A stretch of 64,000 nucleotides of DNA, taken from assembly GCF_032191835.1 (NCBI RefSeq), contig NC_083242.1, positions 38,316,001 through 38,380,000 on the forward strand. The letters run 5' to 3'. The position numbers and the translations under genes are program-made. Shown here in pieces: positions 1-64,000 of this stretch; position 1 is the first letter of the stretch; each line of letters begins with the position of its first letter. This stretch comes from Heteronotia binoei (taxonomy: Eukaryota). The notes below the pieces were generated by a model. It was not told the origin of the DNA. It saw only the letters and a list, made by a program, of their open reading frames with translations, and searched no databases.

Positions 1-791
1 TTCTTGCCTTTCTAGCTGGAAATAAAACAACAGTTTATGGCATATTCTAAGTTTGGCAAATATTCCTCTCAAATTCTAAAAACATAAAAACTGAGTCCCA
101 ATTTTACAATGCAATTTCCCCCCCCCCCACACACACACAAAAAAAAATGGAGGCAACATTATCCTGTTTCCCACTGCCAAATCCAATATTTTGACACCTG
201 TTTGCCCTAGAAATCCTAAAGGTGGTGCCTCAGGCTCCAGCCATCCCTGTTGCTCTTGTGGAATGTCGAATGCAGCCAGAGAGGGAGGCTGTTCTGCTCT
301 CATCTCAGGCTTCTTAACTACCAGCATGTCAGGGGGGCCCTGCTGGATCAGACTGCCTGATTGGGTGCCCCGTTGCCAACAGCCAGCGCCCTCTGGGGCA
401 CTCCTCAGCAGGGCTCAAAAGGCAAAGCTCCCTCTCCCTCCCTGTCAGCACCTCCTCGGCTATAGGAGTTCACAGGCGGACTGCTCCTGGACATGGAGGA
501 TCCATTTAGACCTCAAGTCTGATAGGTATAGATAGGCCTCTCTCCCTGCTTATTTATTAAGTTCCTTGGTCTGGGGTTTGCCTTTCTCTTAAAGACTTCA
601 GCCCCTGTGAGTCTCCGGTTGGCCCTTGCAGGTGTTACCTGCCCTGGGGTTAGCATCAGGTGAGGAAGGGCCAAATCAGAGGGAGTTTCCAAGTGCAGCC
701 CCTCCCTCAAATAAAAGAAGGCCTGTGCTTGGGGACACATTCCCAGACCTCCCTCCATGTCCCCTCCGGCTTGTCCCTCCGCTTCACTCAC

Positions 792-3700
792 CTGGAAGTC
801 AATGGAGTTCCTCTTCAGCTTGCCCACGGCACCCTCCAGCTTCTCGTACTGCTTTGTCAGCGTTGGCATCTGGTCCAGGATGCCTTTCAGAGACTCCTTT
901 CTCTGCAGGAAGCAAGCACAGCTGCTGAGCGCCCGGCCCCTGCCGCACACACAGCCAGCGGGCAACAGGGGCCGTTCCCAAGCCCCCTCCCACCCCAGCC
1001 TCCTCTCCCTTCTGAGGACAGACTGGGGGGCTGGGTGAGATCTGGCTGAGAGCCGTGCGATGCCCTGGCCCCACAACTCTGCTCTGGCTGCCCTCAGAGG
1101 TTGTATTGGCAGCTCCACCAGAATGTTCTCTGACTGCCTACAGCATGCTAACCAGGCCTTGAAAAGGAAATCTCCCAGTGGACTAATGATGCAATTACCT
1201 GTGTTCCTGCCTGGCTCATTGGAGCCTTCAGGCCTGAGACTGGGGACTCGGGAACAAGGGGCAGCACGATCCAAACCCCTGCTCCCATCACAGCCCCCCT
1301 GCTGGTTTGAATGGCCCCATGGCGTCCTGAGCTGTATATAGTTGGCCCCGCTGGCCCAGCAGGCCAGTCTTAGAGCTCAGCCGTTACTACGCTGTACTGA
1401 ACAAAGAGAGCTATGAGTTCACTACAACCCCGTCTCCTCCTTGCATTGAACCCACTATTATAATCCCACATTCTTGAGCCCCCTGGAGGTGGGTGTCCTG
1501 GGTGTGTGTGTGTGTGTGGGTGTATGACTAGGCCTGGCCCAGCCCTGCGATTCCCTCATCACCTGGTGATCTCGAGTCTCCAGAGTATTCACACGGTCCA
1601 GGAGGGATGTCAGTTCCATCCTCTCCTCAGCTGAGGTTTCATAACGTTCTGGAAACAGAGAAGGGACTCAAAAGAGGTCTGTGGGCCAAAAGTGAGGGAA
1701 TCAGGGCCAGGGGAGGAGAGGGGAGGGAGTTTCACCGTGACCCAGGGGTCAGCGACACTGCTTGCTCCACCGACCCTTCAAATGTGGGCCCCTGGACTCA
1801 AAGTCCTTATGGAGAGCACCACAAGGAAACTGCATCATGTGATTCAGCTCTAAGAGCTGCCCTGAGCATGCGCAGAAGCACCTCCTCAGCAGGAGCTCAA
1901 GGGAAAGGGACTCGGACTTTTGCTACTGGGCTCCGCTCCAGACAGACCCCTGGGCTGAGGCAAAGGGGCACGGGAAGGGGCCAAGCCTCCTTGGGGGTCG
2001 TCACTGTCCTGGTGCCCGGCAGAGAATAAGGCCCACTAGAGGCTGGGGGCCTGCTCTTGCCCGCCCGCCCCTTCCTCAGCCCTGCTGCCATCTCACCCAG
2101 CTGCTCCGTCTGCTGCTTCAGCTGCCCTTCCAGCTGAGCAATCTGGGCCACCAGCTCCTTGTGCCTCCCTGGCAGCTCCCCCAAGGAAACCAGCCTCTCC
2201 CGGGACAGCCGGTCCCTGGCCTCTTGCTCCGTCTCCGGGAAACTCTGCAACGACAGCCACGCACAGATGGAAGAGGCTCTGCGGAAGGGCGTTCGGTGGC
2301 AGCTGTGGGCGGAACACCCGGACAAGGATCCCCACCGCGCCCTCCTTCTGCCCACTTCAGAGGGTCTCCGGAAACACCACGGAGAAGGAAAAGAGCACAG
2401 GGCAGGATATAAATCCAATATCATCATCTCCTTCATCATCTATCTTCTTATTTCAAAGGGAGATCTTGCAAAATTCCACTGGGGGGGAAGTTCTGATGGG
2501 CAGGCCAGAGTCGGGCTTCCCAGCACATTTCCTGGGGCTGGTACGACTCCCACTTTTCCAAACCCTGTTCTTGGTTTCAGGTGGATCCCTGTGTTGGTCT
2601 GAAGCAACAGCACAAAGTGTGAGTCCACTTTTAAGACCGACAAAGCTCCATTCCAGGTGTATAGGCTTTTGTGGGCATGCACACTTCTAGGGACTCATAT
2701 GCTGTGCTATTGTGTGCACTTCAGAAAGGGTGAATAGGTGTGCCACGTTGAAAGGAGACAGACCCACTTTCTCCTGCGCCCAGCCTCACTCGCTCACCTT
2801 CCCCAGGAGCAGGTCGCAGAGAGAGCTCCATCTCACCATGTCGGAGAGGTCGGGCATCGATACTGCCTTTATGTGGCCCTGAAGCTAGATAGGAGGAGAG
2901 AAGGCAAGCGTCAGGGTGAAGACGGATCTTTCCCCGCTCCTGGGCTGGCCAACTGCCAGTCCGCTTCCACCTCACCAGTTCTGCCCTGACAGCCCCCCAC
3001 TCCCCTCTCTGCCCCTCCAGCATTGCTAGTCAGTAATCCCCCCACCCCAGGCTTGGCCCAACCAATCTGTGCTCTTGGTGGGGGGGGAGAACGACAGCAG
3101 GAAGGTGAGGGGGGTCTGTGGGGAAGCGGATGAAAGCCTGGTGCTGGGGAGTCAGGTGGGGGAAGAAAGGTTGTCTGCTGGAGCATCCCAAAGGAACTGA
3201 ACTTAAATCCAAAGAGTTTTCGGCTAAAAAATGAGGAAGACCTTCCTGACGGTGAGAGCGGTTCTGGCAATTTGGGATGGAGAAAGAGTCCCAAAGCAAA
3301 ACTGCCTTCATAACCTCTGATGGGTTATATGAGTTTAATGTTTTGTCTTTTGGGTTAAAGAGTTATCCAGGGAGCGTGGGGGGGATTATCTAAAGCCTAA
3401 TTAATTAACTGTTAAATTGAACTAATTAGTTTGCATTAGCATATATTGATGATATTGATATTTTTAGCCAAACCTTAGAAGAATATTTGCGACATTTAGA
3501 AATCATACTCGATAGACTGAAGGAGGCAGGGCTTACTATTAAGGCTAACAAATGCAAATTTGGGTTACCTGAGGTTACCCATTTGGGTCAAAGAGTTGGG
3601 AATGGGGAAATATCACTACTGTGGGATAGAGTGGAGGCTATCCTGAACTTAGATATTCCCCAGAGAAAGAAACAACTCAGATGTTTTCTTGGACTGGTGA

Positions 3701-6700
3701 ACTATTACAGAAGGTTTATTCCTAATTTTGGAGAGATAGCAATGAGTTGACATAGAAACAAAACCCAGACAAAATGATTTGGGATGGAAACTGTCATGAA
3801 GCACTGACCACACTGAAGCAAGTGCTAACAACCAAGCCCATCTGAAGGGCACCAAACTACGAAAAGGGTTTGTATCAGTGCTTGGTTCTCGTGGCCCTGA
3901 CACACCCAGGGAAATGCTGGGGGCCACTTTGGGGTCAGGCAGCAGTTTTTCTCCAGGCCAGTCTGGCCAGGGATCCTGGAGGGGGTTTTTGTTGTGTGCA
4001 TGGTGCAGGGTATGTGTGCATTGTGAGTTTCCTGCATAATGCAGAGGGTTGGGCCACGTGACGCTGGAGGTCCCTTCCAGCTCTATGTTTCTGGAATCAC
4101 AGCCATCTTCAGCACACAAGCGGGCAAGGAGGAACTCTACCCGTTACCGTTCTTCTTTAGCCACTGTGAGTGTGTTAAATATGAAACATAGGGCTTTTTT
4201 TGAACAGAGCGCACAGGAACGCAGTTCCGGCTGGCTTGGTGTTAGGGGGTGTGGCCTAATATGTAAATGAATTCCTGCTGGGCTTTTTCTACAAAAATCC
4301 CTACGTGAAACAACGGTGCCATCAGGGGTGTGTGGCCTAATATGCAAATAAGTTCTTGCTGGGCTTTTTCTACCAAAAAAGCCCTGACAAAATATTATTC
4401 TGTGTCGGTGGGCGGGGGGATGCTCCTATTTCTGCCAGGACAGGGGCCAGGAGGGAAGAGGGCAGAAGGAAGGGAGGAGATGGAGGGAGGGGGAACCAAG
4501 CAAGCTACGGGTTCTTGCAGAGGGACGACACAGTCGAGTTCCAGGACTTGATGGACGCTTGGGAAAGGGACTCAAGCCCCCTCAAGAGGGGCCTTCTCCA
4601 GCCACGACTGGCCTTCCTTGGCCCCAAGGCCCCAGGGCCAAGGAGCACCGAAAGCCCACAGGCCCGCTTCGGATCAACTCACCATTTGCTGCTGGATCTC
4701 CTCCATCACCTTAGCCTGGCTGCCCAGCTGCTTCAGTTGTTCATGCATCTTGTGGATGCTCAGCTGTCAATGGAGAGTAGGAGAGGAGAGGAGAGAGAGG
4801 CTTTGCACAGCATCCTCCCAGCAACTACTGCCAGACTCCACTGGGGTGGAAGAGGCAATGGTCAGCCCCACAGGCCTCTTTTGGAAACAGTATTTGTTCT
4901 GTGTTGAAAACTGGCTCGCCCGCAAGTGAGGTGCATTGCCAAGGACCTCCAGGTTTACCAGGAAGTGAACAGTCAATTTTCAGGTGGGGTTTACACGAAA
5001 CAAAGTGGAGAGAAAGAGCTGCTGTAGCACTGGGCATCCGTAACCCTCTTCATTCTGCCAGTTCTTTGTTAATAAACCATGCACAGGGGTGGAAATCTAC
5101 CAGGAGCTCCTTTGCATCTTAGGGCACACCCCGATGTAGCCACTCCTCCAAGAGCTTTTTGTAATTCTTTTGGAGGACTGGCTACATCAGGGGTGTGTGG
5201 CCTAACATGCAAAGGAGCTCCTGCTAGAATTCCACCCCTGACTACGCATGTGAGAAATTATAAGTCCTGCTTCAATTGTTCCTCAGAATATATAATTAGA
5301 GCTGAATTTCCATTTTTTTTCCTTTAGAACATAAGAGAAGCCACGTTGGATCAGGCCAGTAGCCCATCCAGTCCTACACTCTGTATCATACATTGGCCAA
5401 AATACACACACATACACACACACTGTGGCTAATAGCCACTGATGGATCTCTGCTCCATATTTTTATCCAATCCCCTCTTGAAGCTGGCTATGCTTGTAGC
5501 CACCACCACCTCCTATGGCAGTGAATTCCACATGTTAATCACCCTTTGGGTGAAGAAGGACTTCCTTTTATCCGTTCTAACCTGACTGCTCAGCAATTTC
5601 ATTGAATGCGAGTTCTTGTATTGTGAGAAAGGGAGAAAAGGACTTCTTTCTCTACTTTCTCCACCCCTTCCATAATCTTGTAAACCTCTATCATGTCACC
5701 CCACAGTCGACGTTTCTCCAAGCTAAAGAGCCTCAAGCCTTTCTTCATAGGGAAAGTGTTCCAAACCTTTAATCATTCTAGTTGCCCTTTTCTGGACTTT
5801 TTCCAGTGCTATAATATCCTTTTTGAGGTGCGGTGACCAGAATTGTACACAGTATTCCAAATGAGGCCGCACCATAGATTTAAACAGGGCATTATGATAC
5901 TGGCTGATTTGTTTTCAGTTCCCTTCCTAATAATTCCCAGCATGGTGTTGGCCTTTTTTATTGCAATCGCACACTGTCTTGACATTTTCAGTGAGTTCTC
6001 TACCACGACCCCAAGATCTCTCTCTTAGTCAGTCTCTGCCAGTTCTTACGACATTATTCCTTGCTGCAGTATGTAAAAGAAAAGGAAGCAATTTTGGATA
6101 TATTTTATTCATTATCATGATCCCCCTCCCCCCCCAAAATGTCATTGCATCACACTGAAATACTCATGAGATTCTTTTTCTTCTGTGAACTATTTTTAAT
6201 TAGGCTGCTACTATGAGTAAGTTTATAAGCTGCCTCCTAATTGCTGGTATCCTACATAAGTAAGGTTGTTTTGGTGTGGAAGGCTTGTGATCCTTCAACA
6301 GGGATCCCAAGTAAGCTTCTGAGGCAGAGCAGGGATTTGAACCCGGGTCTCCCTGATGCTAATCCTGCTCTCTAACTGCTAACTCCAAGTGCGGCAACAC
6401 AGGCCTCCCCCCACCACGTCTGCTAACAAATAGATGAATCGTGTTTGTGAATGTGATGCAATCCATCCAGAGTTTAAACACCCTCCCACGATGAAGTCTG
6501 AAAGGCAGGGAAGTCTCTGAGGCTGGCGGAGGAAGAAGGCCCGGCTGGATAATATAAAGAGCCACCATCTGTGATCAGCACACAAGACACAGTCTGCTCC
6601 CCTCTGACACAGCTCACGAGAATGCACGGCCCTCGCAGGGCAGCGAATCCTGAACTACACTGGGTCAGATGAATTAGCCCACCTTCCTTGGAGCTTTTTT

Positions 6701-7357
6701 TTGGGGGGGGGGGCTACTCACCCTCTGGAAGTCACTCTTCATTTGCCCCAGCTCCTCCTTGAAGGTCTCTGTGGTGATTTGCAGCTCGCAGATGTTCTTT
6801 AGCAAATCCTGCAGGGTGTTCATGGCCTAAACGGGTGGGCGCAGGGCAAGAGAGGGAAAGGTGAAAGGAGGGAAAGGCAGCGTGGGCCCAAGAGGGAGGA
6901 GACTCCCTCCCTCCCTCCCTTTGCCTACCTTGCACATCCCTTCCTCGTTCACCTCCATCTTCTTCTTCAGCTGCATGAGCTGCCACATGTCCTGGGTGGG
7001 CTGGGCTGGGATGCCCACCTGGGTGCGGGCCAGCAGTTCGGCCGTGGTGGGGGTGTCATTCAGGAAGAGGAGCTGCTTCTCCAAGGCGAGGACCCTCTCA
7101 TGCAACTGGTGGAAGATGGAGCTGGATTTCCTCACCGGGGTCTCCGGTTCGGATGGCGCTCCGGAGCCGACGCTTTTGAAGGACGGCTTGATAAAGTCCA
7201 GCTCATCCTCAGAGATTTCTTTGGGCACATCTTGCAGCTTGAAGTACTGCAGCATGCTGTGGAGCAGGAAGTGGAGAGCATTGAAGTTCACGTTGCCCAG
7301 TTCTGGGGTGCCGATGGCCAGGTTGACCAGCTCGGCAAAGGTGACCGTCTGGCTCAT
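792..7357 (-). CDS. C16orf96: C16orf96-like (QRICH2-related) coiled-coil protein, 5' coding exons; gene continues left of the last confident exon
   Basis: Phase-consistent GT-AG exons: 7357-6929 ([33 protein letters not shown]...EGMCK), 6826-6722 ([16 protein letters not shown]...), 4763-4683, 2884-2798 ([26 protein letters not shown]), 2244-2097, 1648-1563, 902-792. The N-terminus resembles the recalled human C16orf96 (MSFSLTFTELANIAIP..LNFKALHLLLH). Position head-to-head with CDIP1 fits the synteny. Confidence 0.8.
3261..3865 (+). mobile_element. Ty3/Gypsy LTR-retrotransposon reverse transcriptase fragment (degenerate)
   Basis: Translates [32 protein letters not shown]...[27 protein letters not shown]...KCKFG...[15 protein letters not shown] (YxDD RT core and thumb), interrupted by stops and frameshifts. 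Confidence 0.9.
3870..4092 (+). mobile_element. CR1-type 3' UTR/tail fragment
   Basis: Ends ...gagtttcctgcataatgcagagggttgg...ggaggtcccttccagctctatgtttct, matching the CR1 3' ends at ~8890 and ~15500; related copy at 25745-25935. Confidence 0.6.
4189..4386. mobile_element. Non-autonomous hAT-like MITE
   Basis: Terminal inverted repeats (t/c)agggctttttt...aaaaaagccctg and an internally repeated ggggtgtgtggcctaatatgcaaat motif shared with 5084-5240 and ~15913-16030. Confidence 0.6.
5084..5240. mobile_element. Palindromic hAT MITE
   Basis: caggggtggaaatct...agaattccacccctg fold-back; 8-bp flanks accatgca/actacgca (6/8 identical) are consistent with a decayed hAT TSD. Confidence 0.75.
5325..6044 (-). 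mobile_element. CR1 LINE 3' fragment (family B)
   Basis: Minus strand gives the ORF2 C-terminus (..[27 protein letters not shown]..) and the tail ggcttctcttatgttct; near-identical to 51190-52040. Confidence 0.9.
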
Positions 7358-8889
7358 CTTCCTTTCGGCCGGTGGCCTGCGAGAACCGAAGTCCTGACCC
7401 TGCGGTGCTCAGACTGGCCGGTTGTCTTGCTGATGGAACTCTAACACACCCTCCTTGATACACCCAGAGCCACAAGGCCACAATCAGTCTGGGGACAGCA
7501 GCCAACTGCCTCGAGTTCTGCTCAGCGTTGAAAGTTTCTGCTGGTTGCCAAGAGACCCTGGAACACGGGGAGATCTGGAAGACGGATGGGTGTGTGTGTG
7601 AGGAATCTGTGGGGCTTGTAATAATGGAGTGAGTCACGCACCGTATTCTTTGGACAGCTGCCACATGGGCGAAGGCCATTCCAGACCAAAGGAAGGGAGG
7701 GCAGCTCTTCTCCTGCCCACCTGCAGAGCAATCAGCAATCAGGATTGCTGGAAAACGCCAGCTGGATTTGGCCAAACTGAATCACAAAACGGCTGGATTG
7801 GTAGCGATCACCTCTTTGTAGCTTCAGCTGACAAAAGTGAATTTAAAAAGTGGACTATTTAGCAGGCCAGGAGACGAGAGACTGATTTCTAGTCCACCTT
7901 TTCCACTGAGACTCAAGGCAGCATTTCACAGGGTAAATCGACGCAATCAGTAGATTGAGTAAAGTGATAAGACTAAAATTACAGCCGCTATTATTTTATT
8001 TATATCTTAAACCTCACCTTTCTCCCTAACGGGGACTCATCGCAGCTCCTCCCCTCTGTTTTATCCTCACAACAACCCTGTGAGGCAGGCTAGGCTGAGA
8101 GTGACTGGCCCAAGGTCACCCAACAAGCTTCCACCATAGCACAAGCAGGGATTCAAACCCGGGTCTGCCAGACACTAGACGGACACCACGCTGACCCTTC
8201 TCTGAAACAATAGGTCGAGTATGAGGCCAGCTGTGTAAACCATGTGGAAAGTGCTCTGGGACAAAGCACGGAAAAAGGGTACTGCAGGAAGCAAGCAAAT
8301 CAAGCATTCTATGTACAGTGGCAAAGTTCCCCGTAAAATGTCCTCTTGATCCACTTTTGTGGTCACGTTGCCCAGTGATTGTTGCACAAACACCCTCCTG
8401 CATAATTCAGTTTTGCCTGTGTTAAATACTGGGTTCAATGCATTGATGTTCAAAACAGGAACATGGTTTATTAATAACTTTGGAACAAGACAACATGGCA
8501 GGGCCACAGCCCCGCTTATACGCATGCACAGAAACACACCCCACCGGCCCCCATAACAAATCACAAGTTGAGCTTTGCACCAAACCCGCTGAGTGGCCCC
8601 AGATCTAATTTGTATAATGAGTTTCTGCGGCCTGCTTAGTTGCAAACATGAAGTCCAACACACAACAGCCTAGTTTGCCGAATGACAAGAGAAGTGGGAG
8701 ACCTCCTGATCTTCACAGGCATGCTGTTCCACAAGGTGTGGGAGGGGCTAACACAGAATGTTCACGATGTTGATCTTACCACTTGTAGGGTGCCACCCAC
8801 AGAAGGCCTCGCTCTGATGGGCAGAGTTGTGGTGGCAGGGAATGGTGGGAGAAGGGCTCTACAGCCATGAATCCATGTGCATGATAGGG

Positions 8890-9535
8890 AGAATCATAGA
8901 GTTGGAAGGGACCTCTAGGGTCATCTAGTCCAACCCCCTGCACAATGCAGGAAACTCACAAACACCTCCCCCTAAATTCACAGGATCCTCATTACTGTCA
9001 GATGGCCATCTAGCCTCTGTTTAAAAACCTCCAAGGAAGGAGAGCTCACAACCTCTCCAGGAAGCCTGTTCCACTGAGGAATCGCTCTAAAGATCAGGAA
9101 GTTCTTCCTAATGTTGAGCTGGAAACTCTTTCGATTTAATTTCAACACATTGGTTCTGGTCTTACCTTCCAGGGCCACAGAAAACAATTTCACACCATCC
9201 TCTAGATGACAGCCCTTCAAGTCCTTGAAGATGGTGATCATATCACCTCTCAGCCGCCTCCTCTCCAGGCTAAACATCGTCAGCTCCTTCAACCTTTCCT
9301 CATAGGACTTGGTCTCCAGACCCCTCACCATCTTCGTCACCCTCCTCTGGACCCGTTCCAGCTTGTCTGTATCCTTCTCAAAATGTGGTGCCCAAAACTG
9401 AACACAGTACTCCAGGTGGAGTCTTACCAGAGCAGAGTAAAGCGATACCATCACATCACGTGATCTGGACACTAGACTTCTGGTGATACAGTCCAAAATT
9501 GCATTTGCCTTTTTAGCCACCGCATCACACTGCTG
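8890..9535 (-). mobile_element. CR1 LINE 3' fragment (family A)
   Basis: ORF 8978-9589 encodes the CR1 ORF2 C-terminus ([33 protein letters not shown]); 3' end ...cccttccaactctatgattct. Confidence 0.95.
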
Positions 9536-9759
9536 ATGTGGGCTTTGTTGTTTTATTTTGGTTTTAACTGAACTCCTATTCAATTGCATTGTTTATTGAA
9601 TGTCCCATCCACTTGACCATATTTTGGTGGAATTCCAATTCCTGTCTGGTTGCCATTTCTGCCTGGTTCTTCTCCCATAAGGCTTTGCATCTCTCTCTAG
9701 CCTCTGCTCTAGAACTACTGACTTCTTTCCGTTTCAGCTTTGAAGTCATAACATCTATG

Positions 9760-10030
9760 AAGTTGAAGATATTGGATTTATATCCTACCCTATACTCCGA
9801 ATCTCAGAGCGGTCACAATCTCCTTTACCTTCTCCCCCCGAACACACACCCTGTGAGGTGGGTGGGGCTGAGAGAGCTCTGATAGAAGCTGCCCTTTCAA
9901 GGACAACTTCTACAAGAACTACATCTGACCCAAGGCCATTCCACCAGCTGCAAGTGGAGGAGTGGGGAATCAAACCCGGTTCCCTCAGATAAGAGTCTGC
10001 ACCCTTCACCACTACACCAAACTGGCTCTC
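9760..10030 (-). mobile_element. tRNA-derived SINE (family S1)
   Basis: Reverse complement of gagagccagtttggtgtagtgg...ggtttgattcccc...ccccacccacctcacagggtgt...gggtataaatccaat; same family at 11252, 24273, 31830, 34120, 39645 and 45357. Confidence 0.8.
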
Positions 10031-11099
10031 TGCCTCTCCATTGTTCCCCCCTGACATAGAGAGCGCCATGGAGGATGTACAAATGGCTATTTGAAGAGAC
10101 GGGGCTCCTTGCACTCATAGTATTGTGTTAACTAAGTCAAACTTAATGCCTAACTAACTGTATGAAAGAAGTTGGGTTTTGTCAGATACATCAGATGTTC
10201 ATCACAGATTTGACTGCCAGTTACATTCACTCCTGTGGATGGAAAATGGTACTTAATGTGTGGTTTTATTCTTGCCCCTTGTTGTTTTGAACGAACCACC
10301 CTTGTTATGGGTCTTGAGTCAGCGCCACCAAGGATATCCTTTGTAAAAGTACTGTGCACTGTGTTAAGTATTGAATTTTGAATTAATATTCTATGCTGCA
10401 TACCAGTTTGGAAGGTTTCTGTGTTATGGTTTTAATTTTAATAACTGGAATAGGTTTCTCTCTCTCAAAAGTTATGGGGTTCTTACCAGTCATTCCCCTC
10501 CACCCCCTTTACTGAACCCGGTGGGAGTGGCAGTCCTAGGAAAGGTTTCTATACTCCGAAATTCCCCAACACTTATGGACTGGCTCTCTATAAGCTAAAT
10601 ATTATTGTAAGTTGCTTTGAAGTATACTACTGGCCTCTAATTTCAGACCCACACACATTCCCGGCCTTCTGCCCAAAGTCATCGCCTGGATTCTGCCCAG
10701 AAATAAAATAACACGTCTTTATTGAGGCAAAAATCTCCACGGAGCATCAGCTGTGCAATAAGAATACCCAGAATCTGTGGCAGCCCCCCATGTTAAGTCG
10801 CTTTGGCTGGGAGACCAAGGTCAAGCCAGGCGCTTTGCTGGAGCCCAGCTCCGGTTCGGGCACACTGGCAAGTGTGGCAGCACAATGCCGCCCCGGCCCT
10901 CGGGATCATTCTGACCCTCTGCTGCACCACACAACACAGCTCCACCCCCAAAAAAAGAATGTGACCCGCGGCAGCTGCATCGTGCTTCGTGCATTCACAT
11001 TAAACTAAATAATACGTTTTACATATGGATTTTCACTGTATAATAATAGCAAAAATCTGGATGCAAAACGCATTATTTTGTGTAGTGTGAACATACCAG

Positions 11100-11543
11100 G
11101 ACCAATTTTGCACTAGACCTTTAATCCTGGTTTAGCTGTCCCCAAGATGACATTCTACACGAAAATCATAGAGTTGTGTTCTCTGATTCTAGTGTAGAAT
11201 GTCAGTTTGGGGACAGGGCTAAACCAGGATTAAAGGTCTAGTGCGAAACTGAGAGTCTGTTTGGTGTCATGGTTAAGTGTGCAGACTCTTATCTGGGAGA
11301 ACTGAGTTTGATTCCCCACTCCTCCACTTGCAGCTGCAAGAATGGCCTTGGGTCAGCCATAGCTCTCACAGAGATGTCCTTGAAAGGGCAGCTGCTGTGA
11401 GAGCTCTCTCAGCCCCACCCGCTTCACTGGGTGTCTGTTGTGGAGGAAGAAGATAAAGAAGATTGCAAGCTGCTCTGAGACTGATTCAGAGACAAGGGCG
11501 GGGTATAAATCTGCAGTTTTCTTCTTCTAGTGCGAAATTGGTC
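11100..11543. mobile_element. PIF/Harbinger-like palindromic MITE with a nested SINE
   Basis: Ends gaccaattttgcactag...ctagtgcgaaattggtc with CAG on both flanks (3-bp TSD). An S1 SINE at ~11252-11526 is bounded by a 14-bp duplication ctagtgcgaaa(c/t)tg (11238-11251 and 11527-11540). Confidence 0.7.
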
Positions 11544-11589
11544 CAGCTGTTTCCCAAGCGGCTTCCACTGTTCTACTGTAACACCCCTG

Positions 11590-12700
11590 CGAGGCGGGCC
11601 GGGCCCCAGCAGCTGCACAAGGGGGGTTTGAACCTGGGGCTCCCTCCCAGCTGCACTGCACCCCACAGGCGCCACGCCGGGGCGGCTCCAGCTCCGGCTC
11701 CCCCGCCGGATCCCTGAAGGGTTCGCGCCGGCGACGTCATTCCCATGGCCACGCCCCCGCCTGCTGGCCACGCCCCCGCCTTCAGTCAGCTCCCCGGCGC
11801 CTCAGAGAGCGGCGGCGACGTCATTCCCACGGCCACGCCCCCGCCTGCTGGCCACGCCCCCGCCTTCAGTCAGCTCCCCGGCGCCTCAGAGAGCGGCGGC
11901 GACGTCATTCCCACGGCCACGCCCCCGCCTGCTGGCCACGCCCCCGCCTTCAGTCAGCTCCCCGGCGCCTCAGAGAGCGGCGGAGACGTCATTCCCACGG
12001 CCACGCCCCCGCCTGCTGGCCACGCCCCCGCCTTCAGTCAGCTCCCCGGCGCCTCAGAGAGCGGCGGCGACGTCATTCCCACGGCCACGCCCCGCCTGCT
12101 GGCCACGCCCCCGCCTTCAGTCAGCTCCCCGGCGCCTCAGAGAGCGGCGGCGACGTCATTCCCACGGCCACGCCCCCGCCTGCTGGCCACGCCCCCGGCG
12201 CCTCAGAGAGCGGTTCAGTCAGTTCCCCGGCGGCGGCGTCTTTCCGCGGGCTCTGCGGCCGGCCCGGGCTGGGAGGTGAGGCGCTTTGCCGAGAGCGGCT
12301 GGCCCGGCCCGGCCCCGCGATGCATGTTGGGGGATGTAGTCTTCTGTGAAACTGCCGGTCCCAGCATGCCCCGCGCCGTCGGGAGGGCTGGGGAGTGGGC
12401 GGGGCGCCGCAACGCAAAGGCGCGGTGACGCAGTAGGGGGCGGGGCAGGCGCCGTTGTTGTGAATGGCCGGGCGTCCCCGACGCGCAACTGATTCCGGGG
12501 GAACCTGAACGTGAGAAGAGGCCTCCCGTGCAGAGCCGAGGTGGGTCCCTGGAGGGCGGGCGGCTCAGGGCCTCTTGCGCGGCGCAGCAATTCGGAGGAG
12601 GCGCTTCTTCTGCCCGCGTGTGCAGCGTCACGTGTGAATGCTCCGCGCTGCAGCAGGAGAGCCCCTTGCAGGGCCGGGCTTCGCAGCATCACTCTTCCCA
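11590..12700 (+). promoter_or_regulatory. CpG-island promoter and probable non-coding exon 1 of CDIP1
   Basis: CpG-dense; strong donor GAG|GTGAGG at 12275/12276; ZNF143/SBS-like motifs (rev GACTACATCCCCCAACATGC at 12322-12341, TCCCAGCATGCCCCG at ~12359). Confidence 0.7.
11733..12235 (+). repeat. 84-bp GC-rich minisatellite (VNTR), about 6 units
   Basis: gacgtcattcc recurs at 11733, 11817, 11901, 11985, 12069 and 12152; each unit holds two GGCCACGCCCC motifs and one GACGTCAT. Confidence 0.95.
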
Positions 12701-13030
12701 GCAACAGGGGACGTTCAGGGAGGCTCCTCTCCTTTGCTGGTTCCTGGGAGAGCCCTGCTGGGAGGCGTCCTTCTGACAGCAGCCAGGGAGGTCTGCCGAC
12801 AGGTGTGAAGCGGTGGTTCCTTGCAGCATGCCAGTTGGGGAGGGGCCGCGGCTCAGGGGCAGAGCCTCTGCTTGGCATGCAGAAGGTCCCAGCTTCGGTC
12901 TCCTTCTCTGCCTGGCAGTCTGAGTGGACGAGACTGACCATGATGGACGGAGGCTCTGATTCAGTGTCAGGCAGCTTCAGGCGTGTTCACCCATTCTTGT
13001 GGCAGTGAATTCCATAGGATCAATCGCAGG

Positions 13031-13578
13031 AATCATAGAAACATCGAGTTGGAAGGGACCTCCAGGATCATCTAGTCCAACCCCCTGCCCTGCACAAGGC
13101 AGGAAACTCACAAACACCTCCCCCTAAATTCACAAGATCTTCATTGCTGTCAGATGGCCATCTAGCCCCTGCTTAAAATCCTCCAAGGAAGGAGAGCCCT
13201 CCACCCCCTGAGGAAGCCTGTTCCACTGAGGAACCTCTCTAAACTCACAAATCCCTCCCCCTAAATTCACAGGATCTTCATTGCTGTCGGATGGCCATCT
13301 AGCCCCTGCTTAAAATCCTCCAAGGAAGGAGAGCCCACCACCTCCCGAGGAGGAAGCCTGTTCCACTGAGGAACCACTCTAACGGTCAGGACATTCTTCC
13401 TAATGTTGAGCCGGAAACTCTTCTGATTTAATTTCAGCCCATTGTTTCTGACCCTACCTTCTGGGGCCACAGAAAACAATTCCACACCATCCTCTATAGG
13501 ACAGCCCTTCAAGTACCTGAAGATGGTGATCATATCACCTCTCAGCCGCCTCCTCTCCAGGCTAAACATTCCCAGTTC
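13031..13578 (-). mobile_element. CR1 family A 3' fragment with a duplicated ~140-bp unit
   Basis: ORF 13267-13569 (MFSLERRRLRGDMITIF..WNRLP); two copies of the sub-terminal unit joined at ctct|aaactcacaa (13240/13241). Confidence 0.9.
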
Positions 13579-14399
13579 CCTGTTAATCCTCCTCTTACAA
13601 TGTCAAAGGACAACCTTTTCTGGCAGGCGAGGCCCTTCCTCCTTCTCACCCGACTCCTAATCAGCCTCTGGACTAAATAGCCCGAAAGGCTTAAGCTGTC
13701 CTCCGATCTCTCGGATCTCTGTCTCAGCCCAGTTTGCCTCGTAAGGTTATGGCAAGGTACAAACGCTGTGCTGAAGGGGAAGAAAAGGTGGGAACGTGGA
13801 ACATGGCGCTGGTGGCTGCAAAGAACAGAGTGGGGGACGAGGGAGCTCATCCAGTAGGGGTCTTCCAGTGCGTGAGGGCCACCTCAGGAGCCAACGGGCT
13901 TCCCGCGTGGGTGTCCAGTTTTGGACAATATATGTCTCAAAAGACAAACAGAGTGTCCTTCCACCACCTTTCTTGGGTGGCCCCAGATTAAAGTCATGCC
14001 GCTGTTTTGTACGCCCACAGGAAGCCCACGTGTTCTCCAAGCTGCACAGTAAGATCACAGCTGCGTGTGCAGTTGGGTGCATCATGAGAACTGTGTACTA
14101 CTACATTGGTGGCTCCCTGTTGCAGGAGCGTGCTGCCTGTGTGCCAGTTCTCACATAGCTCAAAAACCCCATACTTTCCCCACAAAAGAAGTGAATCCCA
14201 CAGCATGGAGCCCCCGGCAGTTTTCGCGAGCTCTGAGAGCCTGCAGGGCCTGAGCCGGTACTTGCAGCTCACGGGGAAAGAGACGGGCGCCCGCAGCCAG
14301 GCACACCTCATGGTTCTTAATGATGGAGAAAGGTCCTCTGATTGAAGGGTTCCAGGAGCAGGGAATGGAGGCTGCAGGGACAAGACTGGGAGAGATGAC

Positions 14400-15532
14400 A
14401 GCTCTGCTCCGGTAAGACCTCACCTGGAGTATTGTGTTCAGTTTTGGGCACCACATTTTGAGAAGGATACAGACAAGCTGGATGGTATCTAGAGGAGGGC
14501 GACGAAGATGGTGAGGGGTCTGGAGACCAAGTCCTATGAGGAAAGGATGAAGGAGCTGGGCATGTTTAGCCTCAAGAGGAGGCGGCTGAGAGGTGATAGG
14601 ATCACCATCTTCAAGGACTTTAAGGGCTGTCATCTAGAGGATGGTGTGGAATTGTTTTCTGTGGCCCCAGAAGGTCGGACCAGAACCAGTGGGTTGAAAT
14701 TAAAACAAAAGAGTTTCCGGTTCAGCAACAGGAAGAACTTCCTGACCATTAGAGCAGTTCCTCAGTGGAACAGGCTTCCTCCTCGGGAGGTGGTGGGCTC
14801 TCCTTCCTTGGAGGGTTTTCAACAGAGGCTGGATGGCCATCTGACAGCAATGAAGATCCTGTGAATTTAGGGGGAGGGGTTTGTGAGTTTAGAGCGGTTC
14901 CTCAGTGGAACAGGCTTCCTCCTTGGGAGGTGGTGGGCTCTCCTTCCTTGGAGGTTTTTCAACAGAGGCTGGATGGCCATCTGACAGCAATGAGGATCCT
15001 GTGAATTTGGGGGGAGGCATTTGTGAGATTAGAGCAGTTCCTCAGTGGAACAGGCTTCCTCCTTGGGAGGTGGTGGGCTCTCCTTCCTTGGAGGTTTTTT
15101 AACAGAGGCTGGATGGCCATCTGACAGCAATGAAGATCCTGTGAACTTAGGGGGAGGGGTTTGTGAGTTTAGAGCAGTTCCTCAGTGGAACAGGCTTCCT
15201 CCTTGGGAGGTGGTGGGCTCTCCTTCCTTGGAGGGTTTTCAACAGAGGCTAGATGGCCATCTGACAGCAATGAAGATCCTGTGAATTTAGGGGGAGGCGT
15301 TTGTGAGTTTAGAGCGGTTCCTCAGTGGAACAGGCTTCCTCCTTGGGAGCTGGTGGGCTCTCCTTCCTTGGAGGTTTTTAAACAGAGGCCAGATGGCCCT
15401 CTGACAGCCATGCTGATTCTGTGAACTTAGGCAGATCATGAGAAGGAGTGCAGGGGAGGTACTTATGAGTTTCTGCATTGTGCAAGGGGTTGGACTAGAT
15501 GACCTTTGAGGTCCCTTCCAGCTCTATGATTT
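14400..15532 (+). mobile_element. CR1 family A 3' fragment with five tandem 140-bp units
   Basis: ORF2 C-terminus (ORF 14508-14864); units begin agagc(a/g)gttcctcagtgg at 14751, 14891, 15031, 15171 and 15311. Confidence 0.92.
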
Positions 15533-16039
15533 TACGCCCTGGTAGTTAGTGCATCTCCTTTAACAGGCCAGGAAGTGGTGGGCCTTTGCTCTCTGTTAGG
15601 GAAAAGAGCCGCAGAGCCAGGGGTCAAACAACCTGAGTCGCTCTTGGAATGCAGGGGAGGATGTAACAGAGGCAGCATGCCCTTGCGGAAGAGAGAGGAG
15701 TCTCTGTATCGGTTGCTTGTGCTGCAGCCCTGGTGTGATCCCCACATGATGAGCGGGACAACTGGATTTGAGTCCAGGAGTCAAGGGGCGCCTTGCTTCT
15801 TGAAAGCTTCTGCCCCAAGAATCCTGTTGGCCTGGACTTGAATCCAGCTCTTTTGCTGCAGCCCAGTTTCACAGCCCTGTGAGAAACTGCATTGGGCAGA
15901 GATGCTCTTATCCAGGGCTTTTTTTGTAGCAGGAGCTCCTTGCATATTGGGCCCCACCCCCCTGATGCAGCCGATCCTCCAAGAGCTTACAGGGCTCTTC
16001 TTCCAGGGCCTACTGGAAGCTCCTGGAGAACTGACTTCA

Positions 16040-16662
16040 TAATTTATTTTATTTATTTTTATTTGATTTGATTTATATCCCGCCCTCTTCGCCGAAGCAG
16101 GCTCAGGGCGGCTCACAGCATAAAATCCCAACAGACAGTTAAAATCAATAAGTATTAAAATTACACATTCAACAGTAAAACAAAAATTCAATAGTTTAAA
16201 CAGTTAAGAAAAGAATATTAGTTTGGTGCTGTTTCAGTGGCATTTCTTCCAGGTCCCTGAAATCCAGGCGCCGTGTGTCAGTTAAACGCCAGCCGGAAGA
16301 AAACAGTCTTGCAGGCCCTGGGGAACTGCGCAAGGTCCCGCGAGGCCCTCGCTTCCTCTGGCAGTTGAGTCCACCAGCAGGGGGCTGCAATCGAGAAGGC
16401 CCTGTCTCTGGTGGTTTTTAGTTTGGCCTCCTTTGGCCCGAGGATTACTAGCAGATTTTGTGACCCTGGGGAGAGACAGTCCCTAAGGTAGGCAGGTCCT
16501 CGGCCATATAGGGCTTTAAAGGTAATAACCAGCACCTTGTAACGAATCCGGTATCCTACTGGCAGCCAGTGCAGTTCCTGCAGTCTCAGCTGAATGTGAC
16601 TGGGGAGCCCCAGTAACAGCCTGGCGGTCGCGTTCTACACTAACTAGAGCTTCCGGGTTCAG
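16040..16662 (-). mobile_element. L2-clade LINE 3' fragment
   Basis: Minus ORF 16278-16535 (LVITFKALYGRGPAYLRDCL..RAFSIAAPCWWTQLP) plus an AT-rich ...gggcgggatataaatcaaat tail. Confidence 0.8.
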
Positions 16663-17614
16663 CACCAATCAGGGGATGTGGCCTAAAATGCAAAGCAGTT
16701 CCTGCTTCAAAAAAAAGCCCTGCAAGTTCATATCTAGTACTGCAGTATGTTGGCTGAGGAGCCGTTCCGAACTGACTTGTTGTGGGGCACGAATAGGGAG
16801 GGCTGAGGCTCAGAGGCCCCTGCTTTGCACACAGAAGTGCCCCTTCGGTGGCAGGTGACGCCGAGGAGAGTTCTGTGCCAGAAGCCCTGCGAGAGGCTCT
16901 GGCTGTCAGAGGAGGCGGCCCTGAGCGAGGTGGATGGGGGTAACTTGATATGAGGCAGCTTCAGTCACCTCCCCGCTGGCTGGCGTGTCCTCGTTGGCCA
17001 GGGCTGGAGCTCTGGGAGCCTTTGCTGGTAAATGGTGCCTGGGAGGCCGGCCCCATCAAAGGTCATCTTGGCCGAAGGTGCCTGAGGATATCTTTCCAGG
17101 GCCCTGTGTCTGTCCTCGAGCCATCCGGAGGCTTCCAGAGCCTGGCTGGCGTCTTCTCAGAGGAGTGTTTGATCACATCTTCCTGAAGCTCCTGCCTTGG
17201 TCTTTTCTGGGGGCTGCGAAGTAGTCATCCTGCCAGTCCCCAAGAGGATTTGGCCTTTTGTCCAGGCCTTCTGGGCCACTCCTGCTTCTTGGGCTGAAAA
17301 CTGAGGCCTTGCTCCCCCAGAAGGGCTGCTCCACAGGCCCTTCTGACCAAGGGGAGGAAAGCACTTGGGCGTCTCAGCTCCGTCACTCCCCAGCCAGGGT
17401 GTCCTTCCCACAGGGAAGATTTCTGCTTGCGCTTAGCCTTGGGACTGTCTTGGACAGATTTTGGTCCAGAAATAGGAGTTGCTCCCCCTGCCCCCTCCCC
17501 TCCCCAAGTTAGGAGCCCACGTCAGCTCCTCATTCCAATATATATCGGGAGCACAGAAGAGCTCCTTTATGGAGACTGCCAGTAAGACTTTATTTTTAAA
17601 CAGCGCTAATTCAA

Positions 17615-17915
17615 ATAGCAGGAGCCCTGTGGGGCAGAGTTGTAAAGCTGCAGTATTGCAGTCCAAGCGCTGCTCATGACCTGAGCTCGATCCCGGCGGA
17701 AGCTGGGTTCAGGTAGATGGCTCAAGGTTGACTCAGCCTTCCATCCTTCCAAGGTCGGTAAAATGAGTGCCCAGCTTGCTGGGGGGAAAGTGTAGATGAC
17801 TGGGGAAGGCAATGGCAAACCACCGTAAAAAGTCTGCTGTGAAAACGTCATGATGCGCCATCACCCCAGAGTTAGAAACGACTGGTGCTTGCACAGGGGA
17901 CTCCCTTTTTAACCT
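17615..17915 (+). mobile_element. Sauria SINE
   Basis: Recalled Sauria SINE core ggctcaaggttgactcagccttccatccttcc.aggtcggtaaaatgag and BovB-like tail ggggaaggcaatggcaaaccacc. Confidence 0.75.
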
Positions 17916-20679
17916 TTTTCATTCAAAGCACGCTCGTCTAGATCCTTACGCCGAGGGAGGGCTGGAGTTGGGGGAGGGGAACGGGTGAGGAGAAATGGTC
18001 CAGATGTGGGGCTGTGCTGTGCGTTTGTCTGGAGTGAGGAGGCTGTAGGCTGTGCAGGTTTACCTGGGAGTAAGGCATCTTGGCTTTGGTGGAGCTGTTG
18101 CGTGGGGGGGGGGAGGAGCAGGGTTGAGCTGAAGCAGCCTCTGTGCTCTTGGAAGAGCAGCAGAGGGGAAGAAGTGGAAGGTGGAGGTCCTGAGGCCCTT
18201 TGTAGCGGGGAGGGGTGCTGGTGGGGTACGGATTGGTTCCTCCAACATGGTGCCAGAGAATCTTCCTTCCTTCTGTAGGGCTCTGCAGGCCTCCTTGGGG
18301 AACGCAGCATCTCCTGTCTTGTTTGTGGGCTCCCTCGAGGCAGCTGGTCAGCCACTGGGTGAGCTGGATTTGAGAGGCCTTGATCTGGCGGGGCTCTCAG
18401 GGAGGGGAAAGGTCAGCCTTCCTGCGGTGAAGTCCCCCAGGGGACAGGCGTTGAAGACATCAGGATGTGCTTTGGGGCCTGCTGGCTGCAAGCCCTGGAG
18501 GGACGGGCTGTTTACTCCGTCTGCTCAGCGCCTGTTCCGCAGGGCTTTCTCTGCCTGCGGAGGATGCGCCCAAAGGTGGTGAGGGCCAGGAGGCAGGGAT
18601 ATGGTGGCCCTGAAAGCAGGGTGAAGTGGGAGGCAGCAAAAGCTTCGCAGTGTAGCCCTCTCAGTCCCTCCCCGAGGCGCAGAGTGGGCATTTCCAAAGA
18701 CAGCAGGGCTGCCCAAATCCTTGCCTTATAGGCAGGACATACGCTGGTGTCTTGAAGGATCACCCACACTTCTGTGCCTGGTTCCTTCCAGAACGGTGAC
18801 AGTTCTTGGCTGTCTTCCTCCAGCTCTTCTCTCCTGGGAACAGCAGTGCCCAGAAGCAAGGTGACTCCTAACTCCCCCCTCCTCTTTTGCGTGTGCTTGG
18901 ATGCCTTTGGCTTGCACCATTCAGAAGACTGGGGGGTGCATTACCGCAGGCCACTACCACCCCCAGTGTATCGCGAGTGGCTCAGCCCGGCTGCCCAAAG
19001 AGTTTGGCAATTGCCAGGCAAGTGCAGGATAGCTGGAATTCAGGGCCCGTCTGCTGCAGAGGAAGCTCTGCCCCCCCCCCCCCCGCCTCGCCTCCCCATT
19101 GCTGCTGCTGTGCCAGGGAACCCTGGGAAGAACCGAGGCTTGGGGCCGGGCTGTCCTGAGTGCATGGCTGTGAGCCACAGAAAGGCAAGGACTTTTGCAT
19201 GCCGTTCGCGTGTTCCTCTCCAGCGGCTTTGAAGGCAGGAGAAAAGTCCCCTGATGCTCGGGCTCTGGTGAAAAGGGGATGCCCTTCAAGCAGCCGGGGG
19301 GTGTTGAGCTGAGGCTCCCACGGACTTTGGTGGGGAGTGGGGCAGGGGCTCGTCTTGGTGGTTTCTGGCCTGGCTGAAGTCGTGTGGGGCTGAGCTGCAC
19401 CTCCGCTGGGTCAGCCAGGCTGTGGGGGGAGGGGTGCTCTCTGCCCCCCTCCCAGAGGATCAGGCAGGGAGAGCTCAAGACAGCAGCCCCTCAGAGCCTC
19501 CCCCCCCCCCAGGCGTGAGCTGCACTTGGAGTCTCTGCAGGGGGAAGGAGGGGAGCGGTGCTTACTGTGTCTGGCTTGGAGCTGGAGGTGTGCGGCTGGC
19601 CCTGGCAGCGCGCGGAGCCTTTTCCCCCTTCTGCTGGATGGAGGTGGTCTCTAGACGTTTCCTTCCCTTGGCTTCCCTTTTGTGGGGGGGGGGGGGGGGG
19701 GCGTTACATGGCTACTGACAGGTTCAGTGAGGCTGGGGGTGTGTGTGGATCTGGGTGCAGGGCTGAGGGCCGAGAGAGCCGAGAGAGGGTTTAGCGCAGT
19801 CAGCCGGTTATTGGGGCGGGTGGAGAGTCCAGCTGGGATCATGGGAGTTCCAATCCCCGTGCAGCCGTGAGCCTCTCTGGGTGATCTCTGTACAGTCCCT
19901 CTCCCTCTCCCCATGTAGCCACGCTGGCCTGAGCACCTTGGGAGAAGGGCAGACTCAAAAAGTCGGACTGGGTGGGTAAGTCCAGAAAGCCACTCCTGTG
20001 TTCCTTGGACGGGATCTTTCCTGGTGAATGTCTGAATTTGGGGGGGGGGGGGGGCACAAGCCCCCTGGGTGAGAGGCATTGTTCCCTGAAGGCCAGCACA
20101 CAGAAGGTGTGTGGCTGGACAGTGGTGCTTCTGCTGTCACAAGCCATGGGGAGAGTAGATGTGGCCGCCGTGAGCCTCTCTCAGCTTGCGCTGGCCAGTG
20201 GGGCTCCCAGCTTTCGTGGGCAGCAGCGACTCCTGCCTGACTGGAGGACTGGCCACGGATTAGAAGTTTTCAAGCAACAGTTTGGGAACCGTTTTATAGA
20301 TCTATCCCATTCCTTTGTGAAATGAGAAAAAACTTTCCTCACATGCATTTAAAAATGAGAATTTTAATGTTGGGGGTTAGGAGATTGGAAGCTATGACGT
20401 GCTTTGTGCTGTTCTTTTTGCCCCACTTTTCATAGTTTGTGGATCTGACTGGCCTCTGTCCTGAGGGTGGGATGGGCTGAGCTGCCCAGGGCAGGTTCTC
20501 TGGAAGGAGGGGGGGGGGGGCACATGGATTTCTGAAATGAACAGCGGCACTCTGAGGCCTACAGCTGGGTAGAGGGTTGGGGGTGGGGTACAGAGGACTC
20601 GGTCAGGCCCCCTCCCTCAAAGGGCCAGCGCTGGAGGGGTGAAAGTGTGAGAAAGCAGGTTTATATGCTGCCTTGATAG

Positions 20680-20740
20680 GAATTTATGTGGAATGTGATT
20701 GTATGAAGCTTGTTGAAGCCTACACGAAACAAGGATTTGC
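20680..20740 (+). other. Candidate upstream exon of CDIP1 (5'UTR or short N-terminal extension)
   Basis: Acceptor ccttgatag|G and donor TTTGC|GTATGG. ATG at 20703 joins in frame to CDIP1 ATG 21173 via the 21169 acceptor. Inferred only, with no transcript evidence. Confidence 0.4.
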
Positions 20741-21172
20741 GTATGGCCTCGTCACTGGATAATATTGCCCAGCTGCATTGGACCAAGAAATTCTCAATTG
20801 GGAGCACTGGACTCATGAGAACACTCCCTTTGGATGTTTCCTCCCGACCCTTTTTCTTGGAGAGATTGCTGTCATAGCATCATGAAGAGACTTGGGGGAG
20901 GGGGGGGGGGCGTGGAAACGGACGTTCTTGTTCACATGCACTAATATTTGTATGTCTTGGTTTAAGAAATTTATTACTTTCCATAAGAAATTGTGATTGT
21001 TGTTCATTTTGGAGGCTGGTTGATGCGGAGGCTTGTTGGCTCCCCCCCCCCCCCCCGCAAGGTCCGAGGGGTGGCAAAATGGCCTCTGGACCATTCCCAC
21101 AACCCGTCCTTCCCTGCAAATGCCATTTCCGAGCTGCAGCTCATTCTGCCTCTTGGTTTCTCTTGCAGGAAG

Positions 21173-23185
21173 ATGTCCAGCGACCCTCCACCCCCCTACC
21201 CAGGGGGACCGTCAGCCCCCCTCTTGGAAGAGAAGGATGGTGCCCCTTTCCCAGCAGGTACGGGGCTGAGCACGAGGAGGTTTCCGCCCATGGGGGGCAC
21301 CTGCTGGGGTTCCCGAGGAACAGGAGAGCAGCCCCCAGAGGCTGGAATGGGGGGGAGGGTTTTAGGGAGAGGGTCTTGCTCAGCGGGCCCCGATTCTCAT
21401 GGGGTTCCCCTTCCTCCGAAGCACTCTTGGTCCAGCTGTGTGCTCCTTTGGGTATCGAGCAGGCCGCAAGCCAATCCCACCCCCTTTGGCTTGATACTTG
21501 TGTCCCCCTCCCAGCGACAGCTGCCCAGCAATTCTCCCTCCCTTCTTCTTCGGTCCCTTTTGCAGGCGGAGTCTCGCCCTCCATGGTGCAGCCACAGATG
21601 CAGCCGCCCGGCCCCCCGCTGCAGCCGCCTTCTGAGTACGGGCCCCCTCCCTACGAGCCGCCCCCCCACCCGGGCTTCATTCCCTTGCCCCCTGATGGAT
21701 CCCTGCCCTACATGCCCCCTGGTGAGTTGGAGGGCAGTCTCCTGCAGGATGTTGGGGCCAGAGACTCCATGGGGGGGGGCAGCCAGAGGTGACAGGCATG
21801 GAGAGCCAGGGTGGTGTCGGGGTTAAGAGTGCTGGCTTAGTGATTTGGGAGACCCAGGTTCGAATCCCCACTTGGGCCATGGAAGCTGGCTGGACGGCCT
21901 TGGGACAGTCATCGCCTAAGCTACCTCCCAGGGTGGTTGTGGTGAGGGAGGGAGAGAGGCAGGCTGTGAAGGAAGGAAGGAAGGAAGGAAGGAAGGAAGG
22001 AAGGAAGGAAGGAAGGAAGGAAGGAAGGAAGGAAGGAAGGAAGGAAGGAAGTCATACGCAAGTTCAGTGCCTCCATCCTAGGGAGCCATCTGTTCCAGGA
22101 CAGGCTTCCACATTGGGGGCCTGAATGGTGGATCTCTGAGGGAGACGGTGAGCCCGACACAGCCGGGCTTGTCTACTCAGGTCACCTGAGAGCAGATCGG
22201 GGGTCAGCAGGGCCGTGAGGAGCCCTCTGGGGAGTTGCAGAAGGCTGAGGTCTGGATGCTGGGCGAGGCAACTGCCGGAGTTCCCTGCTGGGCACTTCCT
22301 GGTGCGCTGTGATCCCAGGTGGCGCAGGGCCTCGGGGAGCTGCAAGCTGGCCTGGCCTGAGCCCGCCCTCTTCTCTCTAGGAGGCTACTACGTGCCCCCA
22401 GGGCCACACGCTGCCGCCGGCTACTACCCCCCAGCAGGCCCCTACCCGCCCCCCGGGAGCCAGACGGCGACGGTTCTGGTGCCCTCGGGGGCGGCAACGA
22501 CCGTGACGGTGCTGCAGGGGGAGATCTTCCAGGCAGCCCCCGTGCCCACGGTGTGCCCCCACTGCCAGCAGGCCATCACCACCAAGATCTCCCACGAAAT
22601 CGGCTTCATGAGCTTCCTGGTGGGCTTCTTCTGCTGCTTCGTGGGGTACGTGAGGGGCAGGAAGGAGGCCCAGGCGGCCGAGAGGGGAGGTGTGGGGTGA
22701 AGCAAAAAGCCACCCTGTTTGGGGGGTGGGGGGCATTCCCCTGGCCCAGGAGGGCAGCTCTGTCGAACTGCTGGCTCAAGCAGCCAGCTCAGCTTCCCCG
22801 GCACTTCTGGCCTTTGCTGTTAGGCTTGCAGGGGAAAGGGGGGGGGGGCAATAGCTGTTCTTTTTGCCCCATTTGGGATTTTCTGGCTGTGCCTTGCAGG
22901 CGAGAGATTGCAGGATCTCTTGGACTGAAGCCCTCAATGGATGATGGGCAACTTCTGTTCACGTCCTCTCCCCTGCCCCTCACCCCCCCCCCAAGAAAGC
23001 TGCTGCCCCCTCCCTTGGCTTGGCGCTTCTTCAGCTGTGCTCTCTCTTCTCCCCCCCCCCCCCGGCTCTTCAGGTGTGACCTGGGCTGCTGTTTGATCCC
23101 GTGTCTTCTGGACGACTTCAAGGACGTGACGCACACCTGCCCCAACTGCAAGGGCTACATCTACACATACAAGCGCATGTGCTAG
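21173..23185 (+). CDS. CDIP1: Cell death-inducing p53-target protein 1 (LITAF family), 205 aa
   Basis: Coding exons 21173-21257, 21566-21721, 22381-22645, 23074-23185 (618 nt). [22 protein letters not shown]-terminus, PPxY motifs, LITAF domain CPHC...hydrophobic stretch...HTCPNC, ending YKRMC*. Confidence 0.97.
21968..22050 (+). repeat. (GGAA)n microsatellite in CDIP1 intron
   Basis: About 20 perfect GAAG units. Confidence 0.95.
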
Positions 23186-24217
23186 CGGCACTCCCTGGGC
23201 TGAGCCACCTCCCCACCCCCAGCCTCTTCCTCCTCCTCGGGCCGCCCGCCCGACTTCACCTGCACCGCCCAACGCTTCTTTTGCCCGTCCCTTCTCCAGC
23301 CGCTGCAGAGAACTTGCAGGGCCTCTGGAACCACGGGGGCATTGGGGGGGGCGCAGAAGGGTGGCGGGGGGGCCGTCTCGTGTGGCTCTCCTGTCGTGGG
23401 GAAGAGACTCTACCTCAAGCATCTCGGCCCCCCTGCCATTGCCCTTTGACTGACTGTGGGAGGACCCAACCGGATGCTGGAGGTCGCGCAGGAGGCCCCC
23501 CCCCCCACCGTCTCCCCTTTGGAGTCTGCTTGGAAGGAGGGTTGTGTCGCTCCCCCCCCCCCCCCAGAGGGCACTGGAGAGCCCCGGCTGCTCAAAGAGG
23601 CAGCGTGAACGGAGATGTTTGTGATCTTGGCCTCGTGCTTGGTTCTGCACACGCATGAGTGGATCCAGGATCTGTCCTCCCCTCCCCCTCCCACCTACGG
23701 CTCCCTGGGGGGCAGGGCCCCTGCTGGCATCTGTCCTGCCCGGGGGAGGGGGAGAGGCCGCTGGGGGGCCTCCATGGCTCCTCCTTCCCTGCCTGGTTCC
23801 TGTTGCTTCCTGCCCTTCACCTGGGTTTGTGGGGAGGCTCCAGATGAGCCCATGAGCCCCCCCCCCCTTTGACTCCACGCGTGTAGATAGCTTGGCCAAC
23901 TTGTGTAGGAATGTGCTCGCCTGCAGTTTTGTTTTAACAGCGATGTGAAATGTGTGTAACCCCCCCCCTGCACTCCCCACACACACACTTGGTTTTGCAC
24001 TTGTTCCTCTGGGGAAGTCCCCCCTCCCCCCACTCTTTGCATGGATATTCAAGGTAGGTAAGTGTGGGGGCAGCAAAGGCCCCCTTGGGGGGTGGGCCCC
24101 AACCCCACCCGCTCCTCAGCCAGTGCCCCAGGGAGGCTGCCCCACCCCTTTGTGCCCCCAAGAGGTCTGGGGGGGGGAGGGGCTCGTGCTGGACAGGCTA
24201 TTCCATGTTTGTATATA

Positions 24218-24223
24218 AATAAA
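24218..24223 (+). terminator. Probable CDIP1 polyadenylation signal
   Basis: AATAAA about 1 kb after the stop, immediately before repeat-derived DNA. Confidence 0.6.
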
Positions 24224-24272
24224 TGAAAGACTCCCCTCACTAGCTTGTGTGGTTGATTTCTAGCAGGGGGAA

Positions 24273-24552
24273 GAGAGCCAGTTTGGTGTAGTGGTGAAGT
24301 GTGTGGACTCTTATCTGGGAGAACGGGGTTTGATTCCCTGCTCCTCCACTCGCACCTGCTGGAATGGCCTTGGGTCAGCCATAGCTCTTGTAGTTGTCCT
24401 TGAAAGGGCAGCTGCTGTGAGAGCCCTCTCAGCCCCACCCACCTCACAGGGTGTCTGTTGTGGGGGGAGAAGATACAGGCGATTGTCAGCCACTCTGAGA
24501 CTCTGATTCAGAAAGAAGGGCGGGGTATAAGGCTGCAGTCTTCAGTCTTCTT
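24273..24552 (+). mobile_element. tRNA-derived SINE (family S1), full length
   Basis: A-box tggtgtagtgg, B-box ggtttgattcc, shared body and (tct)n tail. Confidence 0.8.
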
Positions 24553-25019
24553 CTTGTCTGGCACCCGTGCTGCTTGGAGAATGGGGCGAGGTCTGGACTG
24601 AGAAGAGGGAGGGAGGGCTGGAGAGCTGATGGAAGCCCCTCCCCCCCAGCACTAGCCCTCTTGTTGTACCAGGAGGGGGCTGCAGAGAGGTGCCGGGTGA
24701 AGGGTTCAGACTGGCCTATCAGCCCTGGCCCTGGAAGGTCCGCTCCCTCCCCCCTCCCCGTGGAGCCCCAGGAGCTCTATGGTGTCCCTTTGCCAGCTCT
24801 TGGAGTGGCTCCTCCTCCTCGCCCGCCAGGCTCTGCAGGGGGAGTCCTCCTGAGGCCCCTCCCCAGCTCCCCTGGAAGTAGTTCCACGGCCAGAAGTGGG
24901 AGACACATGGAGGAGCCAAAAGGAATGGAGGCCGCCATTGTCACCAACCGGCTACTGCTTTGCTATGGGGAGGAGAAATGAGGGAGGCAAGAGAAGGGTG
25001 ACATTGAAATGTTATGAAC

Positions 25020-26125
25020 AGAGGAGAGGCCATGTTGGATCAGGCCAGTGGCCCATGCAATCCAACTCTGTGTGTCACACAGTGGCCAAAAAAAACCAGT
25101 TGCCATCAGTGGGGCCAGAATTCCAGAAGCCCCCCCAAGCACCAAGAAGACAGAGCATCACTGCCACAGACATAAGAGAAGTTTTCTGTGCAGTTTTGGG
25201 CACCACATTTTAAGAAGGATCTAGACAAGCTGGAGCCGGTCCAGAGGAGGGCGACGAAGGTGGTGAGGGGTCTGGAGACTGAGTCCTATGAGGAAAGGCT
25301 GAAGGAGCTGGGCCTGTTTCGCCTGGAGAGGAGGTGGCTGAGAGGTGAGATGAGCCCCATCTACACTTGGAGGGCTGATATGCTGAGGATGGTGCAGGGT
25401 TGTTTTCTGTGGCACCAGAAGACAGGACCAGAACCAACAGGTTGAAATTTAAAAAAAAAAATCCAGCTCAACATGACAAAGAACTTCGTGACCTTTAGAG
25501 CGGTTCCTCAGCGGAACAGGCTTCCTCCCTGGGAGGTGGTGGGCTCTCCTTTCTTGGAAGTTTTTAGATGGCCAACCGACAGCAATGTTGATTCTGTGAA
25601 GTGGGCAGATAATGAGAAGGAGGGCAGGAAGGGTAGCATCAATCATAGAATCCTGAAGTTGGCAGGGGCCATACAGACCATTTATCCAACCCCCTGCTCC
25701 ATGCAGGATCAACCTAAAACATTAATGCTTAATTCTTGTGGCTCCATCTAACACGCTCAGGGAAATGCTGGGGGCCACTCCGGGGTCAGGCAGTTTGGCC
25801 AGGGATCCTGGAGGGCTTCCCATCTTCTGGGCACGCAGGGGTCCCTGTGGATGTATGTGTGTGGTGGGGAGATATTTGTGCATTGTGCAGGGGGTTGGAC
25901 CAGATGACCCTGAAAATCCCATCGAACTCTGATTCTAAGCCATGTTGGATCAGGCCAGTGGCCCATTCAGCCCAACACACGAGTCGCACAGGAGCCAAAA
26001 GCCAGGTGCCCTCAGGAGGTCCACCAGTGGGGCCAGAACTTCAGAGGTTCTCCCACTGTTGCCCTGCCCCCAAGCACCAAGAATGCAGAGCATCACTGCC
26101 CCAGACAGAGTGTTGCCCCAGCCCC
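25020..26125. mobile_element. Patchwork of CR1 3' ends (families A and B, both strands)
   Basis: Family B tail (-) 25020-25180, family A ORF2 end (+) ~25185-25640, short (-) end ~25641-25720, (+) 3' end 25745-25935, family B tail (-) 25935-26125. Confidence 0.75.
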
Positions 26126-26587
26126 TTGTAGCTAAGAGGCGCTGATGGGTGTTGCCCAGCGAGAGCAGTTCTGGGGGCGACACCAAGCAGGAAGTCAGTG
26201 GGGGCTGCAGAGCTGGTCTGAGGCTGCACGCTGCCGCTGGGAGGGGGGCAGAAAGGCCAAGGATGGCCTTTGGCTAGAGGAGGAACTGTTTGGCTAGACT
26301 GCTGGGGCACAGCCGGAGGCCCTGGCACACTCCCCACCGTGGCACAAGCTGCTGCAGCCCCCAGCTGACCCTCAACCACGTTGCTCTCGGCCCAGGCTGG
26401 CCACGGATGACCTTCATTGCCCACCTGCCCCGTCTTCAGGGACAGATGCTGTTCTTTCCCGAGCCCACCGGCCACGAGCTCAGCCAGGGCGACAGCCCAA
26501 TGGGTGCCCATTGCAACCCGGAGGGCTTGGGTCGTTCTCCCTCCCCGCCCCATCAGGAAACCATTCTGAAGATTCCAGATAATGAGC

Positions 26588-26593
26588 TTTATT
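26588..26593 (-). terminator. Probable HMOX2 polyadenylation signal
   Basis: tttatt on + (AATAAA on -), ~470 nt after the HMOX2 stop. Confidence 0.6.
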
Positions 26594-27055
26594 GTGCAGA
26601 GGCCCCATCACAATCCATCAGTTACATGACAGCTCAGCGGTCAGGCTCTCTCCGCCCCTCAGTCTCCTCACCTGGCCCTGAAGGCTGGCGCTGGGAACCT
26701 TCCCCGGGCAGGATTCTGCAGCCACCCAGGGCAGCCTAAGCCAGGGATGGGGGGCTGCGTCCCCTCGCCCCCACCAGCAGAGCGCTGCCTCCGCCGTGGC
26801 CTGAGCCAAGAGAGGAAGACAGGCCGGGGCTCGTCCCAGTGGGCAGCAGCCGCCCGGGGCCCCAGTCACTAGCTAACCATTGCGGGGGTGAGGGTGGGGG
26901 GTGGTACCTTCCTCAGATGCAAGAGGCAGTGCTCGTTTGTTGTGCATGGGGTTTTTAATGGCTCCTCCCCCTGCGGGAGGGAAGGAGGGAAGGAAGGCAG
27001 CGAGTCCTGCCAGGCGAGCGCAATCTCCTCTTCCTCGGCCACCAGGGGCACTGCC

Positions 27056-30000
27056 TCACATCACGTACCAGGCCGCCACTCCCGCCAAGAGGGCCAGGCA
27101 GGCAGCAAGCACCAGCTGGACAGGGGGCTGCCTCAACATGGCCACGGTGAGATGGCAGGGGCAGCCGGAGCCCTCACTGCTGGCTGCGGGAGGGAGAGAA
27201 AAGGGAAAGGGCCGTTAGCCAGAGAAGGGGGGGGGCATGAGCAACCAGAGGGGCAGGAGGAGGAGGAAACCCACCGAGCTTGGCAGCGTAGTAGGGACAC
27301 CTGCGCGGGTCTCCTCTCCCGTCGTGCAGGGCGAGGGGGTCCTCCTGGACCTCTTCCGTTAGCAGCGCCCCGATCTTGTCCAGTTCATCGAAAACCTGTA
27401 GGAAGCCGAGAGGGGCCATGAGTATGCATGGCATGGTCTTCTCCCACCCTCCGGTAGCTAGCAAGTCTGGGGGAACCAGGGGTGGGGGAGGGAAGGATGC
27501 TGCAGGGAGACTACTCAGAAACCACGGACCACTGGAGGAACCTGCCCAGCCCAGAGGCACTGCCTGAATAGCGGGCACTACGCTCAGGCTCTCAAAATCT
27601 TTTAGCAATCCCTGGACCAAAAGAAGTACGTTTGGCCGTCGCCAGGGCCTTTTCTGTGGCGGCCCCCACATGGTGGAATGCCCTTCCAGAAGAAATCAGA
27701 GCTCTGCGGGACCTGGTACACTTCCACAGGGCCTGCAAGACCGAACTCTTTCAGCTTGCATTTAGCACCTGAGGCAGGCAACCGCTATGTTATAATATTT
27801 ACACCACAGCTCTGAGAGCCTGACGGGCACGATGATAACAACATCTGAGCGCCAACATAGCAGCAGCAATAATGGCAGCAATATGCAAGCGCCAATGCAG
27901 CAATAGCAGCGATGGGAAAGCAAACCTTGGATGACCAGCTGATAGTTTTGTAAACTGTTATACTGTTGTTTTATTATATTGGCTTGTTTTTAAGCTGAAT
28001 TGTTGTTTGTAAAATGTTGTTAGCCACCCAGAGCCCGCAAGGGGAGGGCGGGACACAAATCTGATTAAATAAAGTAAAAAAATAAAGCAAAAGAACTGGA
28101 TTTTTCTCCTCTTTTGTTTTTTTAAAAAATATTAACTGGACTAAAACGCAGGCTGAGAGCAGCAGCTGCGGGTCCTTTGCACACAGCACTGGGGGGGGGG
28201 GGGCCCAGGGAGGAAGCCAAGGAGGGCAAAGGAGAGGGGGAGGGGGCGTCTATTCCCTGCCCCCACCCCACCCCCGCTGGCAATAGGCTGGCCGACAGAT
28301 TCCCATCCCAGTTTGCAACCTGCCTTGCATCGCTGCGGATGGTGAGAAATCTTTTATGAAGTGACCACCTTGCAATAGAAGGCTGAAGGGCCCTGCCTGT
28401 CTTCACTGGACAAATCAAGCGGAGACTAAAATGGGAAAAGCTGGCTCTGTTTTTCTAAAGCCCCCCCCCCTCCTCTTGCCCCTGCAAACACCACCCCAGA
28501 GCTGCCGCAGCAGCACCGCCACCCCGACAGAGGCAGGGAAGAATGCGCCCCCCCCACCCCCGCCCACTTAGGCCGCCCCACCTGCACGTTGAACTCGAAG
28601 GCCTTGTTCGCCTCCTGGACGATGCGCTCTTTGGTCCCCTCATCCAAGTCCAGGGCATTCAGCCGGGCTCGGTAGAACTGCTTGAACTGCTGGGGGTTGG
28701 AAATGTTTTCAAAGGCGTAGAACTGGACCCCTTCACCGGTGCTGGGCAGCTTCAGCGCTCGCTGGGCCACCTTCTTCAGCACCTGCCCCCCGGAGAGGTC
28801 CCCCATGTAGCGGGTGTAGGCGTGGGCCACCAGCAGCTCCGGCTCGTGCTGCCCGACGTGATGGATCCGGTCCACGTAGCGCTGAGCCGCCTCTGAGCAA
28901 TGGATCTTGCCCCGCCAGCCTTCCCCGTAGAAATACTCCAGGTCTTTCTCCAGGGCCTCCTTCCGGTGCAGCTCGAGGGGGAAATAGAGAGGCATGAACG
29001 CCGGGTGGTCCTTGTTGCGCTCCATCTCCTCCTCGAGAGCAGAGTACGTGTGGTAGAGAGCTGCTGTCCCCAGCTGCAACAAAGCAGAAGTGCCATGAGG
29101 GGCTCTGTCTGGACCCTCCGCCTCTCCCCGGCCAACAACTCCTTCTGGGATAAACATCCTGCGGAGGAGGGGGGAGTGCTCAGAGGATTGGTTGGCTTCC
29201 TTCATTTAATGCCCGCCTTCTTTGCCACCCAGATTCAAGGCAGGCAGCAACAATTCAAGCAGCTGGCACAAGAAATCCAGCGAACAAGACAAGCCAACTA
29301 GGAGCACCAAGATCTGGAAACGACACATGTTGAAAACTCGCTCCCGAATACAGCATTAACCACAAACAAGTGGAGAGTGAACTGCAAAAAGCCACAAGAC
29401 GGCGCAAAGAGAAACAAGCCACGCTGCATGCAGTAAGTGTTGCAGTGGGGAGGGGCTGCAGCTCACTGGCAGAGCACCTGCTTGGCTCGCAGAAGGCCCC
29501 CGGTTCAATCCCCAGCTGCATCTCCAGTTTAAAAAGGTCCAGGCAGGAGGTGATGTGGAAGAGCTCCACCTATGACCCTGGACAGCCACCGTCATTCTGA
29601 GTAGACAGAACTGACTTGGATGGGCTGATTATCTGGTTCAGTGCAAGGCAGCTTTCTCTTATGTTCTTGGGACGGACCACAGCTCAGTGGTAGAGCCTCT
29701 GCTTGGCATGCGGAAGGTCCCAGGTTCAATCCTCGGCATCTCCAGTTGAAAGGACCAGGCAGGAGGTGATGGGAAAGACCTTGACCTGAGACCCTAGCTC
29801 ACTGGCAGAGCCTCTGCTTGGCATGCAGAAGGTCCCCGGTTCAATCCCCGGCAGCATCTCCAGTTCAAAGGACCAGGCAGTAGAAGATGTGAAAGGCCTC
29901 TGCCCTGAAGAGCAGCTGCCAGCCTGAGCAGGCAATATGGACCTCGATGGACCAGTTCAGCACAAGGCAAGTTCATGTGTTTGAGAGGAGGAGGAGGCTC

Positions 30001-31584
30001 AGTGGCTGAGCATCTGCTCGGCATGCAAAAGGCCCCCCGGTTCAATCCCTGGCTTCATCTCCAGTTAAAAAGGACCAAGTAGGAGGTGATGGGAAAGACC
30101 CTTCTCTGCCTGAGACCCTGGAGAGCCGCTGCCGGTTTGAGTAGGCAAGACTGGCTTTGATAGGCCAAGGGTCTGAGATGGCCCAAGGCAGCTTCGTGTA
30201 TGTTGACTGGACTACAATCCCGTTTCCACTATGAAAGCACCCTCCTAGATTGTCCCACTATGCTGCAGTTTGGATTCCTCTCCACGAATGTTCTCCTAAA
30301 CAGGACAGTTTAGCACATAAAGGGAATGGCAGTTTTTGGCAGGTTTGGGGTTTTTCAAGGGGCCTCCTGATGAGGCTTTACAGAAAAGGAAAATGACAGA
30401 GGCGAATAGTTGCCAGTAATTCAAACGCAAACCATGCGCAATTTTATGCCAGTGCGCAAACACAACCACACCCCCGGTGTACATTTATTACTTATTGTGA
30501 GACTGAGAGGATGCTGGTTTCTGACAGAACTTTATGGATCATTATTAACCTGTCAGTTATCACTCATGTTCAAACACCCATTTGCAGACATGCACATTTC
30601 TAATACTGCCTCTTTGTTAAGCTCCCACTCCAAATGGCCACTTGCTAATTCTAAAAGGCTGCTGAACCCTGATCTATGGGCTGCCCCCCATATCCGGAGG
30701 GCCAGGTGAATGAAACAAGGACACACCTTGAAGAGCTGCCTCTTGATTTTCCCTTTCAGGAAGTCTTTGACGAACGGCGTGTTCTCTGCCCGGTCGTGCA
30801 GCTCTTTGGTCCCTTCCTTCAACAGCTCTGACAAGTCCGTGGGGCTGTGGGAAGAGGGAGGGACACGTGTGACAAGGCGAGGGGGTGGTGAGAGGGGCCA
30901 CAGAAGACGAGGAGGTGCACTTTGATTTGGCCTGTTCCTGCGTCTGGCCTATGGGGCAAAGTGCTCCAGCACTCAGCACAGTTTAAGGGAGCGGTGTTGT
31001 GTGGATTCCTGAGGGATGCTGCCGAGGAGCAGGAAACCATCCATTGCCCAAGCAGGCAGGGCCCAAAACTGCTCGAGTGCCAATTAAGCCTCCTTGCTAA
31101 TGACGGAGGGTGAGGAGGCAGCCCCACATCAGCCCAAGCAAGATGCTACTTCACAGGCCTCGCAGGGATCCAGGTCTGCCTTTCCCAGAAGACCAGGACC
31201 ACCACAGCGTGCAACAGGAGGACAAGTGCTCCAGACCTCAGTCTCACTTTCCCAGGAATCAGGGCTTTGCGGCTGCCCTTACTTAAGGGCCGGGCTGAGA
31301 ACCCTGCGTTGGGACAGATTCAATCCCTGAACAGGCTGCTGTTTCCCCTTCTTGACAGCGGAGCGTTAACTCCAGCCTGGAGTCCTGTTTTTAGTGGCTT
31401 TCTTGATACATGCTGGTCTCCTGACTCTCAGTGCCAACCCGAAGGCTGGCATCCCCCTGCCCCTCCCCCCGCCAGGCCACCTCTTCCAATTCAAGGGGGC
31501 TCACCTGCCACTGTCCTCTTCTTCCAGATCTTCATAGGAGAGGTTCTCGGGCTCTTCCAGCCCTCCTGTTGCCTCCGACGACAT
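27056..31584 (-). CDS. HMOX2: Heme oxygenase 2, 312 aa
   Basis: Coding exons 31584-31505, 30844-30727, 29073-28582, 27395-27275, 27183-27056 (939 nt). Proximal His in ELHDRAENT, signature [14 protein letters not shown], two C-terminal CP heme-regulatory motifs (RRCPYY, GCPCH) and a hydrophobic tail anchor. Confidence 0.98.
29447..30203 (+). mobile_element. Four head-to-tail tRNA-Ala-derived SINEs (family S2) in HMOX2 intron
   Basis: Heads agctcagtggtagagc..ctgcttggcatgc.gaaggtccc.ggttcaatccc..gcatctcca at ~29447, 29669, 29795 and 29984; same family at ~12840, 50980 and 62975-63515. Confidence 0.8.
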
Positions 31585-32249
31585 CGTGCTCTAGGCCTGG
31601 GGCTCTGCCACAGCCCCTAAATCTGTCCTGGCCAGAGAGAGAGAGCGAGAGAGCAGGTCAGGCACCCAGAGGCAGGGCTGGGGGGAAACTTGGTTATTGA
31701 TTGGGGGAGCTCAGGATTCTGCTTGCAATTAAAATAAGAAGAAGAAGAAGCCCGGGGAGACTGAAGTGGCACAAAGGGGTCCCTTCCACCTTGGCTTCCC
31801 ACGGCACCTTCTGCAACTGGAAGAAGAAGACGATATTGGATTTGTACCCCACCCTCCGCTCTGAATCAGTCTCAGAGCGGCTCACAATCTCCTCCCCCCA
31901 CAACAGACACCCTGTGAGGCAGGTAGGGCTGAGAGAGCTCTGACAGAAGCTGCCCTTTCAAGGACAACTCCTACGCGCAGGTCAAGAGACCCTCCCGGGG
32001 CACCAAGTGCAGAATACTAAGCCCCTCCTCCCAGGGCGACGTCAGGATCTGGGGCTCTTCCAAGCAGGGCCAGGGAGATGCCCGAGTGGCACGGCCGCTT
32101 GGCCCAGATCCAGGCATTGTCCATCGTGCCGGCCGGCCTGGGAGGGACAAGGGGGCCGTTGCCAACCTCCCGGGCGCTTAGAGCGGGAGGGGACGGGAGA
32201 GTCCCCCCCCCAGAGGCCCTCTGCACATGCCCAGGGGCACCTTCCCGCC

Positions 32250-32560
32250 GCTGGCTCACCGGGCGCCTCCGAGGCCCACTTCCGCGTCTGCTGGCGCTCC
32301 TGGCGGCACCACTTCCGGTCAGCGACTGACCGCCCGAGACGCCCGCCGCGGAAGCCCCGCCCACCCACTGTGACGTCACGCCCCGCCCGGGAGGAGGAGA
32401 GACCCCTGGCGGCGGCGAGGGAGGCACGCATGCGCGGGGGGGGGAGGGAGCCGCGCCTGCGCTCTTCGGCAGCTCGGGCTAGCAGGAGCGAGCGCCGTCT
32501 GGTGGCGGTGGAGTGGAGCGACGGGGTAGGCGCGCGTGCGCTCTCCAGCATCCCCGGCCG
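32250..32560. promoter_or_regulatory. Bidirectional HMOX2/NMRAL1 CpG-island promoter with non-coding first exons
   Basis: HMOX2 exon-1 donor (gctcac on + at 32253-32258), ETS motif ACTTCCGG, palindromic CRE TGACGTCA 32371-32378, GC boxes, NRF1-like CGCATGCGC ~32427, possible NMRAL1 donor GGG|GTAGGC at 32525/32526. Confidence 0.75.
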
Positions 32561-33129
32561 GAGGGGGAAGCGCGCCCTCTGCTGGCCCAGGCGCGGAGCT
32601 GCCTGCCCTGCCCGTCGGGCTCCGTACACGCGACTCTCTGCGGGCGTTCCCACGTGGCGCGGGCACTCCTCCCTCCCCGCGAGCCTGCTGCCACCACCCC
32701 CGAGCTGAGACGCCGCGCCCTGGCGGGATGTGCCCCTCTCCCTCGTACTGAGCCCCTGGCTGCCCCCTCCCGACGTCGGGGCTTCTTGGCTCTCCCCTGC
32801 GCGGGCGCGGCTTGGGGGGGCGGGGCGGGCGCCGCCGTCGAGTTCTGGCTGCTGCTGCTGCTGCTACTGCTGGAGCTTGGACGCCGCGCTTGGCGGAGCG
32901 CGTGGAAGGGGCGCCCCAAAGCCGCGGGCAGGGACGGGACGGCTGGGAGCAGGCGAGGAGGTCCGCTCCCCCTGCCCTTCAGCCGTCCTCAGCCTGCCTT
33001 TCTCCCCGGCGGCCTCTGTGCCTGCTGATCCTCAAGGTTGGGGGGCTGGACCTTGGAGCCCCTCTCTCCCCCCTTGGTTGAAGCCTCCAGGCGGACTGCA
33101 GAAGAGCTGCGGGGCGGGGGCCCCTCCAG

Positions 33130-36130
<3,001 letters not shown>

Positions 36131-36454
36131 GAGGCGGAAGGCTTCTGCTCCCCTCTGAAATGGGAAGGGCAATTTGGGGCCAGTCTCAGCCTCCATCTTG
36201 GGTCCTCCGAAGGGGCAGGAACCCACATGCAAAGAAAGGGGGGGAAGACACATCACTCAAAGAGGGAGGTGAAGCCACCGAACTCTGAGCCTTCCCCAAC
36301 GGCAAACCCACAAAGTCCTCTTCTGTCCCCCAAAGGGCCTTATATCTACTAGTAATCTCTGGCCCAAAGCTCTGTCTATTGCACCCCGGAAAATCTAGAC
36401 CTGGCTCTTCAAGCCGTGGCATCTTGGCTCAGGCTGAGTTGGTTGAAGCGGAAT

Positions 36455-37362
36455 CTGACAAAGACGGAGGTTCTACCTGAGCCGGGGGGGGGTGGGGGGG
36501 GGAAGAGATCCTTCTGCCGGCTCTTGACGGGGTGTCACTAATACTGGTCCTTAAGGTCAAGAGCTTGGGTGTGCTCTTTGAGTCCTCTCTTACAATGGAG
36601 GCCCAGGTAGCAGCCACTACTAGAGCCGCCTTTTTTCATCTCCGGCGGGTGCAGCAGTTGGCCCCTTTCCTGGAGCATGACGACTTAGCAATGGTGATCC
36701 ATGTCACGGTCACCTCAAGAATAGATCACTGTAATGCTCTCTACATGGGGCTACCCTTGGCGCTGACTCGGAAACTACAGCTAGTGCAGAACACTGCGGC
36801 ACGGCTGTTAATGGGGCTCCCCCGATGGGAGCACATTCGGCCAGTGCTGAAAGAGCTGCACTGGCTACCTATTGTGTTCCGAGTCCGTTTCAAGATGTTG
36901 GTATTGACCTTTAAGCCCTTTATGGTCAGGGACCTGTCTATCTGCGGGACTGCCTTTCTCCACGTTCCCCAGAGAGCACGGTGTTCAGGGACAAAAAAAT
37001 CTATTGTCCATCCCTGGACCAAAGGAGGCTAGGTTGCACCAGAATTGGGGAATGCTCTCCCGGAGGCCATAAGGGCCCTGTGGGATCTTTGCACTTTCTG
37101 CAGGGCCTGTAAGAGCGAATTGTTCCAACAGGCATTTGATATCTAACCGGGGGAGAACTGCCACCCCACGTCATTATGTGATCACCGTCAGAAAAGAACA
37201 ACTCGCTTATATTGTAGTGATAGAGCACCACAAAATGGTTTTAAAATCTTAAATTGTAATTATGTTTTTATTGGTTTTAACTTGTGAATATGAATGTTGT
37301 CAGCCGCCCTGAGTCTGCTTGCGGAGAGGGCAGGATAGAAATTTAAAGTAATAAATAAATGA
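36455..37362 (+). mobile_element. L2-clade LINE 3' fragment
   Basis: ORF 36532-37032: SRIDHCNALYMGLP..KLQLVQNTAARLL..HIRPVLKELHWLP; AT-rich tail ending aataaataaat. Confidence 0.88.
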
Positions 37363-37787
37363 TAAATCTAGCCTCCTCTAAGCCCAGGGCTTTTCCCACC
37401 CTTGTGGAAGGAGCTCCCCAGAGAGAGCAGGGCCCTGCAGGGCCTGTAAACAGCTGTTCCATTCAGCCAGCCGGGCATCTGATACTGCTTGGTCCCTCCT
37501 GCTGAAGCCTGCCTGCCTGCCCCGTTGTAAATTAATTGTAAATCAGTTGGACAGGAAAAACTTCTGGGAAGGAAATGCCTTTTTTTTGACCCAGGTTTAC
37601 TAGCAATAGAATAATTAACAGGCATTCTCACATTCTGACCTGTTACTGTTTTATGGTTTCCCACACTAATGCAACCCAGATCAAAGGTTTTCTGGATTTG
37701 TTAATTTTACTATTCTGCTCTTGGATTTTAACTTTGTACCACTTTGCATTCCAAACCCCACCAGCTCTATGTGGCTCTGCTTACTGT

Positions 37788-37890
37788 CCTCATTCCTCGT
37801 CTGAAGAAGTGGGCATGCACACGAAAGCTGACGTTCTGAATAAAACTAAGTTGGTCTCAAAGGTGCAATCAACTCCTATTTTGTTCTGCT
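37788..37890 (+). mobile_element. Penelope-like element terminus with a hammerhead-like motif
   Basis: CTGAAGA-A-GTGGGCATGCACAC-GAAAGCT, then AATAAA (37839-37844) and ttggtctcaaaggtgc. Confidence 0.6.
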
Positions 37891-39244
37891 CAGTTGTTTC
37901 TTTGGCTGTAACTAAGAGAAAGGTAGTTTTGCCCAGGAATTCATTATATTGGAAGCACTACCCTGTCACAGACCTTGGGATATTATGGTTTTGTAGACTG
38001 CCATCTTTATTGTTTTGGTTGGATGTTTTTAAAGTTTGGAATCCTCTGCGTTGTGACCCACACTGAGCACGTTCGTGGGGAGGACGGGATACAAGTAAAA
38101 TGAAAGAAATGAAAAATTCCAGGGCTGTGGCAGATAAAGGCAGACAGAATGGTGGCCTCCCAAGTGAAGGGGGGGGCCTGCCATTCCTTCATGGGAGCCA
38201 GAAACTGCTTTTCAGTCGCAACAGATGGAGGAAAGAGACTCCAGATGCTGGTGGGGTTGTGCATCTGCTCTCTCCATCAGAATGGCCCAGTCTGTTCACA
38301 TTCAGGAATATTCCTTCCACTTCCCCCTCTCAAATCTCAGCGAGTTTGGAAAAGCAACAATTACAGATTAAACATTTTTTATTGAGCATTTTACTGAACA
38401 TTTCTATTATTTACATTAACTTAGACCAACTTAGTTGGATAGCTATCGGTGCTGCTTGGTAACAGGCGGGGGGGGGGGGAGGAGCACTGAATGCCAGGGG
38501 AAAGGGAGAACGGCAAGGTTGTGGGGTCCTGCGAAAGACTTCAGGGCCCGGATGTGGTGCCCACGTTCACACAGGGAAGGCAGCTCCAGCCCCGATTCAG
38601 AGACTGCTTGCTCAGGTCCTGCTCTCTCTCCCCCCTCTGCCCAAGAGGTGAAGGGAAGAGACCCTCTCTTTCCCCTCTCCCATCCATGCTGCACTTCTGG
38701 GACATCCACACCTGCAAAGTGTCCCTTCTGGCAGGGTGCCCCAGCTTGGGCATGTGGGCCAAGAGAGACATGGGGCTTCATCCCAGAGGACCACAGGCTA
38801 AGCAGCCAAGAGAGCAAGGGCTACAGGCAAAGGAGGATCGTGTCAAGCCACCCCTGGAGCTGGGCTTTTGGCCCCTCCAGCTCAGCTTTCGAGCAAAGGG
38901 CAAAACTCAGGAAGTGCTCCAACCTCTGCGAGGCAGTCCAGGGGAAACAGCTACCACCCCTCCGAGGGGGCAGGAGGGAAAGGGGCCCAAAGATCTCCTG
39001 GCTGCAAAGCCTACAAGGAAGAAGCTGCTGTTCTCAGCCAGGGGGCTGCTCCGAGGGGCTTGGGACAAGCTCAGAGGCTCCTCTGTTTAGAAGAGCAGGC
39101 AGAGACGGGTTTCCTGGCAGCGGCCAGTCCTTCACCATTACTGTAGCTGCTCCACAGTCCCTCCACTGCCTGGGGCATCTGGCTGGCGTTTGCAGCTAGT
39201 TCTGGACTCTTCTCTCCTCCGCCCCGGACTGCAGCCATCTGGCT

Positions 39245-42200
39245 CTAGTTTCCAGCAGAACGTTTCCCTAAAGCCCCAAGACAAGAAGACACATTTGTCA
39301 ATGCATCCCAAGCTCACCTGGCAGAGAGAACTTCAACAGGTACAGGCAGCGAGAGGAAAAGATGTGGTCTAGGCTTGCAGAATCCCAGGTGCCTTTCCTC
39401 CCTGAAATGGCTCTGGTCCCACCTGGCGCCCTCTAGAACTAATCTCGGCAAGGTGGGGGGGGGGCGGGTGAACAGGGTGCTTCACCTTCTCCGCTGGGAC
39501 TCTCCTGTCAAGCAAAGGCCTGTCTCAAGGGATGTGGAGGCCTCGGATGTGTTTGAGGGTCACCCAGAGAGGCCCCCTTGGCTGCCTTCTGCCTCCACTG
39601 CCCTTCACTACCTAGATCCTCCCAGCAACACCTCCTCCACCTGCACCAGTTTGGTGTAGTGGTTAAGTGTGCAAACTCTTTATCTGGGAGAACCAGGTTT
39701 GATTCCCCCTCCTCCACTTGCACCTGCTGGAATGGCCTTGGGTCAGCCAGAGCTGTGGCAGAGATGTCCTTGAAAGGGCAGCTGCTGTGAGAGCTCTCTC
39801 AGCCCCATCTACCTCACAGGGGGGAGGAAGTAAAGGAGACTGAGAGAAGGGTGGGGGATAAATCCAATATTCTATCATCACCACCCCGCCTTTCTCCCCT
39901 CCACCTTGTCAAAGAAGTGGCCCCTTTCAGAACACGGTGTCCTGGTTGCCCCTAGAAGCAGAAGGCACCCAGAGGAGGGGGTGGGCAATGGGGGCGGAGC
40001 TCCCCAACAGCTCCTTCCAATCCCAGCTGAGCTCTGCCTGCCAGCATCCCTGCAGCCGGACACGGAGGCTTGTGCATGAAAAGAACAGAAGAGGCTGCCT
40101 ACCTCAGGGGGTGAGTCAGGAGCTAAACAGTTTCTTTAGTTTAGCTAGGAACCCCTCCTCTTGGCCGTCCCCTGCCTCCGGCCTGGCCTGGCCTGCCCCC
40201 GCTCTAGCCGAGCCCCAGTCACCTGGACACAAACAGCAGAGAGCAGTGGCATCAGGGCACACCCTGGCACACAGTGCCGCCACCCCCTCGCCCAGCTGCC
40301 CACTGAGGAGGGGGAGGGGACAGCTGTCCTTCTTTCAGGGAACCCAGCTGGGCTCAGGGCCTCCGAGCATCTCCACGGGCCCCGTGGCCTGCAGCGGAGC
40401 GCTCCAAACATCCCCCTGCTCTTCCCCGGCTGCACACCCTCAGCTGCCTCCTGGGAATGCAATCGACTGCCCCTCCCAACCCCACTTCAGTGCTGGGCAC
40501 TTTCCTCTCTGCCATGGGCTCCCCCCCAACTTGAAAACCCATCTCCTGGGGAATTCCCACCAGCCATTCCCTCTGCCCAGGGATCCTCTGCATGATCCAG
40601 AGGGAATGTGGGAGGGCACCCCACGGCCCATCCCCTCCTCCCAACCTGTCTCCTGATGCCTCTCGGGGCTCCCACTTTGTTCCCCATCGTCTCCCTCCCT
40701 CCTCCTGACTCTCCCACGGCCAGGAGTGGGTGGAGGGAGGCGGTGGGGGTGGGACTGGCCTGGGGGAGGGGCTGTGGCCTAGCTTCAGCTGCCCCCTGCA
40801 GGGTCATGACTGGCATCACTTCACAGCAACGACTTCATCACCAGCAAAAAGCGGAGGGGGGGGAGGTGTGATAGAGAAGGAACTGCCCTCTCCCCCCCCC
40901 CCCCATGAGAACTTAAAAACAAAGGGAAGGAGGATTCACACTCCCCTCCGACTAGAACACCCACCCGGTCAGCCCTGCACTCAGTCCCAGTGCCTATTGC
41001 ATATGCTGCCCTTCTCCTTATTCCCCTGCACTCCGTTGCCCGGTTTGCGCATCATGGGATGTCCCTTCTCAGACAGTCTTCTTGTTTGCCTCGTTTCCCC
41101 AGCTCCTGTGCTACTCCACAGTCTCTTGGAGAGCTCTGCTGTTGGCCTGAATCGTTTCCTCCATTCTGTACCCCCAGCCCTGAGTCTCAGCAAGAAAAGG
41201 CAGATGATGCCACAAGATAAATAAGGCCAAATAAGAGTGCTTCTTCCTACTTCCTGCCCAGTTTGGCCCCAAATCAGCCTCTGCCTGCTTGAAGGAGAAC
41301 GTCAGAGGCTGCCTCACTGCCAGCAGCACAAGCTCTACTTGACCTCCATCCCCAGTGCCTTAAAAGACTGCAGAAGAACCACACTGAGTCGTGGAGAAAG
41401 GCCCAAAGAGCCTGTTGATGGGAGCAGGGCTGAGTCCTGCCTCCCACTTGGAAGCTCTGGCCCTATTTTGGGGGGGTGGGGGGCAGGCTCTGCCCAGAGG
41501 GGCTTCTGCTCCACACAGCTGGTCCCTGCTGAGACAACTCAAGGACACCCCCATGCCACATTGCACCCCCTGAGACCACAACCAGCCTGACACTTCAGAT
41601 GGAGGGGGGGGGATTGCTCCTCCCAGCCCCAGGCCCCGCCTACCAGTGGTGGTGTTGGTGATCCCATTCACCGTCCCGTCCACCTCTGTTTCATCCTCCG
41701 CGTAGCTCAGCATCAAGGCTCGCTGGCGCTCCGTCAGTCTCCTGCAGCGGGGAGGAAAAAGAGACCGTGACTGGGGCGGTGGGGGGAAGGCCTGCCACGC
41801 GGAAGCGAAGAGAGACAGACTTGAACATGGAGTCGCATTTCTTCCAGCTTCCACCCAAGGAACTCTTTTGAAAACCAAGGGGCCTCTTTACCTGGTTGCT
41901 ATAGACAGCACACACAGAAGTAGTCCCGGAAGTGGGCGAATGAGTTACAAGGAAAATTTGGAGGGGGGGGGGGCACGATTCCCCAGGTCAAGGAATGGAG
42001 CAAGAGAGCCAAGTCAGATGCTCATGGCAGAAATCCCAGATGAGGGTCTCTGTAAATGCCTCTCCCTCTCTCACACAGTATGTTCTCAGAGAATATCCTC
42101 TTCCCATGATAACCTTGACTTACTTGGGAATTCTGATCTTTATGTGAATGTAGTGGTCTCCGTAACCATAACTGTTAACCCTTGGAATGCCCTTCCCGCT

Positions 42201-45200
42201 CATCCGGATCCTCTGATCTGTCTGGATCCCTGCAGGTATCTGTGAGGGGAACAGAAACGGGGGGGCTCTGTCACGCATCTGCCCACAGACCCTCTTCAGA
42301 GACTTTGCTGACTTCTCCTGGGAGCTGGGCCCGCTGGTGAGGACAAGCTAAAAAAGTTTAGTGATGACTGCAGAAAACAGTGCGGGGAGGGGAGAGACCA
42401 GTGATCCAGTTTGACCTTCTTTGGCAAGCAGGACAAGAGGGGTGGATCCCTTGGTCTGCTTTCTCAGCATCTCTTTCAGGAAACAGTCCCCAACAAGTCT
42501 GGATAAAGGCAGAACCAGTGGCCTCCTCAGCCCTCCCCGCAGCGCCTTGTCTGGTTTCTGCTTCGCTCTGTTGGAGGAAGCGGCTTCCCGTGGCCGCTGC
42601 TACCTACGGTGATGCTGATGGTCTCGTACAGACCAGAAGTGCGGGCCGTCCCCCCCAAGACTGCCTGCGCCACCGAGATGAAGAGGTCTGAATGGATGTC
42701 CGCACCGTCTCTCCTGAACACAGGACTCTTCTGGACCTGAGAAGAACGAGCAGACAGGGTTCTCAGGCAGGGGGGTGAGGAGGGGCGGCACAGGTCACCG
42801 TCGTGTTCTGAAACTGAGTGCCCCACGGCAGTTGCCCAAAGGGGGGCCTACCCTGAAGGTGATGAAGATTTCCTTCTTCCCCACAGGCATGCGAACCGTC
42901 TGCCCGTCCTCCACACCTGAAACCCAACGAGAGGAAAAGGGTCAAGTCTTTGGCCTGAGGCGACCCTTGCCGACTCCTGGCTTTCACGGGCCACCCTCAA
43001 CCCCGTTCGGTTGCACGCAAGGGGGGCTTCTGGCGCTTCTCAGGCCCCGAGGCCTGTGCCTCTTCAGTTCTGCTCAGAGAAGCAGCTTTTAATGACATTT
43101 TATCAGGCTTTCTTGGGGAAGGGGGTTGGTTTTGAGATTTCCATTGCCCTGAGCCACAGGCAAAGCCAGGGCTGTCAGAGGGCCAAACAAGAGATCTGAA
43201 GCTGTCCTCAGTCACGTCGGTTCGTTCCTTCAAGGACAGCCAGCAGCTGAGGGAGCTCTTGGGCACTCCCAACACACAAGCTGCTGCATCCCTCCATGCG
43301 GCCAGCAGTCACCCTCCGGCAGGACATTTTGAGAGGAGGAGGAAGAGGAGCGTTCCTTTCCGGGGAGTGATATTGGAGGCAGACCCCTTTGCAGCTCCTC
43401 AGTCCCACCGCACAGACACCTGCTTGCTGAGACAGCTTTCCAGGGCACCTCCCAAAGGGGACGAAGAGGCCCAGGAGCAAGGAAGGTGCTTCTGGGAGCA
43501 ACCTACTTGCTTACCGCCATTCAGCCCAGGGCCAGAGTTCCCTCCCTGGTGCCTTCTGCAGGGGGTGGCTGCTCTCTCCTCCCTCTGACCCAACCCAGCT
43601 ACTCAGCACCAGCCGCCCCACCAGCACTGACCTGCTGGAACGGGGACCATCACGGTCTTCTTCTGCTTGGTCTGGCCTGTGCCCCGGCATAACCCACAGG
43701 GGGTCGTCATGACAGAGCCTCGGCCGCCACACCTCCGGCACGTCGAGCGCATCACAAAGGGCCCCGTGTTGATCGTCTCCTGGGGAGGGAGAAACAAGCA
43801 CGGGCCGAGTCAGCATCCCCAGGACAGTTTCTTCTTCCACCAGATATGATGTCATCATCCACATCCGCTGACCCCCCAGACCCTCATTCCCAAGGGCAGA
43901 GGCATAACTGGGGTAAGCAAGAAGAGGAGGTCCTCCTGCTGGTAGAAGCGGGGCCTTCTAAGGGGCTGCCCCTCTTGGCTGGCCGACAGGCTTACCATGC
44001 CAGTGCCGTTGCAGTAGTGGCAGTGCTGCACTTTGGTGCCCGGCTCGTGGCCTCGGCCATCGCAGCGCTGGCAGGCGTCGTTGATGTTCACCACGATCTC
44101 CTTGTTCACGCCCTTTGCTGCCTGAGTGAATGTCAGCTCCATGATGTACTGGGGAGGAAGAGAACAAGGGTCACTTGCGTCACCCCGTGGCTCAGGTCAC
44201 GGCCCTTCCTGACGCCCCACCACTTTACATGCAGGGAAGCAAAGAGCAGGAGACGCCGCGTTTCTCATGCCACACTTGGTCACATTCACAGAGGGTGTCG
44301 TAGCAAAGGTACCAAGCAGCAACAGCAGCACCCCAGAACAAAAGCCGTCCTTTCCCCTCTCTTCTCCAGGGACACTCGCCCTGAATTAGGCATCAGTTCT
44401 TCTCACAACCAGCAGAATCTACTTCTGAGTTGAAGCATTAACCAACTAACTGACAAAGGTAGATCTATTATACCTTTTCTCAAGAGGCGCTGGGTTCCAA
44501 AGCTCATGTTTGCTCCAAGGAAGTTCAGGCTTGGAGAGTGCTTAGCTCACCCCGCACTTGCCTACCCCATTTTGCAAAGATGCCCTGGCTATCCTCATGG
44601 CTGTCCCCGCCCCCCAACCTGCCCATCTGGAACCAGCTGGCCAAGGAAAAAGAAACAAGTGGGAGGAGTGGGAAAGGAGTTCGCAGTGGGCAGGCAAAGC
44701 CCCCCCCCCCACCCAGCCTCTGTATTATGAGGCGCTCCACGAGGAGACTCTACAACGTGTCCTGCCCTCAAAAGGGACTTCCGCAACAGGAGTCAGCGCT
44801 CACCTCCTGCGGCTGGTCAAAGACAGTGTGGAAGTCTCCAAAGGGGGACCCGGAAAACTCCCCAAAGATCTTCCGGAAGAGCTCCTCGGGATCCACGGAG
44901 GGCCCTCTGCCCCAGTACTGCTGCCCGGAGCCCGCCGCGCCAGGGTCAAAGCCGGCTGTGCCATAGATGTCGTACTGCTTCCGCTTCACCTCGTCGCTCA
45001 AGACCTGCAAGGAAGGCCACGTTGCCACAGCTTCCTTCTCTAGACTTCTGGGCTGTGAAAACAAGGAAACACCCCCCCTCCCCCCGGACATGGCCTCTCC
45101 CAAGGGGGCCCCTCACCTCATAGGCTTCTGCCAGCTGGGAGAACTTCTCCTTTGCTTTGGGGTCCTCTTTATTGGCATCTGGGTGGTATTTCTTGGCCAG

Positions 45201-48200
45201 CTGAGGGAAGAAAGACTCACTTGCACTGAGGCTTATGGAGGGGGTTTACTTTATGTTAACTGTCCAGATGTGCAATTCAGAGAAGAATACAACGATAAAA
45301 CACACAATTTTGTTCAACAGTAATATCACCACTTTTTAAGACAAACAACAAGAAGAGACTGGATTTATATCCCACCCTTCACTACCTAAAGGAGTCTCAG
45401 AGCATCTTACAATCTCCTTCCCTTCCTCTCCCCACAACAGACACCCTGTGAAGTAAGTGGGGGCGAGGGAGCTCTTGAGAGAACTGCTCTTGAGAGAACA
45501 GCCCTGAGAAAACTTGTGACTGACCCAAGGTCACTCCAGCAGTTACATTTATTTATTTATTATATTTATATCCCGCCTTCCCCTGGCAGGTCAGGGCGGC
45601 TAACAATTAAAACAAAATAAAATTAAAGTGTTACAGTAAAATCACGATAAATTATATGGAGGAGTGGGGAATCAAACCCGGTTCTCCCAGATTAGAGTCT
45701 GTATTTAACCACTTTACCAAACAAAAGCAGCATAATCCAAAGCAAAATAACTTTAACAAAAACAGGAACTTTAAGAAGGAGCCCCAAAGAAAAAAATATC
45801 AGGATAAGAAACATTAATCCACCTATATATAATAATAATAATAACTTTATATTTCTATCCCGCCCTCCCCGCCAAGGCAGGCTCAGGGCGGCTCACAGCA
45901 TAAAAATACATTATACATCAAGTTATACTTATAAAATCATGGTTAAAACAATTTACAGATTATATTAAAATTAACATTAACAATATGGTGCTATAAACAT
46001 TAGATCTTCAATAGAATTCAGTAACTAAAAGCATTTTCAGCGGCACTTCTTAGCTTGTCGTTAGTTGAAGCTACCCACCAAAGCCATCCACTAATTTCTC
46101 CTCTTTCTCTCAACCTGATCAGAGGAGGCATTTTAATCCCCCATTCTCTTTCGCCACACCCTTGGTGTGCTAGCTCCGTCCTTTCAGTGGTGATCAATTT
46201 GTGATGATCGTTGCTTAATATTTTATCCAAAAACAACAGTACAGAACACAGTAAGACCCTCTGAAATATCACAACATTGTCAGCAAGCTTTTGAGTTCAT
46301 CAGAAATGTTCTTCAGGCTGGATATTTAACAAAGAAACAAAAGATTTAAAAAACAAAACCAGGAGTGCCACAACAGAAGAGGGAAAGATGTGAAGCATGA
46401 AAAGTCCAAATCTGTGGGTGGAATTAATGTTTCTTTTTCTTCATTTTAAAATGACGTGAAGGCAGACTTCATTGTAGGAAGCTCCCCCTTATCTCCCAGC
46501 CTAATTATGAGCTTTGAGATGTAAGGTCAGCACTTTCCAGTATTTTAATTGGCCTTAAAAATGGCTTTGGAGGGTTTTTTTATATGGACCAGCATGACTA
46601 CTGGCAATTTCTGTCTGTTTTGCAGAAGATCTTATGTAGCTAAACTTAAAAACAAAACTGGTTTTAAGGTAGAATGATTCTAGCATTATCCTCGGTTATA
46701 AGGACTGTAATGGTTTGTCTCATTTCTCCACAGCTGGGGACAGAAGGTGGCAACCGGGGAGAGGGTTTCAATGCGTCACCCTTTGGAGTGCAGAGTCCCC
46801 ACGGGGCAATCTTCTCACCAGTGCTTTTAACATCGACATGCGCCCTCTCGCCTGGCTGATATGGAGGTTTGGCCTGGAATGTCACCAGGACGCTGATGAC
46901 ACTCAGCTGCATCGGTTGATGGCCAGCTGGCAAAATGCTGGTTCAGACAATCAGGCAGGGGCTGTATCTGGTTGGTTGTAACAGAGCTGGCTGAAACTAA
47001 ATCCATCAAAGACAGAGGTTTCATGGCAGAGAGCTGAGGACACCTCAGGCTGGGATGTCAACTTCCAGTTCTTGACGGTGAGCCACTGGCACCAAGGCCA
47101 CTTGTGAAAAGCTTACGCTCAGACTCAACATGCTTTCGAATGAAGCAAATCACAAAATTAACCCAGTAGACTTTACTAAACTCTAAAATCCTTAGGGAAT
47201 TCAAAGTGTGTGTGTGTGTGTGGGGGGGGAATCCTGACTTTTCCCAGGCCTTCCCATCTCTGGCTGTTCCTCCGAGAGCCGCATGAGAGGCAGCTGACAA
47301 GGTCAAGAAAGCAGAAGCCTGACTTCACACACCTGCCACCCCATACAGAGCGCCCATGAACACAGTCAAAGATCCCCTGGCAACGGCATGAGGAAAATCT
47401 CTAGTTTCACCCTGGGACATCAGGCTTCAATGCCCTCAGTCACTGCAGCCTATACATCCACCCCTTTCAGATAATGAAACAATGTTTAAGACAATTAAAA
47501 AGCAGCAGCAGCAACAGCCACAGTCTTTCCTAATAATCGGTTTCCCGGGCAGCTGAACCCAGCATAGTCCTCAGAAGCTGGCAGTTTTCCTTCTCCCCTT
47601 ACAAAGAAGTTGTTCCCTTCAGCATGGGGTAGGGTGAGATGAAAGGATCCTAGTGCAGCCAGCTGAAAGCACATGGGCAAAGCAGTCCAGAGCTCGCTTC
47701 AGCATCTCTGGAGCTGGGGCAGCTGATGGATGTCTAGGAGGGCTGAGTTCAGTTGACCCTCACCACTCACACACTTCCCCTGCCACCAGTCTGTACCTGT
47801 CCTCCCAGCTGCCAAGAGACACTGAGGAAGGGCATGTATTAGGAATGGAAATGAAAACAAATCAGCCAGTATCATAATGCCCCTGTATAAATAGATGGTG
47901 CGGTCTCATTTGGAATACTGTGTACAATTCTGGTCACCGCACCTCAAAAAGGATATTATAGCATTGGAAAAAGTCCAGAAAAGGGCAACTAGAATGATTA
48001 AACGTTTGGAATACTTTCCCTATGAAGAAAGGTTAAAACACTTGGGGTTCTTTAGCTTGGAGAAATGTCAACTGTGGGATGACATAAGAGGTTTACAAGA
48101 TTATGCATGGGAGAGAGAAGGTAGAGAAAGAAGTTCTTTTTCTCCCTTTCTCACAATACAAGAACTCATGGGCATTCAATGAAATTGCTGAGCAGTCAGG

Positions 48201-50681
48201 TTAAAATGGATAAAAGGAAGTACTTCTTCACCCAAAGGGTGATTAACATGTGGCATTCACTGCCACAGGAGGTGGCGGCGGCTACAAGCATAGCCAGCTT
48301 TAAGAGGGGTTTGGATAAAAATATGGAGCAGAGGTCCATCAGTGGCTATTAGCTATAGCATATTATTGGAACTGTCTGGGGCAGTGATGCTCTGTGTTCT
48401 TGGTGCTTGGGGAGAAAGGGCAAAGTGGAAGGGCTCCAAGCCCCACTTGTGAACCTCCTTTCTTTTCTGGCCACTGTGTGACACAGTGTTGGACTGGATG
48501 GGCCACTGGCCTGATCCAACATGGCTTCTCTTATGTTCTTCTGTGACACAGAGTGTTGGACTGGATGGGCCATTGGCCTGATCCAACAGGGCTTCTCCTA
48601 TGTTCTTATGTGACACAGAGTGTTGGACTGGATGGGCCACTGGCCTGATCCAACATGGCTTCTCTTATGTTCTTCTGTGACACAGAGTGTTGGACTGGAT
48701 GGGCCACTGGCCTTATCCAACATGGCTTCTCTTATGTTCTTCTGTGACACAGAGTGTTGGACTGGATGGGCCATTGGCCTGATCCAACATGGCTTCTTTT
48801 GTGTTCTTATGTGGGTGGTCCACAGTTGGGGCACACTCAGGGGCAATGGGCAGCAGCACTCCCAGCTGCATCCACTGGCCAGTGCTGATGGGAAAAGGGC
48901 ACACAGGTGATGCGGTGGGAGGGCTTGCAAGCAGCAGAACATGTGGGCAGGTGGGAGTGGAAAGGAGAGAGGGAGGGGGCCTGGGCAGAAAATGCCCAGG
49001 GGCACCCAAAACCTAGAACCAGCCCTAGAGCAGTCCCATTACAAATGGGAAGCTGAGGATGAGTAAGAGTAGCCCACCCCAAAGGTCACCTGGTGAGTTC
49101 CTGGAAAAAATTTGGTTTGAACTGGGAACTCCCCAGACCACAACTCATTCTGCTTGCTACAACCCTACAACGATTTTTATTTGTGTGTGTGTCTGCGTGG
49201 AGAAGGAGAGAGAGAACAAGAATCCAGCAACACCTTAAAGACTAACAAAATTTGTGGGAAGGGAGGAAAGGCCGTCCCCTGCCACAAATTTAGCTAGTCT
49301 TTAAGGTGCTACTGGAGTCTTGCTCTTAGATAAACAGGCAGGCAGACATCCCACCTGGACCCAAAGTGCCCCCACCCCCCACGGCTGACTTTCCTATTTT
49401 AAGAGCTAAGACCTGGCCCAATCCTCTTCAGTAAGCATACCTGATAATAGGCCTTCTTGATCTCCTTCTGGCTGGCAGTCCGAGGCACTCCCAAAACCTG
49501 GTAATAATCCTCTTTGGCAGAGGCCGCAGAGCTGGTGTGAAATGAGGCAACATGGAGGAGAGGATGAGGTTGGAACCCTGCAGAAAGCACAAACAGGATG
49601 AGAAGGCAGCCCAGCAAGATTTGTGCACTGAGAGGACAACCGGCCCCTTCAAAATCCAGGCTCAGGGCAGTTGCAAGGCTTCACATAACCCACCTGTGCT
49701 ATCCTCACGTTACAAAGTCCACACTCAGGCCAAGCAGCTGACGCTGTATTTAAAACAACCGTTCTGTACAGCCTGAGACCAAAGCGAGATAACTTATGTC
49801 AGTGATCTCATGGCCCAGGTCCACAGAACACTACTGCTTTCAGCTACCCGGCCAGCTGTTGATAGAGATAAATGTACAGCTCCTTTGCATAAGCTGTGGG
49901 AAGTTCTCTAAGTAAATCTCTACAAAAACCGGTTTCGGAAACCTTTGCTGCTTGAATAGAAGACTGATTTATACCTTCAGATGTTGGTCTGAGGCAGCAG
50001 AACAAAGTCCGAGTCACCTTTAAAACCAGCAATGTTTGGTTCTGGGTTATAAGCTATCGGGTGTATGCCCACATTTCTGTGAAGTGTGTGTGCACCCAAA
50101 AGCTTGCACTCAGAATCAAACATTGCTGGTCTTAAAGGTGCCACTGGACTCAATCTTTACTGATATCTTGGCTTTGTAATTCAAACCGGCGATATGAAAA
50201 AAATGCATTTTCTCCCGGAGGGAGGCTGGCAGGCCATGCCCCTTCCCAATGCAAAGGAAATCTGCAAAGCACCAGCAGCGGCCTCTCCCCCAACCGGCCT
50301 GGAGGAAAACGCCCCTTCCACAGAGGAGGCCGAATGGGGTGTCCTTTAGCAGGCGTCCCCATGAAAAGCTGCAGCCGCTATGGAAGGGAGCGCGCCTATT
50401 CTGTGCAGGGCTGCCCCGTCTCAGCGTCCCCTCCCGGGCAGCCCCGTCCAGACGCAGCTCTTCCTTCCCAGCCCCAGCAGCGCTCTGCACACGCCCAGAG
50501 GCACCCTCGCCGCCGGGCCCGCAGACTCACCGGGGCGGCTGCAGAGCCGCGGCGCCAGGGCCGGGCAGGGCGGGAGAGCCCCAAGCCCCATGCTCACACC
50601 CCGGGCCAGGCGCAGGGCCAGCGGGCACCGCCGCGCCCCCTCGGCCACCCGCAGCCAGCGTGAGGAGCACACGGCAGCCAT
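39245..50681 (-). CDS. DNAJA3: DnaJ homolog subfamily A member 3, mitochondrial (Tid1); long form 462 aa, short form 434 aa
   Basis: Exons 50681-50531, 49577-49441, 45200-45117, 45004-44804, 44148-43996, 43779-43632, 42916-42852, 42736-42608, 42239-42124, 41741-41644, then 40222-40116 (long) or 39267-39245 (short). Arg-rich presequence, J domain with HPD, four CxxCxGxG motifs. Confidence 0.98.
39645..39870 (+). mobile_element. tRNA-derived SINE (family S1) in the last DNAJA3 intron
   Basis: ccagtttggtgtagtggttaagtgtgc head, shared body, gggataaatccaat tail. Confidence 0.8.
40103..40222 (-). CDS. DNAJA3: DNAJA3 alternatively spliced Tid1-L exon
   Basis: Acceptor tgtgtccag|GT, encodes [34 protein letters not shown], then donor GAG|GTAGGC. 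Skipping gives GKRSAGN* from exon 39267-39245. Confidence 0.9.
45357..45722 (-). mobile_element. S1-related SINE interrupted by an L2-type AT-rich tail
   Basis: SINE tail at ~45357 and head (accactttaccaaac) at ~45720, with a tttatatcccgccttccc..gggcggct L2 terminus inserted at ~45545-45655. Confidence 0.65.
46680..47030 (+). mobile_element. Degenerate L2 RT fragment
   Basis: ORF 46715-46981 contains [18 protein letters not shown], a decayed RT domain with YADD-type motif. Confidence 0.7.
47855..48812 (+). mobile_element. CR1 family B 3' fragment ending in five tandem ~67-bp terminal units
   Basis: ORF 47895-48182 ([29 protein letters not shown]); units start gtgacaca at 48478, 48543, 48610, 48677 and 48744. 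Confidence 0.92.
49210..49328. mobile_element. Palindromic Penelope-terminus-derived element
   Basis: agaacaagaatccagcaacaccttaaagactaacaaaatttgtgg...ccacaaatttagctagtctttaaggtgctactggagtcttgctct fold-back; a related palindrome lies at ~50005-50155. Confidence 0.6.
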
Positions 50682-50689
50682 CTTGGGGG

Positions 50690-50830
50690 CCCGGGCGCAA
50701 GGCGCATGCGCGACCTCCGCAACCGGCGCCGGCGAGGCCAAACGCTCCTGCTGCGCAAGCGCCCTACACGGCAGGGTTCTACTGCGCGTGCGCGCGGTTG
50801 TCGGTCGTTTCCAAGACTTTTTGCTGCGGT
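50690..50830 (-). promoter_or_regulatory. DNAJA3 CpG-island promoter
   Basis: Perfect NRF1 palindrome GCGCATGCGC at 50702-50711 and NRF1-like TGCGCGTGCGC at ~50783; typical of nuclear-encoded mitochondrial genes. Confidence 0.7.
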
Positions 50831-50979
50831 CAATCTGCCCCTGCGCGCCTCTGGCTCTTAAAGCCCTTCATCCTTCTTCACTTCTGGGGCCAGTTGCAGT
50901 GAAGTCAAGAACACAATATGAAGTTCGAAATTAATTAGGCTTCTCCATATTTCATAAATTATTAATAGCTAATAGCCAT

Positions 50980-51187
50980 TGGGGAGGGACGGTGGCTCAG
51001 TGGTAGAGCATCTGCTTGGTAAGCAGAAGGTTCCAGGTTCAATCCCCGGCATCTGCAAAAAAGGGTCCAGGCAAATAGGTGTGAAAAACCTCCGCTGGAG
51101 ACCCTGGAGAGCCGCTGCCAGTCTGAGAAGACAATACTGACTTTGATGGACCAAGGGTCTGATTCAGTAGAAGGCAGCTTCATATGA
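50980..51187 (+). mobile_element. Full-length tRNA-Ala-derived SINE (S2) nested in a CR1 3' UTR
   Basis: Interrupts the CR1 sequence ...gctaatagccattg|gggacctctgctcc. Confidence 0.75.
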
Positions 51188-51189
51188 GG

Positions 51190-52040
51190 GACCTCTGCTC
51201 CATATTTTTATCTAGCCCCCTCTTGAAGCTGTCTATGCTTGTAGCTGCCACCATCTCTTGTGGCAGCGAATTCCACATGTTAATCACCTTTTGGGTGAAG
51301 AAGAACCTCCTTTTATCCGTTTTAACCTGACTGCTCAGCAATTTCATCAAATGCCCACGAGTTTTTGTATTGTGAGAAAGGGAGAAAAGTCCTTCTTTCT
51401 CTACTTTCTCCATCCCATGCATTATCTTGTAAACCTCTATCATGTCACCCCGCAGTCGACGTTTCTCCAAGCTAAAGAGTCCCAAGCGTTTCAACCTTTC
51501 TTCATAGGGAAAGTGTTACAACCCTTTAATCATTCTAGTTGCCCTTTTCTGGATTTTTTCCAGTGCTATAATATCCTTTTTGAGGTGCGGTGACCAGAAT
51601 TGTACACAGTATTCCAAATGAGACTGCACCATTGATTTATACAGAGGCATTATGATACTGGCTGATTTGTTTTCAATTTCCTTCCTAATAATTCCCAGCA
51701 TGGCGTTGGCCGTTTTTATTGCAATTGCACACTGTCTTGACATTTTCAGTGAGTTATCTACCACGACCCCAAGATCTCTCTCTTGGTCAGTCTCTGCCAG
51801 TTCACACCCCATCAACTTGTATTTGTAGCTGGGATTCTTGGCCCCAATGTGCATTACTTTGCACTTGGCCACATTGAACCGCATCTGCCACATTGACGCC
51901 CACTCACCCAGCCTCAACAGACCCCTTTGGAGCGCCTCACAATCCTCTCTGGTTCTCACCACCCTGAACAATTTAGTGTCATCTGCAAACCTGGCCACTT
52001 CACTGCTCACTCCCAACTCCAAATCATTTTTGAACAAGTT
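51190..52040 (-). mobile_element. CR1 family B 3' fragment
   Basis: ORF 51516-52037: [44 protein letters not shown] (RT C-terminus). Confidence 0.95.
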
Positions 52041-52830
52041 AATTTAAATAAATGGGGAAGATATGGGGGGGAGATAAAATTGCATCCCCCAGAGGGACAA
52101 CCAGCCAGCCCACTCCCACTAGGAAGGGACCACTCTGGGAAGGGGTGGGGTGCCTTTTCCTCCAGCTCGCTTAGCAACACTATCCTGGGGTTCCCAACCT
52201 CCAGGGAGACCTCCTGGAATCATGGTGGGCTTTCCCAGGAGCCGGAGATCAGCGGCCCTGGAGGAGAAAACTTTGGAGGGTGGGGCCTAAGGGGGCATCA
52301 CCTCCATGCCCCCCAGACTTCCAGGAGCTGGCAACCCCACCCTAACCAGGCCTGTAAAAAGGAGGGGGGGGGGGGGACACCAGACTGCTTCGTGGAAATC
52401 TTTAAAGGAAGTTAAGCTTTGGGACTGCAGAAGCTCCCTGACTCCCGGGCAGGCCTGTCACACTCCAGAATAAAATGAAAGAAAAGCAGGAGAGAGGCCA
52501 CAATTCTCAAAGTTCAAATGATGGACTGTTCCTAACCAGCCCTTGACTTGGTCTGACTCACCCCTCCAAGCAGCTCTGCAGCCTAGGCTTGAATAGGCAG
52601 CCCTCCCTTGTAGACCTTCTTCCCAGGCACCACCCCCTCCTCCTCCATTGGCCCCAGTTTTCCCTCCAAAGCCCCTGCCAGCCAATCACAGGCAATGGAG
52701 GCCCAGGAGTCACTCTCTGGCAGGCTTCCCTAGAGTCACTAGGCCGCCTCCTCCCTATGCAGCCCCAAAGGACATCAAATGGAGAAACACATTCGGTGCC
52801 ATTTAAGCGTAGGTAGAATGCCAGCAGGTC

Positions 52831-53253
52831 GCCGCACCTCAAAAAGGATATTATAGCATTGGAGAACGTCCAGAAAAGGGCAACTAGAATGATGAAAGGG
52901 CTGGAACACTTTCCCTATGAAGAAAGGTTGAAACGCTTGGGGCTCTTTAGCTTGGAGAAACATCAACTGTGGGGCGACATGATAGAGGTTTACAAGATAA
53001 TGCATGGGATGGAGAAAGTAGAGAAAGAAGTCCTTTTCTCCCTTTCTCACAATACAAGAACTCGTGGGCATTCAATGAAATTGCTGAGCAGTCAGGTTAA
53101 AACGGATAAAAGGAGGTACTTCTTCACCCAAAGGGTGATTAACATGTGGAATTCACTGCCATGGGAGGTGGTGGGGGCTACAAGCATAGACAGCTTCAAG
53201 AGGGGGTTAGATAAAAATATGGAGCAGAGGTCCATCAGTGGCTATTAGCCACA

Positions 53254-53306
<53 letters not shown>

Positions 53307-53777
53307 TTGGCCACTGTGTGACACAGAGTGTTGGACTGGATGGGCCACTGGCCTGATCCAATGGGGCTTCTCTTATGTGACACAGAGTGTTGGACTGGAT
53401 GGGCCATTGGCCTGATCCAACAGGGCTTCTCTGATGTTCTTATGTGACACAGAGTGTTGGACTGGAGGGGCCATTGGCCTGATCCAACAGGGCTTCTCTG
53501 ATGTTCTTATGTGACACAGAGTGTTGGACTGGATGGGCCACTGGCCTGATCCAACAGGGCTTCTCTTATGTTCTTATGTGACACAGAGTGTTGGACTGGA
53601 TGGGCCACTGGCCTGATCCAACAGGGCTTCTCTTATGTTCTTATGTGACACAGAGTGTTGGAATGGAGGGGCCATTGGCCTGATCCAACAGGGCTTCTCT
53701 TCTGTTCTTATGTGACACAGAGTGTTGGACTGGATGGGCCATTGGCCTGATCCAACATGGCTTCTCTTATGTTCTTA
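52831..53777 (+). mobile_element. CR1 family B 3' fragment ending in seven tandem terminal units, with (GT)n(AT)n
   Basis: ORF 52859-53248; (GT)n(AT)n at 53253-53301; units start at 53318, 53377, 53444, 53511, 53578, 53645 and 53712. Confidence 0.92.
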
Positions 53778-54330
53778 GGAGGGTGGGGGCTTTCCAGTGT
53801 TTTGCACTGAGTGTCACATGTATGACTATCTGCCCACAGGACAGAAGTCTTGAGTGTGTGCTCGATGCAAGCAGCTCCTGGTTCGCAGGGAGCAAGTTCG
53901 TACCCTTGAGGCCAAGGTGACTGACCTGGAGAAGCAGAGACAGTCTTGGGGACGTATTAGATGAGCCCCACTCTGAACGCGGCAGCCCCATTGCTGCCAG
54001 GGAGCATGAGGGTCGAGAGGGAACAGGCACTGTGCTGAGGATAAGGGGAATGTGCCCTCAGTAGGGACCTCTTCTTCAGTTGGTGAGCGGGTATCTTTTC
54101 GCGCCAATGAACCATCCCTGGGCAGGGAGAGAGGGGGGGTCTTGGTAGCTGGTGATTCAATCCTTAGGCAATCCTTAGACAGCTGGGTGGCAAAACCGTG
54201 TACTGACTGTATGGTGACTTGCCTGCCTGGTGCGAAGGTAGCAGACATTATGCATGTAGTAGATAGGCTGAGAGACAGTGCTGGGGAGGAGCCAGTGGTC
54301 GTGGTGCATGTTGGATTCAACGCAGTCAAT
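53778..54330 (+). mobile_element. CR1 ORF1 remnant (zinc finger, leucine zipper, SGNH esterase)
   Basis: FPVFCTECHMYDYLP..*VCARCKQL..LEAKVTDLEK, then LVAGDSILR..CLPGAKVADI..VVVHVG. Confidence 0.8.
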
Positions 54331-54384
54331 TATAATCTTTTTACTTACCACTGTGTCAACGTAGGAGTCCATGGGGTGGCCCTT

Positions 54385-54860
54385 TAATGGGTTTCCTCAT
54401 TCCTCCACGGTTGGGGACAGAGGATGGCAGTGGGCGAGGATGTGCCCTCTAAGCAGCCCTTATTATGTGGGGTTTCTCAGGGGGCACTCCTCTCCCCAGT
54501 GTTATTTAACATCTATATGCACCCTCTTGCCCAGCTGGCGAGGCGTTTCAGGTTTGGGTGTCATCAATGTGCCAATGACACCCAACTGTATGTTGTTGGA
54601 TGGATGGCCAGCCACTGCCCTGCAAATTCTGGCCAAGGGATTAGAGGCTGTGGTGGGATGGCTAAAATAGAACAGGCTGGGACTGAATCCCTCAAAGATG
54701 GAGGTTCTGTGGAGGTGGTGGTGGGTTCAGGATTGGGGTGCAGGTTCTCAGCTCTTGAGGGGGACCCTTTAAACTGGTGCCATCCCTCAAGAGCTTGGGC
54801 ATTATTTGGATGCCTCTTTATCAACGGAGGCCCAAGTTACAGATGACCAGGCTAGACCCA
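54385..54860 (+). mobile_element. L2 RT fragment
   Basis: GVSQGALLSPVLFNIYMHPL..HQCANDTQLY (decayed RT motifs). Confidence 0.8.
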
Positions 54861-55329
54861 GGTTGGCAGCCATGTTCCTCTAAAGCAGAACAGATGTTGA
54901 GTCCAGTGGCACTTTTAAGCCCAACAAAAGTTTACGCATGTACATGCACACTTCTTCAGACCCCCAGAAATGGAAGCTCACATTTTATATCCATTTATTT
55001 TAATTTTTGGCCGCCCTTTCTGATGCTTCTACATAGATGAACAGCGAATTAGCATACAACTTAATGAAGCTGTTTTAACATATGCAAAGACTAAATAGCA
55101 ATAACAAGTTAAGGTTATAGGTCACAATATTACAGGGGGGAAACCAGTGGATTCGTAAATGTGTCAAAGTAGGAGACTTATGTGTAATGGTATATTTTGT
55201 AATTAAGAGTAATTGAGTGTGCTGTTACGCAGCATTCGTCTCCTCTCATGCATGGAGTTAGCTGAAGGCATCTTTTCCTTTGAGGTGGGGTGATGTCAGA
55301 GGAACATATTCCTAATTGCATTATATTAC

Positions 55330-56290
55330 ATTCACTATTCCAGTATACTACTCCAAAACAGAAATACACTAAAATACAGAGGATATTCTTGATAAGTATA
55401 CATATGTAGGGACTGAATGAGTTTAGCATATGTAATGAGATAAGAAACCAATATCCCTCTTAAGTCTTGGGTGGAGTTTTGTTCCAAGTTTTGTAATGAC
55501 TTACAGTTCAGCAATTTCTCTTTCCAGTTTGTTCCTGGAGTTCCTTTGCAATAAAACAGCCACTTTGAAGTCACCCTTTGAATGTCCTGGAAGGCTGAAG
55601 TGTTGTCTTACAGATTCTCAGTCTTGCAATTCCTAACATCAGATTTGTGTCCATTTTTCCTTTGGCACACTGTTTGTGCTGATGGGCACTGTTGGCATTT
55701 AATGGCATATACAGTGTTAGAAGATGAGCAAGTAAATGAGCCTGAGATGGTGTAGTTGATGTTGTTAGGTTCAGTGATTGTGTTGACTGGGTGTGCTTGG
55801 CAGCAAAGTTGGCATTTGTGTTTACTGCAAGCTCTGGGACCAGTGCAGTGTCCATGTTCAAATGAGATGTAGCATTATTGTGGGTTCAGAGTTGTTTGAG
55901 ATGGGGAGTGATGTGGGCAAGAAAAGGTTTGCCGCCTCTCCCCCAAGTACTTGTGAAAGAGTTGTCATTGTCCAGTAGAGGTTGTAAGGCCTTGATGATG
56001 CATTGAACTGTTTTGAATTGTAAACTGTGTGGTATTCTATTATTGTCTTTTTAGAACCTGTCTTGTACCAGGTTTTCTCTGGATGCCATCCTGGCTTTGT
56101 TAATCTGTTTCCTAACTTGCCTTGGTTTAGCTTTTGAAGTAGACAGGCATTAGGTGGGTTGGTGATAGAACTTGAGTTTTGCTTGTCTGAAATGCACTGT
56201 CATTAAAAAAAAATGTATTATCTGGACTGGATTTATTCTTAGTGCTTGGATTTATCATGCATAGCTGTTTCAAGATTAATTCCTTTGCTG
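55330..56290 (-). mobile_element. Penelope-like element remnant (GIY-YIG endonuclease region)
   Basis: Minus frame reads CSKHKCQLCCQAHPVNTITEPNNINYTISGSFTCSSSNTVYAIKCQQCPS..QRKNGHKSDV; the LYIG part is deleted. Confidence 0.82.
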
Positions 56291-56435
56291 ATTAAAAATG
56301 TTGGTTACTTTGGTAGATTGTTCTGCTTACATATTTCCTTCCTTTCAGTTTTTGTTATTGTGTTTTGATAAACCAGTGCAATTCATGCCAGATAAATGCT
56401 GAAGTCTGTATCTTCTTACTGGTTGAGTGTTAGAC

Positions 56436-56833
56436 TGTCGGAGCGGGAGTAGCAGAGTGAGGGAGATGACTTGCCCGACACAGGGCTTCAGGAAAGAAAA
56501 TCAGGCAGACACGTGCAACTAGTGCCAAAAGGTGTATTAACATATATACACGACAAGTGCTCTCTTGTGCAGTCTATACAATATCACCTCCACGGACAAA
56601 GTGCTTCGCCTAACCACCATCTCACAGGGAGAGACCTGTGTGATGCACACACAGATCATATATAGTCCAAGCAGCCAATCCTGGCCATGCTGACTCAGCA
56701 GATTGCATCACTTGGCTTCTGCCGGCTCAAGCCGGTCTGCTGATCAGGTCACTGTGACCTAGCCTGGCAGCTAGATCACCAGCTGTCATACTGTGGCTGT
56801 CAGACTGGGTTTATGTAGATTCTTGCTCCAACA
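56436..56833 (-). repeat. Copia 3' LTR (398 bp, TG...CA)
   Basis: tgtcggagc...ctccaaca; identical by eye to 59757-60153. Confidence 0.95.
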
Positions 56834-56843
56834 CACCTCCTAA
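56834..56843 (-). promoter_or_regulatory. Polypurine tract
   Basis: Minus strand ...attAGGAGGTG|TGTTGG immediately before the 3' LTR. Confidence 0.7.
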
Positions 56844-56918
56844 TCTATTTAAACCCAGTGCACCAAAACACTTTATACAGTTTACATACATGTCCACCAG
56901 CAACATTACAGTTCATAT

Positions 56919-59579
56919 TTACGTAGCTCGGAACCCTTTCCGGAATTCGTTCAGGAACTCATCATGATTGTAAAACACATCATCGTGTTCCTGTTCAGCC
57001 AGCTCTTTCAGACGCTTGGCTTCAGCCTCCTTCTCCCTAGCCTCGCACTCTGCCACCCAGGCTTTCCATTTCTTAGCCTTTTCTTTTAACATTTCCTCAA
57101 ATCCGGGTGGGTCTGGATTGACAGTCAGAGTGACATAGGGACACTTGTACCTAGCGGGACGTTGGCCTTTGGTGGACCTGGCAGACACCCGTGGCCCTGT
57201 GCTTGGACCAGCTTTGTCTTCTTCGGGTTGCTCTGTTCCCACCTCCTGGGCTGGTTGCTCTGCCCCTGTAATTGGGTGTTGAACCTCCTGACTCTCACAC
57301 TTTACCTCCAGTTCCTGCATTTGAGGCTCTGCCTCCTGACTCTGCTCGTCAGGCTCTGTGCCAGCATTCGGCTCACCTTCTCCAGCCCCACTGGGTGCCA
57401 CCTCCTGGGCTGGAGTTCTGGGCTGCGCTCCAACATCGTTATCGCTACTTGGCAGCAGGACAAATTGTTTCTGCAAGGAGTGCAACCTTGGCCAGCTGCT
57501 TTCTTCATTGAACTGGGCACTCTTGCTAAGTGTTATCTTGCTTTTGCTATTGCAGAAACGATAACACCTGGCCCTTGGCTTGTAGCCCAGAAAAATTAGG
57601 CTCTCTGCCCGGACATCCCCCTCCCCGCTACTCGTGGAGTGGATGCCAACCCGAGCCCGTGACCCAAAGACTTTTAAAGAACTCAAATCTGGGGTCTTGT
57701 TCAACAGTAACCTGTAAGGCACATTTTTCACAGTATTACACCAAACCCTATTTTGCAAAAAAACAGCTGCATGTATGGTTTCTGCCCAATAGGTCATTGG
57801 CAGTTGTGCATCCTCTAACATGCAATACATCACATTCTGCAATACAGCCCCATGCCCATTTTCTCGGGGCGTTGCCGGGTTCGTCAGACGGTGGGCGATG
57901 CCCTTGTTCTCCAGCCAACGTTTCATCTGGTTAGATAAGAATTCCCCCCCTCTGTCGGTTTGTACAGCTAGGAGATTAACCCCTAATTGTCTCTCCACTG
58001 CTTTGACCCACTTGGTGAATGTCCTATACACCTCAGACTTATGCACCATGGTGAAAACCCACGCGTACCTCGTGTGGTCGTCGGTGGCCACCAAGCAGTA
58101 TCTCCTCCCCGACAGACTCTTTGGCAATGGGCCAATAACGTCTAAATGGACTAGTTCCAGGGCTCGTGTGCTTTCCCTTGAGCTTTCTTTAGCAACAGCA
58201 CACGCCTTGCTTTTGGCCTTCTTGCAGACCTGGCAATCCAAGTAACATTTGCAAGGATTTACTTTCAAACTAGGCACAAGCTCCAGGGTTTTCTTTAACG
58301 CCCTAAATCCGCAGTGCCCGAGTCTCCTATGGAGCAAATGTATACAATTATTGTGCACAGGCTCATTCGACACCTGAGCCACCTGGGCACAATCACTCTG
58401 GACCACATACAGTTTACCTTCCCTCTTTCCTGTCACAAGCAACTTTCCCCCACCTCCCAGGATTTTGCAGCAGGTTTTCTCAAATCTCACCTGGTATCCC
58501 TGGTCAAACAGTGTGCTAACACTCAACAGGTTAGACTGCAGTGAGGGTACATACAACACATTTTGCAACATACATTTCAGTGCAGGAAATTCCACATTGC
58601 CTGAGCAAACAGAATTGGCAGTGGTCCCATCAGCCAATCTCACATACTTATGCTCAGGACTGTCAATGTTTTTCAACAACTCCTTCTCGCAGCAGAGATG
58701 GCTCGTTGCCCCGGAGTCTAAAATCCAAGCAGACCCTGTGCTCTCTACTGCAGACGTGACCAGCCGGGTTGCTTCCTCACACGGGCTGGCGGTCCTCCGC
58801 TCTCGCCGCACACGCCCCCGCCTCTTCTCCCTCTCAGGGCAAGCTCGGAGCAGGTGCTGCGACGACCCGCATCCATAGCAGCGACGGACTGCAAACGCAG
58901 TCGGCTCCACTTCCTCCACCTTCGGACGCCTGCCAGCAGCAAAAGCTGGCTCATTCTTGGCTGTCTTCCCGGACACACCGATAACAGCACGCTGCCTGGC
59001 CGACACCCCCGGACAGCTCACGGCCGCAATTCTCTCTTGGAAGTCAAGCAGGTGGGCACAGACGTATTCCATGGTCAGGGTCGCTACGTCCACCGTCTCC
59101 AGAGAAGTTATCAGGGGAGTGTACTCAGGTGGCAACGACGACAGCAAAATGTACACTCTGTCGTCTGGAGCTACAGTCTTGCCTCTTGCCTCCAGCTCAA
59201 CGAAACAGTCCGTTAGCCGTTTGATGTGATCTTTCACACACCCTCCAGCCGGCATAACGGTGCGGAACATCCTCCTTGTCAAGGCCATGAGGGAACCAGC
59301 AGTGGTGCTAACATGCACCGCACTCAACGCGTCCCAGGCAGCCTTGGGAGTGTCCTTCCCTCGCACATAAACCAGCTGGTCATCTCCTATAGATAGCACT
59401 ATGTTGGCCAGTGCCTTATCCGATAACACAGTCTCGGCAGGAGATAAGTCAGCAGGGGGGTTACTCACGAACAGCCATTGCCCTTCACGCTTGAGGTAGT
59501 GTTGCATTCTCAGGCTCCACACCGCGTAGTTGGCTGAGGTGAGCTTCTCAACGGCTACTCCAAGCTGTTGCTGAGCCAT
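56919..59579 (-). CDS. Copia Gag-protease-integrase polyprotein, 886 aa, no RT/RNase H
   Basis: Gag N-terminus KLTSANYAVWSLRM, zinc knuckle CYGCGSSQHLLRAC, protease WILDSGATSHLC, HHCC (HRRLGH..CQVC), integrase core LVHLDVIGP and TDRGGEF; ends in a charged tail and a stop 85 nt before the 3' LTR. Confidence 0.93.
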   Translation of the reverse strand: MAQQQLGVAVEKLTSANYAVWSLRMQHYLKREGQWLFVSNPPADLSPAETVLSDKALANIVLSIGDDQLVYVRGKDTPKAAWDALSAVHVSTTAGSLMALTRRMFRTVMPAGGCVKDHIKRLTDCFVELEARGKTVAPDDRVYILLSSLPPEYTPLITSLETVDVATLTMEYVCAHLLDFQERIAAVSCPGVSARQRAVIGVSGKTAKNEPAFAAGRRPKVEEVEPTAFAVRRCYGCGSSQHLLRACPEREKRRGRVRRERRTASPCEEATRLVTSAVESTGSAWILDSGATSHLCCEKELLKNIDSPEHKYVRLADGTTANSVCSGNVEFPALKCMLQNVLYVPSLQSNLLSVSTLFDQGYQVRFEKTCCKILGGGGKLLVTGKREGKLYVVQSDCAQVAQVSNEPVHNNCIHLLHRRLGHCGFRALKKTLELVPSLKVNPCKCYLDCQVCKKAKSKACAVAKESSRESTRALELVHLDVIGPLPKSLSGRRYCLVATDDHTRYAWVFTMVHKSEVYRTFTKWVKAVERQLGVNLLAVQTDRGGEFLSNQMKRWLENKGIAHRLTNPATPRENGHGAVLQNVMYCMLEDAQLPMTYWAETIHAAVFLQNRVWCNTVKNVPYRLLLNKTPDLSSLKVFGSRARVGIHSTSSGEGDVRAESLIFLGYKPRARCYRFCNSKSKITLSKSAQFNEESSWPRLHSLQKQFVLLPSSDNDVGAQPRTPAQEVAPSGAGEGEPNAGTEPDEQSQEAEPQMQELEVKCESQEVQHPITGAEQPAQEVGTEQPEEDKAGPSTGPRVSARSTKGQRPARYKCPYVTLTVNPDPPGFEEMLKEKAKKWKAWVAECEAREKEAEAKRLKELAEQEHDDVFYNHDEFLNEFRKGFRAT

Positions 59580-59741
59580 CGTGCCGACTCCTCCTCACAG
59601 CTGGCTGCCGACGTCCCTCTGGCTCTCAAACAGAGAACGGTGGTGCTTCTGTGTCCTTCGCCGGCGTTCCTCGCCTCCGGCTCTTTCCAAACTCACAGTC
59701 AGCTCAACTCTCAACTCTCTCCTCCGCGCAGCGGAACCGCC

Positions 59742-59756
59742 CTGGGCCCATAACCC
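59742..59756 (-). promoter_or_regulatory. Primer-binding site complementary to the anticodon arm of tRNA-iMet
   Basis: Plus strand CTGGGCCCATAACCC equals nt 26-40 of the recalled vertebrate tRNA-iMet and directly abuts the 5' LTR; this is the Drosophila copia-type half-tRNA primer. Confidence 0.9.
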
Positions 59757-60153
59757 TGTCGGAGCGGGAGTAGCAGAGTGAGGGAGATGACTTGCCCGAC
59801 ACAGGGCTTCAGGAAAGAAAATCAGGCAGACACGTGCAACTAGTGCCAAAAGGTGTATTAACATATATACACGACAAGTGCTCTCTTGTGCAGTCTATAC
59901 AATATCACCTCCACGGACAAAGTGCTTCGCCTAACCACCATCTCACAGGGAGAGACCTGTGTGATGCACACACAGATCATATATAGTCCAAGCAGCCAAT
60001 CCTGGCCATGCTGACTCAGCAGATTGCATCACTTGGCTTCTGCCGGCTCAAGCCGGTCTGCTGATCAGGTCACTGTGACCTAGCCTGGCAGCTAGATCAC
60101 CAGCTGTCATACTGTGGCTGTCAGACTGGGTTTATGTAGATTCTTGCTCCAAC
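59757..60153 (-). repeat. Copia 5' LTR (outermost base missing)
   Basis: Offset 3321 from the left LTR; matches through ...ctccaac, then runs into duplicated flank sequence. Confidence 0.95.
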
Positions 60154-61619
60154 TTTGGTAGATTGTTCTGCTTACATATTTCCTTCCTTTCAGTTTTTGT
60201 TATTGTGTTTTGATAAACCAGTGCAATTCATGCCAGATAAATGCTGAAGTCTGTATCTTCTTACTGGTTGAGTGTTAGACTTCTGGATGATAAATAAGAA
60301 TGCCAGTCTCCAGGTGGTAGCTGGAGGTCTCCTGCTATTACAAGTGATCTCCAGATGGCAGAGGTCCACCTGGAGAAAATGCCCACTCTGGAAGTTGCTC
60401 TCAGGGCATGATATGATAATGACAACCATTTTTCCCACTATGTCTTCTTGTAATAAAATATTTATCATTTATCTCCATCTTCCTGCCTCTGTTTTGTTGG
60501 CAGGTTATTCCTAATAGACTGTAATCTGCAAAGGTTTTTTGTTGCATCTTTGCAGTCTCTAACATTAGTATCTAAGGCTTTTGATCACTAGCCCATATCT
60601 GTCCTTGCATATGTTTGGTGTCTGTTGGAAAAGAAAGTATAGTCTCTAGTATTTGGATTTTTGATCTTCCAATTGTAATATTTTTGGGAAATTTGCCTTT
60701 GTTTTCTCTCACCTATCTTTTTTTTTTGTTCAATTATCTTTGAAGATCATTATAACTCCTTCTTGAAAATTAAAAATGGATTGGAAAACATTTTCATAAA
60801 ATTTCCCTCTTGCATTGTTTGGGGCTTGTGTTGTTGCTAGTGTGTAAATCTAACCTTTCTGGAAGCCTGATTTTCAAAATCATGTATCTTCCTTCAGAGC
60901 CTCTTAATTCTTCTGTGATACTGATTTGTAAATTATGTCTATCAACCGTGACTCCTTTTTTTCATTATAAATTCTTAACAAAGAGAGCAGAGGAAGGAAG
61001 CCCCGAAGAATCATGGAGGTCGCAGGAAGGGTGGGCAGGCCTGTGCTTCAGCACAGAGTCCTTCAAGAGAGTTTGTCAATGCTGCCTGGCACTGATGTTC
61101 CCTCTAAGCAGAGTTGGTGTGAGCTAGCTCACAGCTTTTTGGAGCCTTTTGTCTTAGCTCAGGAAAAATGGCCCCAGAGCAAGCTAATGCCTGCAGTTGC
61201 AGCAACTCACAACTTTAATGCCAGGAGCTCACAAAGTTGGATTTTTGCTCACAAGGCTCCATGGCTCAGAGGGAGGCAAATGTGGGGGGGCTTGAGCCCT
61301 TCAGTCAGCCCCCCCCCCCAGCTGAGACCTTTGCTGGTCGTGGGGTGGGGGCAGAGGGCGCTGGAAGGGAAGGGAAGGTTGGCGGCTGCAGGAAGGCGGC
61401 GAGTGGAGGAGCAGCTCCTGCCCAGGCTGGGGAGCCCAACCTTGCCTCCAGGGCGCGGCCACCGGCTGCTGCTGCTGCTGCTGCTCTGGCTCCTCCTCCA
61501 GGGCGCCCCGCCCCCTCCCTCCCTCCCGCCGCGGGGCGGGGCTTGCCTGGCGGGGCGGGGCTCCCTCCCTCCCTCTCTGTCTTGGGCGGGCGAGCCCGGA
61601 GAGCCGAGCCGAGCCGAGC

Positions 61620-64000
61620 ATGCACCGCTTCCGAGTGTCCAAGTTCCGGCGCGCCGAGGCCAGGGTGGCCCGCCAGGAGGTGGGTGGGTGGGCAGGCGGG
61701 GGGCACCTGCTGCTGCTGCCGCCTGCTCGCTTCCCCGGGGCTCCCCCGAAGGCAGCCGGGAGGGAGGGAGGGTCGCGCAGCCAGCCAGCCAGCCACGTGG
61801 GGGACGGCCGCGGAGAGCAGCGCCTGGCTGCCCCCTTGGGAGCGCTCGCTGCTTCTTGACGCCCCCGGCCCGTAGCAGGGCGGGGGCGCTTGGTTTGCTC
61901 TCCCGCTGGCAGCTGCCCCGCCCCGCCCCGCCGTGCCTGCAGAGCTCCAGGCGCTCCGGCCCCGAATGCTGGCGCGGGGTGAAGGGCCGTGCCAAAGAGG
62001 CTGCAGATGCCCGGGCAGGGTGCTGGGGGGGGGGGGGGGCGGTGAGGGGCGCAGCAGCCCTGCAGCATCTCCTGGCCGGGAAGGGCTTGGCTCCTTGGAA
62101 AGCAGCCTCTCTTGGCCCGCTGTAATCTCCAGGACGTGCCTGGAGCCCCCGAGCCTCGGAGCTTCCCAAGGCCCACCCAGGGCAAAGCACCTGCTGACAG
62201 GGCCCGGCTGGCCCAAACAGCCCCTGCGCTGGCAATGTCACACGAGGGTGCCCAGTTTGGGGCCCCCAGAAGGCCAGCGCCCTAGACGGTCACCTCCTTT
62301 GCCCAGTGCTGGCCTGTCTCCTGAAGGCAGACTTCTGCCACTTGTGGCCAGTTCCGTCAGCTGCAGATGGGAGAAGCTGCCTATTGCTAGAATTCTTCCT
62401 CAGAAGGCTAACGAAGACACTTCTAGGACTCTAATACCAGCCAATGATCACATGCCAAAGAGGGAGGCTCCAGCAGGGTCTCCTCGAAACAGATTCTCTT
62501 TGTCCTGACGACTCGTTGGGTGCCTCCTGGAGTGTGAAGGGGGTGGGCAGCAGCAGTGAGAAGGCTGTTTGTGTGACAGTGCAGAATGTTCCCTTTTTCT
62601 CTGTGATTTCGCAGAGAAGGAGGAGGTGGTTTCCTTTCATTTCCTCGCCCCTAAATGACTCCTGGATTTCTCAGTGGGATGCAGCAGGGCAGCCTCCCCT
62701 CAAAGCCCGTGTCTCCCTCCCATTCTTCTTCTGTCTGTGGGTTGCAGGACTGGATCCGAGGCATCCATGGCGGCTGCGCTCCTGCTGCTTCTGGGAACCA
62801 CCTCAAAACCAGCTGCCGCTGGATCGTGTTCAGCACAGACTCTGCAGGTGAGCAGTTGGCAAGGCCTGGCCCAGAGACGAGGCCACAGGGCCTCTGGCCT
62901 GACCCGGTGTGACCTGGGGATGCACCTGCATCAGCCTTGCGGTAGGGACCCAGGAAGGCTGTGTGAACACACAAAGCTGCCTGATCTTGAATCAGACCTT
63001 TGGTCCATCCAGGTCAGACTGGCAGCAGCTCACCAGGGTCTAAGGCAGACCTCCTGCCTGGTCCTTTTCTGCTGAAGATTGAGCCAGGGACCTTCTGTGT
63101 GCCAAGCAGAGGCTCTGCAAACGAAAAAATACATAGCTAGCTGCAGCTGCCTTCTACTGAATCAGACCTTTGAGTCCATCACAGTCAGTCTTGTCTACTC
63201 CGACTGGCAGCGGCTCTCCAGGTCTCGGGCAGAGAAGGGTCTTTCACAGCATCTCCTGCCTGGTCCTTTTAACTGGAAATGCCCTTGGGAATTGAACCTA
63301 TTTGTCTTCTAAGCACTCGGAAACTGCCTTAGACTGAAACAGACCTTTTAGTCCTTCAAAGTCAGTCTTGATTACGCAGACAAGCAGTGGCTCTCTAGGG
63401 TTTCAGGCAGAAAAGGATCTTTCCCGTCACCTGCTACCAGATGCTGCTGCTGGGGATCGCACCTGGGACCTTCTGCATGCCAAGCAGAGGCTTTACCTTT
63501 GAGCTACAGCTCCTCCTCAGGTGCCACACTATGAGATTCTGGGGCAGCATGCGAGAGTAGCTGTAGCGTCTCTCTGGGAGTGAGGGGGCTTGGTGTCTTG
63601 TTGCTTGGTAGTAGCAACCACTGGTGGATTGTGTGAGAAGGAAGGCGCTCCCTGGGAGGAAACCCCCACCCTGTTTGCGTGCATCCCCTAGAGCAGGGGT
63701 GGCCAACAGTAGCTCTCCAGATGTTTTTTGCCTACAACTCCCATCAGCCCCAGCCATTGGCCATGCTGGCTGGGGCTGATGGGAGTTGTAGGGAAAAAAA
63801 ACATGTGGAGAGCTACCGTTGGCCACCCCTGCCTTAGAGTGCTGGGGTGGGGTGATCAGCCTGGGTGTCCCGAAGGGCTGCTACAGGGGTGGCCTGTGCT
63901 CTCTGACCTGACTCCTTTCTCTTCCAGGTGTGCTGGGTGTCGTGCCACTGGAAAGCCCAGATGGGGGCCAGAGGCCTGTTTCGCAGCTGCGTTGTCATTC
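61620..64000 (+). CDS. CORO7: Coronin-7, first three coding exons (gene continues beyond the window)
   Basis: Exons 61620-61679 (MHRFRVSKFRRAEARVARQE), 62748-62847 (DWIRGIHGG..NHLKTSC..) and 63928-64000 (GVLGVVPLE..LRCHS); matches the recalled CORO7 N-terminus MNRFRVSKFRH; head-to-head with DNAJA3; CpG island ~61350-62100. Confidence 0.93.
62975..63515 (-). mobile_element. Three tandem S2 SINE copies in CORO7 intron 2
   Basis: Repeated reverse-strand segments ctgaatcagacc...gactggcagcggctctcca...ggaccttctgcatgccaagcagaggctc. Confidence 0.65.
63694..63831. mobile_element. hAT-Charlie-type MITE
   Basis: Near-perfect 138-bp fold-back caggggtggccaac...gttggccacccctg; 8-bp TSD ccctagag/ccttagag (7/8). 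Confidence 0.88.

What the first reader, a model, noticed from the sequence alone, without database searches (positions are those of the whole stretch)
56436..60153. Recently mobilised RT-less Copia that keeps an intact Gag-PR-IN polyprotein
Seen: LTRs identical over ~397 bp, intact PBS and PPT, and an 886-codon stop-free ORF filling the internal region but with no RT or RNase H. It must be reverse-transcribed in trans, yet it keeps its own capsid, protease and integrase scaffold. Non-autonomous LTR elements I recall (TRIM, LARD, TR-GAG, BARE-2) retain other module sets and are mostly from plants, and young Copia elements are uncommon in amniotes. Inference: a parasite/helper pair that co-assembles particles and borrows RT, or a dominant-negative regulator of its autonomous partner.
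Basis: partly seen in the sequence, partly recalled or inferred. Interest (0 to 1): 0.8.

Follow-up and report, generated by a model that had tools for sequence, protein, structure and literature searches.

The report
Crippled young Copia retrotransposon in gecko
A very recently inserted Copia-type jumping gene in a gecko has lost its reverse transcriptase and a key integrase residue, and it sits between two copies of a 130-base stretch of host DNA, so it was probably copied by borrowed enzymes and inserted in an irregular way.

Summary
The listed features are real. Two LTRs (window 56436-56833 and 59757-60153) are identical over 397 nt. There is a PBS, a polypurine tract and an 886-codon ORF on the minus strand (Gag, zinc knuckle, protease, integrase). 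No RT or RNase H remnant exists in any frame. The host is the gecko Heteronotia binoei, and the insertion probably lies in DNAJA3 intron 1.

Two things were missed:
- **Integrase is not intact.** A 4-residue in-frame gap removes the catalytic glutamate of the D,D-35-E triad, which all 11 aligned relatives and the two nearest Podarcis homologues keep.
- **The insertion is irregular.** The flanks carry a perfect 128-130-bp duplication, not 5 bp, and the 5' LTR lacks 1-3 terminal bases. This matches the one-ended integrations described for retroviruses with weak integrase.

Best reading: a non-autonomous deletion derivative copied by enzymes supplied in trans. Whether it belongs to an RT-less family with a helper cannot be tested here, because the nearest database protein is only about 45% identical. 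Copia elements are expected in squamates; a Podarcis relative is full-length with a 5-bp duplication. This is a new member of a known kind, of moderate interest.

The parts
56307..56435 (.). Left copy of the duplicated host stretch (128-130 bp; 1 base ambiguous with the LTR end)
   Evidence: Perfect direct repeat 56307-56436 = 60152-60281. It occurs nowhere else in the window.
56436..56833 (-). 3' LTR, complete (398 nt; TGTTGGAG...CTCCGACA in element orientation)
   Evidence: 100% identical to the other LTR over 397 nt. Terminal inverted repeat TGTTGGAG / TGTCGGAG. Its CA end abuts host DNA.
56834..56846 (-). Polypurine tract AGATTAGGAGGTG
   Evidence: Read directly from the sequence. The Podarcis relative has AGGAGGAG in the same place.
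56919..59579 (-). Single 886-codon ORF: Gag, CCHC knuckle, protease, integrase, linker, short RT-N-terminal stub and tail
56990..57041 (-). Zone of the RT/RNase H deletion junction (about 1.3 kb missing compared with relatives)
   Evidence: Homology to full-length Copia pol ends at ORF residue about 847-862, at the W..A...E motif that precedes RVT_2. No RT/RH remnant downstream.
57492..57701 (-). Integrase C-terminal SH3-like domain
   Evidence: Pfam SH3_retrovirus, residues 627-696, E 3.9e-13.
57852..57857 (-). Site of the 4-codon in-frame gap that removes the integrase catalytic Glu (reads NG|HG)
   Evidence: All 11 aligned relatives have NG[VIL][AS]ER.NR here; the gecko has NG----HGAV. The nearest Podarcis relatives keep A-E. 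Ty1 IN 7z0h and PFV IN 3dlr/3oyk place Val/Ala opposite their catalytic Glu. Translation.
57867..58166 (-). Integrase catalytic core; both Asp residues present
   Evidence: Pfam rve, residues 472-571. D480 and D542 are conserved.
58209..58412 (-). GAG-pre-integrase / HHCC zinc-binding region
   Evidence: Pfam gag_pre-integrs, residues 390-457. H417, H422, C449 and C452 are conserved.
58494..58727 (-). Aspartic protease barrel with the DSGA motif
   Evidence: Pfam Pol_BBD, residues 285-362, E 1.1e-19. D288-S-G-A is conserved.
58839..58880 (-). CCHC zinc knuckle (CX2CX4HX4C)
   Evidence: C234, C237, H242 and C247 are conserved.
59031..59501 (-). Copia-type Gag
   Evidence: Pfam Retrotran_gag_2, residues 27-183, E 2.8e-23.
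59742..59756 (-). Primer binding site GGGTTATGGGCCCAG, with further tRNA-like complementarity down to about 59726
   Evidence: It directly follows the 5' LTR. The Podarcis relative has the same motif at the same position. The match to the anticodon arm of initiator tRNA-Met is from my own recall of that tRNA sequence.
59757..60153 (-). 5' LTR, 1-3 nt short at its outer end (starts (GT)TGGAG instead of TGTTGGAG)
   Evidence: Two bases (60152-60153) are shared with the flank repeat (microhomology).
60154..60281 (.). Right copy of the duplicated host stretch

Best explanation
This is a defective, non-autonomous derivative of a squamate Ty1/copia retrotransposon that entered the Heteronotia binoei germline very recently. 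It probably lies in intron 1 of DNAJA3, on the same strand as the gene.

Shown:
- Its RNA would encode Gag, a zinc knuckle, protease and an integrase-like domain, but no reverse transcriptase or RNase H.
- The integrase has lost the glutamate of its catalytic triad.

Inferred:
- The copy was reverse-transcribed inside particles that held enzymes from an autonomous relative elsewhere in the genome.
- Priming used the 5' part of initiator tRNA-Met.
- Integrase activity in those particles was low or mixed with dead subunits, so only one cDNA end (the CA end of the 3' LTR) was joined in the regular way.
- Host end-joining attached the other end about 130 bp away through 2 bases of microhomology. 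That trimmed 1-3 bases off the LTR and duplicated 128-130 bp of host DNA.
For: - No RT or RNase H in any frame. Homology to full-length pol stops at residue about 847-862.
- The catalytic Glu is missing, while all 11 aligned relatives, the two nearest Podarcis homologues and solved Ty1/PFV integrases have it.
- The LTRs (397 nt) and the flank repeats (130 nt) show no difference at all. Element CpG o/e is 0.52 against 0.33 in the flank. The insertion is therefore recent: under about 1.5-6 Myr at 95% for rates of 0.5-2e-9 per site per year.
- Two independent lesions in an otherwise open ORF, with zero LTR divergence, are more simply explained if at least one was already in the template (inference).
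- Junction anatomy: one canonical CA end, the other end short by 1-3 nt with 2-nt microhomology, and a 128-130-bp host duplication. PMC5041404 describes the same picture for retroviruses with weakened integrase: one normal end, the other often truncated, and host duplications of hundreds of bp.
- The nearest full-length relative has a normal 5-bp duplication, CCCTC, so 130 bp is not a trait of the clade.
- The assembly has a contig N50 of 14.4 Mb and the window has no N, so single reads should span the element.
Against: - Only one copy is available. No helper and no second RT-less copy could be looked for, so mobilisation in trans is inferred and not shown.
- Aberrant integrations also happen at a low rate with normal integrase, so the link to the dead integrase may be coincidence.
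- The lesions could have arisen during the very reverse transcription that made this copy, or after insertion.
- A Glu two residues before the NG motif (PRENG) is shared by the whole subclade. I cannot formally exclude that it substitutes in catalysis.
- Raw reads were not inspected.
Confidence: 0.6

Rival explanations
1. Dead-on-arrival copy. The template came from a fully autonomous element. The roughly 1.3-kb RT/RH deletion, and perhaps the 12-nt integrase deletion, arose by template switching during the single reverse transcription that made this copy. There is no heritable RT-less lineage and no parasite-helper relation.
For: Deletions by template switching are common in retroelement replication (established knowledge). 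Apart from its single lesion the integrase looks normal for its subclade: 3 of 26 core columns deviate and all three are the deletion. That argues against long decay. No other copy is known.
Against: It needs two separate deletions plus an irregular integration in one cycle. With a working integrase in the particle a normal 5-bp duplication would be expected (for the clade norm).
Confidence: 0.2
2. Post-insertion decay. A complete element inserted here and later lost RT/RH and four integrase codons by genomic deletions.
For: Internal deletions of integrated elements do occur.
Against: There are zero substitutions in 2 x 527 bp of LTR plus flank repeat, so little time has passed for two deletions. 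The ORF stays open. It does not explain the irregular junctions.
Confidence: 0.1
3. Assembly artefact. The internal deletion and/or the 130-bp flank duplication were created by the assembler at a repeat or a heterozygous site.
For: Coverage is only 21x. Reads were not seen.
Against: Contig N50 of 14.4 Mb implies long reads that span 4 kb. There is no N. Both junctions fall at or within 3 nt of true LTR ends, which a mis-join would not do. The window is identical to the public record.
Confidence: 0.05
4. Integrase-independent capture. The whole linear cDNA was ligated into a chromosomal break by host end-joining, with no integrase step at either end.
For: The integrase encoded by the element is probably inactive. 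Integrase-independent insertion pathways are documented for Tf1 and HIV-1 (PMC11042837).
Against: The documented Tf1 pathway uses homology to the PBS or PPT primers and mostly targets existing elements, and no such homology is seen at these junctions. One end keeps its exact CA. This rival differs from the best explanation only in the joining step and could be true within it.
Confidence: 0.15

Closest known systems
Full-length squamate Ty1/copia element in Podarcis lilfordi (OX395139.1; L002 5580-10195)
   Same: Same domain order. About 38-48% amino-acid identity in tblastn, and its annotated protein P0228 is 44-46% identical. Same PBS, GGGTTATGGGCCCAG, directly after the LTR. Similar LTR ends (TGTTGG...GACA) and polypurine tract. 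Young, with LTRs 99% identical.
   Different: It has RT and RNase H, keeps the integrase Glu and has a 5-bp target duplication (CCCTC). The gecko element lacks all three. LTRs are 265 nt against 398 nt.
Partly coding non-autonomous LTR retrotransposons of plants (BARE-2, TR-GAG, LARD/TRIM, sugar-beet families with GAG/PROT or degraded RT/RH/INT)
   Same: LTR elements that lack part of the machinery and depend on an autonomous partner. PMC13570524 describes a continuum of retained modules.
   Different: Those are multi-copy families with shown partners. Here there is one copy, in a vertebrate, with Gag-PR-IN kept and RT/RH gone, a module set not listed there.
Mouse IAP I-delta-1 and ETn/MusD (own knowledge, not checked here)
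   Same: Amniote LTR elements with internal deletions that still transpose using proteins from full-length relatives. IAP I-delta-1 keeps an open fused ORF.
   Different: They are class II endogenous retroviruses, not Copia. They are families with many copies and experimental proof of trans-complementation.
Aberrant one-ended retroviral integrations (ASLV end mutants; HIV-1 with weak integrase or sub-optimal inhibitor; PMC5041404)
   Same: One normal viral end, the other end often truncated, and host DNA duplicated over tens to thousands of bp instead of 4-6 bp.
   Different: Those are events in cultured cells with exogenous viruses. This is a natural germline insertion of a retrotransposon.
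Drosophila copia (own knowledge)
   Same: Single ORF with Gag-PR-IN order. Priming by an internal part of initiator tRNA-Met rather than its 3' end.
   Different: Drosophila copia is autonomous and makes 5-bp duplications.

Membership tests
Ty1/copia (Pseudoviridae-type) LTR retrotransposon | Copia-type Gag, protease and integrase, with integrase upstream of where RT lies | tested here: met
   Pfam Retrotran_gag_2, Pol_BBD, gag_pre-integrs, rve and SH3_retrovirus, in that order. Collinear with full-length Copia pol up to the motif before RVT_2.
Ty1/copia (Pseudoviridae-type) LTR retrotransposon | RVT_2-type reverse transcriptase and RNase H | tested here: not met
   Absent in all frames. It is therefore filed as a deletion derivative, not a complete member.
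Ty1/copia (Pseudoviridae-type) LTR retrotransposon | LTRs with TG...CA ends, a PBS after the 5' LTR and a PPT before the 3' LTR | tested here: met
   The 5' LTR outer end is short by 1-3 nt.
Ty1/copia (Pseudoviridae-type) LTR retrotransposon | 5-bp target-site duplication | tested here: not met
   The flanking 5-mers differ. Instead there is a 128-130-bp perfect duplication. The Podarcis relative has 5 bp.
Catalytically competent retroviral-type integrase | Complete D,D-35-E triad | tested here: not met
   Both Asp residues are present and the Glu is deleted.
Established non-autonomous LTR-retrotransposon family (parasite of a helper) | Lacks at least one enzyme needed for its own transposition | tested here: met
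   No RT/RH and an incomplete integrase triad.
Established non-autonomous LTR-retrotransposon family (parasite of a helper) | Several copies at different loci sharing the same deletion junctions | not testable with these tools
   The gecko genome cannot be searched. There is one copy in the window. No close protein in 15 billion and the metagenome scans were empty.
Established non-autonomous LTR-retrotransposon family (parasite of a helper) | An autonomous partner with matching LTR/PBS/packaging region in the same genome | not testable with these tools
   No other Copia sequence in the 64-kb window.
Established non-autonomous LTR-retrotransposon family (parasite of a helper) | Purifying selection on the retained genes (dN/dS below 1 among copies) | not testable with these tools
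   It needs paralogous copies. The conservation test against distant relatives was uninformative once subclade traits were removed.
TR-GAG / TRIM / LARD / BARE-2 | Gag only (TR-GAG); no coding capacity (TRIM, LARD); defective gag with pol retained (BARE-2) | tested here: not met
   The element codes Gag plus PR plus IN and lacks RT/RH.
One-ended (aberrant) integration event | One canonical end, the other end truncated, and a large host duplication | tested here: met
   compared with the description in PMC5041404.
One-ended (aberrant) integration event | The empty allele carries the duplicated stretch once | not testable with these tools
   No second haplotype or population data were reachable; only one place was found for the neighbouring gene.

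The most novel reading that the evidence does not exclude
The copy belongs to an established gecko lineage of Copia elements that has given up RT/RNase H and integrase catalysis but keeps Gag, protease and a non-catalytic integrase-like domain under selection. Its proteins co-assemble with those of an autonomous partner. The dead integrase subunits poison the partner's intasome, so long target duplications from one-ended integration are a recurrent mark of the family. That would make it a natural dominant-negative parasite in an amniote.
Probability: 0.15. Interest if true: 0.65.

Novelty: new member of a known kind. Interest (0 to 1): 0.4.

Why it matters
The insertion shows that Copia elements were active very recently in a gecko germline. 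It is also a natural case in which a retrotransposon with no reverse transcriptase and a broken integrase still reached a new site. The 130-bp duplication with one trimmed LTR end looks like the one-ended integrations so far described mainly in cell-culture work with weakened retroviral integrases. If other copies of the family show the same mark, geckos would offer a natural system for studying how defective elements exploit and interfere with their helpers. The insertion may also serve as a polymorphic marker in an intron of the essential chaperone gene DNAJA3.

Tried and rejected
1. **Looking for other copies or the helper.**
   - The word-indexed protein search gave a best hit of 31-32% identity.
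   - The exhaustive HMMER search of 1.84 billion representatives gave a best hit of 44%, from Podarcis lilfordi.
   - An exact scan of metagenome contigs for LTR end plus PBS found nothing, and a protein-guided metagenome scan found nothing.
2. **Testing for long-term integrase decay.**
   - In a leave-one-out test against 116 relatives, the ORF deviates at 0/14 Gag and 1/21 protease conserved columns, but at 11/32 integrase-core and 10/23 integrase C-terminal columns.
   - I rejected this as evidence of decay. Most deviations are shared with the nearest relatives and are subclade traits.
   - Against the 10 nearest relatives, only the three deleted columns stand out in the core.
3. **Locating the 3' breakpoint of the RT/RH deletion.** The last 25 or so codons and the 86-nt trailer have no significant match to pol C-termini or to the Podarcis 3' end in any frame. 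There is only a loose F...G resemblance, which I did not use.
4. **Reading the integrase gap as a compensated frameshift.** The other frames give no extended similarity (inspection).
5. **A pre-existing tandem repeat as the source of the 130-bp flanks.** The stretch occurs only at the two flanks in the window. This cannot be excluded without an empty allele.
6. **DNAJA3 exon 1.** One frame with a fitting donor has no ATG. A second candidate (ATG at 61621, donor near 61441) fits the phase. It was not checked against the annotated protein.
Full report
**Observation**

- The two LTRs (window 56436-56833 and 59757-60153) are identical over 397 nt.
- In element orientation the LTR reads TGTTGGAG...CTCCGACA, with an 8-nt imperfect terminal inverted repeat.
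- GGGTTATGGGCCCAG follows the 5' LTR directly (rc of 59742-59756). By my recall of vertebrate initiator tRNA-Met, this is the exact complement of its anticodon arm. Further complementarity to the D arm follows.
- The same motif sits at the same place in a Podarcis relative, so this is the clade's primer binding site.
- A purine-rich tract, AGATTAGGAGGTG, directly precedes the 3' LTR.
- One ORF of 886 codons (59579..56919) fills the interior. Its Pfam matches, in order, are Retrotran_gag_2, Pol_BBD, gag_pre-integrs, rve and SH3_retrovirus. There is no RVT_2 or RNase H.
- tblastn with 23 full-length Copia polyproteins finds only the Gag-to-integrase block and no RT/RH remnant in any frame of 56200-60400.
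- Homology to complete polyproteins runs to about residue 847-862. That is the W..A...E motif just ahead of RVT_2. It then stops. About 1.3 kb is missing compared with relatives.

**Host and setting**

- An exon at 28426-29205 (-) is 100% identical to HMOX2 of the gecko Heteronotia binoei.
- Window 17056-41584 is identical to GCA_032191835.1 chromosome CM063344.1.
- That assembly has a contig N50 of 14.4 Mb at 21x coverage, from a diploid female (PMC12811818). The window has no N.
- The annotated gene order is a zf-LITAF-domain gene (CDIP1 by my reading), HMOX2, an NmrA-domain gene (NMRAL1 by my reading) and a DnaJ-domain gene that I read as DNAJA3.
- DNAJA3 J-domain exons lie at about 49.5 and 45.2 kb on the minus strand.
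- A candidate first exon lies in the CpG island (ATG at 61621, donor near 61441) and fits the phase of exon 2.
- The element therefore probably sits in DNAJA3 intron 1, in the sense orientation. This is an inference.

- All 11 relatives in the integrase-core alignment carry NG[VIL][AS]ER.NR. The Glu in that motif lies 35 residues after the second Asp.
- The gecko ORF reads NG----HGAV (translation).
- The nearest relatives (two Podarcis proteins, an ENA full-length element and a Logan cluster) all keep A-E at this spot.
- Ungapped HMMER alignments to solved Ty1 integrase (7z0h) and PFV integrase (3dlr, 3oyk) put Val or Ala opposite their catalytic Glu.
- Both catalytic Asp residues, the HHCC residues, the protease DSGA motif and the CCHC knuckle are present.
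- The ORF therefore encodes Gag, protease and an integrase-like domain that most likely cannot catalyse strand transfer.

I tested whether the integrase has decayed more widely. Against 116 diverse relatives the ORF is an outlier at conserved integrase columns but not at Gag or protease columns. Most of these differences are shared with its nearest relatives, so they are subclade traits. The lesion is discrete.

**Second thing missed: the insertion junctions are irregular**

- The element is flanked by a perfect direct repeat of host DNA, not a 5-bp duplication: 56307-56436 = 60152-60281.
- The length is 128-130 bp, depending on how the 1-2 shared bases at each junction are assigned.
- The 3' LTR keeps its CA end.
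- The 5' LTR begins (GT)TGGAG instead of TGTTGGAG. It has lost 1-3 bases and joins the flank through 2 bases of microhomology.
- The nearest full-length relative, in Podarcis lilfordi, has an ordinary 5-bp duplication, CCCTC.
- PMC5041404 describes the same picture for retroviruses whose integrase is weakened or blocked at one end: one normal junction, the other viral end often truncated, and host duplications that are 'usually much larger' than 5 bp. There, host enzymes join the second end.

**Mechanism**

Shown:
- The copy cannot make RT or RNase H.
- It lacks the integrase Glu.
- It is very young. There are no differences in 397 nt of LTR or 130 nt of flank repeat, and it has a higher CpG content than its surroundings. 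The 95% upper bound on age is roughly 1.5-6 Myr, depending on the rate assumed.
- It was inserted irregularly.

Inferred:
- At least one lesion was already in the template. The RNA was therefore packaged and copied by enzymes from an autonomous relative.
- Low or mixed integrase activity then gave a one-ended integration that host end-joining completed.

I give this reading 0.6. The rivals are:
- a dead-on-arrival copy from an autonomous parent (0.2);
- post-insertion deletions (0.1);
- an assembly artefact (0.05);
- capture of the cDNA with no integrase step at all, which is a variant of the joining step rather than a rival to the whole reading (PMC11042837).

**Comparison with known elements**

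- Copia elements are absent from birds and mammals but present in reptiles (PMC4350176).
- The Podarcis relative has LTRs 99% identical, so a young Copia in a squamate is expected.
- Partly coding non-autonomous LTR elements form a continuum in plants (PMC13570524).
- Deleted but mobile endogenous retroviruses are known in mice (own knowledge).
- This element fails the definitions of TR-GAG, TRIM, LARD and BARE-2. It fits the broad class of internally deleted, non-autonomous LTR retrotransposons.
- Whether it is a family, has a partner or is under selection could not be tested. No second copy is reachable in any collection and the window holds no other Copia sequence.

**Verdict**

The element is a new member of a known kind. 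Its two noteworthy features are the missing integrase Glu and the 130-bp duplication with a trimmed LTR end. Together they make a coherent natural example of defective-element mobilisation with aberrant integration. Interest is moderate, at 0.4.

Noticed in passing
window 49330-49600, 45100-45250 and 61441-61621 (minus strand): DNAJA3 exons lie on both sides of the element. The J-domain exons are at about 49.5 and 45.2 kb. A candidate first exon with a CAG/polyQ run lies in the CpG island at 61.4-61.6 kb. The Copia therefore probably sits in intron 1, in the same orientation as this essential chaperone gene.
   Followed up: partly
window 3262-3738 (+): Decayed reverse-transcriptase fragment of Ty3/gypsy or retrovirus type (YIDDIDIFS motif, several stops). 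It is an old unrelated LTR-element remnant and not a helper for the Copia.
   Followed up: partly
window 50992-51050 (+), 63442-63513 (-), 29795-29851 (+): Three Rfam tRNA matches that ARAGORN does not call as tRNA genes. They are probably tRNA-derived SINE heads.
   Followed up: no
L002 5580-10195 (Podarcis lilfordi OX395139.1): Full-length Copia relative with 265-nt LTRs 99% identical, a 5-bp duplication CCCTC, the same tRNA-iMet-type PBS and two frame changes in pol. The annotated 584-aa 'gene' P0228 is a piece of it.
   Followed up: partly
L003 1-4627 (ENA ERZ27260066 k141_173671): Metagenome contig that is a complete Copia element (1303-aa polyprotein, 35-36% identical to the gecko ORF). 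It has a 141-nt overlap between its ends, which is probably an assembly wrap-around through the LTR. The source organism is unknown.
   Followed up: no
window 59757-60153, element orientation positions 136-175 of the LTR: The LTR carries TGAGTCA (AP-1-like), an inverted CCAAT box and TATATAT within 40 nt, a plausible promoter. There is no AATAAA signal in the LTR.
   Followed up: no
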